From Candidatus Coatesbacteria bacterium (GTDB taxonomy: Bacteria > RBG-13-66-14 > B26-G2 > WVWN01 > G020348885), in contig CP070755.1 in the NCBI GenBank assembly GCA_020348885.1, forward strand, positions 1,630,689 to 1,694,688: a stretch of 64,000 nt of DNA, read 5' to 3'. The notes under the pieces are model-generated. The model saw only the letters and a program-made list of their open reading frames with translations. It made no database searches and had not been told where the DNA came from. Both the position numbers and the translations under genes were made by a program. Below, piece after piece: positions 1-64,000 of this stretch. Positions within the stretch are counted from its first letter, which is position 1. The number at the start of each line of letters is the position of its first letter.

Positions 1-45
1 AGGTGTACCCGGTCGGTAAAACCGACTATATCACGGACGTTAACG

Positions 46-80
46 GTTCCCGACCTGAAGGCCGGGGTTTTTTTACGCTG
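46..80 (+). terminator. Putative rho-independent terminator: imperfect GC stem cccgacc/ggccggg, loop tgaa, then T7
   Basis: Hairpin followed by ttttttt at 74-80, read directly from the sequence. Confidence 0.4.
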
Positions 81-144
81 GGGGCCGTGGATTCGTATTT
101 TTAAGCTTGTCAGACGCGGTAAAAAGCGGTTAGTAGAAGATAAT

Positions 145-633
145 CTAAAGGTTCAGGATGAATATCGAGAAGTTCAGTATCGACGCGAAGCTGACCCACA
201 GGATATACGGTACGAGCAGGAAACCGGCCGTTCGGGATACCCTTGAGAAGTAAAATATCGTGAGTATAATCGTGAACCATAAAATAACGATTACCACAAA
301 ACCGGCCAAGGGCGAGTGGAACCCGAAAAAAGCCAAAGACCAGACAGGGTTCAAGACCAGTTGGATTACGTAGACGCCCATAGCCTTACGGACGGCGCTT
401 TTATCCAATCCCTTACGCCATACCAGGTAACCGGATAAACCCATCAACAAATACAAGGATATCCATACCGGCGAAAAAACCCAATCCGGCGGCGTAAACG
501 GCGGCTTCTCAACGTAAGCGTACCACGTCTCGATGTTCGGCGCGGTTAAAAGACCGCCGATAAATCCCGCCGCCTGGCACGCCAATATAGATAAGACCAA
601 CTTCGACGCGTCGACGACTAAAGCCTTTTTCAT
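145..633 (-). CDS. tspO: TspO/MBR family tryptophan-rich sensory protein (5-TM)
   Basis: 162 aa, W-rich, polytopic; motifs typical of the TspO family (WYAYVEKPPFTPPDWVFSPVWISLY, GVYVIQLVLNPVWSLAFFG). Confidence 0.8.
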   Translation of the reverse strand: MKKALVVDASKLVLSILACQAAGFIGGLLTAPNIETWYAYVEKPPFTPPDWVFSPVWISLYLLMGLSGYLVWRKGLDKSAVRKAMGVYVIQLVLNPVWSLAFFGFHSPLAGFVVIVILWFTIILTIFYFSRVSRTAGFLLVPYILWVSFASILNFSIFILNL

Positions 634-872
634 AATATCTCCTCGTTGAACCGGCGACCAACGTTATTATACCCCAAGTGAACGGAAAAACAAAGCGGAG
701 AAAGCGGATTATAATCATTCCCGACCGGATGGACGTATACGACATAGGTCGAGGACGACTGATTTGCAGAACCGTTAAAATTATAATAGACCCCGAGCAC
801 GATTCCCTTGATTTCCTATATCAGGTCGGTTATACTGCCGGTAAAATCCCAAGAAACCTAGCGAGGTATCTA

Positions 873-1868
873 ATGGCAAATATCAAACCTTTCATAGCCG
901 TAGTTTCGCTGCTGTGCTTCGCGGTGGCAGCGGGCGCCGGAGACGGGTATCTGATATCAGTCGACGGCGCCGTTCATAGCGAAGAAGGAACGCTGAAAAC
1001 CCTTGGCGAATTCGAGTACGCGTACGTATCGCCCGGCGGAGCTTACTACGTCGTACTGTCGTTCGTAGAGGGCGCTTTTCCGATAAAGAGCACGGCTCGG
1101 ATTTATGACAAAACGGGTCGGCTTTCGTACGCCGTTCCAAACACCGGCGCGAGCGCCGCCGTCGTCGCCGACAACGGCGCGTGCGTTCTCGTAACCATGT
1201 CCGCAGACGGCCCGGAAGCGACGGCAGACTTAGACTTCTACGACTCATCCGGGGTCAACGTAGGGTCGGCGGCCGTCGGCTACCCCGGCGACGCGATGTT
1301 CTCCCCGAGCGCCGATTACGCCGCTGTAATATCGGCCGGCGAAGCCACTTACGTGTTCGACGCGGATGACGGCGACCTGCTATACGAGCTGCCGGCGTCG
1401 AGGACGCTAGCGGCGGACGATAACGGTTCAGTACTCCTCGTTGACCCGGAGTTCATCGCCCTGTACAGAGACGGGTTCGCCGAGTGGAGTTTCGGCCACG
1501 ACCTGTACTACCCCAGGATGGCTCAGGTTAACGAGGGTAATACGGCCGCGCTGGTCGGTTGTCACCACGAGGTCGCACTCGTTGATATGGAATCGGGTCG
1601 CATAACCGAAACGTGGGAAGCGCCGGACGGCTTCGCCGTGACCGATATAGACGCGTCCGACGACTTCTCGATAATCGGGGTAGGCGTCCGGAGCCTGGAC
1701 GGCGTCGAGGCGGCGTATCTCCTCGACGATTCGTTCGGGGTATTGAAATCGAAAACGGAAACCGTAGCGAAACCGAGCGGCGCTATGCCGATTGTTATCG
1801 TCGTGGACGGCGTAACTCCCGAAGCGACGGTTTTCGGCCAGGGCTGGCGGGCGACGCTGGAAAAGTAA
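873..1868 (+). CDS. Secreted hypothetical protein; signal peptide at the internal Met MANIKPFIAVVSLLCFAVAAGAG
   Basis: The 678-1868 ORF was trimmed to the ATG at 873, which begins a canonical signal peptide. Acidic, D/G/Y-rich body. Confidence 0.55.
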   Translation: MANIKPFIAVVSLLCFAVAAGAGDGYLISVDGAVHSEEGTLKTLGEFEYAYVSPGGAYYVVLSFVEGAFPIKSTARIYDKTGRLSYAVPNTGASAAVVADNGACVLVTMSADGPEATADLDFYDSSGVNVGSAAVGYPGDAMFSPSADYAAVISAGEATYVFDADDGDLLYELPASRTLAADDNGSVLLVDPEFIALYRDGFAEWSFGHDLYYPRMAQVNEGNTAALVGCHHEVALVDMESGRITETWEAPDGFAVTDIDASDDFSIIGVGVRSLDGVEAAYLLDDSFGVLKSKTETVAKPSGAMPIVIVVDGVTPEATVFGQGWRATLEK

Positions 1869-1878
1869 AGGGGCGACT

Positions 1879-3783
1879 ATGAAGAAGACGATAATCATAC
1901 TGTCGGTCGTCGCGCTGGCGGTTCCGCTGACGGCGGAAGCCGAACGCTGGCCGATGGGCCCGGGGGATGTACCCCAGAGGTGCGGGAATAACTGTTACGA
2001 ATTCCAGAACTACGGTGGCAGCTCTTACTACCACGACGGCCTGGACGTCATGGGCGAAGGCGGCGACCCGTGCTACTCCGTAGACGACACATACGTCAGA
2101 CTCATATCCGTGTACGAACCGTACTACACGGGTATTATTACAAGTTACGAAGAAGACGGGTCCGACGACGACGGGTGGCTGTACTGGCACATCACATACG
2201 CGACGATACCGTTCGTCGAGGGAGACTTCGTTCCGGAAAGCGCGTATATTGGCGACATCGCGACTTGGATGACTTCCGAATTCCACCACGTACACTTTAC
2301 CAGAGGTACGTACGTAGGCGGGTGGTACGAGTGTATCGACAACGCCGTTGATTTTATGGACCCGCCCGATGACGACCAGGCGCCCGAGTTCCATGAATCC
2401 GAAACCGACCAGATGTTCTCTTTCTGCGAGGATAACAGTACGACGCGCGTGGACCCTGGCGAAGTAACCGGCCAGGTCGATATCATCGCCAAGATATCCG
2501 ACAGGATAGTCGATACGTATTGGGACATGGTTCCCTATGAAATCGTATGGAGGATAGACGGCGACGGCGGCTCCGTTCCGGAGACCCTTTTTATCAACTT
2601 CACCGGGCCCGTCCCGGCGGAAACTACGGTAACGACCGTCGTATATAAACGGGCCGGCCAGTGGTACACCCAGGGTAACTACGACTACCGGGACTTCTAT
2701 TTCGTCGTTACCAATACAGACGGCGACGGGTTCGCCGAGATGGGCGACGAAAACTACAACTTCGACAGTACGACCTTGCCCGACGGCGACTATACCCTTT
2801 CTGTCCGCGCCAAAGACTTCTACGGCAACGAAGTTACCGAGTCGATGGACTTCACGATAAACAACGACCCGCCGACTTCCTTCGACCTGTTATCGCCGGA
2901 GGACGGCGCCATAATCGACGAACCGGTAACTCTCGACTGGGAGGACGCGGCCGAAAGTTTGGCGCGCACCGACGAATCAGCTAACACCCGGTCAATAGAC
3001 TTAAAGGGCTTAAGGGCGATAACGTACGACGTCTGGTACTCGGGCGAAGACGACTTCGACCCCCACGAGGAGATAAACGACCTTACCGAGTCCACTTATA
3101 CTTTCGCCGAAGGCGAGTTTGATATCGGCGAAACTTACTACTGGAAGGTCCGCGCTTACGACGGCCTCTACGAAACGTGGAGCGGTCCGGACGAATACTG
3201 GTCGTTTACGATTCGCGACCCGTTCGCCGACATCAACGTAACGTCGTTCACCGCCGAAGCCGTGGACGACGGCATCAACGTCGGTTGGGAATGCGCCGAC
3301 GAGGTAGCGGGTTTTAACCTGTACCGCTCAAACGCCGGCGAAGGGAAAGCGGTCGCGTCCCGAGATACGCTCAATAGCGAGCTTATTACGGGCGAATCGC
3401 CGTACGAATACCTCGACGCTACCGTCGAAAAGAGCTTAACCTACAACTATTGGCTCGAGGCGATAGACGTCGGCGGCGCGAGCGAAACCTTCGGGCCGGT
3501 GGATTGCACCTGGAACGGCGTCCTGCCGACGACTTACGCCCTCTATCAATCCCGTCCGAACCCGACGACCGGGACCGCGACCATCGCCTTCGACTTGCCG
3601 GAGGAGGCGCCGGTAACGCTGACGGTCTACGATATCAGCGGACGGAAGGTTACGACGCTTGTGGACGAGACGCTAACGGCGGGCGAACACGACGCCGAGG
3701 TCTCGGGACTTGCGCCGGGCGTGTACGTATACAGGCTGAACGCGGGTACGTTCGCCTCGGCGAAGAAGATGGTGGTTCAGTAG
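1879..3783 (+). CDS. Secreted multidomain protein with a FN3-like region and a T9SS C-terminal sorting domain (Por secretion tail)
   Basis: N-terminal signal peptide. The C-terminal ~80 aa (YALYQSRPNPTTGTATIAFDLPEEAPVTLTVYDISGRKVTTLVDETLTAGEHDAEVSGLAPGVYVYRLNAGTFASAKKMVVQ) matches the T9SS CTD (TIGR04183-like) consensus. Confidence 0.8.
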   Translation: MKKTIIILSVVALAVPLTAEAERWPMGPGDVPQRCGNNCYEFQNYGGSSYYHDGLDVMGEGGDPCYSVDDTYVRLISVYEPYYTGIITSYEEDGSDDDGWLYWHITYATIPFVEGDFVPESAYIGDIATWMTSEFHHVHFTRGTYVGGWYECIDNAVDFMDPPDDDQAPEFHESETDQMFSFCEDNSTTRVDPGEVTGQVDIIAKISDRIVDTYWDMVPYEIVWRIDGDGGSVPETLFINFTGPVPAETTVTTVVYKRAGQWYTQGNYDYRDFYFVVTNTDGDGFAEMGDENYNFDSTTLPDGDYTLSVRAKDFYGNEVTESMDFTINNDPPTSFDLLSPEDGAIIDEPVTLDWEDAAESLARTDESANTRSIDLKGLRAITYDVWYSGEDDFDPHEEINDLTESTYTFAEGEFDIGETYYWKVRAYDGLYETWSGPDEYWSFTIRDPFADINVTSFTAEAVDDGINVGWECADEVAGFNLYRSNAGEGKAVASRDTLNSELITGESPYEYLDATVEKSLTYNYWLEAIDVGGASETFGPVDCTWNGVLPTTYALYQSRPNPTTGTATIAFDLPEEAPVTLTVYDISGRKVTTLVDETLTAGEHDAEVSGLAPGVYVYRLNAGTFASAKKMVVQ

Positions 3784-3845
3784 GGCTGCACCATCAAGTA
3801 AGTTCACTTTAACGCGGTTTATTAGGTTTACTATATATACAAGAA

Positions 3846-3872
3846 GCGGCGCGGTTTACTCCGCGCCGTTTT
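3846..3872 (+). terminator. Rho-independent terminator after the T9SS-CTD gene
   Basis: Stem cggcgcgg / ccgcgccg, loop tttact, then tttt. Confidence 0.5.
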
Positions 3873-3978
3873 CCATATCGATATCTCCCCTATTCTTATT
3901 TCCCCACGTACGTAGCTTATGATATTATCCTGCTTAGCGAAAGCGGGATACGATTTCCCGCCCCTCTTTCTATAGGCT

Positions 3979-4887
3979 GTGGCTAAACCAGATAATAAAC
4001 TACTAATCTCCGGCGTAACCTTCGTCCGAAACGCGGTCAAATTCGATTACCCGCTGGTCGAAGCGGTTCGTTCCATCCTGCCGGTCGTCGACGAGTATAT
4101 CCTCCTCGTCTGCGAAAGCGACGACGACACGCTGGCGTTGGCGCGCTCGTTCGGCGACCCGAAGGTACGCGTATACGAAAGCGATTGGGACGAGACGCTT
4201 CGCGAAGGCGGCCGCATCCTCGCGGCCAAGACAGACGAAGCGATAGCACACACCCGCGGTACGTGGGTATTCTACCTACAGGCCGACGAAGTGGTCCATG
4301 AGGACGACCTCGCGCGGATTAGAGAGCTGTCCGAACGATACGCGGAAACGCCCGAAGTCGAAGGGCTGGTCTTCGAATATCTCCACTTCTACGGAACCTA
4401 CTTCACGGTCCAAAGGAGCCGCAAGTGGTACGCACAGGAGGTACGCGTCGTCTGCAACGTACCCGAACTCCGGAGCTTTGGCGACGCCCAGGGTTTTCGC
4501 GTCGCCGGGCGTAAACCCCGGGCCGTCGCCTCCGGCGCGCGGATATTCCACTACGGCTGGGTCCGCCCGCCGGAAGCGATGCTCGCGAAGATGCGGGCGT
4601 TCCACAGCCTTTGGCACGACGACGAATGGGTGGCGTCCGAGTTGCCTGAAACGATGGACGGGTTCGACTACGGCCCAATGCGCTCGGCGGTACCCTTCGA
4701 CGGAACGCATCCGGCGGTGATGGCCGAGCGGATAGCGGCGGCCGGATGGACACCCGAGAACCTCGGGCTGCTCGAACACTCCCACGACCGCCTCGGGCAG
4801 CGCGTCCTCGGCTGGTTCGAGCGGAACGTAATCTGCCGGAAAATAGGCGAACACCGGAATTTTAAGTTGATACGCCCGCCCGAGTAA
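3979..4887 (+). CDS. Glycosyltransferase family 2-like protein (GTG start)
   Basis: 302 aa, soluble, with an acidic DXD-like region (YLQADEVVHEDD). General resemblance to GT2 nucleotide-sugar transferases; from memory only. Confidence 0.45.
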   Translation: MAKPDNKLLISGVTFVRNAVKFDYPLVEAVRSILPVVDEYILLVCESDDDTLALARSFGDPKVRVYESDWDETLREGGRILAAKTDEAIAHTRGTWVFYLQADEVVHEDDLARIRELSERYAETPEVEGLVFEYLHFYGTYFTVQRSRKWYAQEVRVVCNVPELRSFGDAQGFRVAGRKPRAVASGARIFHYGWVRPPEAMLAKMRAFHSLWHDDEWVASELPETMDGFDYGPMRSAVPFDGTHPAVMAERIAAAGWTPENLGLLEHSHDRLGQRVLGWFERNVICRKIGEHRNFKLIRPPE

Positions 4888-4930
4888 CGTATATTCCGAC
4901 GACTCTTATATTTATACCGATTAACGACTT

Positions 4931-6272
4931 ATGGCCCTTGCCGAGTTTCTATTTATCCTGATAGTAATCCTGGGCTTCGCGAAGCTTACGGGCGAGCTGG
5001 CCCACCGGGTCGGCCAACCGGCGGTACTCGGCGAGCTTGTCGCCGGGATGATACTGGGCGCGAGCGTACTCGGGTTCGTCCCCGCCGTCGGCGCGGGCGG
5101 CGAAACCGTGAGCCTTCTCGACGAGCTCTTCGGGGTCGTCGGGCGACCGGCCGCCGTCGATTGGTTTTTCGAGAACCTTATCCCCCAGTCCGAGTCGGCG
5201 GGGCACTTCATCGGTCTACTCGCCGAAATCGGCGTCATCATCCTCCTATTCCGCATCGGCCTCACGACAAACATTCGCGAGCTGAGCGAAGTGGGCGTCA
5301 AATCGGTGATGGTGGCGGCGGCCGGCGTCATCTTGCCCTTCGCCGGAGGGTTCGCGTTCTGCGAAATGCTCGACCTCCCCAAGACGACCTCTATCTTCGT
5401 AGGCGCGGCGCTAACCGCGACCAGCATCGGTATCACAGCCCGGATACTCACCGACCTGGGGAAGATGAAGACCAAGGAAGCGCGGATCATCCTGGGCGCC
5501 GCGGTCTTCGACGATATCATCGGCCTGATAATCCTTTCGGTAGTGAGCGATCTAGCCCTCACGGGCGTCGTAAGCTGGGGGAAGATAACGTGGACGACGG
5601 TCTCGGCGGTCGGTTTCTTCGCCCTGGCGATAGTCGCGGGAATACTCCTGGCAAGGCCGTTAATAAGGGTAGTCGTAAGGATGCGGGTCCAGGGCGCCCT
5701 TATCGTAACGGCGATATGTTTCGCGTTTGTCTGGGCGCTTTTGGCAGAGGAAGCGGGTTCAGCGGTAATCGTCGGGTCGTTCGCCGCCGGTCTCGCGCTT
5801 GCCGAAACCGATAAGTACGAGCTGTTCCAGAAAGCGTTTTACCCCTTGTCGGAGTTTTTCACGCCGATATTCTTCGTTTCGATAGGCGCAGCCGTCAACG
5901 TCCGGTACTTCAACCCCCTTCGACTCGGCCAACCAGCCGGTACTACTCATCGGCGGGGCGCTTCTGCTTATCGCGATAATCGGCAAGGTCTTAAGCGGTT
6001 ACGCCGCCTGGTCCCGCGAGATACGGAAAATGACCGTCGGAATAGGGATGGTCCCGCGGGGCGAAGTGGGCTTCATCTTCGCCGAGTTCGGGCGCCGGAC
6101 CGGCGTGGTCACCGACTCGATGTTCGCCGCAGTGGTCGTGGTCATGGCGGCCACGACGTTCCTCGCACCGCCGTTGCTGCGGATCGCGCTGGCGCCAACG
6201 CCGATAGGGCGTTCGGTCGTCGGCTGGCTGTTTTCGCCGGTCCGGCGCCCGCGGTGGTTTATGCGGTGGTAA
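4931..6272 (+). pseudogene. CPA2-family cation:proton antiporter (Kef/NapA-like membrane domain), interrupted by a +1 frameshift in a C5 homopolymer at 5914-5918
   Basis: The N-terminus (LGELVAGMILG...) is CPA2-like. After NVRYFNP the frame continues as Arg-rich nonsense. The genuine C-terminus (FDSANQPVLLIGGALLLIAIIGK...GMVPRGEVGFIFAEFG...LLRIALAP) is in the adjacent frame and ends at 6272, which is the separate 6030-6272 ORF. Deleting one C restores a single ~447 aa reading frame. Confidence 0.75.
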
Positions 6273-6349
6273 TACTGTAGCGGATTCCACTCGCCTACGG
6301 CGTAGGCATTATGTTACTACCCACAGATCGATGTATAAACGGGTAAAAC

Positions 6350-7267
6350 TTGAAAGGAACCAAGATGCTCACCGGGATACATTTCCTACTCACGTACAAA
6401 TGCGACTCCGAATGCGACCACTGCTTTCTGTATTGCGGCCCGCACGTTGAAGGGACCTTTACCGCCGGGCAAATCCGAGATATACTGAACGAAGGGAAAA
6501 AACTTGGGACCGTTGAGCGGGTTTACTTCGAGGGCGGCGAACCGTTTCTCTTCTATCCGCTAATGCTCGAGGGTATTCGGACCGCGGCCAAAATGGGCTT
6601 CGAGACCGGCGCCGTAACGAACGCCTACTGGGCAACGTCGGCGGAGGACGCGGAACTGTGGCTTGTACCCTTTCGGGATCTAGACGTCGCGGACCTGAGC
6701 CTGAGCGACGACGCGTTCCACCACGGCGAAGATGAAGACACTCCGCCAAAAAGCGCGTTAGCCGCCGCCTGGAAACTAGATATCCCGGTGGATACGATAT
6801 GCATCGAAGGACCTTCGGACGAAACAGGCGCCGCGAACGAACCCGATAAAGGCGCGCCGGTTGTAGGCGGCGGCGCGATGTTCCGGGGCCGGGCCGTCGA
6901 GAAGTTGACCGAAGGGCTGCCGACGCGGCCGTGGGACGAGCTGGTCGAATGCCCCCACGAGGACCTGGAGAACCCGGGACGTATCCACGTGGACTCTTAC
7001 GGTAACGTACACCTATGCCAGGGCCTGTCGATGGGCAACGCGTGGGAGACACCGTTCTCGAAGCTGATCGAGAAACACGACGCCGGATCGCACCCGATAT
7101 GCGGGCCGTTGATTCGCGGCGGCCCGGCGGAACTTGCGAGAGAATACGGCGTCGAACATAAGGACGGTTACGTGGACGAATGCCACTTCTGCTACCTCAC
7201 CCGGCTGGCGCTCATTGACAGGTTCCCTGAGTACCTTGGCCCTCGCCAAGTGTACGGGCTGGAATAA
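6350..7267 (+). CDS. Radical SAM domain protein of unknown specificity
   Basis: CDSECDHC is a CxxxCxxC radical SAM cluster motif near the N-terminus. 305 aa. Alternative start at 6365 (MLTGIHF). Confidence 0.7.
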   Translation: MKGTKMLTGIHFLLTYKCDSECDHCFLYCGPHVEGTFTAGQIRDILNEGKKLGTVERVYFEGGEPFLFYPLMLEGIRTAAKMGFETGAVTNAYWATSAEDAELWLVPFRDLDVADLSLSDDAFHHGEDEDTPPKSALAAAWKLDIPVDTICIEGPSDETGAANEPDKGAPVVGGGAMFRGRAVEKLTEGLPTRPWDELVECPHEDLENPGRIHVDSYGNVHLCQGLSMGNAWETPFSKLIEKHDAGSHPICGPLIRGGPAELAREYGVEHKDGYVDECHFCYLTRLALIDRFPEYLGPRQVYGLE

Positions 7268-7297
7268 AACTTATGCGAAGGCGGTTCAACGAACGTA

Positions 7298-7831
7298 ATG
7301 AGCGATGAACGACGCAGGCGTAAGAGCCAAGCGGATTACATGAGGAAAATCGTAACAAGGGAAGCACTCGGTAAATACGTCGCGGAGATAAAAGCGGAGG
7401 GTATCAAGGTCGTTTTTACCAACGGGGTTTTCGATATCCTCCATTCGGGGCACGTACGTTACCTGGACGAAGCCGCTTCGCTGGGGGACGTTCTAATCGT
7501 GGCCGTGAACTCGGACTCGTCGGCCAGACAGCTGAAGGGCGCCGGGCGCCCGTATAACAACGAAACAGATCGGGCCGAAGTAATCGCGGCGCTCGAGTGC
7601 GTCAGTTACGTAACGGTTTTCGATGATGATACGCCGTACGAGTTGATAAAAATACTCGGACCGGACGTTCTCGTAAAAGGCGGCGATTGGCCGGTTAATG
7701 AGATAGTTGGCGCCGACGTCGTGAAGGCCGGCGGCGGCGAAGTGTACTCTCTGCCGTATGCCGAAGGACACTCTACGACGGGGCTAATAGAAAAGATAGT
7801 CGCGTCGGCCGGGGAAGGCACCGGTGAGTAA
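7298..7831 (+). CDS. hldE: D-glycero-beta-D-manno-heptose 1-phosphate adenylyltransferase (RfaE/HldE domain II-like cytidylyltransferase fold)
   Basis: [19 protein letters not shown] (the HxGH nucleotidyltransferase motif) ...VAVNSDSS...ETDRAEV. Probable start at 7340 (MRKIVT). Overlaps the kdsB start. Confidence 0.75.
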
Positions 7832-8570
7832 CGACCGGTTGAAAGTCGTAGGCGTAATACCCGTTCGCTATGCGTCGAGCCGTTTCCCCGGGAAAGCGCT
7901 TGCGGACATCGCGGGTAAGCCGATGGTGCAACACGTCTACGAGCGGTGCGCCGCTTGCGAACGGTTGGACCGGTTGTACGTCGCGACCGACGACCAAAGG
8001 ATATACGACGCGGCCCGCGTTTTCACCGACGACGTGGTGATGACCTCGGGCGAACACGAGTCCGGGACCGACAGGGTCGCCGAAGTCGTCGAGGGAATCG
8101 ACGGTGACGTTTTCGTCAACGTCCAGGGCGACGAACCGCTAATCGAGCCCGCGGCGGTCGAAGCGTTGATACGGCCGTTCGAGGAAGACCCGGACGTTAA
8201 TATGACCACGCTGGCGCGACCAGCCGGCGACCGGACCGAAGTATCAAGTCCGAACACGTGTAAAGTAGTAATCAACGAGGCCGGCGACGCGCTCTACTTC
8301 AGCCGCGCGGCAATACCGCATTACCGGGAAACACAGCCGGAACAGTGGTATCTATTACACGTCGGGACGTACGCGTTCCGCAGAGACTTCCTTCTGACCT
8401 TCGCGAGGTTGGAAAAAAGACCGCTCGAAATCGCCGAAGGCCTCGAGATGCTCCGGGCGCTCGAACACGGGTATAAGGTAGGGGTCGTTGTAGGTCCTTT
8501 CGTTTCGCTGGGCGTGGATACGGAAGACGACCTCGAGCGCGTACGGGAACTTATCGAAAGAAACACATAA
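7824..8570 (+). CDS. kdsB: 3-deoxy-manno-octulosonate cytidylyltransferase (CMP-KDO synthetase)
   Basis: [35 protein letters not shown]...NVQGDEPLI are KdsB family motifs. Confidence 0.85.
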
Positions 8571-8595
8571 CGACCGACCTGGACGCAAAATCGCG

Positions 8596-8624
8596 TTGAC
8601 ATCGTTAGCGTTAAGTGATACTAT
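8596..8624 (+). promoter_or_regulatory. Sigma70-type promoter: TTGACA-17-TACTAT with extended -10 TG
   Basis: ttgacatcgttagcgttaagtgatactat, read directly. Lies ~140 nt upstream of the bactofilin gene. Confidence 0.5.
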
Positions 8625-8764
8625 CGCCGTCCTCAAACGCGTTTTGAGCCGTAAGAAGAACGTAGTCCACTATATCCGGTACCCGATTAAATATTATAAA
8701 CAAGCGGTTAAGGGAATAACAACTTAATATAACGTTAATAAAAAAAGGTTTGACGGAGAAGAAG

Positions 8765-9169
8765 ATGACGCAAGATAAATACAATAGGGTTAGGTTAACG
8801 TTTACGTCGCGGGTGGCCGCTGATACGACGATGGACGGCGATTATTTGGGTAAGGCAAACCTGCTTGTCGAAGGCGTGATAACCGGCGACGTTAAGGTTA
8901 AAGGCGCCGTTATGGTCGCCGACGGCGGTACGGTCAAAGGGCGTATCGAAGCCGAAAAGGTCGTAGTTGCCGGAACAGTAGGCGGCGACGTCGTCGCGTC
9001 GAAAGGCGCCGAGGTTAAACGCGCTGGGGACGTCGGCGGAAACGTTTACGCTCGCGAATTGTTGGTAGCTTCCGAAGGGAAGGTCGGCGGCGACATAGGC
9101 GCCGCGAAAAAACGCGTAACTACGTACGAAACGGGAATTGACGTTCCCGAAGAAACAACCGAGGGTTAA
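8765..9169 (+). CDS. Bactofilin (CcmA-like polymer-forming cytoskeletal protein)
   Basis: Repetitive beta-helical G/V/K-rich core (GDVKVKGAVMVADGGTVKGRIEAEKVVVAGTVGGDVVASKGAEV). The ATG at 8765 has GGAG 6 nt upstream. The listed ORF begins at TTG 8750. Confidence 0.75.
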   Translation: MTQDKYNRVRLTFTSRVAADTTMDGDYLGKANLLVEGVITGDVKVKGAVMVADGGTVKGRIEAEKVVVAGTVGGDVVASKGAEVKRAGDVGGNVYARELLVASEGKVGGDIGAAKKRVTTYETGIDVPEETTEG

Positions 9170-9209
9170 CGCTTTTTTATCAAGAATTCAAGGTTGACAG
9201 GGAGTACCG

Positions 9210-10556
9210 ATGAGATTTGAAAAAACGAGGGTCCAGGGTATTTTAGACGAAGCGATAAAAGCGTCCGAAGCGGACGAGACCGAGGTAATTTTCAATGCTA
9301 CCGAAAGCTCTCTTACGCGGTTCAGCGAGAACCGGATACATCAGAACGTAATGGAGCTTAACGCCGGCGTTATCGTACGGGCGGCCGTAGGGAAACGAGT
9401 AGGCGTAGCCAATACGAATATCATTGACGGCGAGGGGATAAAAGACGTAGTCCGGCAAGCGGTCGAGGTTGCGCGCGCGCAGGGCGAAAAGGAAGACTAT
9501 TATGGACTTCCGGAACCTAAACCGGTGGAAGAAGTTAACGTATTCGACCCGAAGACCGCCGAATGTGACCCTGGCGCAAGGGCGTCGTCGGTCGGTAAAG
9601 TTATCTCGGCAGCTAAATCCAGCGATATGAAAGCGGCCGGGTCGTTCAGGACGTCGGAAAGCGTCCTTGCCGTAGCAAATTCAAAAGGCGTAATGACGTT
9701 CCATCCCTATACGGGCGCTCAACTAGTTACGGTGGTTGACTCGGGAATCAGTACCGGATACGGCGAAGGAAGCGGATGGAAGGTGGACGACGTCGACATA
9801 GAGGGGTTGGCGGAGGACGCCGTCAGACGCGCCGAGATGTCGAAGAATCCGCAAGATATCGAACCGGGCAAATACGACGTCGTTCTGGAACACTACTGCC
9901 TATCAGACGTAATACGGTGGATGGCTTTCGTCGTCTTTGACACGAAAGACGTTCTCGAGGGGCGGAGCCTTCTGTCGAAACGCATGGGCGACAAAATAAT
10001 GGGCGACAACATCACGATTTCCGACGACGGGTTGAGCCCGAATGGGATATCTATCCCGTTCGACTTCGAGGGTATGCCGAAAGAAAAGGTGGAAATGGTA
10101 AAGAACGGGGTCGCGACGGAACTGCTATACGACACAACAACGTCTCGTCAGGCTAACAAACCGAATAACGGTCACGCGCTACCGCCGGGATACAGCGGCG
10201 GACCGATACCGCTGGATATCTTCATAGAACCCGGCGATTCCGATATCGAAACGATGATCAACTCGATGGAACGTGGATTATACATTACCAGGTTCCATTA
10301 TATAAACGGTTACGTGGAACCTATGCAAGCGGTCTTCACCGGTATGACGAGAGACGGGACTTTCTGGGTCGAAGACGGAAAAATCGCGTATCCCGTGAAA
10401 AACCTCCGGTGGACGCAATCGATGTTATCCGCGTTCTCCAACGTCAAAATGATATCGAAAGAACGCAGGCTTTTCGGTTCCGCAGACGAAATCTCAATTT
10501 GTACGCCCGCGATGTATGTAAAGGACTTCGAGTTCACCGGCTCAACCGAACACTAA
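9210..10556 (+). CDS. TldD/PmbA family metalloprotease
   Basis: 448 aa with TldD/PmbA-like N- and C-terminal regions (…GLYITRFHYINGYVEP…FTGMTRDGTFWVEDGKIAYPVKNLRW…). Confidence 0.75.
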   Translation: MRFEKTRVQGILDEAIKASEADETEVIFNATESSLTRFSENRIHQNVMELNAGVIVRAAVGKRVGVANTNIIDGEGIKDVVRQAVEVARAQGEKEDYYGLPEPKPVEEVNVFDPKTAECDPGARASSVGKVISAAKSSDMKAAGSFRTSESVLAVANSKGVMTFHPYTGAQLVTVVDSGISTGYGEGSGWKVDDVDIEGLAEDAVRRAEMSKNPQDIEPGKYDVVLEHYCLSDVIRWMAFVVFDTKDVLEGRSLLSKRMGDKIMGDNITISDDGLSPNGISIPFDFEGMPKEKVEMVKNGVATELLYDTTTSRQANKPNNGHALPPGYSGGPIPLDIFIEPGDSDIETMINSMERGLYITRFHYINGYVEPMQAVFTGMTRDGTFWVEDGKIAYPVKNLRWTQSMLSAFSNVKMISKERRLFGSADEISICTPAMYVKDFEFTGSTEH

Positions 10557-10667
10557 AACGGCTGAAACGATACGAAAACGCCGAATATTCAGTTAATACA
10601 GATGAATATGCGGGAATCGCACGATAAAAGCGGTTTCGCGGTACTGAATAAAAGTTCCTCCTACGAA

Positions 10668-10700
10668 AACCCTCGCTACGGCAGGGTTTTTGCATATATC
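10668..10700 (+). terminator. Putative rho-independent terminator downstream of the TldD/PmbA gene
   Basis: aaccctcgctacggcagggtttttgc, hairpin then T-run. Confidence 0.45.
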
Positions 10701-10776
10701 GCGTGTTAATGCATCCATGCCATACCGTGCTGCTTTAAAAAAAAGGGTTTTTTTTTAGTTTGAGGGCAATTTTCTA

Positions 10777-10805
10777 TTGACTTTTTGATAGCGTTATCGG
10801 ATAAT
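10777..10805 (+). promoter_or_regulatory. Near-consensus sigma70 promoter TTGACT-17-GATAAT, preceded by an A/T-rich UP-like tract
   Basis: ttgactttttgatagcgttatcggataat, read directly. Predicts a ~130-nt 5' leader before the RHH gene. Confidence 0.55.
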
Positions 10806-10940
10806 GGACCAAAATTGTCAGGGTTTGGCCGGGCTTCGTCCCGAACGCCAACCAAATCTTCTGACTTTCGAAGCCCCGCTAGCTAACCGGCTAAGCGGAA
10901 TAACCTGTTTCAAAAACCTAACCTAAAAAGGAGTGAAGAA

Positions 10941-11168
10941 ATGAAGAAAGCGAGAGCGGGAAGAACTAAGTCCGTTACGGTACGGTTAGACATCGAGATC
11001 AATGACCGCCTGGACGATTATTGCGCCGACACGAGGTTCTCGAAATCCTTGCTCGTGAACAGCGCCCTCGACTACTTCACTGGTTTGCCGGACGAACGCA
11101 AATTCGAAGTAATCAAGGACTACGTAATCGTCGCGAAGAAAGCCGCGCCGAAAGCCCCCGCCAGCTAA
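10941..11168 (+). CDS. Ribbon-helix-helix (CopG/Arc/MetJ-like) small DNA-binding protein
   Basis: 75 aa. The beta-strand then two helices (KSVTVRLDIEINDRLDDYCADTRFSKSLLVNSALDYF) fit RHH. AGGAG RBS. Followed by a strong terminator. Confidence 0.55.
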   Translation: MKKARAGRTKSVTVRLDIEINDRLDDYCADTRFSKSLLVNSALDYFTGLPDERKFEVIKDYVIVAKKAAPKAPAS

Positions 11169-11207
11169 CGAGCGGTTGCCAAAGCGCTATACGACGGAAT
11201 ATAAAGG

Positions 11208-11237
11208 GCCGGCAACGGCGAGTTGCCGGCTTTTTTT
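11208..11237 (+). terminator. Rho-independent terminator
   Basis: gccggcaacggcgagttgccggc hairpin plus ttttttt. Confidence 0.8.
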
Positions 11238-11314
11238 CGCGTTTTTACTCCGAATCACGAAATGGACGCGCTCTCCCACGGAATACGTTTACCGGGCAAA
11301 TAAATAGATATTAC

Positions 11315-11342
11315 TTGACATCACGATACCCTTATGATAAAT
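11315..11342 (+). promoter_or_regulatory. Sigma70 promoter TTGACA-16-ATAAAT immediately upstream of the tRNA
   Basis: ttgacatcacgatacccttatgataaat. The tRNA 5' end lies ~7 nt downstream. Confidence 0.5.
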
Positions 11343-11348
11343 AAGACG

Positions 11349-11422
<74 letters not shown>

Positions 11423-11557
11423 ATAGTTGCCGGGGCCGCTTCGACGGCCCTTTTTTAAATACGTTTAACCGGCGCATTACTTCGCGGTTTATACTCATAA
11501 TACGCGAGAATAATAGGTTTAATCCATCCCGCCCGGTACAATTAGGTCCGGGTTACG

Positions 11558-13555
11558 ATGATGTATACGGGTAGTTTCGGAAAAAGACTAACGATAGGAT
11601 TTGCGGCTGGTACCCTCGCCGGTTTACTCGATTTCGCGGCGGCTTTCGCGGCGGGGCCGAATTTCGCGATATTCGAGCACTACCGGCTCCTATCGCTTCT
11701 CGCGTTAATTTCGACTCTACCCTTCGTAATCGTCGGTGTCGCGGCGGGCTTATTTTACCATTTCATCCGACTACTTCCCTTATTTAACCGGAGAACGTTT
11801 TTTCCAAGTACTTATACAACTGTCCTCGCGTTAGGCTTTACGTTCTTCGTATACGCGAGGTACATTTGGGTATTTAAGATATATCTCGTCGGGGCTCACC
11901 CGGTTTTTACTTACGTCAATTTAGCCGTAATGGTTGCGTTATTATTCCCCCTTACTTGGGCCCTCTACAGCGTTCTAATCCGTATAACAACATACTTGAA
12001 AAGGATTAAAATAACGCCGAAAATCGCCACCGGCGCGGTCTTCCTGTTGTTATTGACATTCCCCACCGTTGCCGTCGTATACTCGTCGGTAGAAGAACTA
12101 ACGCGGCCGTCGGAACAGCCGTTTATCTGCATCATTCTGGTGGACACCCTCCGGGTTGACCATTGTTCCTGCTACGGTTACGAGCGCGAAACGACGCCTT
12201 ACCTAGACGGGCTTGCCGGAAACGGAACGATATTCGAGAATTGTATCTCCCAGGCCCCGTGGACTAAACCGTCGGTGGCGACGTTATTTACCGGATTACC
12301 GTCAATTACCCATAAAACAGTAAGGATTTTCGATTCAATTCCCGGAGAATCCTACACGATGGCCGAAAGACTTAACGATGCGGGTTACGTAACGGTCGCC
12401 AATTCTTCTAATTTTCAAGTAACCCCCGATTTCAATTTCCAGCAGGGATTCGACTTCTTTATAACGGACCAAGAACACGTATTTCTTTCGGAGTATCTCG
12501 GTTGTATCGGAGCGAAAACGTTCGACCGGGCCTACGAATTCTATCTAAATGTTAAGCATAGGCAAACGTGGAAATGCCTGCCCATGAAAGAAATCGCCAG
12601 AAACCAGACGGAACAAGTACTATTAACGGTTTCGTTGCTTAACCGACGGCCGACTTTCATATATATACATTATATGGAACCGCACGTACCCTATATGCCC
12701 TCCGGGCGTTTCGGCGGAGTGTTCGGTCCGCCGGTTGACGACCCACGGTTTTTTCCCGACGCTTGTAACGTCGAATACACATTCTTAACGGATCCGGAAT
12801 CGCGTTACGACATTACGGAATCCCAAAAGGAGGAACTCGTACGCCGGTACGACTGCGAAATACGACAAAACGACGACGCGATAAGCCCCTGGGTCAACAT
12901 AATGGACCGTAAGAACCGGTGGGACGATTCGCTGCTAATATTCGTCGCCGACCACGGCGAAGAGTTTATGGACCACGGTTTTTTATACCACAACCGGGCC
13001 CTTTACCAGGAATCTATCCACGTTCCGCTTATTATATGGGATAGTCGGGTGAGTAAACAACCTAGTCGGGTAAGTCCTAACGTAATGGTCGCCGATATTA
13101 TGCCGACGGTACTCGATTGGGCCGCGACCGCGGTACCGTCGGAGAACCAGGATTTCTACGGCATCAGTTTATTACCTTCGTTAAACGGACAGGACGTCCC
13201 CGAAGGAAGGCGAATCATCGCCGAAATAGACTGGGACGTTTACGCGACAAGAGAATCCAAAACACCGGAAAGAAAGCCTGACGGTTATATAGTCTCCGAA
13301 AGCATCATAATAGATAACTATAAATTAATTCGAGACCATAACCGGAATAAGGTCTTAATATATGACTTAGCATCCGACCCCAATGAAGTCGAACCACTAA
13401 GCGGGTCAAACGGTAAAGCCGAATCCTTATCGTCCTTGGAAGACACCTTAAACGAAACGTTATCGTACTGGGAAAGAAAGGCGTTAACGAGCGAAGCGGT
13501 TAAAGTAGATGAAGAAACGTGGAACAAGATGAGAGACCTAGGTTATGTGAAATAA
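11558..13555 (+). CDS. Membrane-anchored sulfatase-family (alkaline phosphatase superfamily) protein, probably a phospho-transferase or hydrolase acting on envelope substrates
   Basis: ~190 aa of N-terminal TM helices, then a sulfatase-like domain (ICIILVDTLRVDHCSCYGYERETTPYLDGLAGNGTIFENCISQAPWTKPS…ADHGEEFMDHG). Confidence 0.65.
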   Translation: MMYTGSFGKRLTIGFAAGTLAGLLDFAAAFAAGPNFAIFEHYRLLSLLALISTLPFVIVGVAAGLFYHFIRLLPLFNRRTFFPSTYTTVLALGFTFFVYARYIWVFKIYLVGAHPVFTYVNLAVMVALLFPLTWALYSVLIRITTYLKRIKITPKIATGAVFLLLLTFPTVAVVYSSVEELTRPSEQPFICIILVDTLRVDHCSCYGYERETTPYLDGLAGNGTIFENCISQAPWTKPSVATLFTGLPSITHKTVRIFDSIPGESYTMAERLNDAGYVTVANSSNFQVTPDFNFQQGFDFFITDQEHVFLSEYLGCIGAKTFDRAYEFYLNVKHRQTWKCLPMKEIARNQTEQVLLTVSLLNRRPTFIYIHYMEPHVPYMPSGRFGGVFGPPVDDPRFFPDACNVEYTFLTDPESRYDITESQKEELVRRYDCEIRQNDDAISPWVNIMDRKNRWDDSLLIFVADHGEEFMDHGFLYHNRALYQESIHVPLIIWDSRVSKQPSRVSPNVMVADIMPTVLDWAATAVPSENQDFYGISLLPSLNGQDVPEGRRIIAEIDWDVYATRESKTPERKPDGYIVSESIIIDNYKLIRDHNRNKVLIYDLASDPNEVEPLSGSNGKAESLSSLEDTLNETLSYWERKALTSEAVKVDEETWNKMRDLGYVK

Positions 13556-13601
13556 CCAGCGTACGCACTAGAGAAGTTTCGACATCTTACTTCAAACCCT
13601 G

Positions 13602-15179
13602 TTAATCCGTACGGACTTCTCGTTTTTCGAAAACTGGTATCTCCTCGCCGAATAAACGTTTACCCATATCGGCATACTCTAAACTATCGACGTCCGATAA
13701 TCGGTCTACTATAACGCTAAAATATCGCGAGTCCTCCCTTACGAAATACGAATGGTAGTGGTCGAAGCTTCTATGTACAACCGCTACGGTCACAAACCCG
13801 TAATCTACCATATAGTGTTTGATAATACTTATTTCCGTATCGTCGGGGCTAAACTTCCCCGGCGAATCTAAAATCATTATAAGATCCGGATTGACGGATA
13901 TAAGGAACTCCGTCGATAGGCCGTTGTGCGCTATTTCCTCCGAGTTCAATCCCAACATATCTATAGTCTTCCAACCGGAGTAGTAAGGTAACGCCCCGGA
14001 TTCGCTAGTGAACATGGTTCCCGGGATGCCGGCCAGTTCCTTACCCATCGCAACACGATCGTACTGGGTTACATTCTCTTTTGCGAATAATACAGACGGC
14101 GTGAATCGTAAAGTCCATCCGGCGAATACAAGTACTAATATCAATGATACCCACCAGCGAGCGATAAACAACCGTTTATATTCCAGTTTCGCGAAGTAAT
14201 AAACGACGGCGTATAACGTAGCAGGGTAAACAGGGAATATAAACCGCCAGAAAAAACCTTGAATCGGGTTTATAAAAAACAAGTACAACCCGAAGAAGAT
14301 AGCACCTAATACTACCGGCAATATGTATATTATCCTTTTTTTATCGAAATATTTACCGGCTAAAAACGATATTATCAAAAAGTAGGGCGATAAATACCTA
14401 GTCAAAAATACCTTTACGTCGTTTACGCCCCACGGGCTTATTTTACCGGCGGTCCCGGCGAATTTTATATAGAAAGTATTCGGGAAGAAGTACCCGAAAT
14501 AACTTATCCGCCAGACCATATAAATAAGCCCGAACATAACGAAAACCGGGCAGGGTAAGAGGAAACCGCGTAAAAGTTTCCAGTTCTTATCGGCAGTAAG
14601 ATACGCCGTTAAACCTACGAAAATACCGAAGCTAAACACTAAAGTGTCGGGTCTAGTAAGCCCTCCGATGAAAGCGACGACCCACCAAAACCAACAATAC
14701 GACATCCTCGCCGGCCCGCCAGCTATTTCAAAACTTAACCTCGCAAGAACATAGAGAATGAAGGCCGTAAAAACGGTTTCGGTACCCTGTATTGTAAGAA
14801 ACGCGAACGGCGGGCTCAACGCTATCGACCCCGCGAAAATAAAAGCGAGACCCCAATTCATTTTCTTCGTAACGCGGGCGATATCCCAAATAATTAAAAG
14901 CACCGCGAGTACGGAGACCGTTTTTGAGAACAATACCGGGTTCAGGCCCAACAAAATCGCGAATGCGTTCAGTACGACCCAAGCGAAGCTGGTATAACCT
15001 TCCACCGGGTCCTCGCCAACGTTCCATACGACCCCGTGGCCGTGGGCAAGGTTTTGAGCGTACCGGTAGATAATATACGCGTCATCTAGTACGAAATCGT
15101 AACACAAGAACAACAAGAACCCGAAGGCCAAGGTACAAATCGTCCCGATAACGACGGTTTTTCGGTCGGGAGCTTTCAT
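13602..15179 (-). CDS. Large polytopic membrane protein, GT-C-like (ArnT/PMT-type) glycosyltransferase candidate
   Basis: 525 aa with more than 10 predicted TM helices. The N-terminal motif DDAYIIYRYAQNLAHGHGVVWN resembles GT-C arabinosyl/mannosyltransferase families, from memory. Confidence 0.4.
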   Translation of the reverse strand: MKAPDRKTVVIGTICTLAFGFLLFLCYDFVLDDAYIIYRYAQNLAHGHGVVWNVGEDPVEGYTSFAWVVLNAFAILLGLNPVLFSKTVSVLAVLLIIWDIARVTKKMNWGLAFIFAGSIALSPPFAFLTIQGTETVFTAFILYVLARLSFEIAGGPARMSYCWFWWVVAFIGGLTRPDTLVFSFGIFVGLTAYLTADKNWKLLRGFLLPCPVFVMFGLIYMVWRISYFGYFFPNTFYIKFAGTAGKISPWGVNDVKVFLTRYLSPYFLIISFLAGKYFDKKRIIYILPVVLGAIFFGLYLFFINPIQGFFWRFIFPVYPATLYAVVYYFAKLEYKRLFIARWWVSLILVLVFAGWTLRFTPSVLFAKENVTQYDRVAMGKELAGIPGTMFTSESGALPYYSGWKTIDMLGLNSEEIAHNGLSTEFLISVNPDLIMILDSPGKFSPDDTEISIIKHYMVDYGFVTVAVVHRSFDHYHSYFVREDSRYFSVIVDRLSDVDSLEYADMGKRLFGEEIPVFEKREVRTD

Positions 15180-15517
15180 ATCCAGGTACTAGATTCTTTG
15201 CGGTCCAGCAAAGCCTCTTCTAACGAAGGAGTTTCGACTGGTACGTACGCTCAACTTACGGTATTCTAATCTCGCCGTCGCCGCATTTCAACGACAAACG
15301 GCCACCGTACGGTCGAAGTAAAACGGCGGCGGATTCGAGAATCCGGGACATCCGCCTTGCCCGGAGGCTAATACTATGTTATACGACTATACTCATATAC
15401 CTATGAAACCGCTAAAAAAAGCCGTAGAAATTGCCGACGCACTGTGCCGTAGCGAGCGACCGAGCCGTTCTTTACGTTATTAAACGGTACTCTTAGTTTA
15501 GTACACCCGGCGCTAAC

Positions 15518-17548
15518 ATGGCGTTTATATTCTCCAACACCGTCTTGGCCCTGTTTTCCGCGGTCGCGTTTTACGCGACGGGCCGCGTTCTCGCGACGGT
15601 CTTCGGCTTCCGGGCCCAAAACGTATCGGAAAAGTTCGCAGTTTATATCCCGTTCGGGATGGCTGCGTACGCCCTAGCTTTCACGGTCTTCGGCTTCGCG
15701 CATCTTTATCACCCGACAACGGCATACGTTGCCCTGATCGCCGGATGCGCTTTCATCGGATATAAACCCCGAGGGCTAATCGAAGAATTATACTCGGCTT
15801 TCCTTTCCGTCGTCAAGGGGTTAACGGCTTATAAAGAACCTGAAAAAGCGTTTTCGGTCGCAATCTTTACCCTCCTAACGGTTTTCTTTACCTTGGCGGC
15901 CCTGAGTCCCGAAATTTGGAAATGGGACGTTTTAACGTACCATCTTACGTTACCGGCCCGTTATATAACGAACGGCGGTATTTATTTTATCCCCGATATC
16001 CGCGCATCCTCTTTCCCCCAGTACCAGGAACAGACCAACCTTTTCGGGATGTTGCTATATTCTGACCGCCTGTCACGTTTCTTCGTTTTAACGACGTGGG
16101 TTTCTTTAGCCGCGATGACCTACGCCGGGGCAAAACGCTTTTTCGGGGGCCGTTCGGCGAACTTCGCCGCGTTGACGTTTATCGTCTGCCCTTTTACCCT
16201 CGGTTTTTTACCGGTCAGCGTAAACGATTTATGGTGGGCTTCCTTCTTCTGCCTATCGGTTTTCTTCGCGTATAGATGGGCCGTCAACGGGGGATTCGGT
16301 AATATACTGGCGGCGTCTTTTCTCGCGGGAATCGCGATGGGAAGTAAAATCCTCCACGTATTCCTTCTCGTATATTATTTTGCTTTTTTAATATACGCCC
16401 TTAATAAAAGACGCACAGAAACTCTTAAAATTATCGGGAGTTTCGCCGCCTTTTTATCCGTGAGTATTATTATCGCTTCGCCGTGGTTCGTAAGGAATTA
16501 TATACATACGGGAGACTTATTGGGGTTCGTCAACAACGATTACGAGAACGTCGCTCATTGGCGCGGTGAGGATTATCCCGGCGGATTATTAGGCAAGCTC
16601 CTCTGGTTCATATCGCTTCCGACGTTCAACGGCCCCGAGGTTAACGCCTTTACTTGGCCGTTATTGTACTTATATGTTCTGTTCGGCCGCTTCAGTTGGC
16701 GCCAGTGCTACGGGCTCGGGCTATTGTTATATCCCGGCATGCTGCTATCCTTTTTCTCCGGTAAGGATACCCGCAAGCGAACGATCGCCTTCACTTTGGT
16801 AATCCTACTATATCTCCTCATTTGGGTTTTCCTGTTTAAGGCCACCAACCCGCGATACCTTTTACCCATAGTCCCCATTATGGCCATCCTAAGCGGTTAC
16901 GGGTACTCCAAGTTTATTACGTCGAACCGTAGTCTATTGAAAGGTGTCGGGATCTTCGTGTTCGTTGTCTCGTTAGCCTTGACCGCCGTTGGAACAAAAG
17001 GGGTAATCGAGGACAGGATCGAATGGGTACTCGTCGGCGTAAACCCCGGATACCATAAACAGTACTTACTGGACGTGATGTTCGGAGGAGAAGACTTACC
17101 CGGGGCGATCGACGAACTACCGACCGAATCGAAAATCTTCAGCACCGATTCATTCGTCTATTACTTACCGGATAACGTATTCGTCGCCGACAGCAGGAAC
17201 ACGTTCTTTTTCGATTACAACGAAGCATCAAACCCCGTCGGATTATACACGCTTATCCGCGCCGAAGGCTATACGCACGTTTTAAGCGACCCGGAAAAAT
17301 CCGACTTCTACTTCCCGGGTAATCGGTTCGGCGGCGACCCCCGACGCTACCAATATCACTTTACCAGGGATTTTCTAGCTGAATACGCCGCACCTACCGG
17401 CGGTGCCGACGGCGACGGTAAATTCGGGAATAGGCGGCTTTATCGGCTGAAAGAAGAGAATGAGTTGACCTCGATCCCGCGAAAAGAAACTAGCGTCAGC
17501 GAATTAACTAAAGAAGCCCGGGAAGCTTTTGTAACGAAGACCGACTAA
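15518..17548 (+). CDS. Large polytopic membrane protein, GT-C fold (PMT_2/ArnT-like) glycosyltransferase candidate
   Basis: 676 aa with more than 12 TM helices and a C-terminal soluble domain. Divergently transcribed from the previous GT-C-like gene. Confidence 0.4.
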   Translation: MAFIFSNTVLALFSAVAFYATGRVLATVFGFRAQNVSEKFAVYIPFGMAAYALAFTVFGFAHLYHPTTAYVALIAGCAFIGYKPRGLIEELYSAFLSVVKGLTAYKEPEKAFSVAIFTLLTVFFTLAALSPEIWKWDVLTYHLTLPARYITNGGIYFIPDIRASSFPQYQEQTNLFGMLLYSDRLSRFFVLTTWVSLAAMTYAGAKRFFGGRSANFAALTFIVCPFTLGFLPVSVNDLWWASFFCLSVFFAYRWAVNGGFGNILAASFLAGIAMGSKILHVFLLVYYFAFLIYALNKRRTETLKIIGSFAAFLSVSIIIASPWFVRNYIHTGDLLGFVNNDYENVAHWRGEDYPGGLLGKLLWFISLPTFNGPEVNAFTWPLLYLYVLFGRFSWRQCYGLGLLLYPGMLLSFFSGKDTRKRTIAFTLVILLYLLIWVFLFKATNPRYLLPIVPIMAILSGYGYSKFITSNRSLLKGVGIFVFVVSLALTAVGTKGVIEDRIEWVLVGVNPGYHKQYLLDVMFGGEDLPGAIDELPTESKIFSTDSFVYYLPDNVFVADSRNTFFFDYNEASNPVGLYTLIRAEGYTHVLSDPEKSDFYFPGNRFGGDPRRYQYHFTRDFLAEYAAPTGGADGDGKFGNRRLYRLKEENELTSIPRKETSVSELTKEAREAFVTKTD

Positions 17549-17631
17549 CCGGATTCCAAACGGAACACGTTACCCCGCCGTACCCTTTAAAGGTCGGTCA
17601 GAATAACGCCGGTTTAAACGTTAAAATCCCC

Positions 17632-17660
17632 TTGCACCCCCGTAGACCCTATGTTATATC
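17632..17660 (+). promoter_or_regulatory. Sigma70-like promoter upstream of nuoC (TTGCAC-16-TTATAT with TG)
   Basis: cttgcacccccgtagaccctatgttatatc, read directly. Confidence 0.4.
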
Positions 17661-17690
17661 TTCGGCAAATTTGACCCTGGAGGAACACCG

Positions 17691-18158
17691 ATGGCTACGT
17701 TTACTGAAACCGCGAAAAAACTCAAAGCCGAACTCGCCGAAACGATCATCGAAATATCCGACGGGAATAAAATACCGTACGTAAAAATTGACGCAACCGC
17801 CGCACACGACGCCGCCACGGCCCTCTACGGCGCCGGTTACGACTCCCTCCTGTACATCACGGCCAAAGACTACCCCGACGACGGCGAACTCGAGCTGGTC
17901 TGGCACTATTTTTCCTACCCGACGAACGAGGAGTTCTTCGTCAAGGCACGGGTACCGCGGTCAGGCGCCCACGTACCGACTATCTCCGATATATACGCCC
18001 ACGCCGAGTGGCAGGAGGACGAGGTCTACGAGATGTTCGGCGTGGCCTTCGAAGGGCACCCGAACCCGAGGCGCCTCCTCACGCCCGAGTGGCTCGAGGG
18101 ACACCCCTTACTTAAAGATTACGAAAACCCCGATTTGGAGAAGATACCCAATCAATAA
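17691..18158 (+). CDS. nuoC: NADH-quinone oxidoreductase subunit C (30 kDa)
   Basis: NuoC motifs (…DYPDDGELELVWHYFS…EWQEDEVYEMFGVAFEGHPNPRRLL). Separate from nuoD, not fused. Confidence 0.88.
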   Translation: MATFTETAKKLKAELAETIIEISDGNKIPYVKIDATAAHDAATALYGAGYDSLLYITAKDYPDDGELELVWHYFSYPTNEEFFVKARVPRSGAHVPTISDIYAHAEWQEDEVYEMFGVAFEGHPNPRRLLTPEWLEGHPLLKDYENPDLEKIPNQ

Positions 18159-18256
18159 CGATGCGTCGTATGCGCTGTACGCGGATTGGATCCGCTGCTA
18201 CTAGGAATTACTTATTGACTAAATAGAAATAACCGGAAGTTTTTAGGAGCGACCCG

Positions 18257-19378
18257 ATGTCCACCGAAACTCGCGAGCTGAGGACCGAAGAGTTCAAGGT
18301 CAACATAGGCCCCCAGCACCCCAGCACCCACGGCGTCTTCCGAATGGTCAACACGATGGACGGCGAGCGCATCGTCGCCTGTGAACCCCACATCGGCTTC
18401 CTCCACCGCTCGATGGAGAAGATGGCCGAGAACCGCCAGTACATCTCCTACCTCATGATGACCGACCGAATCGACTACCTGAGCGGCCTCTTCTGCAACG
18501 AGGCCCACTGCAGAGCCATCGAGGAGTTATACGAACTGGAAGTTACCAAACGCGCTCAGTACATCCGCGTGATGCTGATGGAACTCAACCGCATCGCCAG
18601 CCACTCGATCTTCTGGGGCATCTTCGCCCTGGACCTGGGCGCCATCACCCCGTTCCTCTGGGCCTTCCGCGAGCGCGAGGTCGTGATGGACTTGCTCGAG
18701 ATGACCACCGGCCAGCGGATAACGTTCAGCTACTTTCGGCCCGGCGGCGTCGCCGAGGACCTTCCGGTGGAAGACTTCTTGCGACGGGCCAAGTTCTTCG
18801 TAAAAGACTTCCCGTACCGGGTCGCCGACTACCACCGCCTGCTAGATAAAAACGAGATATTCGTTCACCGGACCAAAGGCGTAGGCGTAATCCCGGCCGA
18901 CATGGCCGTAAACTACGGTCTGACCGGACCGAATCTGCGGTGCTCGGGCGTAGACTTCGACCTGCGTAAAGACCGGCCGTACGAATGTTACGAGGACTTC
19001 GATTTCGACGTGATTACGTACGAAGAAGGCGACTGCTACGCCCGCTATATGGCCCGTATTTACGAGATGGAAGAGTCGTACCGGATATTCAAGCAGGCCC
19101 TCGAGGGACTGCCCGAGGGCGACGTCAAGTCGCCGGATACGCCGAAGAAGATAAAACCGCCGGCCGGCGAGGTTTACGTCCGGGTCGAGTCGCCCCGCGG
19201 CGACTACGGCCTTTATATGGAAAGCGACGGGTCCGACAAACCTTACCGTTACAAGCTCCGGACGCCGTCGTTCAGCAATTTGTGCATCCTCCCGAAGCTG
19301 CTCGAGAACGCGTACCTGGCCGACATGGTCCCCATCTTTGGGTCGTTGGACGTAATACTCCCCGACGTGGACCGCTAA
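18257..19378 (+). CDS. nuoD: NADH-quinone oxidoreductase subunit D (49 kDa)
   Basis: NIGPQHPSTHGVFRMV…, ending in a conserved C-terminus. Confidence 0.92.
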   Translation: MSTETRELRTEEFKVNIGPQHPSTHGVFRMVNTMDGERIVACEPHIGFLHRSMEKMAENRQYISYLMMTDRIDYLSGLFCNEAHCRAIEELYELEVTKRAQYIRVMLMELNRIASHSIFWGIFALDLGAITPFLWAFREREVVMDLLEMTTGQRITFSYFRPGGVAEDLPVEDFLRRAKFFVKDFPYRVADYHRLLDKNEIFVHRTKGVGVIPADMAVNYGLTGPNLRCSGVDFDLRKDRPYECYEDFDFDVITYEEGDCYARYMARIYEMEESYRIFKQALEGLPEGDVKSPDTPKKIKPPAGEVYVRVESPRGDYGLYMESDGSDKPYRYKLRTPSFSNLCILPKLLENAYLADMVPIFGSLDVILPDVDR

Positions 19379-19384
19379 TATAAT

Positions 19385-19546
19385 ATGGTATCGAAGGAGA
19401 AAAACGAAAACGAAGAACTAAAGCCGGAGTACGACCGTCGGGGTCTTAAGCCGATATACCTTCTATTCGGCGTCCTGATCGCGATAATCGCCGGCATAAT
19501 CGGGTTCTTCGTAGCCCTCTTCGGCAGGAGCAGGCGGTACTTCTAG
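19385..19546 (+). CDS. Small single-TM protein (53 aa) inserted between nuoD and nuoH
   Basis: Unlisted ORF MVSKEKNENEELKPEYDRRGLKPIYLLFGVLIAIIAGIIGFFVALFGRSRRYF. The start is 6 nt after the nuoD stop; no clear SD. Confidence 0.35.
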   Translation: MVSKEKNENEELKPEYDRRGLKPIYLLFGVLIAIIAGIIGFFVALFGRSRRYF

Positions 19547-19595
19547 CGGTACTTAAACGCGAACGGAACGCTGTAGGCATCGAAGGACGTTACAT

Positions 19596-20627
19596 ATGCA
19601 CGCGCTCTTCGGCTGGTTGAACGAAAAGTGGACCGCCCTAATCGAGTGGCTCGGTCTCCCGGACTTCATCGTACCCGCCGGACAGATGGTCTTCGACGGA
19701 ATATGCGTCGCCGGGTTCATCGCCGTACTGGTACTCTTCCTGATATGGCTGGAGCGTAAAATCTCCGGCCACGCCCAGGACCGGTTCGGGCCGATGCGGG
19801 TCGGCTGGCACGGCTGCATCCAGACCGTCGCCGACGCTATAAAGCTAATCCAGAAGGAGGACATAGTCCCCGCCCGGGCCGACCGCTGGGTATATAACGT
19901 CGCGCCGTTTGTAGCCTTCGCGCCCACGGTCATCGCCTTCGTCGTCATACCCTTCGGCGACGGCGTCATCGTCAAGGACCTGAACATCGGTATTCTCTAT
20001 CTCTTCGCGATAACCAGCTTTGCCGTAATCGCGATTGTAATGGGCGGCTGGGCTTCCAACAACAAGTACGCGCTCTTGGGCGCTTTCCGGTCCGCGGCCC
20101 AACTCGTCAGCTACGAAGTACCGCTGGTACTCTCGGTCCTGGGCGTCTTGATGCTCGCCGGGACGATGCGGATGGGCGGAATCGTTGAAGCTCAGAGCTC
20201 TATGTGGTTCATCGTTTATCAGCCGCTGGGGTTCCTGATATACTTCGTCGCCGCGACGGCCGAGGTCAACCGTACGCCCTTCGACATCCCTGAGGCGGAA
20301 CAGGAGCTCGTGGCCGGGTTCAACGTCGAATACTCCGGAATGAAGTTCGCGATGTTCTTTCTGGCCGAGTTCGCGAACATGTTTCTGGTTGCTGCGATCG
20401 CGACGACGCTCTTCCTCGGCGGCTGGAAGGGACCTTTTCAGCCGTATATTCCCGGCGAGGTTTGGTTCCTCGTCAAGGCCCTGGGCCTTACGGCGCTCAT
20501 CCAGGTCTTCCGGTGGACGTACCCGCGGCTCCGCGTGGACCAACTAATGAGCTTCGCGTGGAAGCTGCTTTTGCCGTTAGCGTTTTTGAACATAATCGTC
20601 ACAGGGTTGATACTCGTACTGCGATAA
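19596..20627 (+). CDS. nuoH: NADH-quinone oxidoreductase subunit H
   Basis: 343 aa polytopic protein with NuoH/ND1 motifs (…DRFGPMRVGWHG…EQELVAGFNVEYSGMKFAMFFLAEF…). Confidence 0.92.
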   Translation: MHALFGWLNEKWTALIEWLGLPDFIVPAGQMVFDGICVAGFIAVLVLFLIWLERKISGHAQDRFGPMRVGWHGCIQTVADAIKLIQKEDIVPARADRWVYNVAPFVAFAPTVIAFVVIPFGDGVIVKDLNIGILYLFAITSFAVIAIVMGGWASNNKYALLGAFRSAAQLVSYEVPLVLSVLGVLMLAGTMRMGGIVEAQSSMWFIVYQPLGFLIYFVAATAEVNRTPFDIPEAEQELVAGFNVEYSGMKFAMFFLAEFANMFLVAAIATTLFLGGWKGPFQPYIPGEVWFLVKALGLTALIQVFRWTYPRLRVDQLMSFAWKLLLPLAFLNIIVTGLILVLR

Positions 20628-20639
20628 AAAGGAGGAACC

Positions 20640-20774
20640 ATGATGGACTTCTACGGACCTGGGATGTGGAGCGGCGTTTTAGTATCGTTCCTCACGAGCT
20701 GCCTCGCGATAGGTTTACCCGTCGCCATCGCGATTATCATCGGCGCGATAATCGTCCGCGGCGGAAAGAAATAA
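20640..20774 (+). CDS. Tiny membrane protein (44 aa), paralogue 1 of a tandem pair
   Basis: Unlisted ORF MMDFYGPGMWSGVLVSFLTSCLAIGLPVAIAIIIGAIIVRGGKK. Strong RBS AAGGAGG 7 nt upstream. Confidence 0.6.
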   Translation: MMDFYGPGMWSGVLVSFLTSCLAIGLPVAIAIIIGAIIVRGGKK

Positions 20775-20783
20775 ACGGCCGGC

Positions 20784-20921
20784 ATGGACGCGTTCGGCAT
20801 ACTCGACTACCCGGGCTACTGGACCGACATGTTCATACGGGCCATCGTATCGTGCGTTACCGTCGGCCTGCCGGTGGCCCTGGCCATTCTGGTAGCGGCG
20901 CATATTATCAAAAAGAAGTAG
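20784..20921 (+). CDS. Tiny membrane protein (45 aa), paralogue 2 of a tandem pair
   Basis: Unlisted ORF MDAFGILDYPGYWTDMFIRAIVSCVTVGLPVALAILVAAHIIKKK. Shares the S-C-x3-GLPVA-x-AI…II-K(K) core with the preceding ORF. Confidence 0.5.
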   Translation: MDAFGILDYPGYWTDMFIRAIVSCVTVGLPVALAILVAAHIIKKK

Positions 20922-21014
20922 GGCCGTATCTTTGGGCGCGGCCGCTTAGGAAGAAAGCGCGCGGGTAGCAGCATCTTTGTTAGTCGCAGAAAATGCGGAA
21001 CTGGGAAAACGCCG

Positions 21015-21419
21015 GTGAAATGGTCCCTGATTTTCGTATTCTGGCTCGCGATGGCCGTACTCATATCAGCAGACGGGTTCGTCGGTTACTTCGTAGTAAT
21101 GCCCAAGTTCGGCGAATACGTGAACCACGTCTATAAATCGGCAGTAGCGGTGGGGATTACGGCATTGTTCTCGTGGGTATACGCTATTATTTCCAAGGGG
21201 GAAGGTTGGCTGACGTACGCCGTTGCTTGCGGCGTAATCTGGGTAATTATAACCACCTGCTTCGAGTTCGTAGCCGGCCATTACCTTTTTGGAAACCCGT
21301 GGCCCGCTTTGTTTAACGATTACAGGATTTGGGCCGGTCGGCTGTGGGTCCCGGTGCTTTTAACCTCGCTCGCCGGGCCGGCGTTAATGGGACATTTCGT
21401 TAATTTAAAGGGTAAATAA
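21015..21419 (+). CDS. Hypothetical 4-TM membrane protein (GTG start) inside the nuo operon
   Basis: 134 aa, hydrophobic. No recognised family. Confidence 0.5.
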   Translation: MKWSLIFVFWLAMAVLISADGFVGYFVVMPKFGEYVNHVYKSAVAVGITALFSWVYAIISKGEGWLTYAVACGVIWVIITTCFEFVAGHYLFGNPWPALFNDYRIWAGRLWVPVLLTSLAGPALMGHFVNLKGK

Positions 21420-21433
21420 CGGGAGCGTTCGTA

Positions 21434-21895
21434 GTGTTAAGAGGGCTCTGGCGAATAATAGCGGGAACCTGGTGGCTCGTCGTCGGATTGATCGTCGTGT
21501 TCAAGCACCTGTTCTTCCGCCGCGCGATAACCATCCAATTCCCGAAAGAGCGCATGGTGATGTGGCCCCGGTTCCGCGGCCGCGTCGGGATGGTCCCCGG
21601 GGACAACGGCGCGAAGCATAAGTGCACCGGCTGCGGCCAGTGCGTCCGGGCTTGTCCCGCCGCATGCATCTTCCTGGACACTCATAAGGAAGAAGGCGTC
21701 AAAGGTCTTATCGTGGACCGGTACGCCATCGACCTCGGGCTTTGTATCTACTGCGCCCTCTGCGTCGAGATATGCCCCTTCGGCGCCCTACGGACCGTAA
21801 CCGACTACGAGATTTCCGTCTTCGATAAAGGCGAACTAATGTGGGAGATGGACGGACTGCTGGAGCCGCGGCGCGCGCCCAGGTTCAAGCGCTGA
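21434..21895 (+). CDS. nuoI: NADH-quinone oxidoreductase subunit I (2x[4Fe-4S] ferredoxin), with an N-terminal TM extension
   Basis: CTGCGQCVRACP and CIYCALCVEICP cluster motifs. GTG start. Confidence 0.9.
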   Translation: MLRGLWRIIAGTWWLVVGLIVVFKHLFFRRAITIQFPKERMVMWPRFRGRVGMVPGDNGAKHKCTGCGQCVRACPAACIFLDTHKEEGVKGLIVDRYAIDLGLCIYCALCVEICPFGALRTVTDYEISVFDKGELMWEMDGLLEPRRAPRFKR

Positions 21896-21919
21896 GCCGG
21901 CGGCGCCGGGAGGATATGT

Positions 21920-22426
21920 ATGGGTGGATGGATTTATACTATAGCTTTCTACGTTTGCGCGGCGCTCCTGGTCGCGTCAGCGTTAGGCGTGCTTCTGCTG
22001 CGTAACCTGTTCCACGCCGGCCTGAGCCTTATCGCGGCGCTCTTCACGATGGCGGCGCTCTTTATCCTGCTTGGCGCCGAGTTCGTCGCCGGCATCCAGG
22101 TGTTGATATACGTGGGCGCCATCGCCGTGTTGATTCTCTTCGCCGTGATGCTGACTCAACGCATCGCCGAAGAGAAGGTCAAGCGATACACGCGGGCGCT
22201 CTTGCCCGGGTTGGCCGTCGCGCTGGCGCTCGTGATCGTAATGATACTGGTTACGACAGGACTCACCGGATATGGGTTCACCCCGTTCGCGACCGAGGAC
22301 ACGGTCGGCGACATCGGCAAAGCCCTGCTCTCGACCTACGTCCTTCCCCTCGAGGTGATTTCGCTCCTATTGCTGGGGGCGTTGGTGGGCGCCATCGTCC
22401 TTGCCCGCAAAGAGGAGGAAAAATGA
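21920..22426 (+). CDS. nuoJ: NADH-quinone oxidoreductase subunit J
   Basis: NuoJ/ND6-like TM protein, 168 aa. Confidence 0.85.
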   Translation: MGGWIYTIAFYVCAALLVASALGVLLLRNLFHAGLSLIAALFTMAALFILLGAEFVAGIQVLIYVGAIAVLILFAVMLTQRIAEEKVKRYTRALLPGLAVALALVIVMILVTTGLTGYGFTPFATEDTVGDIGKALLSTYVLPLEVISLLLLGALVGAIVLARKEEEK

Positions 22427-22734
22427 CGATCACGCCCGCGCACTTCATCGGCCTGGCGTTTATTATATTCGCGATCGGGTTCCTGGTCGTCGTCGTCCGC
22501 AAGAACGCGATCGCGATATTGATGGGCGTGGAGCTGATGCTCAACGCCGTGAACCTGATATTGTTGGCGTTTAACCGGATCCACGGCACGATGGAGCTGG
22601 ACGGCCAGGTCTTCGCGATCTTCGTCATCGCCGTCGCGGCGGCCGAGGCGGTCGTCGGTCTGGCGCTGATACTCGCGGTCTACCGCAGCCTGGGGACCGT
22701 CAGCATAGATGATTTAAGCGCGTTGAAAGGGTAG
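22423..22734 (+). CDS. nuoK: NADH-quinone oxidoreductase subunit K
   Basis: 103 aa; GVELMLNAVNLILLAF motif. Its start overlaps the nuoJ stop. Confidence 0.9.
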   Translation: MTITPAHFIGLAFIIFAIGFLVVVVRKNAIAILMGVELMLNAVNLILLAFNRIHGTMELDGQVFAIFVIAVAAAEAVVGLALILAVYRSLGTVSIDDLSALKG

Positions 22735-22736
22735 TT

Positions 22737-23210
22737 ATGAAACCGTTCGCAATAACGCTCTTTTTGATCGGCATCTCGGCGGCAACAGCGGCCAACGAAG
22801 CGGGTTGGGACGTGGAACGCTGGGGCGTTCACTTTACGATACTATTCAACGATGAGCACGACGAATACGATAATTGCTCGGTCTGGCGCGGCAATGACGT
22901 TGAGTACTATCTGATGAAATTCGATACGCCCGACCCGGAGTTCGCCCGCGAGGTCCATATGAAGTCGGCGTCGCTAGCAGAAGACGCGATACTTTCCGAA
23001 AGGGAAGTGGACGAGGAAACGGAACGTTCGGGTTTCGTCGCCGGTTTAGAGACGGAATACGCGTACGATGACGGGGAGTATAGAGAGACGGCACGTTACC
23101 TGAGCGACGGAGAAACGTGCTTCGCCCTGATATTCTCATGCCCGGTCGACGGTTGGGACGACAACGAGTTCTACCGCGACGACTTCTTTACGTCGGTGAG
23201 TAAGTACTAG
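22737..23210 (+). CDS. Secreted hypothetical protein (signal peptide), first of three tandem operon-embedded secreted proteins
   Basis: Start 2 nt after the nuoK stop. Signal peptide MKPFAITLFLIGISAATAAN. Acidic body. Confidence 0.55.
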   Translation: MKPFAITLFLIGISAATAANEAGWDVERWGVHFTILFNDEHDEYDNCSVWRGNDVEYYLMKFDTPDPEFAREVHMKSASLAEDAILSEREVDEETERSGFVAGLETEYAYDDGEYRETARYLSDGETCFALIFSCPVDGWDDNEFYRDDFFTSVSKY

Positions 23211-23738
23211 GTGATGAAGGTAATTACGACGTTCTTCCTCCTGACAGCGACAGCAGCGACGGCGGGGCTCGCGGGAGTTGATTTCGTACGTTACGACGAC
23301 GCCGCCGGCGCGTTCTCTATATCGCTACCGTCAGGTTATACGTTATCCAAAAGCGGCGCTTACCCTCGGTACTTCAGCTGGGCCGACGATAATATAGGAC
23401 TAACGTTCGTCTCGGTGAACTGGGCCGACGGCGCACCGCTAACGGCCGACGAGGTTAAGGAAGCATACGAGAGTTATTTAGGAGTCGAGTCCGACCTAAA
23501 CTCGCGGGAGACGATTGTACCCGACGACCTGCTTCCCGTGTACGGCGCCGACGACGGACTCCGGGGACGTTACTACATCACGGACGGCGCCGAAGAAACG
23601 TGCTACCGGGTTTCTTTCTTGGACCGGCGTGACCGGGTTTACACGTTTATAATCGCCGTACCGGCGGCGACAGAAGAAGAAACGTTGGACGTCATCGAAA
23701 CCGTACAGAACTCGGTAATCTTACTAGAGGGAGACTGA
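23211..23738 (+). CDS. Secreted hypothetical protein, second of the triplet
   Basis: Signal peptide. Weak similarity to the next ORF (VRYDDAAGAFSISLPSGYTL versus VTVSDDAGFTVELPEGFEI). Start abuts the previous stop. Confidence 0.55.
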   Translation: MMKVITTFFLLTATAATAGLAGVDFVRYDDAAGAFSISLPSGYTLSKSGAYPRYFSWADDNIGLTFVSVNWADGAPLTADEVKEAYESYLGVESDLNSRETIVPDDLLPVYGADDGLRGRYYITDGAEETCYRVSFLDRRDRVYTFIIAVPAATEEETLDVIETVQNSVILLEGD

Positions 23739-23740
23739 CC

Positions 23741-24289
23741 GTGAGAACGATATTCTTTTTAACCGCACTGGGGCTGGCCGCTTTCGCGCCCGCCGCCGCG
23801 ATTTCATACGTAACCGTTTCCGACGACGCCGGTTTTACGGTAGAATTACCCGAAGGCTTCGAAATCGCTTCCGAAGTAGCCGAAGACCCCGTAATCCGGG
23901 AATTAACCGAAGGTAAACCGTCGGTCGTTTCCACGTACGTATGGGAAGGCTCCGAGCTCGAAGGTATGGGCTTCGCCGTCGTACGTATCGGCGGCGGCGG
24001 GGTAGCGCCTGATAAAATGGAATCCTTCGTTCACGAGCGCCTTAACGCCGAAATGATGCCCTATAAGGTAACCGACCTGGGACTCACCCACGCCAGGATA
24101 ACCGAAATAGGGGCCGACTCGGGTAACAGCGTCCAGTACACGGCCGAGATCGAAGAAATGGTTTTGAAGGTGAACGTATACTACTTGCAGAAAGGTAACG
24201 CCAGCTATTTGGTTATTATCGGCTGGCCTTTAGACGCCGGGTTCGCCGGCGCCGGTCAGCACATAGAAAAAACGTTCAAGTTGGAGTGA
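23741..24289 (+). CDS. Secreted hypothetical protein, third of the triplet
   Basis: GTG start 2 nt after the previous stop. Signal peptide MRTIFFLTALGLAAFAPAAA. Confidence 0.55.
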   Translation: MRTIFFLTALGLAAFAPAAAISYVTVSDDAGFTVELPEGFEIASEVAEDPVIRELTEGKPSVVSTYVWEGSELEGMGFAVVRIGGGGVAPDKMESFVHERLNAEMMPYKVTDLGLTHARITEIGADSGNSVQYTAEIEEMVLKVNVYYLQKGNASYLVIIGWPLDAGFAGAGQHIEKTFKLE

Positions 24290-24335
24290 TATTTCTCCGG
24301 TCATCTAACCGGTTTAATACGGAGACTTCGACGAT

Positions 24336-26273
24336 ATGTCTATAATCCCGATTCTCGCCGTAATAGTCCAATTCGCGCCGCTGGTGGGTTTCGCCGTCGC
24401 CCTCTTCTGGGGCAAACGGATGGGCGAGCCGCGAGCCAGCTTTGTTCCCGTCGCGATGATGGGCGTAAGCGCCCTCGCGAGCATCCCGTTATTGGCCGGC
24501 GTCCTGTCCGGCCACGGCGGGCTCTTTACCGTCGAGTGGATAAACTCCGGTGCGATAAGTATAAACATCGGCTATATGCTGGACAACTACAGCGCCGTAA
24601 TGACGGCAACCGTCGCGATCGTCGCGTTCCTCATCCATCTCTACTCGATAGGCTACATGCATGGTGACCCGAGGTTCGGCCGGTTCTTCGCGTACCTGAA
24701 CCTCTTCGCGTTCTCGATGCTGGGGCTGGTGACGGCTTCGAACTTTATGCAACTCTTTATCTTCTGGGAGTTGGTCGGCCTCTGCTCGTACCTTCTTATC
24801 GGCTTCTGGTACGAGAAGAAATCGGCGTCCGACGCCGGCATCAAAGCCTTCATCACCACGCGAACCGGCGACGTCGGGTTTATGCTCGGGATATTCCTCC
24901 TCTTCGCTCTGACCGGCTCGATGGACTACGACAAGATATTCCACGCCGTCGAGGGTGGCGCCATCGGCCCGACGTTGATTACGGCGGCGGCGCTCCTCCT
25001 CTTCTGCGGCGCGATAGGGAAATCGGCCCAGATACCGCTGCAGGTGTGGCTCCCGGACGCGATGGAAGGCCCGACTCCCGTCAGCGCCCTCATCCACGCC
25101 GCGACTATGGTCTGCGCCGGCGTGTATATGATCGCACGGGTATTCCCCATCTTCGAAGCGGCGCCTACGGCGCTCTTCGTCGTCGCCATCGTCGGCGGGA
25201 CCACAGCGCTCCTCGCCGCGACCATAGCGTTGGTACAGATTGACATCAAGCGGGTGCTGGCGTACTCGACGGTCAGCCAACTTGGGTATATGATACTGGC
25301 CCTTGGGGTCGGCAACCCGGTGGCGGCCTTTTTCCACCTGGTTACCCACGCGTTCTTCAAGTCGCTCCTATTTCTCGGGTCCGGCTCGATGATACACGGG
25401 ACAGGCACCCAAGACATCCGGGAGATGGGCGGTCTGGCACCCAAGATGAAGACGACGACGTGGACGTTCGTTGTCGGGGCGCTGGCGCTGGCAGGCGTAC
25501 CGCCTTTGGCCGGTTTCTTCTCCAAGGACGAAATCTTGGGCTCCGTCAGCGACTACGGCCACTGGTGGCTAATAGTCTGCGGCTTTCTGACGGCTCTCTT
25601 GACGGCCTTCTACATGTTTCGGGCTATATATATCTCCTACGCCGGGAAACCGCGGACGGCGGGCGCCGAGCACGCACACGAGTCACCGCCGGTTATGACG
25701 ATACCGCTGATCGTCCTCGCCGTATTCTCGGTCACGGCCGGGTGGATATTCTTCGTCCCCGGCGGCTTCGGCGCGTTCTCGGGCTTGAGCGTTTTCCTTC
25801 ACCACGAGCACGGGATTAACGTGGGGGCGATGGGCGCGTCGGTAATTCTGGCCCTCTCAGGTATCTTCATCGCGACGATAATCTACCTCTGGAAGTGGGT
25901 GGACAACGAGCAGCTCTACAAGATATTTCGGCCCGTCGCTTTCGTGCTCGAACGCAAGTACTTCTTTGACGACGTTTACCACGGTTTGCTCGTCCCCGGG
26001 TTCGTCCTCTTCAGCCGCTTCTGGGGCGCGTTCGACCTGTGGGTAATAGACGGCATCGTCAATCTGTCGGCTTTCATGACGGTCCTGGTCAGCCGCTTCG
26101 AAGGTTGGTTCGACCTGGCAATAGTGGACGGGGTTGTTAACCTACTCGGCTGGATTACCAGAACGTTCGGCGCCGGGTTCCGTAAACTTCAGACTGGGTA
26201 CGTACAGGAGTACATAATCATCCTGGGCGTCGGCGCCGTCGCCGTGATACTGGCGGCACTTGCGATATTGTAA
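24336..26273 (+). CDS. nuoL: NADH-quinone oxidoreductase subunit L
   Basis: 645 aa with antiporter-like subunit motifs (…WLPDAMEGPTPVSALIHAATMV…). Confidence 0.92.
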   Translation: MSIIPILAVIVQFAPLVGFAVALFWGKRMGEPRASFVPVAMMGVSALASIPLLAGVLSGHGGLFTVEWINSGAISINIGYMLDNYSAVMTATVAIVAFLIHLYSIGYMHGDPRFGRFFAYLNLFAFSMLGLVTASNFMQLFIFWELVGLCSYLLIGFWYEKKSASDAGIKAFITTRTGDVGFMLGIFLLFALTGSMDYDKIFHAVEGGAIGPTLITAAALLLFCGAIGKSAQIPLQVWLPDAMEGPTPVSALIHAATMVCAGVYMIARVFPIFEAAPTALFVVAIVGGTTALLAATIALVQIDIKRVLAYSTVSQLGYMILALGVGNPVAAFFHLVTHAFFKSLLFLGSGSMIHGTGTQDIREMGGLAPKMKTTTWTFVVGALALAGVPPLAGFFSKDEILGSVSDYGHWWLIVCGFLTALLTAFYMFRAIYISYAGKPRTAGAEHAHESPPVMTIPLIVLAVFSVTAGWIFFVPGGFGAFSGLSVFLHHEHGINVGAMGASVILALSGIFIATIIYLWKWVDNEQLYKIFRPVAFVLERKYFFDDVYHGLLVPGFVLFSRFWGAFDLWVIDGIVNLSAFMTVLVSRFEGWFDLAIVDGVVNLLGWITRTFGAGFRKLQTGYVQEYIIILGVGAVAVILAALAIL

Positions 26274-26304
26274 GTAAAGCCGTTAAAATAGGAGGTTGGT
26301 TACA

Positions 26305-27906
26305 ATGAAAACGCGATTAGTTTTAATCTTTTCGATAGCTTTATTAGCGCTTTCCGGCGTTTTCATAGGTTGTGACAACAACGTTACGGGGCCTGACGAC
26401 GGCGATGGGGATGGTAACGGCGACGGGGACGAAGAAAAACCGGAATTATCGAACCCGAATCCACCAGACGGCGCAACGGGCGTAGATTTCCTTTTGGATT
26501 CCGTAAGTTGGGAATGTACGAACCCCACCGGTGCCAACCTTACGTTCGACGTCTACTTCGGCGAATCGGGTTCGCCCCTAGACTTAATAGCTAACGATAT
26601 ACCTGATACAAAATGCCCAATAGGACCGCTAGAAGAGAAAACCGGTTATCAATGGCAAGTTACCGTAGATTACGGAGAAGGTCTAACCGAATGGGGTCCC
26701 GAATGGGAGTTCGAAACAGCAGAGTCACCTGGTTGGCATATAGAAATAGTCGATTATATCGGTGAGTTTTATCCTTTCTACGACATTTCACTTACTATAG
26801 ATAGCGGAGATAATCTGTATATGAGTTATTATTCTATGGGAGACCATGGTTTAAAATACGCATACACGAGTGGGCGAGGTTGGACGACCGAAATCGTCGA
26901 TACGGATGGTTATATGCCCGGTCAAGGTTCTTCTATTGAACTAGATATTAACGGCGACCCGCATATAAGCTATGTAACCGCCCTGGATCTATCCGGACAA
27001 GAAATCAGGTGCGCCCGTAAAACGGGGCTAACGTGGTCAATTGATAATATCGCAAGCGGCTATTTATGGGGTACTTCCCTCGTTTTAGACGGTTCGTCTA
27101 ACGAACATATTACATATTACGAAGAGGGAGGTGGGAATCCTAGAATATTTTACACTTACAAAAGCGGTTCCGGGTGGATTAGAAAAGAGGTATATGCAGG
27201 TATCTCCCACAACTCGCGTAAATCGATAGGGTTTAATAAGGACGGTAAACCCGTTATTTGTTTCAACCCCTTTAATGACATAGACTACGACTTAAGGTTT
27301 GCTACTTGGAACGGTTCAAGTTGGGATATCGAAGTGATAGATAGCGGTACTTATCATATATCCTGGCAAGCCGAGATGGTCATCGACGCCCAAAAGAACC
27401 CTCATATCGTATATAACGACGGTTTAAGTTATCCCGAACATCTGATGAAGTACGCGCGTAGAAATGGGTCTTCGTGGATAATAGAAAATATAGAAGTAGA
27501 TAGGTGGGAAGCTAGGCCTTGGGTTTGCGATTTATACCTCGATGGTACTGGCAAACCACATATAACCTATACAACCCGCGAATACGTTTCAGGTAATTAC
27601 CGATACGAATTAAAATACGGTTATTTCGACGGCACGTCTTGGTCCAATGAACTAGTCGAAGAAGCGGAAGTAGGTTCGAATAGATTAGTATTGGACGCTC
27701 AAGGATACCCCCATATCTTATATTTCGATGAAAACACTTATGAGTTGAAACACGCTTATTACATACCGGAAAGCCGTTTTGATACGTCGGCGCTGCGAAT
27801 AAAAGCCGTACCTCATACGAAACAAAAAGACGATAAAACGAAAGCGAAATTAAAAGAAGGGGAACGGAAGAAAGGTAAAGATTTAGCGTCGGGTATCGTC
27901 GAATAA
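26305..27906 (+). CDS. Lipoprotein with an N-terminal FN3-like domain and a ~9-10-unit tandem-repeat (beta-propeller-like) region, inserted between nuoL and nuoM
   Basis: Lipobox LSGVFIGC, GGAGG RBS. Repeats of ~45 aa share the pattern [DN]G.PHI.Y…LKYA…G.SW..E.V. Confidence 0.6.
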   Translation: MKTRLVLIFSIALLALSGVFIGCDNNVTGPDDGDGDGNGDGDEEKPELSNPNPPDGATGVDFLLDSVSWECTNPTGANLTFDVYFGESGSPLDLIANDIPDTKCPIGPLEEKTGYQWQVTVDYGEGLTEWGPEWEFETAESPGWHIEIVDYIGEFYPFYDISLTIDSGDNLYMSYYSMGDHGLKYAYTSGRGWTTEIVDTDGYMPGQGSSIELDINGDPHISYVTALDLSGQEIRCARKTGLTWSIDNIASGYLWGTSLVLDGSSNEHITYYEEGGGNPRIFYTYKSGSGWIRKEVYAGISHNSRKSIGFNKDGKPVICFNPFNDIDYDLRFATWNGSSWDIEVIDSGTYHISWQAEMVIDAQKNPHIVYNDGLSYPEHLMKYARRNGSSWIIENIEVDRWEARPWVCDLYLDGTGKPHITYTTREYVSGNYRYELKYGYFDGTSWSNELVEEAEVGSNRLVLDAQGYPHILYFDENTYELKHAYYIPESRFDTSALRIKAVPHTKQKDDKTKAKLKEGERKKGKDLASGIVE

Positions 27907-27980
27907 ACGTATTACCGCCGGAGGGTCACCCGGGCAGCGTTAACGTTAGTTTTAACCTGACGGACGATCAGTATCAATAC

Positions 27981-28577
27981 ATGAAAGAAGCCTCATATAT
28001 CATCGTTATCTCGGCGGTTTGTTGGGCCTTATCGGCGACAGCTTATACCAACGACGCCGTCATCTCGCCGAACCCGGCGGCCCGGGCCTACTTCTGGGAG
28101 GGCATCGACGCGCTGGCCGATGGCGACGAGATTGGCGCGAAAGACCGGTTCGAGCTTGCAGTCGGCGCAGACGAAAAATGTGTACTCGCGTACGCGCTCC
28201 TCAGCCAACTCGCGTACGCCGCGGGCGACGAAGAGCTGTCCCGCGAGTACTACGACAGGATGTCGGAAGAACCGCCGGAGCTGGAGGTACTATACGCGTG
28301 GGCCGTCGAACCGACGGCGGAAGGCGATTGGGACGAGGCGGCGGCCCGGGCCCGCGAATTCGTCGAACAGTACCCGCAGACTCTCCGGGCTATCGCGATA
28401 CTCCATCTTCTCGGCCGCGCCCAGTACTACATGGGCGAGCGAGACGAAGCCTGGGAGACCCTCAACTATGCCTTTATGATGAGCGACCTGGTACCCGGAA
28501 CGGTACCGGCCTACGAAAACGAAGACGAGTACGAAACCATATCGGCGTTCGTTTCGGGCGATTCGAACGTCGAATAA
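27981..28577 (+). CDS. Secreted alpha-helical (TPR-like) hypothetical protein
   Basis: Signal peptide. Acidic, helical repeats (…LAYAAGDEELSREYYDRM…). Confidence 0.45.
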   Translation: MKEASYIIVISAVCWALSATAYTNDAVISPNPAARAYFWEGIDALADGDEIGAKDRFELAVGADEKCVLAYALLSQLAYAAGDEELSREYYDRMSEEPPELEVLYAWAVEPTAEGDWDEAAARAREFVEQYPQTLRAIAILHLLGRAQYYMGERDEAWETLNYAFMMSDLVPGTVPAYENEDEYETISAFVSGDSNVE

Positions 28578-28635
28578 CCGATACAGACTTCGATTATAAA
28601 GATTTGGGGACGTAACCCCTCTAGGAGGAACATCG

Positions 28636-30114
28636 ATGGACTTCCCGATTCTCACCGTAACGACATTCGCGCCCATAGTCGGGATGATTATAATCCTATT
28701 AATGCCCCGCAAACTCGAGAACCTGATAAGGGGAACCGGGGTCTTCTTCTGCGGCGTCTCGCTCGTATTATCATTGGCGATGCTCTTCATCTATAAGGCG
28801 GACATGGCCGGTATAATGCAGATGGAAGAGCAGTACCGGTGGATTCCCACCATCGCCGTCAGCTACCACGTGGGCGTCGACGGGCTGTCGTTCCCGCTCT
28901 ACATTCTAACGACGGTCCTCTCGTTCCTCGCGGCGATAGCCTCGTTCTCGGTCAAGGAGCGGGTCAAGGAATACTACGCCCTCTACCTCCTCCTGGTAAC
29001 GGGGATGTTGGGCGTCTTTATCGCCCTCGACCTCTTCCTCTTCTACGTCTTCTGGGAAGTTATGCTGGTACCGATGTACTTCCTCATCGGCATCTGGGGG
29101 GGAGAACGACGCGAATACGCGGCCATCAAGTTCTTCCTCTACACCCTTCTGGGCAGCGTAGTAATGCTCCTTGGGATTCTCGCACTTTTCTTCACGTCGA
29201 CGCCCCACACCTTCGATATGATGGCCCTGATGGCCCAGAACGGAAACTTCGTCCACGGGTTCCAGATAATCGTGTTCATGGCTTTCTTCATCGGATTCGC
29301 GATAAAGGTACCCGTCTTCCCGTTCCACACGTGGCTTCCCGACGCCCACGTGGAAGCGCCGACGGCTATCTCGGTCCTCCTCGCCGGGATACTCCTTAAA
29401 ATGGGCGCTTACGGGCTCCTACGGGTAAGTTACCCTATACTGCCCGAAGGGGCCGTCTGGTTCGCCGTGCCGCTTGCGGTCTTGGGGATAATAAACATAG
29501 TTTACGGGGCGCTCGTCGCGATGGCCCAGAAGGACCTCAAGAAGCTCATCGCGTACTCGTCGGTGAGCCACATGGGGTTCGTACTCCTCGGAGCGGCGGC
29601 GATGACGGCCACGGGTTTCAACGGCGCGATGATGCAGATGCTCGCCCACGGGATAATCACCGGCGGGCTCTTCCTCATGGTGGGCGTCCTCTACGACAGG
29701 ACCCACGACCGTATGATCGAGCACTACGGCGGGCTGGCCAACAAGGTCCCGATATTCGTCGGCGTCTTCTCGGTCACGATGTTCGCGTCGCTGGGTCTGC
29801 CGGGTATGGCCGGGTTCGTGGGCGAGTTCCTCAGTTTCGCCGGGACGTTCCCGGTATACAAATGGGCCGTAATCGCGGCGGCGCCGGGCGTGGTCATAAC
29901 TGCGGGTTACTTCCTCTGGACTATCCAACGAATGTTCCTGGGCGAGTTCAATACCCAGTGGGAAGGGCTTACGGATATGAGCGCCCGCGAGCTCGTAACG
30001 ATGGTCCCCCTAATCGTATTGATGATCACGTTCGGCGTATGGCCGCGGCTGTTAATCGACCTGATGAACCCGGCTATGGCTAAACTGGCCGAGTTCATGG
30101 CCACGTTCCGTTAA
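28636..30114 (+). CDS. nuoM: NADH-quinone oxidoreductase subunit M
   Basis: 492 aa with an NuoM/ND4 motif (…FHTWLPDAHVEAPTAISVLLAGILLKMGAYG…). Confidence 0.92.
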   Translation: MDFPILTVTTFAPIVGMIIILLMPRKLENLIRGTGVFFCGVSLVLSLAMLFIYKADMAGIMQMEEQYRWIPTIAVSYHVGVDGLSFPLYILTTVLSFLAAIASFSVKERVKEYYALYLLLVTGMLGVFIALDLFLFYVFWEVMLVPMYFLIGIWGGERREYAAIKFFLYTLLGSVVMLLGILALFFTSTPHTFDMMALMAQNGNFVHGFQIIVFMAFFIGFAIKVPVFPFHTWLPDAHVEAPTAISVLLAGILLKMGAYGLLRVSYPILPEGAVWFAVPLAVLGIINIVYGALVAMAQKDLKKLIAYSSVSHMGFVLLGAAAMTATGFNGAMMQMLAHGIITGGLFLMVGVLYDRTHDRMIEHYGGLANKVPIFVGVFSVTMFASLGLPGMAGFVGEFLSFAGTFPVYKWAVIAAAPGVVITAGYFLWTIQRMFLGEFNTQWEGLTDMSARELVTMVPLIVLMITFGVWPRLLIDLMNPAMAKLAEFMATFR

Positions 30115-30152
30115 CGGTTTCGGACATCAACCCTTACTAAGGGGAACGTTAT

Positions 30153-31652
30153 ATGGTTTACGACTGGATGCACCTGGCGCCTCACATGGTTCTGGCCGGC
30201 GCCGGTATATTCGTAATAACCCTGGACCTGGTTTGGGGGAAGCTCGGACGCGCATTGGCACCCTGGCTCACGATAGCCGCCGCGGCCGCCGCCGGCGCCC
30301 TGGCCCTCCGGGCGTGGGGCCCCGGCGCCGTAAGTTGGGGCGGGGCTCTCGTCGTGGACAGCCTGTACGTGCTATTCGGCCTCGTCTTCTCCGTCGCGCT
30401 GATTCTGGTCACGCTTCTCTCGCTCCGATATTGGCCATTGGACCAGGAAAGAAAGCCCGAGTACTTCGGACTGCTCCTGCTCGTTACCGCCGCTGTTTAC
30501 TTCATGGCTTCGAGCCTCGACCTCATACTAATCTACGTCGCGATCGAGTTCTCGTCGATTCTATCTTACGTGCTTGCCGGATACTTACGCCGTAACCCGG
30601 CGTCGGGCGAAGCCGGGCTCAAGTACTTCCTCTACGGCGCGTCCGCCTCGGCCGTGATGCTTCTCGGATTCGCCCTATTGTACGGGATGACCGGTACCAC
30701 CAACCTGGTCGGGATAAGCGAAGCGCTGCCCGAACTGGGCCGGTCCGCCAGCGACGTGGGGTACATCACCCTCGTCCCCGGCGCCGTGGAAATCCCGGGC
30801 AACTGGGCGCTCTTCCTGGCCGCCGGGTTGGTGCTCGTGGGCCTCGGTTACAAGATAAGCGCCGTGCCGTTTCATATGTGGGCGCCGGACGCGTACAACG
30901 GCGCTCCTACCCCTATCGCGGCGTTCCTTTCGGTCGCGTCCAAAGCCTCGGGTTTCGCCGTCCTCCTCCGGTTCGTCCTAGTCCTCCACCCGAACCTGGA
31001 GTTGGTCGGCGGCGCGTGGACGTCGTACGTATCGGTCCTCGCGGTCCTCAGCATGGTAATCGGTTCGTTAATCGGCATAGTCCAGAACGACATCAGGCGG
31101 CTGCTGGCGTACTCGTCTATCGCCCACGCCGGGTTCATCCTACTCGGCGTAGTCGCCGATACGCGGCTCGGGTACGCGTCGGTTATCATATACCTGGTCA
31201 TCTACGCCTTTATGAACATAGGAGCCTTCGGTCTGGCGAGTATAGTCGGCCACATTACGGGCGGGTACGAGCTGAGCGACTACTCGGGTCTGGGGCGCCG
31301 GCGCCCGATTCTGGCGGCGCTCTTGGCGGTCTTCCTGCTGTCGCTGGCCGGGATACCGCCGCTGGCCGGGTTCTTCGCCAAGTTTTACGTGCTGGCGGCT
31401 ATTATCCAGACCGGCCACTATACCCTCGCCGTCATCGCCATCTTGATGAGCGTGGTCGGGCTCTTCCTTTACGCCCGAGTCCTCAAGGCTATGTACTTCG
31501 ACAGACCCGAAGAAGCGGTGCCCGAGGTCCGGCGCCTGTCCTGGGCAGGCGCCGTCGCAATGGTCCTCTGCTTCGTCGGGACACTTGCGCCCGGCGTCTA
31601 TCCGCAACCGCTCGTGGCCTGGGCGAAAGAAGCCATCGCGTTGATCTTATAA
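30153..31652 (+). CDS. nuoN: NADH-quinone oxidoreductase subunit N
   Basis: 499 aa with an NuoN/ND2 motif (…FHMWAPDAYNGAPTPIAAFLSVASKASGF…). Confidence 0.9.
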   Translation: MVYDWMHLAPHMVLAGAGIFVITLDLVWGKLGRALAPWLTIAAAAAAGALALRAWGPGAVSWGGALVVDSLYVLFGLVFSVALILVTLLSLRYWPLDQERKPEYFGLLLLVTAAVYFMASSLDLILIYVAIEFSSILSYVLAGYLRRNPASGEAGLKYFLYGASASAVMLLGFALLYGMTGTTNLVGISEALPELGRSASDVGYITLVPGAVEIPGNWALFLAAGLVLVGLGYKISAVPFHMWAPDAYNGAPTPIAAFLSVASKASGFAVLLRFVLVLHPNLELVGGAWTSYVSVLAVLSMVIGSLIGIVQNDIRRLLAYSSIAHAGFILLGVVADTRLGYASVIIYLVIYAFMNIGAFGLASIVGHITGGYELSDYSGLGRRRPILAALLAVFLLSLAGIPPLAGFFAKFYVLAAIIQTGHYTLAVIAILMSVVGLFLYARVLKAMYFDRPEEAVPEVRRLSWAGAVAMVLCFVGTLAPGVYPQPLVAWAKEAIALIL

Positions 31653-31683
31653 AAAAAACGCCTTAAACACCGATACGACTAAC

Positions 31684-31710
31684 CGCCCGCGGGAACGGGC
31701 GGTTTAACGC
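31684..31710 (+). terminator. Weak putative terminator after nuoN
   Basis: ccgcccg cgggaa cgggcgg ttt: a GC hairpin with a short T-run. Confidence 0.3.
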
Positions 31711-31804
31711 TATACGCGTGGCCGGGCAAAAGGTTTGATTTAGGCCGGTCGTTTTGCTAAAATTCCTAAAAGACCGAATATCCCCAAAACGGCGTTAAGA
31801 ACGG

Positions 31805-32932
31805 TTGGCAACCATGTTTAGAAGAGACTATTCCGTACTGATAACCGCCCACTCGGGCGAAAAAGTGTATTCGTTTCACATAAACCGCTGGGCTTTACGG
31901 GCCGCGGCCGTTCTCTTTTTAGCTGTCGCGGCGGGTTCGATCGCCGTAATCTACACGACCGTCGTCAACTACCGCGTTCTCAATGAAGCAGTCGTACCGG
32001 CGTACGCCAGCAACATAATTCTGGCCGAGGAGAACATGCGTTTGTACGAGGAGATAGAGACGCGCGACAACGCCATCGGCAGCCTCGAGTTCCGCGTGGA
32101 GAAAGAGCGGGAGGAGTACGCTCAGGCTCTGGCCCGGCTCCACGCAAGCATAAAGCGCTTGAACAAGTTCTACACGGACTTGAAAATAATGGCCGGGTTC
32201 AGATTGTCCGCCGACGAAGCGAAGCGGCTCAGCGGCGACGTGGAGGACCTCGGTTCCGGGGGTCCGTCTATGGACCGCTACGAGTACGTCCAATCTATGC
32301 TTATACAACAGGACGAGGAGTTCATCCGCGAGAGTATCAACCGCGAAAGCCTTCTAGCGAAGGAATGCTCCCGATGCGAAAAGGAATTCCTGGTCCTGAA
32401 AGCGATGCTGGAGAAGAAGAAGTCGCTACTTGCCGATATGCCGGACATGTCGCCTGTCAAGGGGATTATCACGTCGTACTTCGGGGCGCGGCGCGCCAAC
32501 GGCGTCCACAACGGCCTGGACATCGGGGCGCCATTAGGAACTCCGATAGTCGCGCCGGCTGACGCCGTAGTAATTAAAGCGGGGCCCAGCCCTCTTTACG
32601 GAAATGTCGTCTTTCTTGACCACGGCGAGGGCGTAACGTCCCGGTACGCCCACCTCTCGGATGTGAACTGTTCCGTGGGCGACCGGGTCGTCCGCGGCGA
32701 CGTAATCGCGTTCACGGGCGCCACCGGCTGGGCGACCGGCTCGCACCTCCACTACGAAATCCGTATAAACGGCGTACCGGTGGACCCAATAAACTACCTT
32801 AACGACAAACTTCAAGTCCATATAGTCGACGGGAGCAAGCGGATAAACGTGGATATCCCCGAAGACTTCGAGGAGACGCTGGAGTTGGTGGACGCGGAGG
32901 ATGCACCTATCGGCGGTCCCGGCGAAGAGTGA
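31805..32932 (+). CDS. Membrane-anchored M23 (LytM/EnvC-like) peptidase with an N-terminal TM and coiled coil
   Basis: M23 motifs (…HNGLDIGAPLGTPIVAPADAVV…GATGWATGSHLHYEIRINGVPVDP). Confidence 0.85.
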   Translation: MATMFRRDYSVLITAHSGEKVYSFHINRWALRAAAVLFLAVAAGSIAVIYTTVVNYRVLNEAVVPAYASNIILAEENMRLYEEIETRDNAIGSLEFRVEKEREEYAQALARLHASIKRLNKFYTDLKIMAGFRLSADEAKRLSGDVEDLGSGGPSMDRYEYVQSMLIQQDEEFIRESINRESLLAKECSRCEKEFLVLKAMLEKKKSLLADMPDMSPVKGIITSYFGARRANGVHNGLDIGAPLGTPIVAPADAVVIKAGPSPLYGNVVFLDHGEGVTSRYAHLSDVNCSVGDRVVRGDVIAFTGATGWATGSHLHYEIRINGVPVDPINYLNDKLQVHIVDGSKRINVDIPEDFEETLELVDAEDAPIGGPGEE

Positions 32933-32949
32933 TACGGGGCGTTCGTCGG

Positions 32950-33741
32950 ATGGAAAAACCTATCGCGATAACGATAGCCGGGCACGACCCATCAGGCGGC
33001 GCCGGCGCCGCGGCGGACGCAATAACTTTCGCGGTGCTCGGGTGTTTCCCAGCGACCGTCGTTACCGCGATTACATATCAGAACACTACAGGCGTCGCCG
33101 GTTTCGATACGCTCGTGGCCGGCCACGTAGAGAAACAGCTAATAGAAGTTATGAACGACTACCGTATATCGGCGGTGAAACTGGGGATGCTGGGGTCGGA
33201 CGAAGTTACATCCATGTTGGCGCCGTATCTCCGCGGGTATGCGGACGCCAGCGTACCGGTGGTCTGCGATACTGTTTTCACGTCCGGCGCCGGGGAACCG
33301 CTATTCGAGGGCGACGCGGCTGGCGCGTACGTCGAACACGTAATCCCCCATTGTTCGATGATCACGCCGAACCTGCCGGAAGCGGAAACGCTAACCGGTA
33401 AAAAGATAGAAGACCCGCGGTCAGCAGCCGAGGAGTTATACAAGCTTTACGGAATACCGGTACTACTGAAAGGCGGACACGCGCCGGGTTACGTAGTAGG
33501 TGATGTACTCTTCAATGGCCGGGGCTTCGACGAGTTCTCAAGGCCGAGAGTGAAAGGGGAAATACACGGTACCGGCTGTCTACTTTCCGCGGCCATAACC
33601 GCTTATTTCGCCAGGGATTACAAACTCCGCGATGCGGTCTCGGCGGCCGAGGACTACGTCTCGGCGGCGTTGGAAAACCGCCTGACGCCGGGAAAAGGGA
33701 CGGCGATACCCGACCGGCTAGCGGCCATAACGTCGCAGTAA
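32950..33741 (+). CDS. thiD: Hydroxymethylpyrimidine/phosphomethylpyrimidine kinase
   Basis: IAGHDPSGGAGAAADAITFAVLG…GTGCLLSAAI: ThiD/PdxK ribokinase-like motifs. Confidence 0.8.
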   Translation: MEKPIAITIAGHDPSGGAGAAADAITFAVLGCFPATVVTAITYQNTTGVAGFDTLVAGHVEKQLIEVMNDYRISAVKLGMLGSDEVTSMLAPYLRGYADASVPVVCDTVFTSGAGEPLFEGDAAGAYVEHVIPHCSMITPNLPEAETLTGKKIEDPRSAAEELYKLYGIPVLLKGGHAPGYVVGDVLFNGRGFDEFSRPRVKGEIHGTGCLLSAAITAYFARDYKLRDAVSAAEDYVSAALENRLTPGKGTAIPDRLAAITSQ

Positions 33742-34368
33742 ATGGTGTCGAACGCCGCACTTATAGACGAGTTGGCACGTTTACGCATAATATTAACGGT
33801 CCTTATCGGTTTGACCTTCGCGGGTTGCGAAAAGGAAGAACCGCCGGACTACGGGAAATACGCGCCGGCCAAGACGATTCGCGACCTTAACCTGGCGTAT
33901 AATTTCCGGGACCCGGAGCTACTCGCCGGGTTGTTCGACGAAGACGACTTCGAGCTGTTGCCGGGTACGCGGCCGGAAGGTTTCCCGGCCGAATGGGGTT
34001 ATGACGAGGAAACGGCCGCGACCGGGGCCCTGTTGGAAAGCGCGTACACGATAACCTTCGAAATGGTAAGCGACGACGCGTACATCGGCCGGGCCAGGGT
34101 GGATAACACCGAATACGTAACACCCTGGCTCGATACGCGGATTCGGGTCTATCCCGACGAATACAAAGCGTTATACGCGAGGGGCCGCGTCCGGTTCACT
34201 CTACGACGCGGCGGGCCCGACGAGCAATGGAAGATAATTCGACTCGAGGACTACACGGGGCCGGAGTACGCCGACGTATTGGAGAAACCTGACACGGAGT
34301 TGACTTCGTGGACGGCAATTAAACTATCGTACCTCGGCGTAGATACCGCGGAAAAGAGAACCGAATGA
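33742..34368 (+). CDS. Hypothetical lipoprotein
   Basis: Lipobox LTFAGC after a hydrophobic stretch. Confidence 0.45.
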   Translation: MVSNAALIDELARLRIILTVLIGLTFAGCEKEEPPDYGKYAPAKTIRDLNLAYNFRDPELLAGLFDEDDFELLPGTRPEGFPAEWGYDEETAATGALLESAYTITFEMVSDDAYIGRARVDNTEYVTPWLDTRIRVYPDEYKALYARGRVRFTLRRGGPDEQWKIIRLEDYTGPEYADVLEKPDTELTSWTAIKLSYLGVDTAEKRTE

Positions 34369-34970
34369 ACTGGGTCGACCTGGTACTCGCGGCGGTTATC
34401 GTATTCAACGTCGGCCTCGGTATCGCCCATGGCATCTTCCGGGAGGTATTGAGCCTCGCCGGGATCGTAATCGGTATCTTCGCCGGAATAAAAGGCTACG
34501 AAGCTATCGGTTGGCACGTTGAGGGTTTCCTGGGTACGGGGCCGGGGGTCGCGAACCTGGTGGCGTTCGTCCTGATATTCGCCGTAATAGTCAGCGTTTT
34601 TTACTACCTAGGACATTTATTACACAAAGCGGCGGCCAAACTCTTCGTAAGCTGGCTCGACAGGACCGGCGGCGGGGTCTTCGGCGCCGTTAAGGGGTTG
34701 TTGTTCGCGAGCGTAATATCGCTCGTGCTGGCACTATTCCCGTTCACAGACAAGCTGGAGAACGACCTGAATACGTCGATCATCGGCCCCCACGTGGTCA
34801 AGTTCGCGCCGGCGCTCTACGGAACGGTTATGGGATGGGTAAGAGGCGGTGACTACGAAGGGTTGGATATAACTTCTCTGTTGGAAAGTTACGCCGAGGG
34901 CGCGGCCGAGGAGACCGAAGACGAGTCATTACCCGACGACTTCCTGCCAGCCGAAGACGATGAAGAATAG
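34365..34970 (+). CDS. cvpA: CvpA family membrane protein (colicin V production protein)
   Basis: MNWVDLVLAAVIVFNVGLGIAHGIFREVLSLAGIVIG is a typical CvpA N-terminus. Confidence 0.8.
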   Translation: MNWVDLVLAAVIVFNVGLGIAHGIFREVLSLAGIVIGIFAGIKGYEAIGWHVEGFLGTGPGVANLVAFVLIFAVIVSVFYYLGHLLHKAAAKLFVSWLDRTGGGVFGAVKGLLFASVISLVLALFPFTDKLENDLNTSIIGPHVVKFAPALYGTVMGWVRGGDYEGLDITSLLESYAEGAAEETEDESLPDDFLPAEDDEE

Positions 34971-35781
34971 CGAGGAAAACCCGAAGTTGATAGATCACCA
35001 CGTCCATACTATCTACTGCGGCCACGCCGAGGGGACGTTGGAAGACTACGTGGCGTCGGCCGGGGAAGCCGGCCTTGGAGGCGTCGGATTCTGCGACCAT
35101 TTACCTTTCTTGGCGTTCGAGGATCGGTCGCTCGCTATGTGTTGGGAAGAACTTCCACGGTACGTGGACGAAGTACTCAGACTCGCGGGAAAGGAAAAAT
35201 CTCCCGCCGTCAAATTGGGTATTGAAGCCGATTACTTCCCCGGGCAGGAGGAAACCCTTTACGCTATATTCCGCAACTTCCCCTTTGATTATGTTTACGG
35301 GTCAATACATTTTATCGAAGGGTGGGGCTTTGACGACAGCCGCAACGTAGAAAAGTACGAAGGACTCGACGTGAACGACTTCTACCGGAAATACTACAAC
35401 CTCGTAGTCGAAATGGCGGTAACCGGCCTCTTCGACGTATGGGCCCACCCGGACTTACCCAAAAAGTTCCGCTACCGCCCGGATAACCAGCCAGTCGAAT
35501 TGGTCGAAGCGGCTCTCGAGGCTATAGCCGCCAACGGTATGGCGCTTGAGGTCAATACCGGCGGGCTTCGCAAGCCGGTCGGGGAGGTGTACCCCGAACC
35601 GTGGATATTGGAGATCGCGAACCGCGCCGGCGTACCGATATGCTTTGGCTCCGACGCGCATAAACCCGAATATGTAGGCGCCGCATTCGTCGAAGCCGTA
35701 AAGCTGGTCCGGTCCAGCGGCTACGAATCTCACGTAACCTTTAAGGGGCGGCGTCCGGTGGAGTTGGAACTCCCGACATAA
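34960..35781 (+). CDS. PHP-family histidinol-phosphatase (HisJ/HisK-like)
   Basis: [22 protein letters not shown]…GSDAH: PHP metal-binding motifs. Confidence 0.75.
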
Positions 35782-35786
35782 AAAAG

Positions 35787-36515
35787 GTGACGCTTATGCG
35801 TTTAGGCGTGAACATAGACCACGTAGCGACCGTCAGACAAGCTCGGGGAACTTTCGAGCCGGACCCGGTAGCTGCCGCGTTCCTGTGCGAGCGGGCCGGC
35901 GCGAGCCACATCACGATGCACCTTCGCGAGGACCGTCGCCATATCCAGGAGAGGGACTTGGCGATATTGAGCGAGGTCGTCGCCACCGGTATAGATTTGG
36001 AAATGGCCGCGACCGCAGAGATGGTCACAATCGCGAAGAAGTACGAACCGACGTTCGTAACCCTCGTCCCGGAGAAGCGCGAGGAGTTGACTACCGAAGG
36101 CGGCTTGGACGTCGCCGGGCAAGCGGAGCGGTTGACCGAGGTCATCGCCGAATTAAAAACGGCCGGCGTACCCGTCAGCACGTTCATAGAGCCGGAGGAA
36201 GCGCAAATAGACGCGTCGGTCGAAATCGGAGCCGAAATCGTGGAAATACACACCGGCTCGTACGCCAACGCGACCGGAGATGAAAGGGAACGGCAACTGG
36301 AACGCATAATGACTGCGGCCGAGCACGCTTCCGGCGCCGGTCTTTCGGTAAGCGCCGGCCACGGGCTGACATACTACAACGTAGCGCCGGTCGCGGCGAT
36401 ACCGGAAATCGAGGAACTGAACATAGGTCACAGCATAGTATCCCGAGCGATTATGATCGGGATGGAGGACGCGGTACGCGAGATGCTCTCGTTAATAAAG
36501 GAGGCCCGGCGGTAG
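35787..36515 (+). CDS. pdxJ: Pyridoxine 5'-phosphate synthase
   Basis: [23 protein letters not shown]…[13 protein letters not shown]. Confidence 0.9.
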
Positions 36516-36898
36516 TGGCCGTCGTCGGCATAGGGCTGGACGTAGTAGACGTTCCCCGGTTCGCCGGGGTTTACGAACGTTTCGGCGAAAAGTTCCTGCG
36601 GCGAGTCTTCACCGACGCGGAACGGGTTTACTGCGGGAAACGGGCTGAGCCGCTCAACTGCTACGCTGGACGCTTCGCCGCCAAGGAAGCCGTCTTCAAA
36701 GCTATCGGCGGCGGAACCGGCGTACCTATCCCGCTCCGGGACGTCGAAATCGCGATGGACGGACGCCGCCCGACGGCCCGCCTGCGGGCGACGGCCGAAA
36801 GATTGGCCGGCGAACGCGGTATAACGGATATACACGTAACGATAAGCCACGACGCCGGCGTTGCGGCCGCGGTGGCGGTCGCCGTTAACGATAAGTAA
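36515..36898 (+). CDS. acpS: Holo-[acyl-carrier-protein] synthase (GTG start)
   Basis: VVGIGLDVVDVPRF…FAAKEAVFKAIG. Confidence 0.88.
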   Translation: MAVVGIGLDVVDVPRFAGVYERFGEKFLRRVFTDAERVYCGKRAEPLNCYAGRFAAKEAVFKAIGGGTGVPIPLRDVEIAMDGRRPTARLRATAERLAGERGITDIHVTISHDAGVAAAVAVAVNDK

Positions 36899-36905
36899 CC
36901 TCCTA

Positions 36906-38276
36906 ATGTTAGAAGCCGAGAAGATTAACCCGGCGGGAATACCCAACGAAGTAGTTTCGGTCGTCCGCCGCCTGCAGGAGGCAGGTTACGAAGCGTATCT
37001 GGTAGGCGGATGCGTACGGGACCTGGTTATGCGAGCGGAACCCGACGACTACGATGTCGCGACGGATGCCCGGCCCGACGAGGTCGCCAGGTTATTTCCG
37101 CGGACCGCCCCTACCGGGGTTAAACACGGTACCGTCAGCGTCCTCGGCGAACGCGACCGGTACGAGGTCACGACTTACCGCTGCGACGGGAAGTACGGCG
37201 ACGCCCGCCATCCCGACGAAGTCGCGTTTACCGGCGACATATACGAGGACCTGGCGCGCCGGGACTTCACTATCGGCGCGATGGCTTACGACCCGATAAA
37301 CGACGCCTTCCTGGACCCCTTCGACGGCGTACAGGATTTCCACGACCGGGTTATACGAGCAGTAGGCGACCCGGTCGAACGTTTCTACGAGGACGGATTA
37401 CGGCCGCTTCGGGCGGTTCGATTCGCCGCCCGTTTCGGCTTCGCCGTGGACCCTGCCACTTTCGCCGCGATTCCCAACGTTCTCGACAGGGTTAAGATGG
37501 TTTCCGCAGAACGGGTCCGGGGCGAGCTTATGAAGATGTTGGAGCAATCACCGAAACCGTCTTACGGACTCGAGTTAATGCGAGAATCGGGGTTAATGAA
37601 GCTTTTCTTACCGGAGCTCCTGGACGGATACGGTGTTGAACAGAACAAATTCCACGCGTACACAGTTTACTTGCACAACATATACACTTGCGATAACGCG
37701 CCGGCGGACAAACCTTTGATAAGACTCGCCGCAGTATTACACGACGTAGCTAAACCCCAAACCCGCCGGGACCGAAACGGGAAAGTAACGTTTTACAACC
37801 ACCAAGTGATCGGCTCCCGAATGGCTAAAAAGATAATGGAACGGCTCCGGTTTAGTAAACGGGAACAGGACTTCGTCCGTCATCTGGTTTACCATCATAT
37901 GTTCGGCTATACCGACGAATGGACGGATTCGGCGGTACGCCGTTTCATCCGCAAGGTCGGACGGGAGTTCGTCGATGACCTGTTCGAGTTGCGAATTGCC
38001 GACACTATCGGGAGCGGACGCCTGCGGGCGTTCCCGGTTTACCTCGAGAAGCTGAAGCGGCGTATCGACAAGGAATTGGCCGGTCAAGACGCGTTCAGCG
38101 TGAAGGACCTGGCCGTGGACGGCGAAGAAGTTATGGAACGGCTGGGAATCGCGCCCGGGCCGGAAGTCGGAAACGCGCTTAAGTTCCTGCTCGAAAGGGT
38201 ACTCGACGAGCCGACCCTGAACCGGCGAGAGAAGCTACTGGAACTGTTGGACGAATATAAGGTTCTAACGGCGTAA
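36906..38276 (+). CDS. cca: CCA tRNA nucleotidyltransferase / poly(A) polymerase family with a C-terminal HD domain
   Basis: YLVGGCVRDLVM…DYDVAT…; HD motif LHDVAKP. The ATG at 36906 was chosen within the TTG-initiated ORF. Confidence 0.85.
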   Translation: MLEAEKINPAGIPNEVVSVVRRLQEAGYEAYLVGGCVRDLVMRAEPDDYDVATDARPDEVARLFPRTAPTGVKHGTVSVLGERDRYEVTTYRCDGKYGDARHPDEVAFTGDIYEDLARRDFTIGAMAYDPINDAFLDPFDGVQDFHDRVIRAVGDPVERFYEDGLRPLRAVRFAARFGFAVDPATFAAIPNVLDRVKMVSAERVRGELMKMLEQSPKPSYGLELMRESGLMKLFLPELLDGYGVEQNKFHAYTVYLHNIYTCDNAPADKPLIRLAAVLHDVAKPQTRRDRNGKVTFYNHQVIGSRMAKKIMERLRFSKREQDFVRHLVYHHMFGYTDEWTDSAVRRFIRKVGREFVDDLFELRIADTIGSGRLRAFPVYLEKLKRRIDKELAGQDAFSVKDLAVDGEEVMERLGIAPGPEVGNALKFLLERVLDEPTLNRREKLLELLDEYKVLTA

Positions 38277-38287
38277 AAAGTCCGAAA

Positions 38288-38755
38288 CTAATCCAACCTC
38301 GGAAGGGCCCATTCGTTTTTCGAACTGAGTATTATCGTCACCGGACCGTCGTTAACGAGCTCGATTTCCATCATAGCTCCGAATACTCCGGAAGCGACGG
38401 GCACGCCCAGGTCCGAAAGCTTGCGAATAAAACGTTCGTACAAAACCTCCGCCAGCTCGGGGGGCGCCGCCGCGGTGAAACTCGGGCGACGCCCTTTTTT
38501 CATTTCACCGTGGATCGTGAACTGGGAAACTATCAGGGCGGAATAAGCGGTGTCCAACAAACTCAGGTTCATACGGCCTTCGTCGTCGCCGAAGACGCGG
38601 AGATTAGCTATCTTCTCGGCCAGGTAAACGGCTTCTTTCTCGTCGTCCTCGGCGCGGACGCCAAGCAACACGAGGAGCCCCGGACCTATCCGGCCGGTTT
38701 CCTCACCCGAGACACGGACGCTCGCCCGCGAAACCCTCTGTACGACGGCTTTCAT
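38288..38755 (-). CDS. dtd: D-aminoacyl-tRNA deacylase
   Basis: MKAVVQRVSRASVRV…GPGLLVLLGV…SQFTIHG…. Confidence 0.88.
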   Translation of the reverse strand: MKAVVQRVSRASVRVSGEETGRIGPGLLVLLGVRAEDDEKEAVYLAEKIANLRVFGDDEGRMNLSLLDTAYSALIVSQFTIHGEMKKGRRPSFTAAAPPELAEVLYERFIRKLSDLGVPVASGVFGAMMEIELVNDGPVTIILSSKNEWALPRLD

Positions 38756-38784
38756 ACGCCAATCCGACTATTCGAAATAAAAAA

Positions 38785-38812
38785 AGACAGCCGTCGAACG
38801 ACTGTCTTTTTG
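38785..38812. terminator. Bidirectional rho-independent terminator (A-run, hairpin, T-run) between dtd and the LysM gene
   Basis: aaaaagacagccgtcgaacgactgtcttttt. Confidence 0.7.
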
Positions 38813-38826
38813 CGTTATCGAATCCG

Positions 38827-39300
38827 TTACTGTAACGGCGGAATCGTGAAGACCTGGTCCGGGTAAATCCAATCCGGGTCTTTAATCTGGTCGCGGTTGG
38901 CGTTGTAGATCAAGGGCCATTTGTAGTAGTACGGATGGCCGTAAACCTTTCCGGCGATCATCCAGAGGCAATCGCCGTAGATAACGGTGTACGTATCACC
39001 TTTGCAGAAGCCCTCTATGTACTTCTGGTCTTCGGCGATTATCCCTTTCCACCAGTCCTGGACCTTCTGGATCTTCATTATCTTGCCTTCGAGGGCCTTG
39101 TTCTCGTATTCGACGCCTTCGGCTTCTTTATTTAAGAGAGCCGCATCTTCGAGCATAGCGCCGGTCTGCTCTCTTACATCCATACCCGTCTGACGTTCGT
39201 TTTCGTCTATTTCTTTGACTATCGCGTCCCAGTTCTGGGCGTACGCCAACGCGGGGAGCAGCAAAGAAGCCGCGGCTAATATAAGGACGGTTTTCTTCAC
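38827..39300 (-). CDS. Secreted LysM-domain protein
   Basis: Signal peptide. C-terminal LysM (DTYTVIYGDCLWMIAGKVYGHPYYYKWPLIYNANRDQIKDPDWIYPDQVFTIP). Confidence 0.75.
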   Translation of the reverse strand: MKKTVLILAAASLLLPALAYAQNWDAIVKEIDENERQTGMDVREQTGAMLEDAALLNKEAEGVEYENKALEGKIMKIQKVQDWWKGIIAEDQKYIEGFCKGDTYTVIYGDCLWMIAGKVYGHPYYYKWPLIYNANRDQIKDPDWIYPDQVFTIPPLQ

Positions 39301-39372
39301 AGCGTTTTCTCCACCCCTTTCGTTAGGAGATATTGGAGTTAGTTAACCAGGAATCCCTCCAAAAAAGGGAAT

Positions 39373-39690
39373 CTATTCCCAGCTGGGAGGTTCGTCAAGA
39401 CCGTGGTAAAGCGGCGTAACCGCGTCGCCGCGACCCTTTTCGCAACCGTTGCGCTGGTCGTGCAACTCCTTATGGGTTTCAGCCAGGTCGTCGAGCGAGT
39501 TTACCAACCTTTCGAACTCGCTGTTATAAGCGTCGTTCGCGTCCTTGGCGCGTTGCAGGCGGTCTTCGGCGTCCTGCTTCTGCATCTTCGCGTCGTACCA
39601 AGCCCTGTCGTCGTCGTTCGGACGGCAGCCGATGGTGAAGACCCCGAGGATAAACGCCGCGACAACGACTAATGCGAGTAATTTCCTCAT
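39373..39690 (-). CDS. Small hypothetical lipoprotein
   Basis: Lipobox FTIGC; acidic helical body. Confidence 0.5.
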   Translation of the reverse strand: MRKLLALVVVAAFILGVFTIGCRPNDDDRAWYDAKMQKQDAEDRLQRAKDANDAYNSEFERLVNSLDDLAETHKELHDQRNGCEKGRGDAVTPLYHGLDEPPSWE

Positions 39691-39809
39691 CCTGGAACTC
39701 CACCTCCCTTCGAGGCCGTTAATTTATTAATAGGTTACGTTTATAATTTATGAATCCGTTTCGGGTAAGCTGGGAACCGCATCCTATCCTCCCGCGCCGG
39801 ATTTGCCGC

Positions 39810-39838
39810 ATTATACGAAGGGGCGATTTTTTTGTCAA
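39810..39838 (-). promoter_or_regulatory. Perfect-consensus sigma70 promoter on the minus strand (TTGACA-17-TATAAT) driving the lipoprotein gene
   Basis: Reverse complement reads ttgacaaaaaaatcgccccttcgtataat. ~110-nt leader. Confidence 0.6.
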
Positions 39839-40032
39839 GGGAAAAAATTCGCCTTTTTCACACGGCGACGGTACGGGACACACAGACGCGTAAATGTGGC
39901 CGTACGGCGTTTACTTACTCTTTTCGGCTTCGAGGCAGGCGTTAACCTAGGTGCCATTGGGACGACGCAAAAAAACCGACCGTCTTAAGTCGAGACAACG
40001 GCCATACTATACGCTGTAACCCCACATTTCCC

Positions 40033-40061
40033 TTGACAATTGCGGTCTTTTAGATTAATAT
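40033..40061 (+). promoter_or_regulatory. Sigma70 promoter TTGACA-17-TAATAT driving moxR
   Basis: ttgacaattgcggtcttttagattaatat, read directly. Confidence 0.55.
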
Positions 40062-40117
40062 CCACGTCTGATTGCCGTCGGGTTCCCGGCGGGCGTAATC
40101 TTATAACCCGTGAAAAT

Positions 40118-41101
40118 ATGGCCCAAGGAGACGTAGAACAAGCGGCGGAGCTTGCAGCGGTTTTCGACGACTTGAACTCGCAAATAAGCCGCGTTATAAT
40201 TGGGCAACAAGAGGTACTGTTCGAGATACTGATCGGCCTGGTCGCCGGCGGTCATTGCTTATTAACGGGCGTCCCGGGGCTGGCGAAGACCCTGATGGTC
40301 AGTACAATTTCGAAAGCTCTCGACCTCGAGTTTTCGCGTATCCAGTTCACGCCCGATTTAATGCCGTCCGATATAACAGGGACGGAAATCATTGACGACG
40401 AACCCGGCGACGGCCGCTCTTTCAGGTTCGTCCGCGGGCCGGTCTTCGCACAGGTAATACTGGCCGACGAAATAAACAGAACGCCGCCGAAAACCCAGGC
40501 CGCGCTACTACAAGCGATGCAGGAAGGCCAGGTTACGGCGGGAGGAAAAACCCACGACCTACCGCGGCCTTTCTACGTCCTTGCGACACAGAACCCGATC
40601 GAGCAAGAGGGGACTTATCCGCTTCCCGAGGCACAACTCGACCGGTTTATGCTGAACGTCCTCGTTGGCTATCCGGACGCCGACGAAGAAAACGAAATAG
40701 TCGCGACGACGACCTCGGCGCCGCCCGAAGACCCGGAACCGGTGGCGGGCGCCGAACAGATTACCAAGTACCAAGAACTTGTCCGGAGGGTGCCCGTACC
40801 CGAAAGCGTATTAAACACGACGGTCGAGCTCTGCCGGTCAACCCGGCCGGGCGACAGCGCGCCGGAGTACATTAACCGTTGGGTTTCCTGGGGCGTAGGG
40901 CCGAGGGCCGCTCAGCACCTCGTACTGGCGGCCAAAGGCGGAGCGTTACTACAAAAACGCAACGCGGTTACGATAGACGATATCGAAAGACTGGCGATAC
41001 CGGTATTACGGCACAGGCTCGTCCTTAACTTCTCGGCCGAAGCCGAAGGCATAACACCCGACGACGTACTGAAAGAAGTAACCGAAACAGCATTGGCTTA
41101 A
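40118..41101 (+). CDS. MoxR-family AAA+ ATPase
   Basis: IIGQQEVLFEILIGLVAGGHCLLTGVPGLAKTL (Walker A) …ILADEINR (Walker B)…. Confidence 0.88.
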   Translation: MAQGDVEQAAELAAVFDDLNSQISRVIIGQQEVLFEILIGLVAGGHCLLTGVPGLAKTLMVSTISKALDLEFSRIQFTPDLMPSDITGTEIIDDEPGDGRSFRFVRGPVFAQVILADEINRTPPKTQAALLQAMQEGQVTAGGKTHDLPRPFYVLATQNPIEQEGTYPLPEAQLDRFMLNVLVGYPDADEENEIVATTTSAPPEDPEPVAGAEQITKYQELVRRVPVPESVLNTTVELCRSTRPGDSAPEYINRWVSWGVGPRAAQHLVLAAKGGALLQKRNAVTIDDIERLAIPVLRHRLVLNFSAEAEGITPDDVLKEVTETALA

Positions 41102-41109
41102 GGACCCTG

Positions 41110-42144
41110 ATGGGAAAAAGGAAATACCTGAATATTATCGTCGCGCCGGAAGACCGGTCCTCGACTTTGAACTTCAGGCTGTCGTTGCCGTTCCTATATA
41201 CGGTTACCGTGATAGCGTCGGTAATTTTCGTCGGGGTGGTCGTCCTAATCCTAAATCAGGCAATGGATGAGGTAAAACTAGGCGAACTCGAACTACTAAA
41301 ACGTCAGAACCAACAACTTAAGGAGAAACTTGCCGAAGTAGATAAAATAGCCGAAAAAATCGACGAGTTGGAGGTAATCGAAGACAAGTTGATGGTAATG
41401 GCCGGGGAACGGGACGCCGAACGGGAACTCGAAGCTATTACCGTAGGTGAGGACGCGGAGCTTTTCGGGAAAGGCGCCTTCACCCTTCCCGACGGGTTAC
41501 GCGAGTACCATGGGTATGTAGCCGAACACCCGGGAGCAGAGTTTATGGCCCCCCTGGGCGAACCGGCGGCGGGCGGATGGTTGAGCCGCGGTTTCGGCGA
41601 ACGCGTATCGCTGGGTCCCAAGGGGTTCCACCCAGGCGTGGATATTGCGGTTAAAGAGGGAACGCCCGTCCGGGCCACTGGTTCGGGCGTGGTAATATTC
41701 GCGGCCAACGACCCGGTATACGGTAACCTCGTAATCGTAGAACACGGCTTGACCGGTTACAGCACCTTCTATGGACATAACAAAAGCTTGAAAGTCAAAG
41801 TGGGCGATAAAGTCAAACGGGGAGGGGTAATCGCCCTTTCGGGCAATACCGGTGAAAGCAGCGCGCCACACCTCCATTATGAAATACGCCTCCACGGCGT
41901 CCCGGTGAACCCGTTAAAGTATATCAAACGGCCAGGCGAGGTAACGTTTACGGATTTCGCGCCGGCGACCCCCGAAATAATCCCGGCAGAGGAGACGAAG
42001 ATTACGGAGGAAAAGGCGCCGGCCGAAGACGAAAAACCGACTACCGAGGAAACGGAAGCCGAAACGCCCCCGACCGACGACGGCGGAAGTATCCCTGAAG
42101 AAGATACGACGCCAGCGCCGGAAGGCGAAAGCGATGGCGGTTAA
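41110..42144 (+). CDS. Membrane-anchored M23 peptidase with an N-terminal TM and coiled coil and a C-terminal E/T/P-rich low-complexity tail
   Basis: HPGVDIAVKEGTPVRATGSGVV…GNTGESSAPHLHYEIRLHGVPVNP. Confidence 0.85.
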   Translation: MGKRKYLNIIVAPEDRSSTLNFRLSLPFLYTVTVIASVIFVGVVVLILNQAMDEVKLGELELLKRQNQQLKEKLAEVDKIAEKIDELEVIEDKLMVMAGERDAERELEAITVGEDAELFGKGAFTLPDGLREYHGYVAEHPGAEFMAPLGEPAAGGWLSRGFGERVSLGPKGFHPGVDIAVKEGTPVRATGSGVVIFAANDPVYGNLVIVEHGLTGYSTFYGHNKSLKVKVGDKVKRGGVIALSGNTGESSAPHLHYEIRLHGVPVNPLKYIKRPGEVTFTDFAPATPEIIPAEETKITEEKAPAEDEKPTTEETEAETPPTDDGGSIPEEDTTPAPEGESDGG

Positions 42145-42196
42145 AACGGAAAAACGGATTCAGTTCGATATAATCTGAGAAAGGAGTAAGCGAAAA

Positions 42197-42640
42197 ATGT
42201 TAGGGAAAAGTTCCGGCGGGTCCGGCGAAAGTAAACTCAACTCCCTAATCGGGAAGGGATCAAACTGCGCGGGCGATATCGCCGTCGAAGGCGGGTTGAA
42301 AATAGACGGTGATTTTAAAGGGACTATCGCCGCGAGCTCGTTATATATAGGAAAAAACGCTAACGTTGAAGCGACCGTAAAAGTGAAAACGGCCGTCATA
42401 GGCGGCAAATTACGCGGCGATATTATCGCCGAGGACAGCCTCGAGTTACAACCCAAAGCCGAACTAATAGGCGACGTACGTACGAAAAACCTGGTAGTCG
42501 CGGACACCGCCGTAATAGAAGGCCGTTTCGACATGGGTATGTCGAAAGCCTACGCGAACCGTCCGAAATTAGACATGGAAAAGGCCGGTCCGCCGGCGGC
42601 TCCGTCGGCCGAGGAAAAGGGAAAAACCGCGGGGGGGTAA
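42197..42640 (+). CDS. Bactofilin (second copy in the window)
   Basis: GDIAVEGGLKIDGDFKGTIAASSLYIGKNANVEATVKVKTAVIGGKLRGDIIAEDSLEL: a beta-helical repeat core. Confidence 0.75.
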   Translation: MLGKSSGGSGESKLNSLIGKGSNCAGDIAVEGGLKIDGDFKGTIAASSLYIGKNANVEATVKVKTAVIGGKLRGDIIAEDSLELQPKAELIGDVRTKNLVVADTAVIEGRFDMGMSKAYANRPKLDMEKAGPPAAPSAEEKGKTAGG

Positions 42641-42704
42641 ATAGAAAGCAATGCCTCGGAAAACGCCGAAGCCAACGTAACCCCTACATTGAACGCGTAC
42701 GAAA

Positions 42705-42728
42705 ACGGCCGCCGAAGCGGCCGCTTTT
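42705..42728. terminator. Bidirectional terminator between convergent genes
   Basis: aaaacggccgccgaagcggccgctttt. Confidence 0.6.
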
Positions 42729-42770
42729 AATCCCATTCCAATCACCGAACCGAGTCGAAACTTTCGTTCG

Positions 42771-43322
42771 CTAATCGTCCGCCTCAGTAAGGCCGCCGAA
42801 TCCGTCACCTGGAGGGGACCCCACCGCCGGCGACCACCTCTCGACGTACTCGTCTTCCAACACGCGGTGAATTTCCATCCTCTCTATCTGTTCTACGCCG
42901 GAAACATAATTATACTTTGCTTGCAGGTTAATAATCATCCTCGTATCGACGTCCGGCTCGAGCCGCTTACAGACTAAAACTATACTCCCGTTCCTCGTAG
43001 AAGCTTCCCCTTCATACACCTTATCATCGGGCGTCGTTATCCTCGTGGTGTTCCTGCCCATCTTCTCTATCACGGTTCCGGCCAGTATAGGAACGTATGC
43101 TATTTTCGTATATTCCTCGCGTTCGACCATAATTGCCCTGTCGTAAAGCGCGAACGTCCCTGTGAAAGAACGACCGTCTTTCGCTTCGACCGCCGCTTCG
43201 ACGATTATCTCCGCGTACGCGTCGTACGGCCGGGGAATATACTCTTCGTTATGGACTACGGCGGCCGACGCCGTCGGTATTATCGCACAAACGACAGCTG
43301 CGAAGAATAATATACTTCTCAT
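42771..43322 (-). CDS. Secreted hypothetical protein
   Basis: Signal peptide MRSILFFAAVVCAIIPTASAAVV. Confidence 0.5.
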   Translation of the reverse strand: MRSILFFAAVVCAIIPTASAAVVHNEEYIPRPYDAYAEIIVEAAVEAKDGRSFTGTFALYDRAIMVEREEYTKIAYVPILAGTVIEKMGRNTTRITTPDDKVYEGEASTRNGSIVLVCKRLEPDVDTRMIINLQAKYNYVSGVEQIERMEIHRVLEDEYVERWSPAVGSPPGDGFGGLTEADD

Positions 43323-43332
43323 AAAAACCCCT

Positions 43333-44265
43333 CTACCTTTTATGAAGAGCTATCTCGCCGTCTTCGTCAATGTAAACCGCATAGATACTTTCTTTCGCGT
43401 CCAGCGCCAGCGCAACGGAAGTACTGGGCCTTTCCGAAATCCTCAGTTCCGTACCTTCGCTAAGCGACATATCGCTCTCGACCGTATAATACCGCATATG
43501 TATATACTGGTCATCCCGGTCCACGTACGCGGCGAGCACTTCGTCGCCGATCACCGCAAGAGCCGGTTGGGCCGCCAACCGATCTTCGGTAGGGTATTCC
43601 TTAACATAAGTTAACTTTGTATCCTTGACCGACCCTTTGATCTCGTACGTCGTTAAAGAAAGCTTGCCCTTCTCGTTTACCCACGCCACGACCAGGACGT
43701 TGTCCACGACGCCGATAGAACACGGGTAGTTCGTTTCGCATTCGGGCAATTCTATTATATTTTTCCTCTTCGGCCGGGATTTGCCGAGGTCGTACACCGC
43801 GACCGTAACTCTGGAATCCTTCTGGTCCACGTAACCGATATAACCCCTCGTCCCGCCTATAGCGACGCTGGCGCCGCCGGAGCTCTTTTTGCCGACCCCT
43901 TTCTTATCGACGAATTTGAAATCGCCGGCTGATTTTATTTTGTAGTAAACAAGGTCGACGTCCCCGTCGGAGTCGGCCCAGGCCATCAACAATTTATCGT
44001 CCGATATAGACAACCCGAGAGCATTCGCCGTGCGGTCGCTAAGGCTTTCAGACTCGTCGAGCCACAGATCACCGCTCCCCTTCAGCTCGAAAAGGCCGAA
44101 CTTTAACGTCAGGTCGGGCCGGGCCCACGCGATATAAACATCGCCGTCGCAAACGGCTACTGCAGGGGTGCCGGGGCTTTCCTCGTTACTTTCGTACGTC
44201 ATAGCCGCGAAAGCGGCACCCGTAAACGTTGAAAGAACGGTAAGTATAAGACTTATACCGCGCAT
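43333..44265 (-). CDS. Secreted hypothetical protein with repeated beta-strand motifs (possible beta-propeller)
   Basis: Start trimmed to the Met MRGISLILTV, which has a GGAGG RBS. Repeats such as LLMAWADSDGDVDLVYY, VLVVAWVNEKGKLSLTTYE, VLAAYVDRDDQYIHMRYY. Confidence 0.5.
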   Translation of the reverse strand: MRGISLILTVLSTFTGAAFAAMTYESNEESPGTPAVAVCDGDVYIAWARPDLTLKFGLFELKGSGDLWLDESESLSDRTANALGLSISDDKLLMAWADSDGDVDLVYYKIKSAGDFKFVDKKGVGKKSSGGASVAIGGTRGYIGYVDQKDSRVTVAVYDLGKSRPKRKNIIELPECETNYPCSIGVVDNVLVVAWVNEKGKLSLTTYEIKGSVKDTKLTYVKEYPTEDRLAAQPALAVIGDEVLAAYVDRDDQYIHMRYYTVESDMSLSEGTELRISERPSTSVALALDAKESIYAVYIDEDGEIALHKR

Positions 44266-44396
44266 CGCTTTTCGCCTCCCAAAAAGGTTGTCAACTACGG
44301 GATAATAAGATAGATATAAAGCCGTGTCAAGGCCGACGGCCGAGAAGCCCGTCTTTAAAGCGCCGAGCCCGCAGACCGGGGAAACCCAACAAACGT

Positions 44397-44627
44397 CTAA
44401 AACGAAACCGTGCCTATCCCCGGACCAAAAGCGCAAGAACACCCGCAGCAGCTTAAAACCGCGTTGACGATACCGAGCGCTAAACAAACCTGGCCGAAGG
44501 ATTTACAAGCCCTTTCCGGTTTACTCATATATATTATACCGAGTATTATCCCGAGAATCGGTATAAAAAAGGAAAGGATATAGAACAACCATTCCGGGCC
44601 GGGCGGTTTATCTCCCCGTTCGTTCAT
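44397..44627 (-). CDS. Small membrane protein, paralogue array member 1 of 6
   Basis: PPGPEWLFYILSFFIPILGIILGIIYMSKPERACKSFGQVCL: shares the PEP.WLFY.LSF..P..GI..G.IY..K…FGK.CL core. Confidence 0.6.
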   Translation of the reverse strand: MNERGDKPPGPEWLFYILSFFIPILGIILGIIYMSKPERACKSFGQVCLALGIVNAVLSCCGCSCAFGPGIGTVSF

Positions 44628-44656
44628 CGAAATTCGACCTCCAAACGCCGGTTATG

Positions 44657-44908
44657 CTAATAGCCCGTAGATATTGGTATCGCGAATAACGTAAGGCCCA
44701 CGGCCAGATATATAATCACGACAGCCATTATGAATACGACGGTGATTGCAAACCGGGCGACAACCGTAAACAGGCATACCTTACCGAAATCCCTGCAAAC
44801 CTCCGTCTGCTTACCCAGGAATATCGCGCCGATAACTATACCGGCCACCGGTTCGATAAACGACAGCACGTAAAACAACCAGGCCGGTTCCGGCGGTCTA
44901 TATTCCAT
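44657..44908 (-). CDS. Small membrane protein, paralogue array member 2 of 6
   Basis: MEYRPPEPAWLFYVLSFIEPVAGIVIGAIFLGKQTEVCRDFGKVCL…. Confidence 0.6.
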   Translation of the reverse strand: MEYRPPEPAWLFYVLSFIEPVAGIVIGAIFLGKQTEVCRDFGKVCLFTVVARFAITVVFIMAVVIIYLAVGLTLFAIPISTGY

Positions 44909-44921
44909 AACTACCCCTTTA

Positions 44922-45257
44922 TTAAAGCGTAGCTATACATACCCCCGTGATCGCCGACTCTATGGAAGAAATCACGGCCAATAAAAACACCATTATAATC
45001 AAGTAATAAACGATACAGACCAATATTACCAATATCACTATTAATACGTATAGGACCCACACGATGATTACGGCCAATATAAAGAGTAATAACAGGGCTA
45101 TCGGTATCGCTGCGAAGATGAGACACGTTTTCCCGAACCGCTTTAGCCCTTCGTCGGCTTTAGCCAGATAAATAACGCCGATAACTATCCCGGCGACCGG
45201 GACGGCAAAACTCAGGACGTAAAACAACCACGCCGGTTCCGGGGGTCTTTCTTCCAC
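44922..45257 (-). CDS. Small membrane protein, paralogue array member 3 of 6
   Basis: MEERPPEPAWLFYVLSFAVPVAGIVIGVIYLAKADEGLKRFGKTCL…, with a very hydrophobic I/L/V-rich C-terminal tail. Confidence 0.6.
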   Translation of the reverse strand: MEERPPEPAWLFYVLSFAVPVAGIVIGVIYLAKADEGLKRFGKTCLIFAAIPIALLLLFILAVIIVWVLYVLIVILVILVCIVYYLIIMVFLLAVISSIESAITGVCIATL

Positions 45258-45267
45258 AACCCCTCCT

Positions 45268-45654
45268 TTATAATATAGCCGGTAGTAATAACGACCCGAC
45301 TACCGACGCCGCGGGCGAAACCGCGGTCGCCAACGCCGTTATTATTATCAACAGGATAACGAGAAAGTAGAACGCGAAAGCCATAAAAATAACCAAGACG
45401 TACACGATGATTACGACCAATATATAAAGCAGGAACAACACAATCGGTATCGCAGCGATGATTAGACAAGTCTTGCCGAACGTCTTCAGTTCTTCGTCGG
45501 TCTTCGTAAGGTAGATAACACCTATCACTATCCCGGCGATGGGGACAATAAAACTAAGGATGTAGAACAACCATGCGGGTTCCGGAACTTGCTCGACGAT
45601 ACCGCCATTTGCCCTCGTTTCCTTAATGGACGTCGCCTTAACGGTTTTTCCCAT
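45268..45654 (-). CDS. Small membrane protein, paralogue array member 4 of 6
   Basis: …VPEPAWLFYILSFIVPIAGIVIGVIYLTKTDEELKTFGKTCL…. Confidence 0.6.
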   Translation of the reverse strand: MGKTVKATSIKETRANGGIVEQVPEPAWLFYILSFIVPIAGIVIGVIYLTKTDEELKTFGKTCLIIAAIPIVLFLLYILVVIIVYVLVIFMAFAFYFLVILLIIITALATAVSPAASVVGSLLLPAIL

Positions 45655-45677
45655 AGTCGTATCCTCGCAAAACGCGG

Positions 45678-46025
45678 TTACGCGATGCCGGCCAGCGCGC
45701 CGATAAACGCGTACTCGCCGCCGCTAAGCCCCGCGAACGCTATAACCCCTATCATTAATACGACGTAGAAGACGAAGTATGCGACGGCAAACAGGATGTA
45801 GATGTAGATGCATAGGCAATATAAAAGGATAGGGATTATGGCCGCGATTAAGCAGTTTTTCCCGAACCGCCGGCATTCCTCGTTTGGTTTACCCATATAA
45901 ATCGCGCCGATAACTATCCCGGCTATCTGTACGAAAAACGAAAGTACGTAGAACAGCCACTCGGGTTCGGGCGGCATTTCCGTCGTCGCGTTCGTCTTGC
46001 GTACAGGGCTTCTATCTTCCGTCAT
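45678..46025 (-). CDS. Small membrane protein, paralogue array member 5 of 6
   Basis: …MPPEPEWLFYVLSFFVQIAGIVIGAIYMGKPNEECRRFGKNCL…. Confidence 0.6.
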   Translation of the reverse strand: MTEDRSPVRKTNATTEMPPEPEWLFYVLSFFVQIAGIVIGAIYMGKPNEECRRFGKNCLIAAIIPILLYCLCIYIYILFAVAYFVFYVVLMIGVIAFAGLSGGEYAFIGALAGIA

Positions 46026-46125
46026 TACATCCTCACAGTCTAGCCGCCGTGCTTTTAGGGCGGAACTCCCGCGGGTAACCCGGTCGAATTACCCACGAAC
46101 GGGAATCCACACGTATTCGAAACGG

Positions 46126-46353
46126 TTATCCGAAAAATTCGCCGGCTCCGCCCCAGAGGAACAACCCGGCCCAGATTAACGAACCGGCGCAGACCAGTAC
46201 CAAAGCTACTATAGCCAACCAGATACAAATTTTACCCGATCGGCGGTAATCCGCTTCGGCGTTGGTCTGGGCCACGACGCCGAAAACAAGGCCGAAAAAC
46301 GGGAACAAGAATGAACCGACGTAACATAGATAACGGTGCTTAGGGGGCGCCAT
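46126..46353 (-). CDS. Small membrane protein, divergent paralogue array member 6 of 6
   Basis: MAPPKHRYLCYVGSFLFPFFGLVFGVVAQTNAEADYRRSGKICIWL keeps the Y..SF..P..G...G helix and a GK.C motif. Confidence 0.45.
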   Translation of the reverse strand: MAPPKHRYLCYVGSFLFPFFGLVFGVVAQTNAEADYRRSGKICIWLAIVALVLVCAGSLIWAGLFLWGGAGEFFG

Positions 46354-46423
46354 TTCGCTCCTGATGTTAGACTTCTGCGGATATTCCCGAGTTTAATCCT
46401 TCCCTGATAAATACGTAATAACG

Positions 46424-46906
46424 CTATTTTCGTTTCTTACGGTCGGCCAACGGCAAGTAATACTCCACGAAATCGATAACGTCGTCCCTGTTCTCTTTCG
46501 CAAACCGCAGGTTCATCCCACGGAACGAATCGAGCCGCGACGCGTACGTGAAGGTCGAAAGCATTACGCCCATCTTGTCCGCGTAGTAAGACCGGAAGTA
46601 ATCCCAACCTCGCCTGCGTTTCGCGAACAAGACCCTAACCTCCGCCCCCGAACCGTCCAACCGGTAGTACGACGGGAAGAAGTGGTTATATAAAGATAGA
46701 ACCAATATCGCGGCTCCTAATACGCCGACGAACCAATAACCGGCGGCGACGCCGACCAAAACACCGGAAAGTAGGACTAGTATAACGGCGAAGATCGAAC
46801 GGACCGGATATGCCAGAAGCGGATAGACTGACCACTCGAGCGAACGCGGAGCGCCCGAAGCCGCCGCTTCGCTTCCCTTTTCCTCATCCGTTTCAAACGA
46901 ACTCAA
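46424..46906 (-). CDS. Membrane protein with two N-terminal TM helices and a ~90-aa C-terminal soluble domain (bPH_2/YdbS-like architecture)
   Basis: Hydrophobic segment AVILVLLSGVLVGVAAGYWFVGVLGAAILVLSLY, then a soluble tail. Overlaps the upstream gene by 14 nt. Confidence 0.4.
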   Translation of the reverse strand: MSSFETDEEKGSEAAASGAPRSLEWSVYPLLAYPVRSIFAVILVLLSGVLVGVAAGYWFVGVLGAAILVLSLYNHFFPSYYRLDGSGAEVRVLFAKRRRGWDYFRSYYADKMGVMLSTFTYASRLDSFRGMNLRFAKENRDDVIDFVEYYLPLADRKKRK

Positions 46907-48701
46907 AACCCTCGACCTCGGACGTTTTCACGTCAATAACCTCGCCGTCGACATCGACGCCGAAAGATGTTTCACTTTTACCCCGTACCTTCCCGGGTAC
47001 ACCCTCGACAGTTTCGCCGCCGGATAGGTAGAAACGCACCGGGCGGCCGTTTTCGGAAGCGAACGCGACGGCGGAACGGAGCATCTCAGCCGTCGGCACC
47101 GCCGACGAACGTGGTACAGGTACGTCCGGCGCAGTATCGCCCCGGAAAAGCCGCGCCCTGTTACCCTTTCTCGGTTCTCGCCAAGCGTCCAAGGTAGCGG
47201 GTAAAAAGCCGGCCTCGATTAATCTTCCGTAAATCGTTTCGTAGTCGGACGCTGGTATCCTGAAACCGCATAGGTCCACCGGCTTCCCCAACTCGCCGGT
47301 TAACTCGGTTACTTTCGCTATCTCCTCCAACCGCGTTGCGTCCTTGGCCGCCAGAAACGTACCTTCGACGAAACCCACTTCACCGTAGCGTTCGGCCCAA
47401 TCGTCCAACGAGAACACCAGGTTCTGAGGCAGTTCCTTCGCCGACCTGTCCGCCAGAAACCGTTTAATCTCGTCCGCTGGCAGGCCGTCGTCGAGCGCCC
47501 GGTAAAAGGATTCTCTGCCGATTACGTACGTCAGGTAATGGCCCGAAGACCTCAAGTCGGCGAACGCCTCAAGCTTCAAACGCTCGTCCTGACCGATATC
47601 GGCCGGTACCTGTACCTCGAAGTTGCCTCCCACGTGGAAAACGTTACTGTCGGTCGGCTCGTTCCGCGATACCCCGTCTTCGATATCCGAAACCCTGCTA
47701 AGAACCAAATCGCCGTTTACGAAACCGGCTTCCAATATCCCGACGACGAACAGCGCGCACGCGACCCGCCCGGCCGTTTCCGCACCCGTTTCGCCGTTGG
47801 CTCGCCGGGCAACCCGTACCAGATACGAATAGCGAAACCATTCGCCTTTTGGGTGTTTCCTTAACGCGAAAACGGCGGCCGCCGCGGCTCCACCAGCCCC
47901 GGTCGGTACGTTAGATAATAACGTTATCGACAATCCCGGGAACCCCGATAACACATCAGCCAGATAATCCGGGTTTCCGGTCAGTTCCCCTCCTCTTCGA
48001 ACTACGGCTAGTCGAACTAAAGCGTAATTTACTAGCATATCCAACCTGCTGGCGCCGAACGTCGCGAACACGTCGTAAAGCGGCGGTTCTTCCTCGTCCA
48101 CCGACATAAGCGGCATTATACGTCCGAGCGAACGCCTCGATACCAAACCCGTTTTCGTAAGAGGTATCGGCCGTTTAAGGGTCTCGGCCCACAGCGTAGT
48201 AAGGTCGACGACAGCCGAAGCGGACGAGAGGTTAATCGGCGTATCCGGCGCCTTGACCGACGGTAGTTTATACGAACGGGCCAGCCCGGCGGCGAGCGTT
48301 TCCATGAGTTCCAACGGGACCCTCGGTCGGCCGAGAGTCGTGTCCTTCACTGCAAGCCCGCGGGAAGCCAGCGTCTCGCCGTAAAGCCCTCCCGCTGCTT
48401 TATCGAAATACGCTTTGCCTACGATATCCGCCGTCATCTCGAGGGTGATGAGCGCCAGGAGTTTATACCTGTCGGCGCGGCCTATCCCGTCTATCAGAAC
48501 GTCGAAAGGAGCTAGGGCCAGCGCGGACGGGATTTCTTCGAGTAAACGCGCCCGGGACGCGAAAGAGCTATCGAGACCTAGATGGTCGGCTATGGCTTTC
48601 AACCGGGCAAGGTCCATCGCCTGCAGCGATTGCGCCAATTCTACCTTTTCCGGCGTTTCGGGCATAGACTCCATACTACCATCGCGACGACAACCGCGCA
48701 A
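46893..48701 (-). CDS. Large soluble hypothetical protein (602 aa), first gene of the minus-strand operon
   Basis: Long ORF with coding-like composition and no recognisable catalytic motif. Confidence 0.5.
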   Translation of the reverse strand: MRGCRRDGSMESMPETPEKVELAQSLQAMDLARLKAIADHLGLDSSFASRARLLEEIPSALALAPFDVLIDGIGRADRYKLLALITLEMTADIVGKAYFDKAAGGLYGETLASRGLAVKDTTLGRPRVPLELMETLAAGLARSYKLPSVKAPDTPINLSSASAVVDLTTLWAETLKRPIPLTKTGLVSRRSLGRIMPLMSVDEEEPPLYDVFATFGASRLDMLVNYALVRLAVVRRGGELTGNPDYLADVLSGFPGLSITLLSNVPTGAGGAAAAAVFALRKHPKGEWFRYSYLVRVARRANGETGAETAGRVACALFVVGILEAGFVNGDLVLSRVSDIEDGVSRNEPTDSNVFHVGGNFEVQVPADIGQDERLKLEAFADLRSSGHYLTYVIGRESFYRALDDGLPADEIKRFLADRSAKELPQNLVFSLDDWAERYGEVGFVEGTFLAAKDATRLEEIAKVTELTGELGKPVDLCGFRIPASDYETIYGRLIEAGFLPATLDAWREPRKGNRARLFRGDTAPDVPVPRSSAVPTAEMLRSAVAFASENGRPVRFYLSGGETVEGVPGKVRGKSETSFGVDVDGEVIDVKTSEVEGFEFV

Positions 48702-48859
48702 CAGTAATCGCCGGGAAGGCGCTGGTTAACCTATTGGAATCGCGCTTAAACGCGTACTTCCGTACCGGTTTATTCTCTCGTGCCGACCGGAGGGGTTGAT
48801 TTTTAACCTTCGGCGCGTTAAACTGAACGCGGGTAACGTCCATCACCGACGTAAGTTAG

Positions 48860-49228
48860 ATGCCGGAAAACGAAGAGCGAACGGCCGAAGACCTGTTGGC
48901 GCCTTGCGGGCTCGACTGTGGCGAGTGCCCCGCGTACGTTGCTACCCGGGCCAACGACCCGCGGGCTCTAGCTCGAGTCGCGGAAGAGTGGTCCCGCGCG
49001 TTCAACTTCGACGTAACGCTCGAGGAAGTAATCTGCGACGGGTGTTTAAACGATAGCGTACGTAAATACGCATACATTAAAACCTGTGGCGTACGACCGT
49101 GCGCCTTAGCCCGGGGCGTCCGGACGTGCGCCCACTGCGACGACTTCGGCTGCGATACCCTAACCGAGTTCTTCAATAACGTCCCGAGGACGAAGGAGTT
49201 ACTCGAAGCCATTCGCGACAAGTTATAA
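48860..49228 (+). CDS. DUF3795-like Cys-rich small protein (putative zinc/Fe-S binding)
   Basis: CGLDCGECPAY…CDGC…C…C…CAHCDDFGC: eight or more Cys in a DUF3795-like arrangement. Confidence 0.55.
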   Translation: MPENEERTAEDLLAPCGLDCGECPAYVATRANDPRALARVAEEWSRAFNFDVTLEEVICDGCLNDSVRKYAYIKTCGVRPCALARGVRTCAHCDDFGCDTLTEFFNNVPRTKELLEAIRDKL

Positions 49229-49253
49229 ACGAATTCGAACGGGGAAAAACGAG

Positions 49254-49979
49254 ATGAGATATATACCAGTATTGACGGCGGTCTTTATATTGTTCGTTTT
49301 TTCGGCGGCGGTCTTCGCGGCCAAACAGATGGCCCGCGAAACGGCGCCGGCCCGACCCCTGGACGACGAAACCCGCACGAACTCGAAAGAGTTCGCGTGG
49401 GCGACGGGCGATGCCACGGGCCACGGCGCGCCCAGCTGGATGGGCGACCCCAACTACTGGGGAAACGCCGAGTGCGCTATATACTACAACGACATCGGTA
49501 TTGACGTCACCCTTTCGACTATACGTTTTATGTGCACCAACGACGATACCGACTCCAGCTATTGGGGCGTCAACACCGCAGTAACCGGCTATCACGACAC
49601 GGCGAGTTTGGAAAGCATCTATATATCCGAGTGGTCGATAAGCGGGTTTTATACGCCGGCCGAGGGATATACGGGCTTGCCGCCGACGCTGTGGACCGAA
49701 GTTACGCCGGGGGGATACGTAATAATCATATCCGACGGTTCGTACTTCGCCGTGGCGTACGGCCTGGACGAGGACGAGACGGCCGACGGTTCGTTGGGTC
49801 TTACCAACGAAGCCGGCGACCGTTATACCTACAGCGTCTACGCCGGCGCCTGGGACTGGGACCAGGACCCGACCAACCTGGACCCGGGGACCGCGGTGTT
49901 GAACGCGGTCGTCACCTACGACCACGTTGACGCCGTATCGACTACGAGTTACGGTGAGATAAAAGCGCTGTTCAAGTAA
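49254..49979 (+). CDS. Secreted hypothetical protein
   Basis: Signal peptide MRYIPVLTAVFILFVFSAAVFAA; D/G/Y/T-rich body. Confidence 0.5.
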   Translation: MRYIPVLTAVFILFVFSAAVFAAKQMARETAPARPLDDETRTNSKEFAWATGDATGHGAPSWMGDPNYWGNAECAIYYNDIGIDVTLSTIRFMCTNDDTDSSYWGVNTAVTGYHDTASLESIYISEWSISGFYTPAEGYTGLPPTLWTEVTPGGYVIIISDGSYFAVAYGLDEDETADGSLGLTNEAGDRYTYSVYAGAWDWDQDPTNLDPGTAVLNAVVTYDHVDAVSTTSYGEIKALFK

Positions 49980-50018
49980 AATAGCATGGTCGGGTTCCGG
50001 TGAAATAACCATAAAAAC

Positions 50019-50046
50019 GGGCGCGGGGTAAACCGCGCCGTTTCTT
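50019..50046. terminator. Bidirectional terminator between the secreted-protein gene and recO
   Basis: aaaaacgggcgcggggtaaaccgcgccgtttctt. Confidence 0.6.
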
Positions 50047-50100
50047 ATATTACCAGATAATCAGCGGTAATTAGCCGCGGACGTTAACCGCATCCGCTTT

Positions 50101-50862
50101 TTATCCCGACCCGACCAGGGCCCCCAACGATTTTAACGCACGAAGCTCGATATCCGTATGGTATCTCAGGTGGGCCAGGAGAAAAGACGTAATCTGGGCG
50201 GCGGCGCCGGACGCTATTTTCACCCGCGAGAGTTTGGCCGCCGGAACCTCCGACAGGAACAACAATAAGTTGTAAGCTCCGGGTTTCAGCACTACCCCAT
50301 CTCCGAAACCGGACGCACACTTGTCGCAGACGATGGCGCCGTCGGCGGGCGAGAACGTCACCGCGCCGGCGGGCCGGACGGTCCCGCAGCCCTTGCAGGT
50401 AATAAGCTCCGGCCGAAAGCCGACGCCGGACGCGAGGTGTAGCAAGTAATGCCCCAGAACCAGCCGGGGCGACGTCCCGGTCCCGAGAGCGTCGAGGGCG
50501 CCCCCGAGGACTCGGACAGACCGGGGGTCCGGATCCAATTCCCGGGTCAATTTGTCGGCCGCTTCGACGCAGGCGAGACCGTAAACCAACCTGGGCGCGT
50601 CTTCCCGGACCCGCTGGTACGACCTGACGATGTCGGCCTCGCTTAACGTATACAGGTCCTTCGCTTCGCGGTAGTAAAATACGTACTCGCCCAGCGTAAG
50701 CGGCTCGAGGGCCGCGCCGAACTTGCTCTTTGGGCGCCGGGCGCCCTTCGCGAGAAGCTGGACTTTCCCCTTGCGATACGTATAGACGACTACGACCCGG
50801 GAGGTCTCGCCGAAATCCCGGCGCTTGAGTACGACGCCCTCTGTGCGTATTATCTCGCGCAT
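50101..50862 (-). CDS. recO: DNA repair protein RecO
   Basis: N-terminal OB fold (VVLKRRDFGETSRVVVVYT). C-terminal zinc-finger Cys (CKGCG…CDKC). Confidence 0.8.
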   Translation of the reverse strand: MREIIRTEGVVLKRRDFGETSRVVVVYTYRKGKVQLLAKGARRPKSKFGAALEPLTLGEYVFYYREAKDLYTLSEADIVRSYQRVREDAPRLVYGLACVEAADKLTRELDPDPRSVRVLGGALDALGTGTSPRLVLGHYLLHLASGVGFRPELITCKGCGTVRPAGAVTFSPADGAIVCDKCASGFGDGVVLKPGAYNLLLFLSEVPAAKLSRVKIASGAAAQITSFLLAHLRYHTDIELRALKSLGALVGSG

Positions 50863-51070
50863 CGCTAACGAAATCCCGTTACCGTAAATCAGCTCGGTTA
50901 AAGTATATATGAACTAACGCGATCCTAAAAGGTATTTTTCGATTCAACCAATTCAGCCCGGCGTTGTCGAAAGGTCGGTACGACGGGTTTTCGTTTGACA
51001 CCACCATTCCCGTTTGGTAAGATACCGGCGCGTAAGTAAACGGCTCCGTATTATATCGGAGGTTGCGATA

Positions 51071-51793
51071 ATGAACAAGAAAACGATAATCATCCTAGCG
51101 ACCGTTTTAACGGTAATTTCGGCGTACGCCGCGCCGTTCAAAACCGGCGAGAATCTGGAGTTTACCATCTCCTGGAACGAGTTGGTCAAGGCCGGAACCG
51201 CGTCCCTGAAGGTCCAGGGCGTCAAGATGTTCAACGGCCATAAAGTATACCACATAGTCTCGACGGCCCAATCCGGCGAGTACTTGGACTCGTTCTTCTA
51301 CGTTCGGGATAGGATAGAGTGCTACATAGATACCGAAACGTACGCGACCTGGAAGGCCGAGAAACACCTGGTCGAAGGCGATTACCGGAACGACGAAGTT
51401 ATCTACTACGACCCCGAGGAACGCACCGCCGTCCGCGGCACCAACGTGATGCGAGCGTTACCCAACGCCATGGACGCGCTGACCGGGTTCTATTACGTTC
51501 GCACGCTGGACCTCAACGTCGGCGAGAACGTCTCGGTCAACTTCTGCGACGGCAAAATCAACAAAGAGTTGACCGTTAAGGTCTTGAAAAAAGAAACGGT
51601 TGAGGTACCGGCCGGGACCTTCGATACGATTAAAATCGAACCTATAATGGACGAGACCGAGGGCATATTCAAGGCCGAGGGGCGTATCTGGATTTGGGTC
51701 ACCGACGACGCGAAAAAGATGCCGGTGATGCTCAAGTCCAAAATCGTCATAGGCGACTTCGTGGTGGAGCTCGAAGAATATACGCTAAGTTAG
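51071..51793 (+). CDS. DUF3108-like secreted protein
   Basis: Signal peptide MNKKTIIILATVLTVISAYA. GENLEFTISWNELVKAGTASLKV resembles the DUF3108 N-terminus. Confidence 0.5.
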   Translation: MNKKTIIILATVLTVISAYAAPFKTGENLEFTISWNELVKAGTASLKVQGVKMFNGHKVYHIVSTAQSGEYLDSFFYVRDRIECYIDTETYATWKAEKHLVEGDYRNDEVIYYDPEERTAVRGTNVMRALPNAMDALTGFYYVRTLDLNVGENVSVNFCDGKINKELTVKVLKKETVEVPAGTFDTIKIEPIMDETEGIFKAEGRIWIWVTDDAKKMPVMLKSKIVIGDFVVELEEYTLS

Positions 51794-51818
51794 CAAGTCG
51801 TATGCACAACGTCAAAGA

Positions 51819-51841
51819 GGCCGGTTCCACCGGCTTTTTTT
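51819..51841 (+). terminator. Rho-independent terminator
   Basis: gaggccggttccaccggcttttttt. Confidence 0.75.
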
Positions 51842-51899
51842 ATAGGAAAACGGTTGCGAACGGGCGGTAAAAACATTATCTTTATTCAGAGGTTACACT

Positions 51900-52838
51900 A
51901 TGGGCGACGAAAAACCGGATTTCACGAACGTAAAAACCTACCCGTTCGCGGAGCGGGAGAATCTCGTTACCGTCGATATGTTCGGGCGAGTCCCCGACGA
52001 CCCGGCGGCTCTACTTCCCTTCTACGAATCGTTACCCGACGTCCTTGCAGCCCGGGACTTGAGAAAACTCGCCGCGGCGATAACCTCCGCCCGAGACCGT
52101 AGCCGGGGGATCATCCTCTCGCCCGGCGGGCACGTCGCGAAGGTAGGGGTTACGCCGTACCTCGGCGCGCTCCTCGAAAAAGGGTTTATTACTCACGTCG
52201 CTTGTAACGGCGCCTTCCTCATCCACGACTACGAGTTGGGGCGTTTCGGCGCCACCAGCGAGGACGTTGCCGCGACTCTCCCGGATGGGCGTTTCGGCCT
52301 TTGCGAGGAGACCGGTGCGGCCCTTAACGAGTTCGCGGTGAAGGCCGCGGCCGACGGCGTATCCGTCGCACAGCTGGCCGGAGAAGATATCGCGGCCAAC
52401 GGAACCCATCCCGACGCGAGTTTACTGGCCCGGGCCGCGGCCGCCGACGTCCCGGTAACCGTTCACGTATGCCTGGGCGCCGACGTAATCCATCAACACC
52501 CGGTTTGCAACGGGGCGGCCTGGGGCGCTTCTACTATGGCCGACTTCCGCGCGTTGTGCGAAGCGGTGAAAACGCTTAATGATGGCGGCGTCTTCGTAAA
52601 CGTCGGCTCGGCCGTCGTAATGCCCGAGGTCTTCGTCAAAGCGCTCAACCTGGTTCGGAACGTCGCGCCGCCGGTGGACGGTTTCACGACGGCAAACCTG
52701 GACTTCATACAACACTACCGCCCCCGGCAAAACGTCCTTTCGCGCCCCGTTTCCGGCGGCGACGGTATCGCTGTAACCGGCCACCACGAGATTATGATAC
52801 CGCTATTGGCATGTCTGGTGTTAGCCGGCGCCGGTTAA
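51900..52838 (+). CDS. Conserved hypothetical soluble protein (312 aa)
   Basis: Coding-like. Motifs SPGGHVAKVGV and HVACNGAFLIHDYELG; family not recognised. Confidence 0.45.
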   Translation: MGDEKPDFTNVKTYPFAERENLVTVDMFGRVPDDPAALLPFYESLPDVLAARDLRKLAAAITSARDRSRGIILSPGGHVAKVGVTPYLGALLEKGFITHVACNGAFLIHDYELGRFGATSEDVAATLPDGRFGLCEETGAALNEFAVKAAADGVSVAQLAGEDIAANGTHPDASLLARAAAADVPVTVHVCLGADVIHQHPVCNGAAWGASTMADFRALCEAVKTLNDGGVFVNVGSAVVMPEVFVKALNLVRNVAPPVDGFTTANLDFIQHYRPRQNVLSRPVSGGDGIAVTGHHEIMIPLLACLVLAGAG

Positions 52839-52975
52839 CGGCGTTTTGAAAAACGAAATCGGGCAGTTTTTTCGCTTGACCCGCGACCGTTTTTTTGATA
52901 TATAAGCGGGCGATTTCGATGGGTACAGGCGGACCCTATACGTATCGACCCGTTAGGTTCAGAAAATAACGGACC

Positions 52976-53004
52976 CGAAGCTCCCGTGTTGGAGCTTTTT
53001 TTTT
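52976..53004 (+). terminator. Rho-independent terminator (or attenuator) upstream of pstC
   Basis: gaagctcccgtgttggagcttttttttt. Confidence 0.6.
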
Positions 53005-53021
53005 AACTCAAACGTAGGCCA

Positions 53022-54083
53022 TTGATATTTAAATTCCCTAAACTGAAACGAGGGTTTCTCTTTGCCGCTCCGTACCTGGCGGGCTTACTCTCGATGGCGT
53101 TCAGCTACGCCGACCCGGGCGTCATCGGTTGGTTCATGTGGTACGGCGGTATCGCTTTGATGGTAGTAGTAACGTTCGCGAAGATACTACCGAAAATCAT
53201 CCCCCAGAAGGTTCGAGAGAAGACCATCGATATCTTTATAATAGCCACAGGCTACTCGTCCATCGTCGCGATATTCCTTATCTTCTTTTTTATCTTCAAG
53301 GAAGGTTTTACGGCATTCGTGGACATCCCGCTGGCCGACCTCTTCGGCGGTAAAATCTGGCAACCCAATTCCATAGTCCCCAAATACGGATTACTCCCCC
53401 TCATTAACGGGACGCTACTCGTAACCGGATTGACCGCCGTCATATCGGTACCAATCGGCGTGGGGACGGCAGTCTATATCTCGGAGGTCGCGGGGCGGCG
53501 TGAGAAGGAGATAATTAAACCGGCGATAGAACTCCTGGCCGGAATACCTTCGGTTATATACGGCCTATTGGGTATGGTCATTCTGGGTGACCTTATCCCG
53601 GCTATTACCGGGACGCCTTTCCGCCTGAACGCGCTCAACGGCGCCATAGTCCTCTCGGTAATGTTGATGCCGACTATCGCAAGTATCGCCGAAGATGCGA
53701 TACACAATGTACCGCGGACTTACAGAACCGCCGCGGCGGCGATGGGCGCCACGCGCTTCGAACGCATCACCCGGGTCATCCTCCCGGCCGCGGCGTCGGG
53801 CATCGCCGCGGCGGTTCTTTTGTCGGTGGCCCGTACCCTCGGCGAGACGATGGCGGTCTTGCTGGCGACCGGGAACGCGGCACAGTTGACCGCCAACCCA
53901 CTGGCGTCGGTCCGGACGATGACCGCCAACATCGCCATAGAGATGGGCGAAGTGCCCTTCGGCAGCACCCATTACCACGCGCTCTTCGCGATAGGCGTGG
54001 TGCTGTTCACGATAACTTTCCTCGTGAACTTCGCCGCCGATACGGTGCTGACACGGTTTGCGAAGAAAGTGGGAAAAGAATAA
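53022..54083 (+). CDS. pstC: Phosphate ABC transporter permease PstC, with an N-terminal extension
   Basis: EAA-like ABC permease motif (…TLGETMAVLLATGNAAQ…) and PstC-like TM pattern. Confidence 0.8.
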   Translation: MIFKFPKLKRGFLFAAPYLAGLLSMAFSYADPGVIGWFMWYGGIALMVVVTFAKILPKIIPQKVREKTIDIFIIATGYSSIVAIFLIFFFIFKEGFTAFVDIPLADLFGGKIWQPNSIVPKYGLLPLINGTLLVTGLTAVISVPIGVGTAVYISEVAGRREKEIIKPAIELLAGIPSVIYGLLGMVILGDLIPAITGTPFRLNALNGAIVLSVMLMPTIASIAEDAIHNVPRTYRTAAAAMGATRFERITRVILPAAASGIAAAVLLSVARTLGETMAVLLATGNAAQLTANPLASVRTMTANIAIEMGEVPFGSTHYHALFAIGVVLFTITFLVNFAADTVLTRFAKKVGKE

Positions 54084-54169
54084 ATCGTCCGCGTACAGAT
54101 ATTCCGATGGACGCGGCGCGCTGGTTAATGTAAAATGACCGGTCTTTTACGAGCAAAAGGAGAAACGCG

Positions 54170-54991
54170 ATGGGCGAACCGCTGCCCGATGTAATAGACC
54201 GGGTCAAGAAGTCGATAGTCGAGATAAAGCTGGAGGACAGCGCCGGCACCGGCGTCATAGTGGACCCCGCCGGGATTGTCGTAACGAACCGGCACGTTAT
54301 CGGGAACAGACGTACCGTAACGATACGGGACGCCGGCGGTAACGAATTCGAGGGCAAAGTCGTTCGGTCCGACGGAAACATAGATTACGCGATTATAAAG
54401 GCAGATATACCGGACGCTGACGCCGTCACCCTTAGCAAAGACCAGGTCCGTGAAGGTATGACGGTCGTCGCGATAGGTCATCCGCTGGGGCTGGATTTCA
54501 CGGTAACCAAGGGCATAGTCAGCTCCGCCAAACGGACGATGCACAACGTGGACTACATACAGACCGACGTAGCCATAAACCCGGGGAATAGCGGAGGACC
54601 GCTTATAAACGAAGAGGGCGAGGTAGTCGGTATAAACTCGTGGACCCGCACCGACGCCCAAAACGTAGGGTTCGCAATACCCGTCTCCTATATCGAAGAA
54701 GCGCTGGCCGAAGTCCTCCCGAACCTGGATAAGCTCGACGAAATGTACTACTGCAACGTCTGCGGCTGGCTTTCGGAGAAGAAGGAAAAGTACTGCGAAC
54801 ACTGCGGCGTTCGTACCGAGAAACCAGAGGACAAACCGGCTGAAGCCGAGACGACCGAGGAACCGGGGACGGCGGAGGGCGAGGAAAAGACGGCACCGAC
54901 GGCCGACGGCCAACGGATTTGTGACGTTTGCGGAACCGCTAACGTCGAGTACGCTAAATTCTGTAAGAAGTGCGGTAAAAAATTCGGTTAA
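54170..54991 (+). CDS. Cytoplasmic trypsin-like (S1, HtrA-type) serine protease without PDZ, with two C-terminal zinc-ribbon motifs
   Basis: VTNRHVIG (His), DYAIIK (Asp), GNSGGPL (Ser) form the catalytic triad. No signal peptide. C-terminal CNVCG…CEHCG and CDVCG…CKKCG. Confidence 0.7.
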   Translation: MGEPLPDVIDRVKKSIVEIKLEDSAGTGVIVDPAGIVVTNRHVIGNRRTVTIRDAGGNEFEGKVVRSDGNIDYAIIKADIPDADAVTLSKDQVREGMTVVAIGHPLGLDFTVTKGIVSSAKRTMHNVDYIQTDVAINPGNSGGPLINEEGEVVGINSWTRTDAQNVGFAIPVSYIEEALAEVLPNLDKLDEMYYCNVCGWLSEKKEKYCEHCGVRTEKPEDKPAEAETTEEPGTAEGEEKTAPTADGQRICDVCGTANVEYAKFCKKCGKKFG

Positions 54992-55006
54992 CCGGGAAGA
55001 ACGGAT

Positions 55007-55441
55007 ATGGCTGAAACAAAACCGATAGACTTGGAGAAGTATAAAAAGATAATCGCCGAAGTCGTACGCGATATCGGCCTTAACCCGGACGAGTGCTACA
55101 ACGAGCAGGGGAATTACTGGACACTGTTAAAAGGTTCGGCGGAGGTCAACATCTACCTCTATACGATAGACCGGCCCGGCGAACCGCCGGAGTGGTACAT
55201 CGAGTTTTCTTCGCCGGTGATGCAGATCCCGTCGACATACTTATTGGCTTTCTACCGGCGATTACTCGAGGAGAACGCGCAACGTATCGCGCTCAAATTC
55301 GCTTTGAGAGAGGATACCGTCTGGGTGGAGATAACACGGGAGCTTGAGGGACTCAGCTTCGACGAATGTCGCCGCAATCTAACGCGTATCGGTGAAACCG
55401 CCGACGAACTGGACGATATACTCAAGGAAGAGTTCCAATAA
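55007..55441 (+). CDS. YbjN-like small cytoplasmic protein (paralogue A)
   Basis: 144 aa. ~35% identical to the next ORF (GL.PDECY…YW…LLEE…V.F…E…WVEI.REL.GL…E…R…ADELDDILK..F). Fold guess from memory. Confidence 0.4.
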   Translation: MAETKPIDLEKYKKIIAEVVRDIGLNPDECYNEQGNYWTLLKGSAEVNIYLYTIDRPGEPPEWYIEFSSPVMQIPSTYLLAFYRRLLEENAQRIALKFALREDTVWVEITRELEGLSFDECRRNLTRIGETADELDDILKEEFQ

Positions 55442-55459
55442 CCGCGAAAGGAGTTTTCG

Positions 55460-55897
55460 ATGGCTAACGACTTCGACCTCACGCCTTACCGGGAAATGGT
55501 ACGGGAGATGCTCACCGGCGTCGGGTTGGACCCGGACGAGTGCTACGTAGCCGACGGCGACTACTGGACGGCGACGAAAGGTACGGCGCCTATATATATC
55601 GGTTTTTTCCACATCCACTACGACGACGGGACCGTGGACTGGTACATGTACGTCTCAGGGTTTCTCGCGGCGGTTCCGGCCGAAAACCGGGAAGCGTTCT
55701 ACCGCACGTTGCTCGAGGAAGCGGCTACAAGGGTCGGCGTAAAGTTCTACATCGGCGAGCAGGACGAAGCATGGGTCGAGATATCCCGCGAGTTGGTCGG
55801 ACTAGACGTGGAAGAAGCAACCCGGAATATGCACCGTGTCGCGAACACGGCCGACGAGTTGGACGACATTCTGAAATCCCGGTTCGGCGCCCAATAA
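55460..55897 (+). CDS. YbjN-like small cytoplasmic protein (paralogue B)
   Basis: 145 aa; paralogue of 55007-55441. Confidence 0.4.
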   Translation: MANDFDLTPYREMVREMLTGVGLDPDECYVADGDYWTATKGTAPIYIGFFHIHYDDGTVDWYMYVSGFLAAVPAENREAFYRTLLEEAATRVGVKFYIGEQDEAWVEISRELVGLDVEEATRNMHRVANTADELDDILKSRFGAQ

Positions 55898-56014
55898 GCA
55901 CCGGGGATATAGAATAGAATCACGTTAAATTGAACCGCGTACCAGATGGGGAAAGCCCCCAGTCCGCGGCCCCGGTAAACGCCGGCGTATAAACGTCGAA
56001 GGTAACGAAACCTT

Positions 56015-56905
56015 ATGACAACCGTCGATATAGCGTCTCTCCGCCCGAAGAAGAGTAGGTTCGTGGTAAACGCGGTCGCGAAATGGGTTTTTCGCGCTAT
56101 GGCGTACCTTATAGTCGCGGTGCTGGCGGGCATCATCGGGTACGTATTCTACCGTGGCGTCGGCGTATTGAGTCTATCTTTCCTTATCGAACCACCCAGG
56201 CACGGGATGACCGAAGGCGGTATCTCAACGTGTATATACGGTACCCTCGCGTTGTTAATACTTACAACCGCGATAGCTGTGCCCCTGGGCGTGGGCGCCG
56301 CCGTGTATCTTAATGAATACGCCGGACATACTAGACGCGCGAGGGCCGTTCGCGCCGCCGTAAACAACCTCGCCGGCGTACCTTCGATCGTCTTCGGGTT
56401 ATTCGGACTGGGCTTCTTCGTTATATTTTTACAAATAGGCGCTTCCCTACTGGCGGCGTCGCTGACCCTCTCGGTCATGATACTCCCGATAATTATAGTC
56501 GCGACCCAAGAAGCGCTGAAGGGGATACCGAACTATTTCCGCGAAGCCTCGTACGCGCTGGGGGCAACCCGGTGGCAAACGACATCGCGGACCGTCCTAC
56601 CCCTTTCGGTTTCCGGGATAATTACCGGCGTTATACTCTCGGTCGGACGGGTCGCAGGCGAGACCGCGCCCCTACTCTTTACCGGCGCCGCGTTCTACTT
56701 GCCGTACATACCTGAACACCCGAAGCGGCAATTTATGGAACTCTCTTACCACATATTCGCGATGGCGACCCAGTCGATCGACATACGCAAGACGATGCCG
56801 ATCACCTTCGGGACCACCTTCGTCCTGCTGGCCCTCGTATTCGGCTTCAACCTTATAGGGATAATCTACCGCATGCGGGAAAGGAGTAAACGGGAGAGTT
56901 GGTGA
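56015..56905 (+). CDS. pstA: Phosphate ABC transporter permease PstA
   Basis: ABC permease; …[12 protein letters not shown]…. Confidence 0.82.
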
Positions 56906-57657
56906 AGAATAAGGTCACGTATAAAGAATTCAAGTTCTGGTACGGTGACTTCCAGGCGCTTTTCGACATCGACATGGGAGTGCCCGAGAACAGCGTGGTC
57001 GCGATTATAGGCCCGTCGGGCTGCGGGAAGTCGACGTTGATAAAGTCGGTAAACCGGATAGCGGAACTGGACGCCGACGTGCGTACAGCCGGTGAAATAA
57101 TACTCGACGACGAAAACATATGCGAAGACGACGTCGACCTCGTAACGCTCAGGCGCCGGGTCGGGATGGTATTCCAACGGCCGAACCCGTTCCCGAAGTC
57201 GATATACGATAACGTCGCCTTTGGTCCACGCCTATTCGGCATTAGAGACCGGTCGAAACTAGACGAAATCGTCGAACGGTCTTTGAAGCGCGCGGCCCTG
57301 TGGAAAGAGGTCGAGGACCGGCTCCGGGAGTCCGCGCTACGCCTGTCCGGCGGACAGCAACAGCGACTCTGTATCGCGCGGGCGCTTTCGGTGGAACCGG
57401 AAGTCCTTCTAATGGACGAGCCGGCGTCGGCCCTGGACCCTACATCCACTCAGTATATCGAGGATCTGATCTTCGAACTGAAGGAGAACTACACCATAAT
57501 CATCGTAACCCATAACATGCAACAAGCGGCCCGCATCAGCGACTGGACCGCGTTTATGCTCCACGGCCGCATCGAGGAATTCAACGACACCGAACAAATA
57601 TTCACGCGCCCGGACAAGGAGATTACCGAGGACTATATCACGGGGCGTTTCGGGTAA
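56899..57657 (+). CDS. pstB: Phosphate ABC transporter ATP-binding protein PstB
   Basis: Walker [10 protein letters not shown], signature LSGGQQQRL, Walker B LLMDEP. Confidence 0.92.
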
Positions 57658-57677
57658 TATAATTACGAGGAGCCGCG

Positions 57678-58364
57678 GTGGCGGAAAGACACTTCCATGA
57701 AGAACTCGAAGAGGTTAACGATCTGTTACTCGCGATGAGTAGCCTGGTGGTCGAGATATTCGACGATACGCTGGAGAGTTTTCTGGAGAACGACGCGGCG
57801 CGCGCGAAAAAGCTGTTGGACGATAGAGGTCGCGTCGATAGCCTGGAAATCGCGGTAGAGGAGCGGTGCCTTTCGATGATCGCACGGCACCAGCCCGTCG
57901 CGATAGACTTGCGTAACATTATCACCGCGATAAACATAATCCGCGACCTGGAGCGGATCGACGACATCGCGATGGATATGTGCGAAGAGATTCTGGATTT
58001 GGGCGACCTCCCGAGGCCCGACGGGATGTTCCATATACCGGCTCTCGCCGAAGCGGTGAAGGAAATGCTCCACGATTCGGTCCGGGCGTTCGTTGCGCGG
58101 GACCCGGATTGGGCAAGGGCGATCTGCGAACGGGACGACGTCATTGACGACCTGGAAAAGAGGTCGGAAGAGGATATAATCGAATTCACCAGAGAAAACC
58201 CCGATACATTCGAAACGATGCTGCGTTACCTGTCGGTAACTCACTCCCTCGAGCGAATCGGAGATCATTGTACAAATATCGGCGAAATGGTGGTATATTT
58301 AACCCAGGCGAAGATAATCAAACACCACTACGACGAGCAGGGCGGCGAAGAAGAAAACGAATAA
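57678..58364 (+). CDS. phoU: Phosphate signalling complex protein PhoU (GTG start)
   Basis: Two PhoU repeats (…ERIGDHCTNIGE…). Confidence 0.85.
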   Translation: MAERHFHEELEEVNDLLLAMSSLVVEIFDDTLESFLENDAARAKKLLDDRGRVDSLEIAVEERCLSMIARHQPVAIDLRNIITAINIIRDLERIDDIAMDMCEEILDLGDLPRPDGMFHIPALAEAVKEMLHDSVRAFVARDPDWARAICERDDVIDDLEKRSEEDIIEFTRENPDTFETMLRYLSVTHSLERIGDHCTNIGEMVVYLTQAKIIKHHYDEQGGEEENE

Positions 58365-58365
58365 G

Positions 58366-58902
58366 ATGTCCGAAAAGCCTTTAAACGTCGTACTCGACGC
58401 CGACGGAGCGGCCCGGGCGATAAAACGAATCGCCTCGGAGATATTGGAGCGGAACGAGGGCCCGGAAGGTCTCGCGGTCGTCGGGATAGAATCCGGCGGC
58501 GTGCCGCTTGCCCGGGGGATTACCGCCGAACTCGGCAAGAATTCCGCGGAAATCCCGATCGGTACGGTCGATATCACCCTTTACCGGGACGACTTCTCGC
58601 AAATAAGCGAGCTTCCGGTTATCGGCGAAACCAATATAAGCTTCCCGGTAGACGAACACAATATCATCCTCGTCGATGACGTCCTTTTCACGGGCCGGAC
58701 CGTCCGGGCCGCCATCGATAATATATACGACTTGGGACGCCCCCGGCGTATCCAACTCGCCGTACTCGCGGACCGGGGCGGCCGTGAGTTGCCGATTCAA
58801 CCCGACTTCCTCGGGAATACGGTCGAAGTCGCCGACGACGAATACCTCGACGTAGTTTATGACGACGACAAGGTCCGCGTGATGGTGTTTAAGAGAGAAT
58901 AA
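58366..58902 (+). CDS. pyrR: Bifunctional pyrimidine operon regulator / uracil phosphoribosyltransferase PyrR
   Basis: PRTase motif ILVDDVLFTGRTVRAA; PyrR-like N-terminus. Confidence 0.88.
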   Translation: MSEKPLNVVLDADGAARAIKRIASEILERNEGPEGLAVVGIESGGVPLARGITAELGKNSAEIPIGTVDITLYRDDFSQISELPVIGETNISFPVDEHNIILVDDVLFTGRTVRAAIDNIYDLGRPRRIQLAVLADRGGRELPIQPDFLGNTVEVADDEYLDVVYDDDKVRVMVFKRE

Positions 58903-58904
58903 AC

Positions 58905-59873
58905 TTGTATAAACCGCCCGGTCCGCCGAAAAAGGGAGAACGAACCGTGGCGCTGCACTCCAAAGATTTATTAGGAATCCAGGAACTCTCGACCGACGAG
59001 ATACAGTTAATCCTGGATACGGCGGCGAATTTACGCAATATCGCCGAGCGCCCGATAAAGAAAGTACCGACGCTCCGGGGGCGTACGGTCGCCAACCTCT
59101 TTTACGAACCGTCCACCCGTACGCGAATAAGTTTCGAGTTGGCCGCGAAACGGCTCAGCGCTGACTTCATCAACATAACTGCTGCAACATCATCCGCGGC
59201 TACCGGCGAGACGCTGACGGACACCGCTAAAGCCGTCCAGGCGATGCAGGTCGAGTTCCTAGTGGTACGCCACTCGATGGCCGGCGCGCCCCACCAACTC
59301 GCCCGCGAAGTCGAGATATCCGTGGTGAACGCCGGTGACGGCCCACACGAACACCCGACCCAGGCGTTAGTCGACCTCTTCACCATCCTCGACGTGAAAG
59401 GCTACATCGAGGGGCTAAAGGTCGCGATTACCGGCGACCACATAACCAGCCCGGCCGGGCGTTCCAGTGCGTTGGCGCTCATCAAGATGGGCGCGGAAGT
59501 AACCCTCGTCGGGCCGTCGCCCCTGATACCGCCGGGCGCCGAATCTATCGGCGTACACGTCGAACACTCGATGGAAGAGGGCATCGCCGACGCCGACGTA
59601 ATCCTTCTATCCCGCGTCGAGATAAACCCCGATAACGAGCTGAGAATACCGTCGCTCCGCGAGTATGCCCGGTTCTTCTGTTTGACGGAAACGCGGCTGG
59701 CGCTGGCTAAGCCCGACTGTCTCGTACTCCACTGGGGTTCGATGAACCGGGGCGTGGAAATCGCGCCGGATGTCGCCCGGGTAGCCGAAGACTATATAGC
59801 ACAACAAATTACCGACGGAATCGCCGTACGCATGGCGGTGCTTTACCTGCTTTCGGGAGGCGACCGGTCGTGA
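58905..59873 (+). CDS. pyrB: Aspartate carbamoyltransferase catalytic subunit
   Basis: STRTR motif (LFYEPSTRTRISFELAAKRL) …HPTQAL…. Confidence 0.9.
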   Translation: MYKPPGPPKKGERTVALHSKDLLGIQELSTDEIQLILDTAANLRNIAERPIKKVPTLRGRTVANLFYEPSTRTRISFELAAKRLSADFINITAATSSAATGETLTDTAKAVQAMQVEFLVVRHSMAGAPHQLAREVEISVVNAGDGPHEHPTQALVDLFTILDVKGYIEGLKVAITGDHITSPAGRSSALALIKMGAEVTLVGPSPLIPPGAESIGVHVEHSMEEGIADADVILLSRVEINPDNELRIPSLREYARFFCLTETRLALAKPDCLVLHWGSMNRGVEIAPDVARVAEDYIAQQITDGIAVRMAVLYLLSGGDRS

Positions 59874-61162
59874 GGCTGTTGATTAAAAACGGACGGTTGC
59901 TCGACCCGGCGTCTGGTTTCGACGGCGCGACCGACATCCTCATCGAAGACGGGATTATAGCGGCGATAAAAAAGGGAATCGACTCCGCCGGTACGGAAGT
60001 CATCGACGCCGACGGGAAATGGGTCATACCCGGCGTCGTCGACATCCACGTTCACATCTCCGAACCGACGCGCTACGACCGCGAAACGGTTCGCAGCTTC
60101 GGCGAAGCCGCCGCCGCAGGCGGCGTTACGACGGCGCTTTGTCGCCCGAGCGAAGACATATACCTGGACGACGTAGCCGATATCGAGTTCCTACTCAGCC
60201 GTAACAAAAAAGCGGGGAAGATAACACTCAAGCCGGTCGCCGCGCTAACGCGGAAATTCCACGGCGAGAACTTAACCGAGTTCGGCGACCTCGCCGACGC
60301 GGGGGCCGTCGCGCTCGGCGACGATCGCAACCCCGTCCAAAGCTCCCGCCTGATGCGATACGCGATGGAGTATGCGCGGGACCACGAGATGCCCGTTATC
60401 ACGTTCCCGCAGGACCCGGACCTGGCGGCCGACGGCTCGATGAACGAAGGTGCGCTCTCGACCCTCCTCGGGCTTCGCGGTATTCCCTACTCTGCCGAAG
60501 ACGTAATAGTCGTCCGCGATATAATACTGGCCCGAATGACGAACGCGCGGGTTCACATATCGCCGGTAACTACCGCCGGTTCGGTGGACCTTGTACGTCG
60601 AGCAAAGGCCGACGGTATACCGATAACCTGCGACACGGCGCCCCACTACTTCCTACTTACCGAAAAAGCGGTCGAAGGATACGATACCAACGCCAAAGTG
60701 AACCCGCCGCTCCGCCGCGAGCGGGATATGGCCGCCGTCCGGCAGGGGCTGGCCGACGGGACTATCGACGCGGTCGCGTCGGCGCACAGGCCGCTTTCGA
60801 CGGTGGATAAAGATGTCGAGTTCGCGGCCGCCAGGTTCGGGATGTCGGCCGTCGAAACGCTGCTTCCGCTGACCCTCGAGTCGCTTTGCTCCAACGGCAA
60901 AATGGAGCCGCTGGATGTAGTAGCGTTATTGACGACGAAACCGGCCGCTGTAATGGGGATAGAAGAAGCCGGCGCCGTTAAAGTAGGCGCGCAAGGCGAC
61001 GTTACCGTCGTGGACGCGGAAAACGAACGTTCTATAAACCCTGCGGATTTTCGTTCGAAGGGGAAGAACACCGCGTTCGAGGGAACGACCGCGAAAGGCT
61101 TCGCGTGGGCTACCATCTCGCGCGGGCTTCCGGTGATGATAGACGGCGAAATCGTAGGGTAA
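59870..61162 (+). CDS. pyrC: Dihydroorotase-family amidohydrolase (PyrC or inactive PyrC'-like), GTG start
   Basis: VVDIHVHISEP…; amidohydrolase fold; adjacent to pyrB. Confidence 0.75.
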   Translation: MRLLIKNGRLLDPASGFDGATDILIEDGIIAAIKKGIDSAGTEVIDADGKWVIPGVVDIHVHISEPTRYDRETVRSFGEAAAAGGVTTALCRPSEDIYLDDVADIEFLLSRNKKAGKITLKPVAALTRKFHGENLTEFGDLADAGAVALGDDRNPVQSSRLMRYAMEYARDHEMPVITFPQDPDLAADGSMNEGALSTLLGLRGIPYSAEDVIVVRDIILARMTNARVHISPVTTAGSVDLVRRAKADGIPITCDTAPHYFLLTEKAVEGYDTNAKVNPPLRRERDMAAVRQGLADGTIDAVASAHRPLSTVDKDVEFAAARFGMSAVETLLPLTLESLCSNGKMEPLDVVALLTTKPAAVMGIEEAGAVKVGAQGDVTVVDAENERSINPADFRSKGKNTAFEGTTAKGFAWATISRGLPVMIDGEIVG

Positions 61163-61189
61163 CGTTAACTGGATTGCAAGTAGGATAAA

Positions 61190-61219
61190 AGCCCCGGACA
61201 ACCGGGGCTTTTCGCTTTT
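61190..61219. terminator. Bidirectional rho-independent terminator
   Basis: aaaagccccggacaaccggggcttttcgctttt. Confidence 0.75.
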
Positions 61220-61243
61220 ACTCCTTACCCTATTAAAGGGGAG

Positions 61244-61852
61244 CTACTTGTATATTGTTTTTATCCGACCGAAGCTGGACGACTCGACCGGCAAGGTTCC
61301 GCCAGCCAACGTAATAACGTCGATTATAACCGAGTCGCCGTTCCTGCCGTAGTAACGGAAGCCGACGTAAACATTCGGTGAACCCGCGTAGGCACTCAGA
61401 TCAACTATCTGGAACGTCCAGTTATGGCTTCCGTGCCCGTCGCTGTGATACGGTATTTCCCAGACGTCGTCGTAGTTAGACCCGTCGGTAGAGACCATTA
61501 TGTGAAGGTTGGCATTATCAGCATAATACGTACTTCCGTACCAATAAAAGGATAAAGTAGCGCCGGAATAGTCCGTAAGATTCACGACCGGCGAGATTAA
61601 CCACTCGTCCTGGGTCTCCGAGGCTTGCCACGGGCAAATAGCCGAGTATATCCCGTCAACGTAGTACCCCACTCGGTGTTCGATCTGCCAGGTGTACGCG
61701 GGCACCGTCACGACCGAATCCCACCCGTCCGGCGGAACGATGCCGCCCTCAAAATTCTCGAACAATAAAAGGTCACCAGTCGCGAACGCGGCGGAACAAG
61801 ATACGAAAACGACTGCGATGGTCGCTAAAACCTTCTTAACCGATATATTCAT
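61244..61852 (-). CDS. Secreted hypothetical protein (choice-of-anchor-J-like N-terminus)
   Basis: Signal peptide; LLLFENFEGGIVPPDGWDS motif. Confidence 0.45.
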   Translation of the reverse strand: MNISVKKVLATIAVVFVSCSAAFATGDLLLFENFEGGIVPPDGWDSVVTVPAYTWQIEHRVGYYVDGIYSAICPWQASETQDEWLISPVVNLTDYSGATLSFYWYGSTYYADNANLHIMVSTDGSNYDDVWEIPYHSDGHGSHNWTFQIVDLSAYAGSPNVYVGFRYYGRNGDSVIIDVITLAGGTLPVESSSFGRIKTIYK

Positions 61853-61926
61853 AATGCCCCTTTCGTTGAAGGGTCTTTTCCGCCTATTTTATAACACATA
61901 CCGTAAACGCGGTCAATCAATATGCG

Positions 61927-63288
61927 CTATACGGTCAACTTATCGACTTCAGTTTCTACGACCTCACGGATTTCATTTAACCTTTTTTCCGTCTTGGCTT
62001 CGAACCGCAGAACCAGAACCGGTTGGGTGTTGGACGCGCGAACCAAACCCCAACCGTCGCCGAAAAGGATCCGGGCCCCGTCGACGGTTATGACTTCGTA
62101 ACCGTAGTCGTCCCCGAAAAACTTTTTTACCTTTTCCACGACGTCGAACTTAACGTCGTCGGGGCAGGGGACGCGGATTTCGGGCGTCGCGTGATATTGC
62201 GGCATCTCGTCCAGCATCTCGCTTAAGGACTTGTCAGCGGTCGAGAGTAACTCCGCGAGACGAAGTGCCGAATAGATAGCGTCGTCGAACCCGAAATAAC
62301 GGTCCGCAAAGTATATGTGGCCACTCATCTCGCCGGCGAGCATCGCTTCCTCCTCGGCGATCTTCGCTTCGATGAGCGAATGGCCGGTTTTCCACATAAT
62401 GGGGACGCCGCCGAGCCGTTCTATCTCCTCGATAAGCGCCTGGGAACATTTAACTTCGAAGATGACCTTGCCGCCCGGGTTCTCTGAAAGGACCCGTCGA
62501 GCGTAGAGGGCAAGCAGCCGGTCGCCCCAGATAATCCGGCCCTTCTCGTCGACGGCGCCGATACGGTCCGAGTCCCCGTCGAAGGCGACGCCGACCTCGG
62601 CGCCGGATTCCGCAACGCGAGCCCGAAGGTCCGCCAGGTTCTCGGGCAGCGTCGGGTCCGGGAAATGATTCGGGAAAGTGCCGTCCACCTCGCAGAAGAG
62701 ACCTTCGGCGTCGCAGCCCGCGTCGGCGAGTATCTCGGGCATAACGGTCGCGGCGGTCCCGTTACCGGCGTCGGCAACGATACGTACCGGACGCTCAACG
62801 GTCACCCGCGCGAGAAGTGCTTCCCTGTAGTCGGAAAGGACATCCCGCTCCTCGACCGAACCCGCGCCGATCGGGAAACCGCCGGCGACGATTATATCGT
62901 ATATACTCCGTATCTCGTCGCCGAAGATGGTCCCGTGACCGCAGACGATTTTAAAACCGTTAAACTCCGGCGGATTGTGGCTGCCGGTTATCATCACGCC
63001 GGCCTCGTCGGGCGCGTACTCACGGCACGCGAAGTAGAAAGCGGGCGTGGGCGCGAGCCCAACGTCCACGACATCAACGCCCGCGCGGTTTAACTCGCTA
63101 ACAAATATATCCCTAAAATCGCCGCTCGAAAGTCGGTTATCGCGACAAATTACCGCTGCTTTCTTGTCGTGCGCCCTGAAGTAGGCGGCCGTACCGCGGG
63201 CAATTAAACGAACCGATTCGTCTGTCAAATCGTCGCCGACGGTCCCCCGAACGTCGTACTCCCGAAATATGTTCTTGTTCAAGTCCAT
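61927..63288 (-). CDS. manB: Phosphomannomutase/phosphoglucomutase
   Basis: …DVRGTVGDDLT…; active-site GSHNPPEFNGFKIV. Start trimmed to MDLNKNIF, which has a G-rich RBS. Confidence 0.85.
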   Translation of the reverse strand: MDLNKNIFREYDVRGTVGDDLTDESVRLIARGTAAYFRAHDKKAAVICRDNRLSSGDFRDIFVSELNRAGVDVVDVGLAPTPAFYFACREYAPDEAGVMITGSHNPPEFNGFKIVCGHGTIFGDEIRSIYDIIVAGGFPIGAGSVEERDVLSDYREALLARVTVERPVRIVADAGNGTAATVMPEILADAGCDAEGLFCEVDGTFPNHFPDPTLPENLADLRARVAESGAEVGVAFDGDSDRIGAVDEKGRIIWGDRLLALYARRVLSENPGGKVIFEVKCSQALIEEIERLGGVPIMWKTGHSLIEAKIAEEEAMLAGEMSGHIYFADRYFGFDDAIYSALRLAELLSTADKSLSEMLDEMPQYHATPEIRVPCPDDVKFDVVEKVKKFFGDDYGYEVITVDGARILFGDGWGLVRASNTQPVLVLRFEAKTEKRLNEIREVVETEVDKLTV

Positions 63289-63475
63289 ATTCCCCCGCGA
63301 AAACGTGGTTTTTACGGAGTATATCAAACAGCGCCTTAAACACAAATACTTTTTAACCCGGTACCGAAACGTCGTGAAAATCCGTTATATCGGACTTGCT
63401 TTCACGCCGCTCTTATCTTATTTTAACGGACCGTTTTCGTTAACCAGAGGAGGTAGTTTAAACGGGAACTGTAAA

Positions 63476-64000
63476 TGGACCGGCACCGGATGGACCGTCG
63501 AAGTACTCCATTCCCGGGCCGGCGTCTCTACGACGATACTGATATCAGTAGGTTCCGGCGAACGCCTTCTACTCGATTGCGGCGACGGGACGCTACGCGA
63601 TTTGTTAAACCGGGAAGTGGACCCGAAGCGAATCGCCGGCGTACTTATCTCTCACGGCCACTTCGACCACGTCGGCGGTCTCCATCCCGTTCTCGGGTTC
63701 ATCCGTATGGTTGGTCGAAACTCCGATTTCTTCGTCGTTGCGCCCGAAGGGTCGTTCGAAGACAGGTTGATTATTAAGGCGTTTACGGAAGCGTACGGGG
63801 GAACGATACCGTTCAACATAAACCGCCGCGAAGTAAGAGAAGGCGCCGAACTCGAATTAGCCGGGATTAAGATAATACCTTTCGGCGTAGTACACCACGG
63901 AAGCACCGAAATGGAGGGTATCGGTCCGCGACTGCCGTCGCTCGGTTATAAACTTTTCTACAACGACGAACGCGTCATCTATACGGGCGACTGCGGGTTG
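63476..64000 (+). CDS. MBL-fold metallo-hydrolase (RNase Z/beta-lactamase-like), partial at the window edge; start uncertain
   Basis: Frame 2 reads …WTVEVLHSRAGVSTTILISVGSGERLLLDCGDGTLRDLL…ISHGHFDHVGGL, but the only ATG (63475) is in frame 1. Confidence 0.55.

Follow-up and report, generated by a model that had tools for sequence, protein, structure and literature searches.

Conserved and variable non-nuo genes within the complex I operon of an uncultured Coatesbacteria bacterium

The operon encoding respiratory complex I in the uncultured Candidatus Coatesbacteria bacterium carries nine non-nuo genes that fall into two classes, conserved and variable, when the 64-kb stretch of DNA studied here (the window) is compared with about 20 related loci (designated by L-numbers). 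The conserved class comprises i53, the paralogs i44 and i45, i157, i175 and the TPR protein i198; the variable class comprises i134, i182 and i536. We read the nuoC-N unit (Table 1), with roughly even confidence, as a mosaic of nine core genes, a conserved enzyme-linked set and passengers. Judging from sequence comparison, the conserved set most likely encodes lineage-specific accessory subunits or assembly factors.

Table 1. Features of the nuoC-N unit and its surroundings, in window coordinates
Feature	Position	Strand	Basis
GT-C-like membrane protein gene	15518..17548	+	PMT_2, 24.3 bits, weak, below Pfam cut-off
nuoC (30-kDa subunit), opening the nuo series	17691..18158	+	Complex1_30kDa, E 1e-31
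nuoD (49-kDa subunit)	18257..19378	+	Complex1_49kDa, E 5e-95
i53, 53-aa single-TM protein, candidate supernumerary subunit	19385..19546	+	One hydrophobic segment
nuoH	19596..20627	+	NADHdh, E 1e-123
i44, 44-aa single-TM protein, paralog of i45	20640..20774	+	blastp against i45, 2e-9
i45, 45-aa single-TM protein, paralog of i44	20784..20921	+	Ortholog group
i134, 134-aa protein with 3-4 TM segments, variable insert	21015..21419	+	Presence/absence in relatives
nuoI	21434..21895	+	Two 4Fe-4S motifs; Fer4, E 3.5e-13
nuoJ	21920..22426	+	Oxidored_q3, E 5e-35
nuoK	22423..22734	+	Oxidored_q2, E 6e-26; 4-bp overlap with nuoJ
i157, predicted secreted 157-aa protein	22737..23210	+	N-terminal signal-like segment (by eye)
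i175, predicted secreted PsbP-family protein	23211..23738	+	Ortholog of the single nuoK-nuoL gene of deeper relatives
i182, predicted secreted PsbP-family paralog	23741..24289	+	hhalign against the nuoK-nuoL family, 90.5%, E 1e-6
nuoL	24336..26273	+	Proton_antipo_M/N
NuoL lateral helix (HL) 26-aa tandem duplication, residues 565-590	26028-26105		
i536, lipoprotein (533/536 aa)	26305..27906	+	Lipobox FIGC, acidic linker
i198, predicted secreted TPR protein, 198 aa	27981..28577	+	Conserved immediately upstream of nuoM
nuoM, sole copy	28636..30114	+	Proton_antipo_M, E 8e-83
nuoN	30153..31652	+	Proton_antipo_M
NuoN 17-aa loop insertion before TM7, residues 199-215	30747-30797		
GC-rich 9-bp hairpin 3' of nuoN	31681..31704	+	Fold of 31653-31800
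Promoter-like site upstream of an M23 peptidase gene	31735-31763		

The genes nuoC-D-H-I-J-K-L-M-N follow one another in canonical order, and Pfam matches for all nine agree with the identities and places given in the earlier note. As that note also had it, nuoE, nuoF and nuoG are absent from the cluster; the Pfam families Complex1_51K and 2Fe-2S_thioredx had no match there. The absence of nuoA and nuoB upstream of nuoC extends to the whole 64-kb window, in which a motif scan and tblastn with the NuoA and NuoB of relatives found neither. They are presumably encoded elsewhere in the genome. The two genes adjoin nuoC on its upstream side in L002, L005 and L007; the flanks 5' of nuoC in L020 and L044 lack them. 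The pair has already split off in the clade of the window genome. A GT-C-like gene occupies their place. L020, with two tandem copies, and L044 have homologues of it (41-43% identity) 5' of nuoC, and a PMT_2-positive gene of 677 aa takes the same position in L036. Neither blastp nor hhalign detected similarity between this upstream gene and the GT-C genes found between nuoD and nuoH in L003 and L005, and a shared origin is not claimed.

The inserted ORFs number nine, as in the earlier note's own list and not ten as in its title. They occupy four junctions: nuoD-nuoH (53 aa, the sole ORF of that interval), nuoH-nuoI (44, 45 and 134 aa), nuoK-nuoL (157, 175 and 182 aa) and nuoL-nuoM (533/536 and 198 aa). 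The spacing is tight, as had been described, with successive gaps of 6, 49, 12, 9, 93, 14, 2, 0, 2, 46, 22-31, 74 and 58 bp. Pfam and NCBIfam searches with the nine inserts returned only sub-threshold TPR matches. Internal terminators isolating the inserts, a possibility raised earlier, were looked for in the spacers: no terminator-like site occurs on the + strand in any spacer of the nuoC-N unit, none of these spacers has an unusually stable fold, and Rfam found no RNA element. The hairpin after nuoN is the only strong one of the unit and likely marks its end. A promoter had been placed before nuoC; a consensus scan found none there, and a TTGCAC-N17-TATATC-like site was seen by eye about 30 nt upstream of the gene. 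Co-transcription of the unit is plausible from the tight spacers and the lack of an internal terminator, and spacing of 0-2 bp suggests translational coupling.

The closest spacing is that of the nuoK-nuoL genes (gaps of 2, 0 and 2 bp), in line with their description as three coupled genes for secreted proteins, with coupling suggested and export predicted. Direct matches to PsbP (PF01789) or PsbP_2 (PF18933) were not obtained for i157, i175 or i182 (E up to 0.01-0.05), and a PDB sequence search with the nuoK-nuoL family profile gave no match. An i175/i182 profile retrieved 37 representatives at E<=1e-3 among 1.84e9, and among the full-length members of this set, 16 of 30 match PsbP (best 3e-10) and 12 of 30 match PsbP_2. 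Through this transitive sequence link, i175 and i182 belong to the PsbP family. They are joined to each other as paralogs through the family of the deeper relatives, i182 matches a broad PsbP-like alignment (hhalign 99.5%), and both have the alpha-beta-alpha sandwich fold of PsbP. Among structures matched to i175, the chloroplast protein PnsL1 ranks second; LpqN, DcrB, MTC28 and T6SS immunity proteins are matched as well. This PsbP/Mog1 fold is common among bacterial secreted proteins of unrelated function, and a generic PsbP-like relative (P0041) lies away from nuo genes. The first protein, i157, is possibly a very divergent PsbP-family paralog, a grading kept at that level because its match to the PsbP-like profile spans only 42 C-terminal columns (hhalign 90%, E 1.6e-6); full-length comparisons gave no significance. 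Its orthologs are present in 5/5 relatives covering the site. Another predicted secreted protein of the conserved class, i198, has tandem helix-turn-helix TPR repeats. The TPR fold is itself uninformative as to role.

The three micro-proteins around nuoH are highly constrained. The 53-aa protein, whose N-terminal tail is charged and whose C-terminus reads RSRRYF, occurs in 5/5 close relatives covering the site; its last 30 residues are invariant, and its TM helix and C-terminus are unchanged across five lineages. Orthologs of i44 and i45 form separate groups, each present in 6/6 close lineages. With L020, a congeneric relative, as reference, dN/dS is 0.08 for i53, 0.16 for i44, 0.06 for i45 and 0.22 for i157. 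Across all shared inserts it spans 0.06-0.22 at dS of 0.4-1.1, indicating purifying selection. The micro-proteins are missing from the deeper clade (L002-L008), and hence are not required by this enzyme type.

The variable inserts behave differently. The 134-aa protein is found between nuoH and nuoI in the window, L042 and L044/45 and is missing in L020, L035 and L038. Only 5 such proteins were found among 5.8e9, and a homologue with 55% identity lies outside any nuo context. This patchy distribution, together with the occurrence outside nuo, rules out i134 as a conserved subunit. Half of the close relatives lack i182, which is present in the window, L020 and L035 and missing in L038 and L042. 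The lipoprotein i536, with about seven W-x-x-E-x-V-D...P-H-I-x-Y repeats recognized by eye, is a recent foreign insertion and, among the relatives compared, unique to the window genome: it is missing from 5/5 close relatives covering the nuoL-nuoM junction and from the deeper clade, and its GC3 is 0.42 (region GC 0.42-0.45) against about 0.8 in the nuo genes. It has no Pfam, NCBIfam or PDB sequence match, no flanking repeats, no alignable scars relative to L020 and no paralog in the window. A binning artefact at its junctions was ruled out by L054, an independent contig from another assembly that carries the end of nuoL, i536, i198 and the start of nuoM. Other cargo occurs in the relatives, including a 302-aa gene (L035) and an Eco57I-like methylase (L001) at the same junctions, the GT-C genes between nuoD and nuoH, a DUF2378-like gene between nuoI and nuoJ, and REP-like repeats at the junctions of L020.

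Both explanations offered in the earlier note are partly right, for different genes. A role as accessory subunits or assembly factors fits the conserved subset, with its purifying selection and deep positional conservation; an operon tolerant of insertions fits i536, i134 and i182 and the cargo of the relatives. Absence of the inserts from close relatives, which had been named as an objection to the first explanation, is complete for i536 and partial for i134 and i182, whereas i53, i44/i45 and i157 are kept.

The strongest competing explanation, to which we assign an appreciable though minority probability, regards all nine inserts as passengers. Junctions of a long, strongly expressed operon would tolerate insertions, and the conserved genes would serve other envelope functions co-expressed with respiration. 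The unrelated cargo listed above, from i536 to the REP-like repeats, speaks for this explanation, PsbP-like and TPR folds are generic, i134 has a homologue away from nuo, and there is a precedent in the Rhodobacterales, where urf1 lies inside the nuo operon and its product, Urf1, is located in LH1-RC (PMC13066640). Against it, the neighbouring cargo turns over while the same families stay at their junctions. A secreted gene homologous to i175/i182 lies between nuoK and nuoL in L002-L007, and L008 has part of such a gene there; TPR orthologs adjoin nuoM on its upstream side in L002-L005, L007 and L008, although NuoL identity to these deeper relatives (L002-L008) is only 58-61%. More distant i175-like proteins are encoded directly 3' of nuoK in two further lineages (L047 and L048). 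The 0-2 bp spacing, with the coupling it suggests, also argues against passengers, as does the finding that the micro-proteins are more conserved than NuoC.

The antiporter-like subunits differ from their counterparts elsewhere. The HL duplication of NuoL is common to the window, L020, L002, L005 and L008 and missing in E. coli and six other lineages. The lineage-specific loop of NuoN, 17-21 aa longer, has the same taxon distribution, and no clade-specific indels were found in NuoM. These core-subunit changes in lineages with the extra genes count for the mosaic reading, but the co-occurrence comes from a single clade and is one evolutionary event, which counts against it. We know of no non-nuo genes in 2M complex I clusters. 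As Chadwick et al. 2018 is cited in PMC9040806 and PMC6606698, the 2M enzyme has a 26-aa HL insertion in NuoL and, as its defining feature, a second nuoM; its clusters are devoid of the NADH-oxidising module (PMC6606698). The window resembles them in the length and position of the HL insertion and in a cluster without the NADH module, and differs in that neither the operon nor the window contains a second nuoM. One possibility is that the PsbP-like and TPR proteins assemble or clamp a four-pump, 2M-like arm, with a second NuoM encoded elsewhere, as nuoA and nuoB, split off in this clade, presumably are. We consider this improbable: only three antiporter-like genes are present in the window, with no second nuoM or fourth such gene, and the operons of relatives also have three; L002, L005 and L007, whose nuoA-N operons are contiguous, likewise show no second nuoM in them; and an extended HL is reported for NuoL of enzymes that have no extra pump (PMC9040806).

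Finally, the earlier suggestion that the small ORFs might be untranslated, as chance ORFs of the spacers, is effectively refuted: they are very short and belong to no Pfam or NCBIfam family (searches with little power at 44-53 aa), but they show dN/dS of 0.06-0.16 at dS of 0.44-1.07, their reading frames and TM segments are kept in five or six lineages, an AGGAGG-type ribosome-binding site lies upstream of i44, and independent gene callers predict them, as independent pipelines do the inserts in the contigs of relatives.

Under the preferred mosaic reading, the conserved set would comprise three single-TM micro-proteins encoded on either side of nuoH, two or three Sec-exported proteins from the nuoK-nuoL junction and an exported TPR protein. 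Co-transcription and translational coupling with their neighbours would keep the synthesis of these proteins in pace with that of the membrane arm. The micro-proteins may make contact with NuoH and the arm's heel. The PsbP-like and TPR proteins may bind NuoK/L/M/N from the periplasmic side (P-side), where they would form a module for stability or assembly, or act only transiently, as a chaperone. In chloroplast NDH, the convergent equivalent of such a periplasmic module would be the lumenal subcomplex SubL (PnsL1 and partners). The genes i134, i536 and in part i182 would be passengers dropped into permissive intergenic junctions. More tentatively, a periplasmic module encoded within the operon and made up of a TPR protein together with two or three members of the PsbP family, with single-TM subunits in the NuoH area and matching changes in HL and NuoN, may have evolved on a NuoEFG-less complex I in Coatesbacteria and related lineages. 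We know of no bacterial complex I with an extrinsic subunit on the periplasmic side. If true, bacterial complex I would here have its first P-side accessory subcomplex, and the PsbP fold would have been recruited independently and convergently, as in SubL.

Bacterial complex I is usually seen as a bare core of 11-14 subunits, with supernumerary subunits regarded as a mitochondrial or chloroplast elaboration with few bacterial exceptions. A phylum-level lineage with genes for predicted exported PsbP-family and TPR proteins and constrained micro-proteins at fixed nuo junctions offers a testable case, which could show how accessory subunits first arise and whether NuoEFG-less enzymes acquired the PsbP fold on their P-side on two occasions. 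The loci also reveal junctions tolerant of foreign genes, which bears on annotation pipelines, and they bear on how the HL-extended, single-NuoM architecture is read.

The nqo operon of Paracoccus denitrificans also has interspersed urf genes. The Rhodobacter and Paracoccus operons share with the window same-orientation non-nuo frames between complex I structural genes, but they are 14-subunit operons of Alphaproteobacteria with other proteins at other junctions (urf1 lies between nuoE and nuoF), whereas the window operon is NuoEFG-less and encodes predicted exported PsbP-like and TPR proteins and single-TM micro-proteins. The urf genes of the Rhodobacter capsulatus nuo operon have been suggested to act in assembly or regulation (PMC13066640). 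Mycobacterial MSMEG_2064, Thermus Nqo15/16 and cyanobacterial NdhL/P/Q are likewise small or lineage-restricted additions to a conserved core, although Pfam and NCBIfam searches revealed no sequence relationship to the inserts. These subunits are either exposed to the cytoplasm or embedded in the membrane, and NdhP and NdhQ are single-TM micro-proteins. The comparison of i53, i44 and i45 with NdhP/NdhQ/NdhL made in the earlier note stands as an analogy, homology being undetected by Pfam and NCBIfam at lengths of 44-53 aa, where these searches have little power. MSMEG_2064, a nuo-operon gene, has been confirmed by cryo-EM as encoding a complex I subunit (bioRxiv 10.1101/2022.10.04.510895).

A closer parallel than NdhP/Q/L, and one that the note missed, is chloroplast PnsL1, a member of the PsbP family. 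In SubL, PnsL1 is PsbP-like, PnsL2/3 are PsbQ-like and PnsL4/5 are immunophilins. SubL is chloroplast-specific, nuclear-encoded and absent from cyanobacteria, and where SubL has PsbQ-like partners the window has a TPR protein. With 12-13% sequence identity between i175 and PnsL1, any likeness of role would be convergent. SubL is lumenal and is thought to stabilise NDH (PMC12170339). The two systems are alike in a NuoEFG-less host enzyme and in one component with the PsbP fold. The chloroplast enzyme carries its extrinsic proteins on the P-side of the membrane arm; for the window proteins a P-side location is predicted from hydrophobic segments at the N-terminus that carry A-x-A-like sites, and signal peptides, like membrane topology, were assigned by eye and hydropathy only.

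The nuo operon of the window is best read as a mosaic of conserved and variable inserted genes. ORF listing and Pfam scans placed nuoC, D, H, I, J, K, L, M and N on one strand, with no nuoE, F or G between nuoD and nuoH, as the earlier note described. Four junctions are interrupted, by nine non-nuo ORFs and not the ten first counted: i53 (inserts are named by length in residues) at nuoD–nuoH, i44, i45 and i134 at nuoH–nuoI, i157, i175 and i182 at nuoK–nuoL, and i536 and i198 at nuoL–nuoM. Exact matches are genes JSW52_08035-08080 of a Candidatus Coatesbacteria MAG. Besides being absent upstream of nuoC, nuoA and nuoB were not found across the full 64-kb window by motif scan or by tblastn with relatives' NuoA and NuoB. 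A gene does precede nuoC, but its proposed GT-C identity had only a sub-threshold Pfam match (PMT_2/GT-C), and the promoter reported there was not recovered by a promoter scan, only a TTGCAC-N17-TATATC-like site being seen by eye. Across this phylum, GT-C/PMT_2-like membrane glycosyltransferase genes recur beside or within the nuo operon: one copy lies 5' of nuoC in the window and two in tandem in L020, while loci L003 and L005 carry one at nuoD–nuoH, with no homology detectable between the two groups.

Coordinates of the features in the window and in loci of related genomes
Locus	Feature	Position	Strand
Window	nuoC to nuoN	17691-31652	+
Window	GT-C-like gene 5' of nuoC	15518-17548	
Window	NuoL tandem duplication (residues 565-590)	26028-26105	
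Window	NuoN loop insertion (residues 199-215)	30747-30797	
Window	Syntenic region downstream of nuoN	31805-38276	
L001	799-aa methylase-type gene	248-2647	
L002 (also L003-L007)	DUF2378-like gene	8002-8535	
L002 (also L003-L007)	Gene of about 185 aa	11930-12487	
L003	GT-C gene at nuoD–nuoH	about 803-2380	
L005	GT-C gene at nuoD–nuoH	5401-6969	
L020	Two tandem GT-C-like genes	1622-5696	
L020	Repeats at nuoH–nuoI	8897-9395	
L025	nuoH–nuoJ arrangement	4545-9995	
L035	474-aa gene after nuoN	13789-15213	minus
L044	nuoD in two pieces	2543-3664	

The tight spacing noted earlier holds, with spacers of 0–93 bp (nuoK–i157, 2 bp; i157–i175, 0 bp; i175–i182, 2 bp). A terminator scan of the + strand found no terminator-like site inside any spacer, the earlier note having named internal terminators isolating the inserts as evidence against its reading; no spacer folded more stably than shuffled controls (z −0.4 to +0.6), and an Rfam search gave no match. 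A 9-bp GC hairpin lies 3' of nuoN, directly ahead of a promoter-like site for an M23 peptidase gene. Downstream of nuoN, synteny holds from the close to the deep clade (M23 peptidase, Phos_pyr_kin-family kinase, colicin V production protein, PHP-domain protein, PdxJ, ACPS, CCA/poly(A) polymerase), which supports common ancestry for the whole region. In L035 and L036 only, nuoN is separated from the M23 peptidase gene by an inserted 474-aa gene, which runs in the opposite orientation and has no Pfam match.

The loci compared form a close clade (L020, L035-37, L038, L042 and L044/45; nuo proteins about 83–98% identical) and a deep clade (L002-L008; NuoL 58–61% identical) from MAGs labelled Zixibacteria or Coatesbacteria. 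In the more distant nuo loci (Vicinamibacteria, another 'Coatesbacteria' MAG (L016), L021 and the L024-L033 type), the nuoK–nuoL and nuoL–nuoM junctions are empty of genes. The split nuoD of L044 (288 + 83 aa) is probably a frameshift or assembly error. The deep clade has two conserved non-nuo genes missing from the window, a DUF2378-like cytoplasmic gene at nuoI–nuoJ and a gene between nuoL and the TPR gene, the site of i536 in the window. In a separate lineage (L025, also L024, L026-L029, L032 and L033; NuoJ about 35% identical), the nuoH–nuoJ interval holds genes resembling nuoE and nuoF, along with one for a large GltD-type flavoprotein to which a NuoI-like ferredoxin domain is fused; the electron-input module thus lies mid-operon as an insertion.

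Gene order in the nuo operons (letters, nuo genes; brackets, other genes by length in residues or by type)
Locus	Order
Window	C D [53] H [44][45][134] I J K [157][175][182] L [536][TPR] M N
L020	C D [51] H [42][45] I J K [159][176][183] L [TPR] M N
L035	as L020, plus a 302-aa gene after nuoK
L038	H [44][44] I J K [156][170] L [TPR] M N
L042	C D [53] H [43][44][134] I J K [156][170] L [TPR] M N
L044	C D [53] H [44][44][134] I J K [...]
Deep clade, 5' part	A B C D [GT-C gene, L003/L005] H I [DUF2378-like, about 153-190 aa, L002/3/6/7] J
Deep clade, 3' part	K [secreted, about 200 aa] L [about 185 aa][TPR] M N

By several sequence measures, the shared inserts are real genes. Between the window and L020, dS was 0.4–1.1 with low dN/dS: 0.08 for i53, 0.16 for i44, 0.06 for i45 and 0.20–0.22 for i157, i175, i182 and i198, against 0.02–0.13 for the nuo genes. 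The 30 C-terminal residues of i53 (TM helix and RSRRYF) are invariant across five lineages, i44 and i45 form two distinct ortholog groups, each retained in six lineages, and independent gene callers also called i53, i44, i45, i157, i175, i182 and i198 in relatives.

Profile–profile comparison related the i175 family (97.7%, E 1e-12) and i182 (90.5%, E 1e-6) to the deep-clade nuoK–nuoL gene. The window proteins at this junction had no direct match to Pfam PsbP, and their family profile had none among PDB sequences; searched against 1.84 billion representatives, it found only 37 proteins at E<=1e-3. Because Pfam PsbP is present in 16 of its 30 full-length matches and PsbP_2 in 12, i175 and i182 are classed, by profile, as divergent PsbP-family proteins. 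For i157 the match to this family is confined to the C-terminal 42 columns, and it is possibly a paralog. The genes of two more distant i175-like proteins (P0037 and P0040, 25–26% identical to i175) lie directly 3' of nuoK on their own contigs; no such placement is seen for the gene of P0041, a generic PsbP-like protein. The predicted structure of i198 is a confident all-helical TPR protein (pLDDT 91.5) with generic TPR matches only, and its orthologs (45–53% identity) lie directly 5' of nuoM in the deep-clade loci covering that site (L002-L005, L007 and L008). By eye and hydropathy, i157, i175, i182 and i198 have an N-terminal signal-like hydrophobic segment.

The other inserts behave differently. 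Absent from every relative compared, i536 has a GC3 of 0.42 where the nuo genes have about 0.8, and the GC content around it is 0.42–0.45; it has a lipobox and, by eye, about seven propeller-like repeats, and matched nothing in Pfam, NCBIfam or PDB sequences. Its insertion is real, since an independent short contig (L054) carries the same arrangement from the nuoL end through i536 and i198 to the nuoM start. Patchiness marks i134, present in three of six close lineages, whose only further relatives include one in a setting without nuo genes (HTH regulator, i134-like gene, methyltransferase, BioY), and i182, absent from L038 and L042. Unrelated cargo occupies the same junctions: the 302-aa gene of L035, which is cytoplasmic, the GT-C genes at nuoD–nuoH, REP-like repeats in L020 and an Eco57I/N6-methylase-type gene in L001, on the same strand and 36 bp 5' of a nuoL whose product is 94% identical. 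The junctions are thus demonstrably permissive to insertion. The L001 methylase sits where the window has its PsbP-like genes, on a short contig of 4.6 kb. The L020 repeat (GGGTCGTACCTTTAGGTGCGACCACCTT, 4–5 copies of 24–45 nt filling the intervals that follow the orthologs of i44 and i45, none in the window) looks like a REP/MITE-type element that invaded the nuoH–nuoI junction.

The proposal that the inserts encode accessory subunits or assembly factors thus suits the set kept in relatives, while i536, i134 and i182 fit the insertion tolerance offered as its alternative. In the conserved set are the micro-proteins with one TM segment that flank nuoH, the nuoK–nuoL proteins of the PsbP family and the TPR protein encoded just 5' of nuoM. 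The PsbP-family and TPR proteins would act on the membrane arm from its periplasmic side. The most likely reading, at about even chances, is that this set is dedicated to the enzyme, its members being either supernumerary subunits or assembly factors; the division into conserved and variable inserts is much firmer. Interspersed non-nuo genes are already known from nuo operons, as in the urfs of Rhodobacter and Paracoccus, and so are lineage-specific subunits of bacterial complex I. Hitch-hiking is the main rival: genes within the operon would serve something other than complex I, as is documented for Urf1 of Rhodobacterales, encoded inside the nuo operon and found in LH1-RC (PMC13066640). A precedent for an extra complex I subunit encoded in the operon comes from mycobacteria (bioRxiv 10.1101/2022.10.04.510895).

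Two core subunits are altered in exactly the lineages with the nuoK–nuoL and TPR genes. In NuoL, 26 residues are tandemly duplicated where the lateral helix begins (HL; FDLWVIDGIVNL... then FDLAIVDGVVNL...), and NuoN carries a 17–21-aa insertion in the loop before TM7, a loop that is probably periplasmic if NuoN has its usual N-terminus-out topology; neither change occurs in E. coli or in the six other lineages compared. This distribution reflects one clade and supports co-inheritance with the extra genes, nothing further. According to PMC9040806 and PMC6606698, which cite Chadwick et al. 2018, an HL insertion of 26 aa is the hallmark of 2M complex I and is believed to reach across a fourth pump subunit. 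The window NuoL likewise has an HL insertion of equal length in the same region; however, the 2M enzyme has a second nuoM, whereas a single nuoM is found in the window and in the contiguous operons of its relatives. PMC9040806 also notes an HL-extended NuoL without an extra pump.

Our literature search turned up no account of genes for exported PsbP-family and TPR proteins kept at fixed nuo junctions. If the reading of the conserved set as dedicated to complex I is correct, the PsbP-like and TPR proteins would be a novel and testable case of a bacterial P-side accessory module. Their nearest functional parallel would be SubL, the lumenal, chloroplast-specific subcomplex thought to stabilise chloroplast NDH (PMC12170339), and the module would be convergent with it. 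We consider this case possible, though less likely than not.

Follow-up and report, generated by a model that had tools for sequence, protein, structure and literature searches.

In the window analysed here, a 64-kb stretch of a Candidatus Coatesbacteria genome, positions 42771-48701 contain ten open reading frames on the minus strand, all located where the first-pass annotation had placed them and in the gene order it had given. Genes for MoxR, M23 and bactofilin proteins converge on them. The features of the region are:

46893..48665, minus strand: p52/Tfb2-like "helicase-associated" scaffold protein, 590 aa from the ATG at 48665 (NCBI call); the longest ORF begins with TTG at 48701 and encodes 602 aa
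47307..47624, minus strand: Helicase_C_3 domain, residues 348-453 of the 590-aa protein (Pfam PF13625, E 6.7e-19, 68.6 bits versus a cutoff of 34.2)
46896..47093, minus strand: predicted C-terminal Sm/Hfq-like beta-barrel, residues about 525-590 of the large protein (AF2 model: helix followed by five strands, pLDDT about 80)
46424..46906, minus strand: PH2TM, an inner-membrane protein of 160 aa: TM hairpin at about residues 34-71, then a PH-like domain in the cytoplasm; the first 14 nt of the gene are shared with the end of the upstream gene
46126..46353, minus strand: small hairpin membrane protein, type 1, 75 aa; in distant loci the small genes downstream of PH2TM always begin with its orthologue
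45678..46025, minus strand: small hairpin membrane protein, type 2, copy 1, 115 aa (ORF, paralogue alignment, hydrophobicity)
45268..45654, minus strand: small hairpin membrane protein, type 2, copy 2, 128 aa, ending in a long hydrophobic stretch
44922..45257, minus strand: small hairpin membrane protein, type 2, copy 3, 111 aa, a recent duplicate of copy 2
44657..44908, minus strand: small hairpin membrane protein, type 2, copy 4, 83 aa (ORF, paralogue alignment)
44397..44627, minus strand: small hairpin membrane protein, type 2, copy 5, 76 aa (ORF, paralogue alignment)
44302..44330, minus strand: sigma-70-like promoter inside the gene run, upstream of the two genes for secreted proteins: TTGACA-17 nt-TATTAT, matching the consensus at 11 of 12 positions
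43333..44265, minus strand: lineage-specific secreted protein of 310 aa, counted from the signal-peptide ATG, with a Sec signal peptide and a repeat unit of roughly 48 aa present about 5.5 times
42771..43322, minus strand: lineage-specific secreted 183-aa protein with a signal peptide
42706..42723, both strands: hairpin of a bidirectional intrinsic terminator that also serves the convergent MoxR-M23-bactofilin cluster (CGGCCGCCGAAGCGGCCG), with a T-run on the plus strand and TTTTCG on the minus strand

Several details of the first-pass annotation were borne out. The large gene and the gene for the 160-aa protein do overlap by 14 nt, the proposed ribosome-binding sites and signal peptides are present, and the presumed bidirectional terminator corresponds to a GC hairpin flanked by T-runs on both strands.

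The large protein had been described as uncharacterised, a view that did not survive profile searches. It is 100% identical to a protein of a Candidatus Coatesbacteria MAG named "helicase-associated domain-containing protein" by NCBI, and it carries a clear Helicase_C_3 domain, the fold common to the N-terminal domain of XPB and the clutch of p52. This Pfam domain was found in the window protein and in all of 11 relatives, and a PQN..FSL..W motif is conserved within it. The same region matches positions 20-154 of the NCBIfam XPB model and, weakly in PDB profile searches, Rad25 (169-241) and Tfb2 (323-404). Weak matches to Pfam Tfb2 were obtained for four of the 11 relatives (best E 3e-4) and none for the window protein itself. 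When the AF2 model was searched with Foldseek, the top 15 matches were TFIIH p52/Tfb2 chains from yeast and human, with a best E of 1.5e-6 over about 530 alignment columns and low global TM-scores of 0.13-0.24. The model is of moderate quality (pLDDT 63.7, below 50 in the Helicase_C_3 region) and shows an N-terminal helical, winged-helix-like region. For the C-terminal barrel, Foldseek returned Hfq with a probability of 1.00 (TM 0.62-0.83, rmsd 1.6-3.2 A), and Rof gave a weak sequence match. Rather than an anonymous envelope protein, the gene product is thus a homologue of the XPB N-terminal/p52 clutch domain with a predicted overall resemblance to TFIIH p52, and this homology together with the model points to a place in nucleic-acid machinery.

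In the 160-aa protein, two hydrophobic helices do precede a soluble domain, and no signal peptide was predicted. The soluble domain is PH-like, as had been proposed: the AF2 model has a pLDDT of 90.5 and all top Foldseek matches are PH-superfold domains. In the model, both the PH domain and its strand 23-27 are found on one side of the TM hairpin, the K/R-rich one. The more specific assignment to bPH_2/YdbS failed, since none of 63 family members matched bPH_2 even at E<=1; a few of the 63 gave weak bPH_6 and YcxB matches below the Pfam thresholds. Collection of 82 homologues, none with a Pfam domain, defined a family belonging to no Pfam or NCBIfam entry, with W25, W101 and, within the motif SRLDSFRG, D126 and R129 invariant.

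The large gene and PH2TM were found adjacent in about 20 divergent clusters (clustering at 90% identity), with gaps of -26 to +44 nt, large-protein identities down to 20-30% and different flanking genes. Fifteen of these about 20 lineages also possess two to six genes for small hairpin proteins, so that all three components occur together in distant lineages; the pair also exists without the small paralogues. PH2TM itself occurs without the large protein, namely in the order yicC-PH2TM-rnr (13 clusters), in the order rph-PH2TM-recJ (seven clusters) and ahead of an ASKHA ATPase/DUF6754 cluster. It overlaps the nucleic-acid enzyme genes in the first two contexts, and the third has no evident nucleic-acid link. 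A start/stop overlap or near-abutment of PH2TM is preserved in every context. Compact genomes can pack unrelated genes tightly, a caveat to reading a partnership from such adjacency. All p52-like proteins partnered by PH2TM carry the C-terminal barrel, and the three relatives in XPB operons lacking PH2TM do not, a co-occurrence observed in a small sample biased by the search patterns used to collect the loci.

The six small paralogues stand out as DNA repeats, and their products align with invariant L, S, G, G and C residues. They share a layout of TM1, short charged loop and TM2 with glycine-rich helices and a PPEPxWLFYxLSF...G...FGKxC signature, and fall into two subtypes; all Pfam matches were far below the thresholds (E 0.008-0.14). 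Type 2 copy 3 is 77% identical over 189 nt to positions 45397-45585 within copy 2. The relatives L001 and L015 have five small genes instead of six, and in L015 the best match of copy 3 is the orthologue of copy 2.

With respect to the two downstream genes, both products carry a signal peptide, and the 310-aa protein also has the predicted repeats and its own ribosome-binding site, a GGGAGG motif 8 nt upstream. Neither matched a family in Pfam, NCBIfam or PDB profile searches. Both genes are present in close relatives only and absent from every distant locus with the core. The 131-nt gap ahead of the 310-aa gene contains the conserved TTGACA-17-TATTAT element, which speaks against the earlier notion of a single operon: its hexamers are kept in four relatives, where CTTGACAC and TTAT(T/G)AT are conserved, and the remaining spacer diverges. 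Our preferred explanation, to which we give roughly even odds as a whole, has the region comprise two adjacent transcription units rather than one envelope operon. Unit 1 would extend on the minus strand from about 48.7 to 44.4 kb, its conserved core being the translationally coupled genes for a cytoplasmic p52/Tfb2-like scaffold and PH2TM, in this order. Unit 2, from about 44.33 to 42.77 kb, would encode the two lineage-specific Sec-secreted proteins from its own promoter, outside the conserved module.

The relation to XPB extends to gene context. In two lineages (L025 and L029/L030) the immediate neighbour of the pair is a divergently oriented XPB helicase gene, and more distant p52-like relatives are encoded directly after XPB, in XPB operons, without barrel and without a PH2TM gene. 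Neither the 64-kb window nor the surrounding 6-8 kb or so of any other class-A locus contained an XPB helicase gene. In TFIIH, XPB is recruited through a pseudo-symmetric dimer between its N-terminal domain and the p52 clutch (PMC6422496).

Based on gene context and predicted folds, the most likely function of the pair is that of a membrane anchor tethering a nucleic-acid-handling scaffold, to which we assign a probability of about 0.5. The scaffold would combine an N-terminal helical, winged-helix-rich region, the Helicase_C_3 domain and the Sm/Hfq-like barrel. PH2TM may dock it at the inner face of the cytoplasmic membrane, probably via the barrel, and the clutch-type domain could pair either with its homologue at the N-terminus of an XPB-type translocase or with a second copy of itself. 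The winged-helix and Sm-like parts would bind nucleic acid, resulting in a membrane-tethered DNA/RNA-handling complex. The small hairpin proteins, one of type 1 and one or more of type 2 (five in the window), might serve as frequent but dispensable membrane cofactors. The analysis establishes the gene anatomy, the homologies and folds assigned, how the pair is conserved and coupled, and the alternative contexts; the physical interactions, the tethering, the nucleic-acid substrate and, for this genome, the partnership with XPB we infer.

The winged-helix-like region and the Sm-like barrel would also fit a PafBC-like transcription factor whose Sm/WYL-like domain binds a ligand; PH2TM would hold it inactive at the membrane and release it when the small hairpin proteins sense an envelope signal. 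PafBC is indeed among the Foldseek matches (E 2.4e-3), and the large gene is tightly coupled to that of a membrane protein, with variable small membrane proteins following. However, p52/Tfb2 chains outrank PafBC, which reached probabilities of only 0.28-0.35, by three orders of magnitude; Pfam searches gave neither a WYL nor an HTH match at E<=1, the family descends from XPB-operon partners, and the pair exists without the putative sensors. We consider such a regulator rather unlikely. That PH2TM is a general housekeeping membrane protein, placed beside the p52-like gene and RNases by operon packing without any partnership, appears less probable still. It would explain why PH2TM occurs in at least four unrelated gene contexts, in genomes that are compact, but not the overlap or near-abutment kept in all of them, the recurrence of nucleic-acid enzymes as partners, or the perfect co-occurrence of barrel and PH2TM among p52-like proteins, small and search-biased as that sample is.

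The first-pass annotation had proposed that all ten genes form one dedicated module whose products act together at the cell envelope. They are co-directional with short gaps and a single terminator, nine of the ten products are membrane-bound or secreted, and synteny is complete in close relatives, which is uninformative because it reaches unrelated neighbours too. Part of the proposal holds, as the pair recurs with the small paralogues in distant lineages. The secreted genes, missing from all distant loci with the core and preceded by a conserved promoter, fall outside; as for the large protein, its homologues are XPB/p52 domains, not envelope proteins. The unity of the module is also partly broken, with the PH2TM family, the p52-like relatives and the pair each found apart. 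As a whole, the proposal is very improbable. Equally little, and less than to this, do we credit two further explanations. One is peptide export or immunity as in leaderless-bacteriocin clusters, where PH-domain membrane proteins (YdbS/YdbT-like DdE/DdF) assist transport of small hydrophobic peptides; PMC8657885 implicates PH-domain proteins in the transport of enterocin DD14. A PH-domain membrane protein ahead of an expanding series of small hydrophobic proteins, here cargo or immunity proteins, recalls this arrangement, but these small proteins, 75-128 aa long, are integral to the membrane (hairpin or multi-TM) and share a conserved loop, unlike amphipathic peptides of about 44 aa, the module has no ABC transporter, PH2TM is not a bPH_2 member and mostly occurs without small proteins, and the p52-like protein would be left without a role. 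The other is an anti-phage defence or mobile-element cassette, suggested by variable paralogue copy number and by a Zixibacteria locus (L009/L010) where the module adjoins ApeA-HEPN, protein kinase and integrase genes. None of the ten proteins matched a PADLOC model or, significantly, a PHROG, 2.9 million viral contigs yielded no relatives, and the chromosomal position is stable among relatives; lineages related to L009 keep the same methyltransferase neighbour, which indicates vertical inheritance.

Returning to the proposed tethered scaffold, among its closest known counterparts is TFIIH p52/Tfb2, with which the large protein shares the central Helicase_C_3/clutch fold and the order of N-terminal helical region and clutch; some relatives match Pfam Tfb2 weakly and related bacterial proteins are encoded in XPB-helicase operons. 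In contrast to p52, it has an Sm/Hfq-like barrel in place of the p8-binding C-terminal domain, lacks the partners p34, p44 and p62, and is coupled to a membrane protein with no XPB gene nearby in the segment. Bacterial operons of XPB and a "helicase-associated domain" protein (L026-L028) encode proteins to which NCBI gives the same product name. Their homology to the large protein covers profile positions 5-10 to 496-505 for L027 and L028, and 206-441 for L026; they lack the barrel, PH2TM and the small hairpin genes, whereas the window lacks the helicase. The C-terminal 65 residues of the large protein, modelled as a helix and a five-stranded bent barrel, resemble Hfq/Sm and WYL-type Sm-like domains (PafBC), but show no sequence-level LSM or WYL match and form a single domain ending a 590-aa protein, with putative RNA/ssDNA binding. 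PH2TM shares with bPH_2 (YdbS/YdbT), bPH_6 and YcxB a TM hairpin followed by a PH-like beta-sandwich and C-terminal helix; it differs by its invariant W...W...SRLDSFRG signature, by an N-terminal strand ahead of TM1 that completes the PH sheet, and by nucleic-acid enzymes as neighbours. Finally, the small paralogues are similar to DUF4190, DUF3681 and DUF5684 in size, hairpin layout and glycine-rich helices, but are set apart by their own signature and two-subtype organisation.

The first-pass annotation had described ten co-directional minus-strand genes as one operon of uncharacterized envelope proteins. All ten genes are present in the ORF list:

46893-48665, minus strand, large p52-like protein (590 aa)
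46424-46906, minus strand, PH2TM, a 160-aa protein with a transmembrane (TM) hairpin and a PH-like domain
downstream of PH2TM, minus strand, six small paralogous hairpin genes, one of type 1 and five of type 2 (one copy at 44922-45257)
43333-44265, minus strand, secreted 310-aa protein
42771-43322, minus strand, secreted 183-aa protein

Read from its TTG at 48701, the large ORF comprises 602 aa; an identical protein in public databases, encoded on a 2.6-Mb contig of a Candidatus Coatesbacteria MAG, is annotated from the ATG at 48665 and has 590 aa. The reported 14-nt overlap was found as described, the start codon of PH2TM being a TTG at 46906, 14 nt within the large gene, preceded by GAGG...GAGGG. 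The remaining intergenic gaps are, in order, 70, 100, 23, 10, 13, 29, 131, and 10 nt. The MoxR, peptidase M23, and bactofilin genes are located on the plus strand and convergent on the run, and the proposed bidirectional terminator corresponds to a perfect GC hairpin (42706-42723) with T-runs on both strands. An Rfam scan of 42.0-49.5 kb gave no match at E ≤ 1. A functional tie to the bactofilin/M23/MoxR cluster was considered and dropped, because this neighborhood exists in the lineage of the window alone.

The large protein had been presented as an uncharacterized protein without a recognizable enzymatic motif, and just the second part of this description stood. Pfam Helicase_C_3 (PF13625) matched residues 360-465 of the 602-aa ORF with 68.5 bits compared to a cutoff of 34.2 (E = 6.9e-19), and the domain was found in all 11 aligned relatives. 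The full-length XPB helicase model NF045503 of NCBIfam scored 32 bits against a cutoff of 610 and matched only at model positions 20-154, and ResIII, Helicase_C, and ERCC3_RAD25_C gave no matches in the protein, which has neither a helicase core nor an enzymatic motif. Pfam Tfb2 (PF03849) did not match the window protein at E ≤ 1; weak matches were present in four of the 11 relatives (best E 3.1e-4), and the p52-like relative P0247 has a precomputed one labeled 'faint'. A profile built from the 11 relatives gave weak PDB matches to yeast Rad25/XPB 169-241 and Tfb2 323-404 (E 0.19 for Tfb2). Word-indexed homologue searches with the large protein returned only 9-11 proteins, and the wider family was seen by an exhaustive profile search of representatives, which yielded 2954 matches at E ≤ 1e-3 with only about ten clusters matching over the full length. 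Sequence similarity thus assigns the protein to a big superfamily. A further architecture of this superfamily is an 824-aa p52-like relative at locus L026 (6001-8475) with Pfam TP_0021_N and Helicase_C_3, whose gene has a 4-nt overlap with the stop of an XPB helicase gene.

The AF2 model of the large protein was of moderate quality (pLDDT 63.7), with values of about 70-85 for residues 1-330 and 525-590 and a poorly modeled Helicase_C_3 region. In a Foldseek search of this model against the PDB, the best matches were p52/Tfb2 chains of TFIIH in independent structures from yeast and human (E 1.5e-6 to 1e-3), and XPB N-terminal domains ranked next. The p52/Tfb2 matches, which bear on the overall fold and on the domain order (a winged-helix region before the clutch), had probabilities of 0.84-1.00 over about 530 columns, but TM-scores of just 0.13-0.24. 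The last 65 residues are predicted to form a helix and five strands and superpose on Hfq with a probability of 1.00 and TM-scores of 0.62-0.83; no Sm/LSM sequence match was obtained for this predicted barrel.

PH2TM was modeled with high confidence from a 63-sequence alignment (pLDDT 90.5). The model contains a strand (residues 23-27), two helices (34-55 and 58-71), six more strands, and a C-terminal helix, and its top 30 Foldseek matches all have the PH superfold (SSRP1-N, Pob3-N, APPL PH, PTB, Rtt106), with probabilities up to 0.99, yet E-values of only 0.01-1. Since the N-terminal strand and the C-terminal domain share one side of the hairpin, which is rich in K/R, and no signal peptide is present, the PH-like domain should face the cytoplasm. 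The likeness to bPH_2/YdbS proteins proposed earlier holds for the architecture, two TM helices ahead of a PH-like fold, and fails for family membership, as neither the window protein nor any of the 63 family members matched bPH_2 (PF03703) at E ≤ 1. The only PH-clan matches were below threshold (bPH_6 in 8 of 63 members, best E 0.021; YcxB in 3 of 63, best E 0.089), and the PH2TM profile gave only chance-level matches to PDB sequences. The family comprises at least 82 homologues sharing the invariant residues W25, W101, D126, and R129 within an SRLDSFRG motif; none has a Pfam domain, and neither Pfam (2025) nor NCBIfam (2026) contains a model for the family.

An alignment of the six small proteins shows invariant L, S, G, G, and C residues within PPEPxWLFYxLSF..P.aGIv.G.iY..K..e..r.FGK.CL; their genes are also visible as direct repeats in the DNA. 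The gene at 44922-45257 is a recent duplicate, since it shares 77% nucleotide identity with the neighboring copy and has no orthologue in relatives with five small genes. Wherever small genes are present downstream of PH2TM, one type-1 gene is followed by one to five type-2 genes. The best Pfam matches of the small proteins, DUF3681 (E 0.0076, 17 bits vs. a cutoff of 24.3) and DUF4190 (E 0.14, 12 bits vs. 35), were below the gathering thresholds.

Sec-type signal peptides are present in both the 310-aa and the 183-aa product, and a GGGAGG is located upstream of the 310-aa gene. About 5.5 repeats of roughly 48 aa were recognized in the 310-aa protein when hand-chosen segments were aligned; self-BLAST did not report them. 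These repeats may be blades of the beta-propeller-like fold that the first-pass annotation proposed. The 310-aa protein had no match in Pfam or the PDB, and chance-level matches were all that either secreted protein gave against PDB sequences. The 131-nt gap (44266-44396), the sole long one in the run, contains TTGACA-17-TATTAT, a match to the consensus at 11 of 12 positions. In an alignment of the window with three relatives, one of them at only about 60% protein identity, CTTGACAC, TTAT(T/G)AT, and the spacing were kept and most of the spacer had diverged. The secreted gene pair is confined to the lineage of the window (the window locus, L001-L005, L015, L053) and missing from all distant loci in which the upstream genes are retained; in loci L007 and L009 the next called gene after the module is convergent. 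Because of the conserved promoter of its own and the lineage-limited secreted genes, the evidence favors a separate lineage-specific unit at 44.33-42.77 kb, into which transcription might still read through from upstream, over the single operon of the first-pass annotation.

Elsewhere in the window, the plus-strand complex I (nuo) operon (NuoD 18257-19378, NuoL 24336-26273, NuoM 28636-30114) is interrupted twice by ORFs without Pfam match, at 22737-24289 by three adjacent ones of 157, 175, and 182 aa and at 26296-27906 by one of 536 aa. From their N-termini, the former look like secreted paralogues and the latter like a lipoprotein; the 536-aa ORF is located in the lowest-GC stretch of the window (0.458 vs. 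about 0.58 around it). A second low-GC stretch at 10000-17500 (GC 0.47-0.51), which may be a surface-modification island, contains the following genes:

11558-13555, sulfatase-family protein
13602-15179, minus strand, 525-aa ORF without Pfam match, probably membrane-bound as judged from its N-terminus
15518-17548, PMT_2-like glycosyltransferase

Close relatives are uninformative with respect to co-occurrence because their synteny stretches far beyond the region. A census based on genome and metagenome scans comprised 82 PH2TM loci in 42 clusters at 90% identity; since locus scanning used narrower alignments, it is biased to sequences with the WDxF.SYY and YADxxGVxL motifs.

Genomic contexts of PH2TM in the census
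p52-like gene directly upstream of PH2TM (gap -26 to +44 nt), small hairpin genes downstream: 15 clusters
p52-like gene upstream of PH2TM, small genes absent: 4-5 clusters (L023/L034; L032, cut at the contig end; L025; L029)
yicC - PH2TM - rnr, start and stop codons overlapping, neighbors verified with Pfam: 13 clusters (metagenomic L043, L057, L061, L069, L084, and others; rnr encodes RNase R)
rph - PH2TM - recJ, neighbors verified with Pfam: 7 clusters (metagenomic L040, L049, L052, L058, and others; rph encodes RNase PH)
PH2TM ahead of an ASKHA 'MutL' ATPase/DUF6754 membrane cluster: 2 clusters

The co-occurrence of the large protein, PH2TM, and the small paralogues is supported in part: the p52-like/PH2TM pair recurs in distant loci, mostly with small genes, but PH2TM also occurs without a p52-like gene, some pairs have no small genes, and the secreted genes are missing from the distant loci. 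In all p52-like proteins that have a PH2TM partner, the match runs to the end of the profile and so includes the Sm-like barrel; in the three that lack one, it ends at positions 441-505. What is strictly conserved is the pairing of a barrel-bearing p52-like protein with PH2TM. At L025 and L029/L030, an XPB helicase gene is located divergently about 200 nt upstream of the pair, next to ftsQAZ; pair and XPB gene directly adjoin the end of the murB-ftsQ-ftsA-ftsZ cell-division cluster there (L025, 1-8364). The more distant placeable relatives (L026-L028) all directly follow an XPB helicase gene and lack PH2TM. No XPB core was found in the 64-kb window or in the flanks of the other loci of its class (class A).

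Where PH2TM lies between yicC and rnr or between rph and recJ, its start and stop codons overlap those of its neighbors or nearly abut them. A conserved eight-gene cluster in L011-L014 (about 8000-16000), one example of which is in a TARA ocean contig, begins with a distant PH2TM homologue and has the order PH2TM, a 109-124-aa protein, the ASKHA 'MutL' (PF13941) ATPase of about 600 aa, a 375-aa protein, a DUF6754 membrane protein, and three ORFs of 218-284 aa without Pfam match, which are hydrophobic in L011. In Zixibacteria-type lineages (L007-L010, L016-L022, L024, L035-L042, L060), a divergently transcribed gene some 100-160 nt ahead of the p52-like gene encodes a SAM-dependent methyltransferase (Methyltransf_11/25) of about 221 aa; the window has a DUF3795 gene (48860-49228) in its place. 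The methyltransferase was dropped as a member of the module because it is missing from the window lineage, L023/L034, and L025. In one Zixibacteria MAG (L009/L010, 1-5231), the module adjoins an ApeA-HEPN protein, a Ser/Thr kinase, and a phage-type integrase, a neighborhood that looks like a defense or mobile island bordering it.

The most economical mechanism would be that PH2TM anchors a p52-like scaffold to the membrane. The Sm-like barrel would be the likely docking element, because barrel and PH2TM were gained and lost together, and the clutch-type domain might form pairs either with the N-terminal domain of an XPB-type protein or with itself. That the PH2TM gene overlaps those for RNase R/YicC and for RNase PH/RecJ suggests that PH2TM could be a general membrane adaptor for nucleic-acid enzymes. 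Each of these steps is drawn from gene context and predicted folds. We assign a probability of about one in four to the full reading, in which PH2TM represents an unrecognized widespread family of membrane anchors tethering RNase R/YicC, RNase PH/RecJ, and a p52 scaffold with XPB, and the Coatesbacteria/Zixibacteria module would be a relative of the XPB-p52 subcomplex of eukaryotes, bound to the membrane. Against the anchoring mechanism stand the lack of XPB within reach of any class-A locus and in the window, the mediocre model of the large protein, the ASKHA context without an obvious link to nucleic acids, and the bias of the locus sample caused by the collecting motif patterns.

Other explanations fare differently against the same observations. 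A single envelope module formed by all genes is disfavored by the evidence for a second unit, the homology of the large protein, and the co-occurrence pattern, and mere operon packing is argued against by the conserved gene coupling and the co-occurrence of the barrel. It is possible that the large protein is a membrane-sequestered PafBC-like regulator, as PafBC appeared, weakly, among its Foldseek matches, but HTH and WYL sequence signals are absent from it. A leaderless-bacteriocin-like export or immunity system is a further alternative, and PH-domain proteins are implicated in a system of this type (PMC8657885); the small proteins of our locus, however, are hairpins integral to the membrane, a transporter is absent, and the p52-like protein would be left without a role. 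An origin as a defense or mobile cassette is opposed by the absence of PADLOC, PHROG, and viral signals: a PADLOC-DB 2.0 scan of all ten proteins gave no match at E ≤ 1, a PHROGs scan of the same proteins nothing significant, and scans of viral contigs with the PH2TM and p52-like alignments no relatives.

The components are of known kinds, namely a Helicase_C_3/p52-like protein, a PH-like membrane protein, and small hairpins. The locus adds a bacterial subfamily of p52-like proteins that carry an extra predicted Sm-like barrel and have an obligate membrane-anchored PH-like partner without Pfam or NCBIfam model, the gene of which is located in other phyla between genes for RNA- and DNA-degrading enzymes. 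In 2012, p52 homologues were stated not to be found in bacteria (PMC3353954), and a 2026 review describes the function of bacterial XPB helicases as still elusive (PMC13024598). Our literature search, whose coverage was incomplete, retrieved no paper on a coupling of p52-like proteins to a membrane PH partner in bacteria. If the anchor-family reading is true, it would provide the first concrete cellular context for bacterial XPB/p52-like proteins. If tethering is right, several uncultured phyla would localize nucleic-acid processing at the membrane via one small adaptor, and a two-protein system for studying p52-type clutch domains outside TFIIH would be at hand. If tethering is wrong, the annotation is still corrected from one envelope operon to a run in which the secreted proteins form a separate lineage-specific unit.

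In TFIIH, the p52 clutch and the N-terminal domain of XPB share a fold and form a pseudo-symmetric dimer that recruits XPB (PMC6422496). A difference lies at the C-terminus, where TFIIH p52/Tfb2 carries the dimerization domain that binds p8/Tfb5, whereas the window protein is modeled there as an Sm/Hfq-like barrel.
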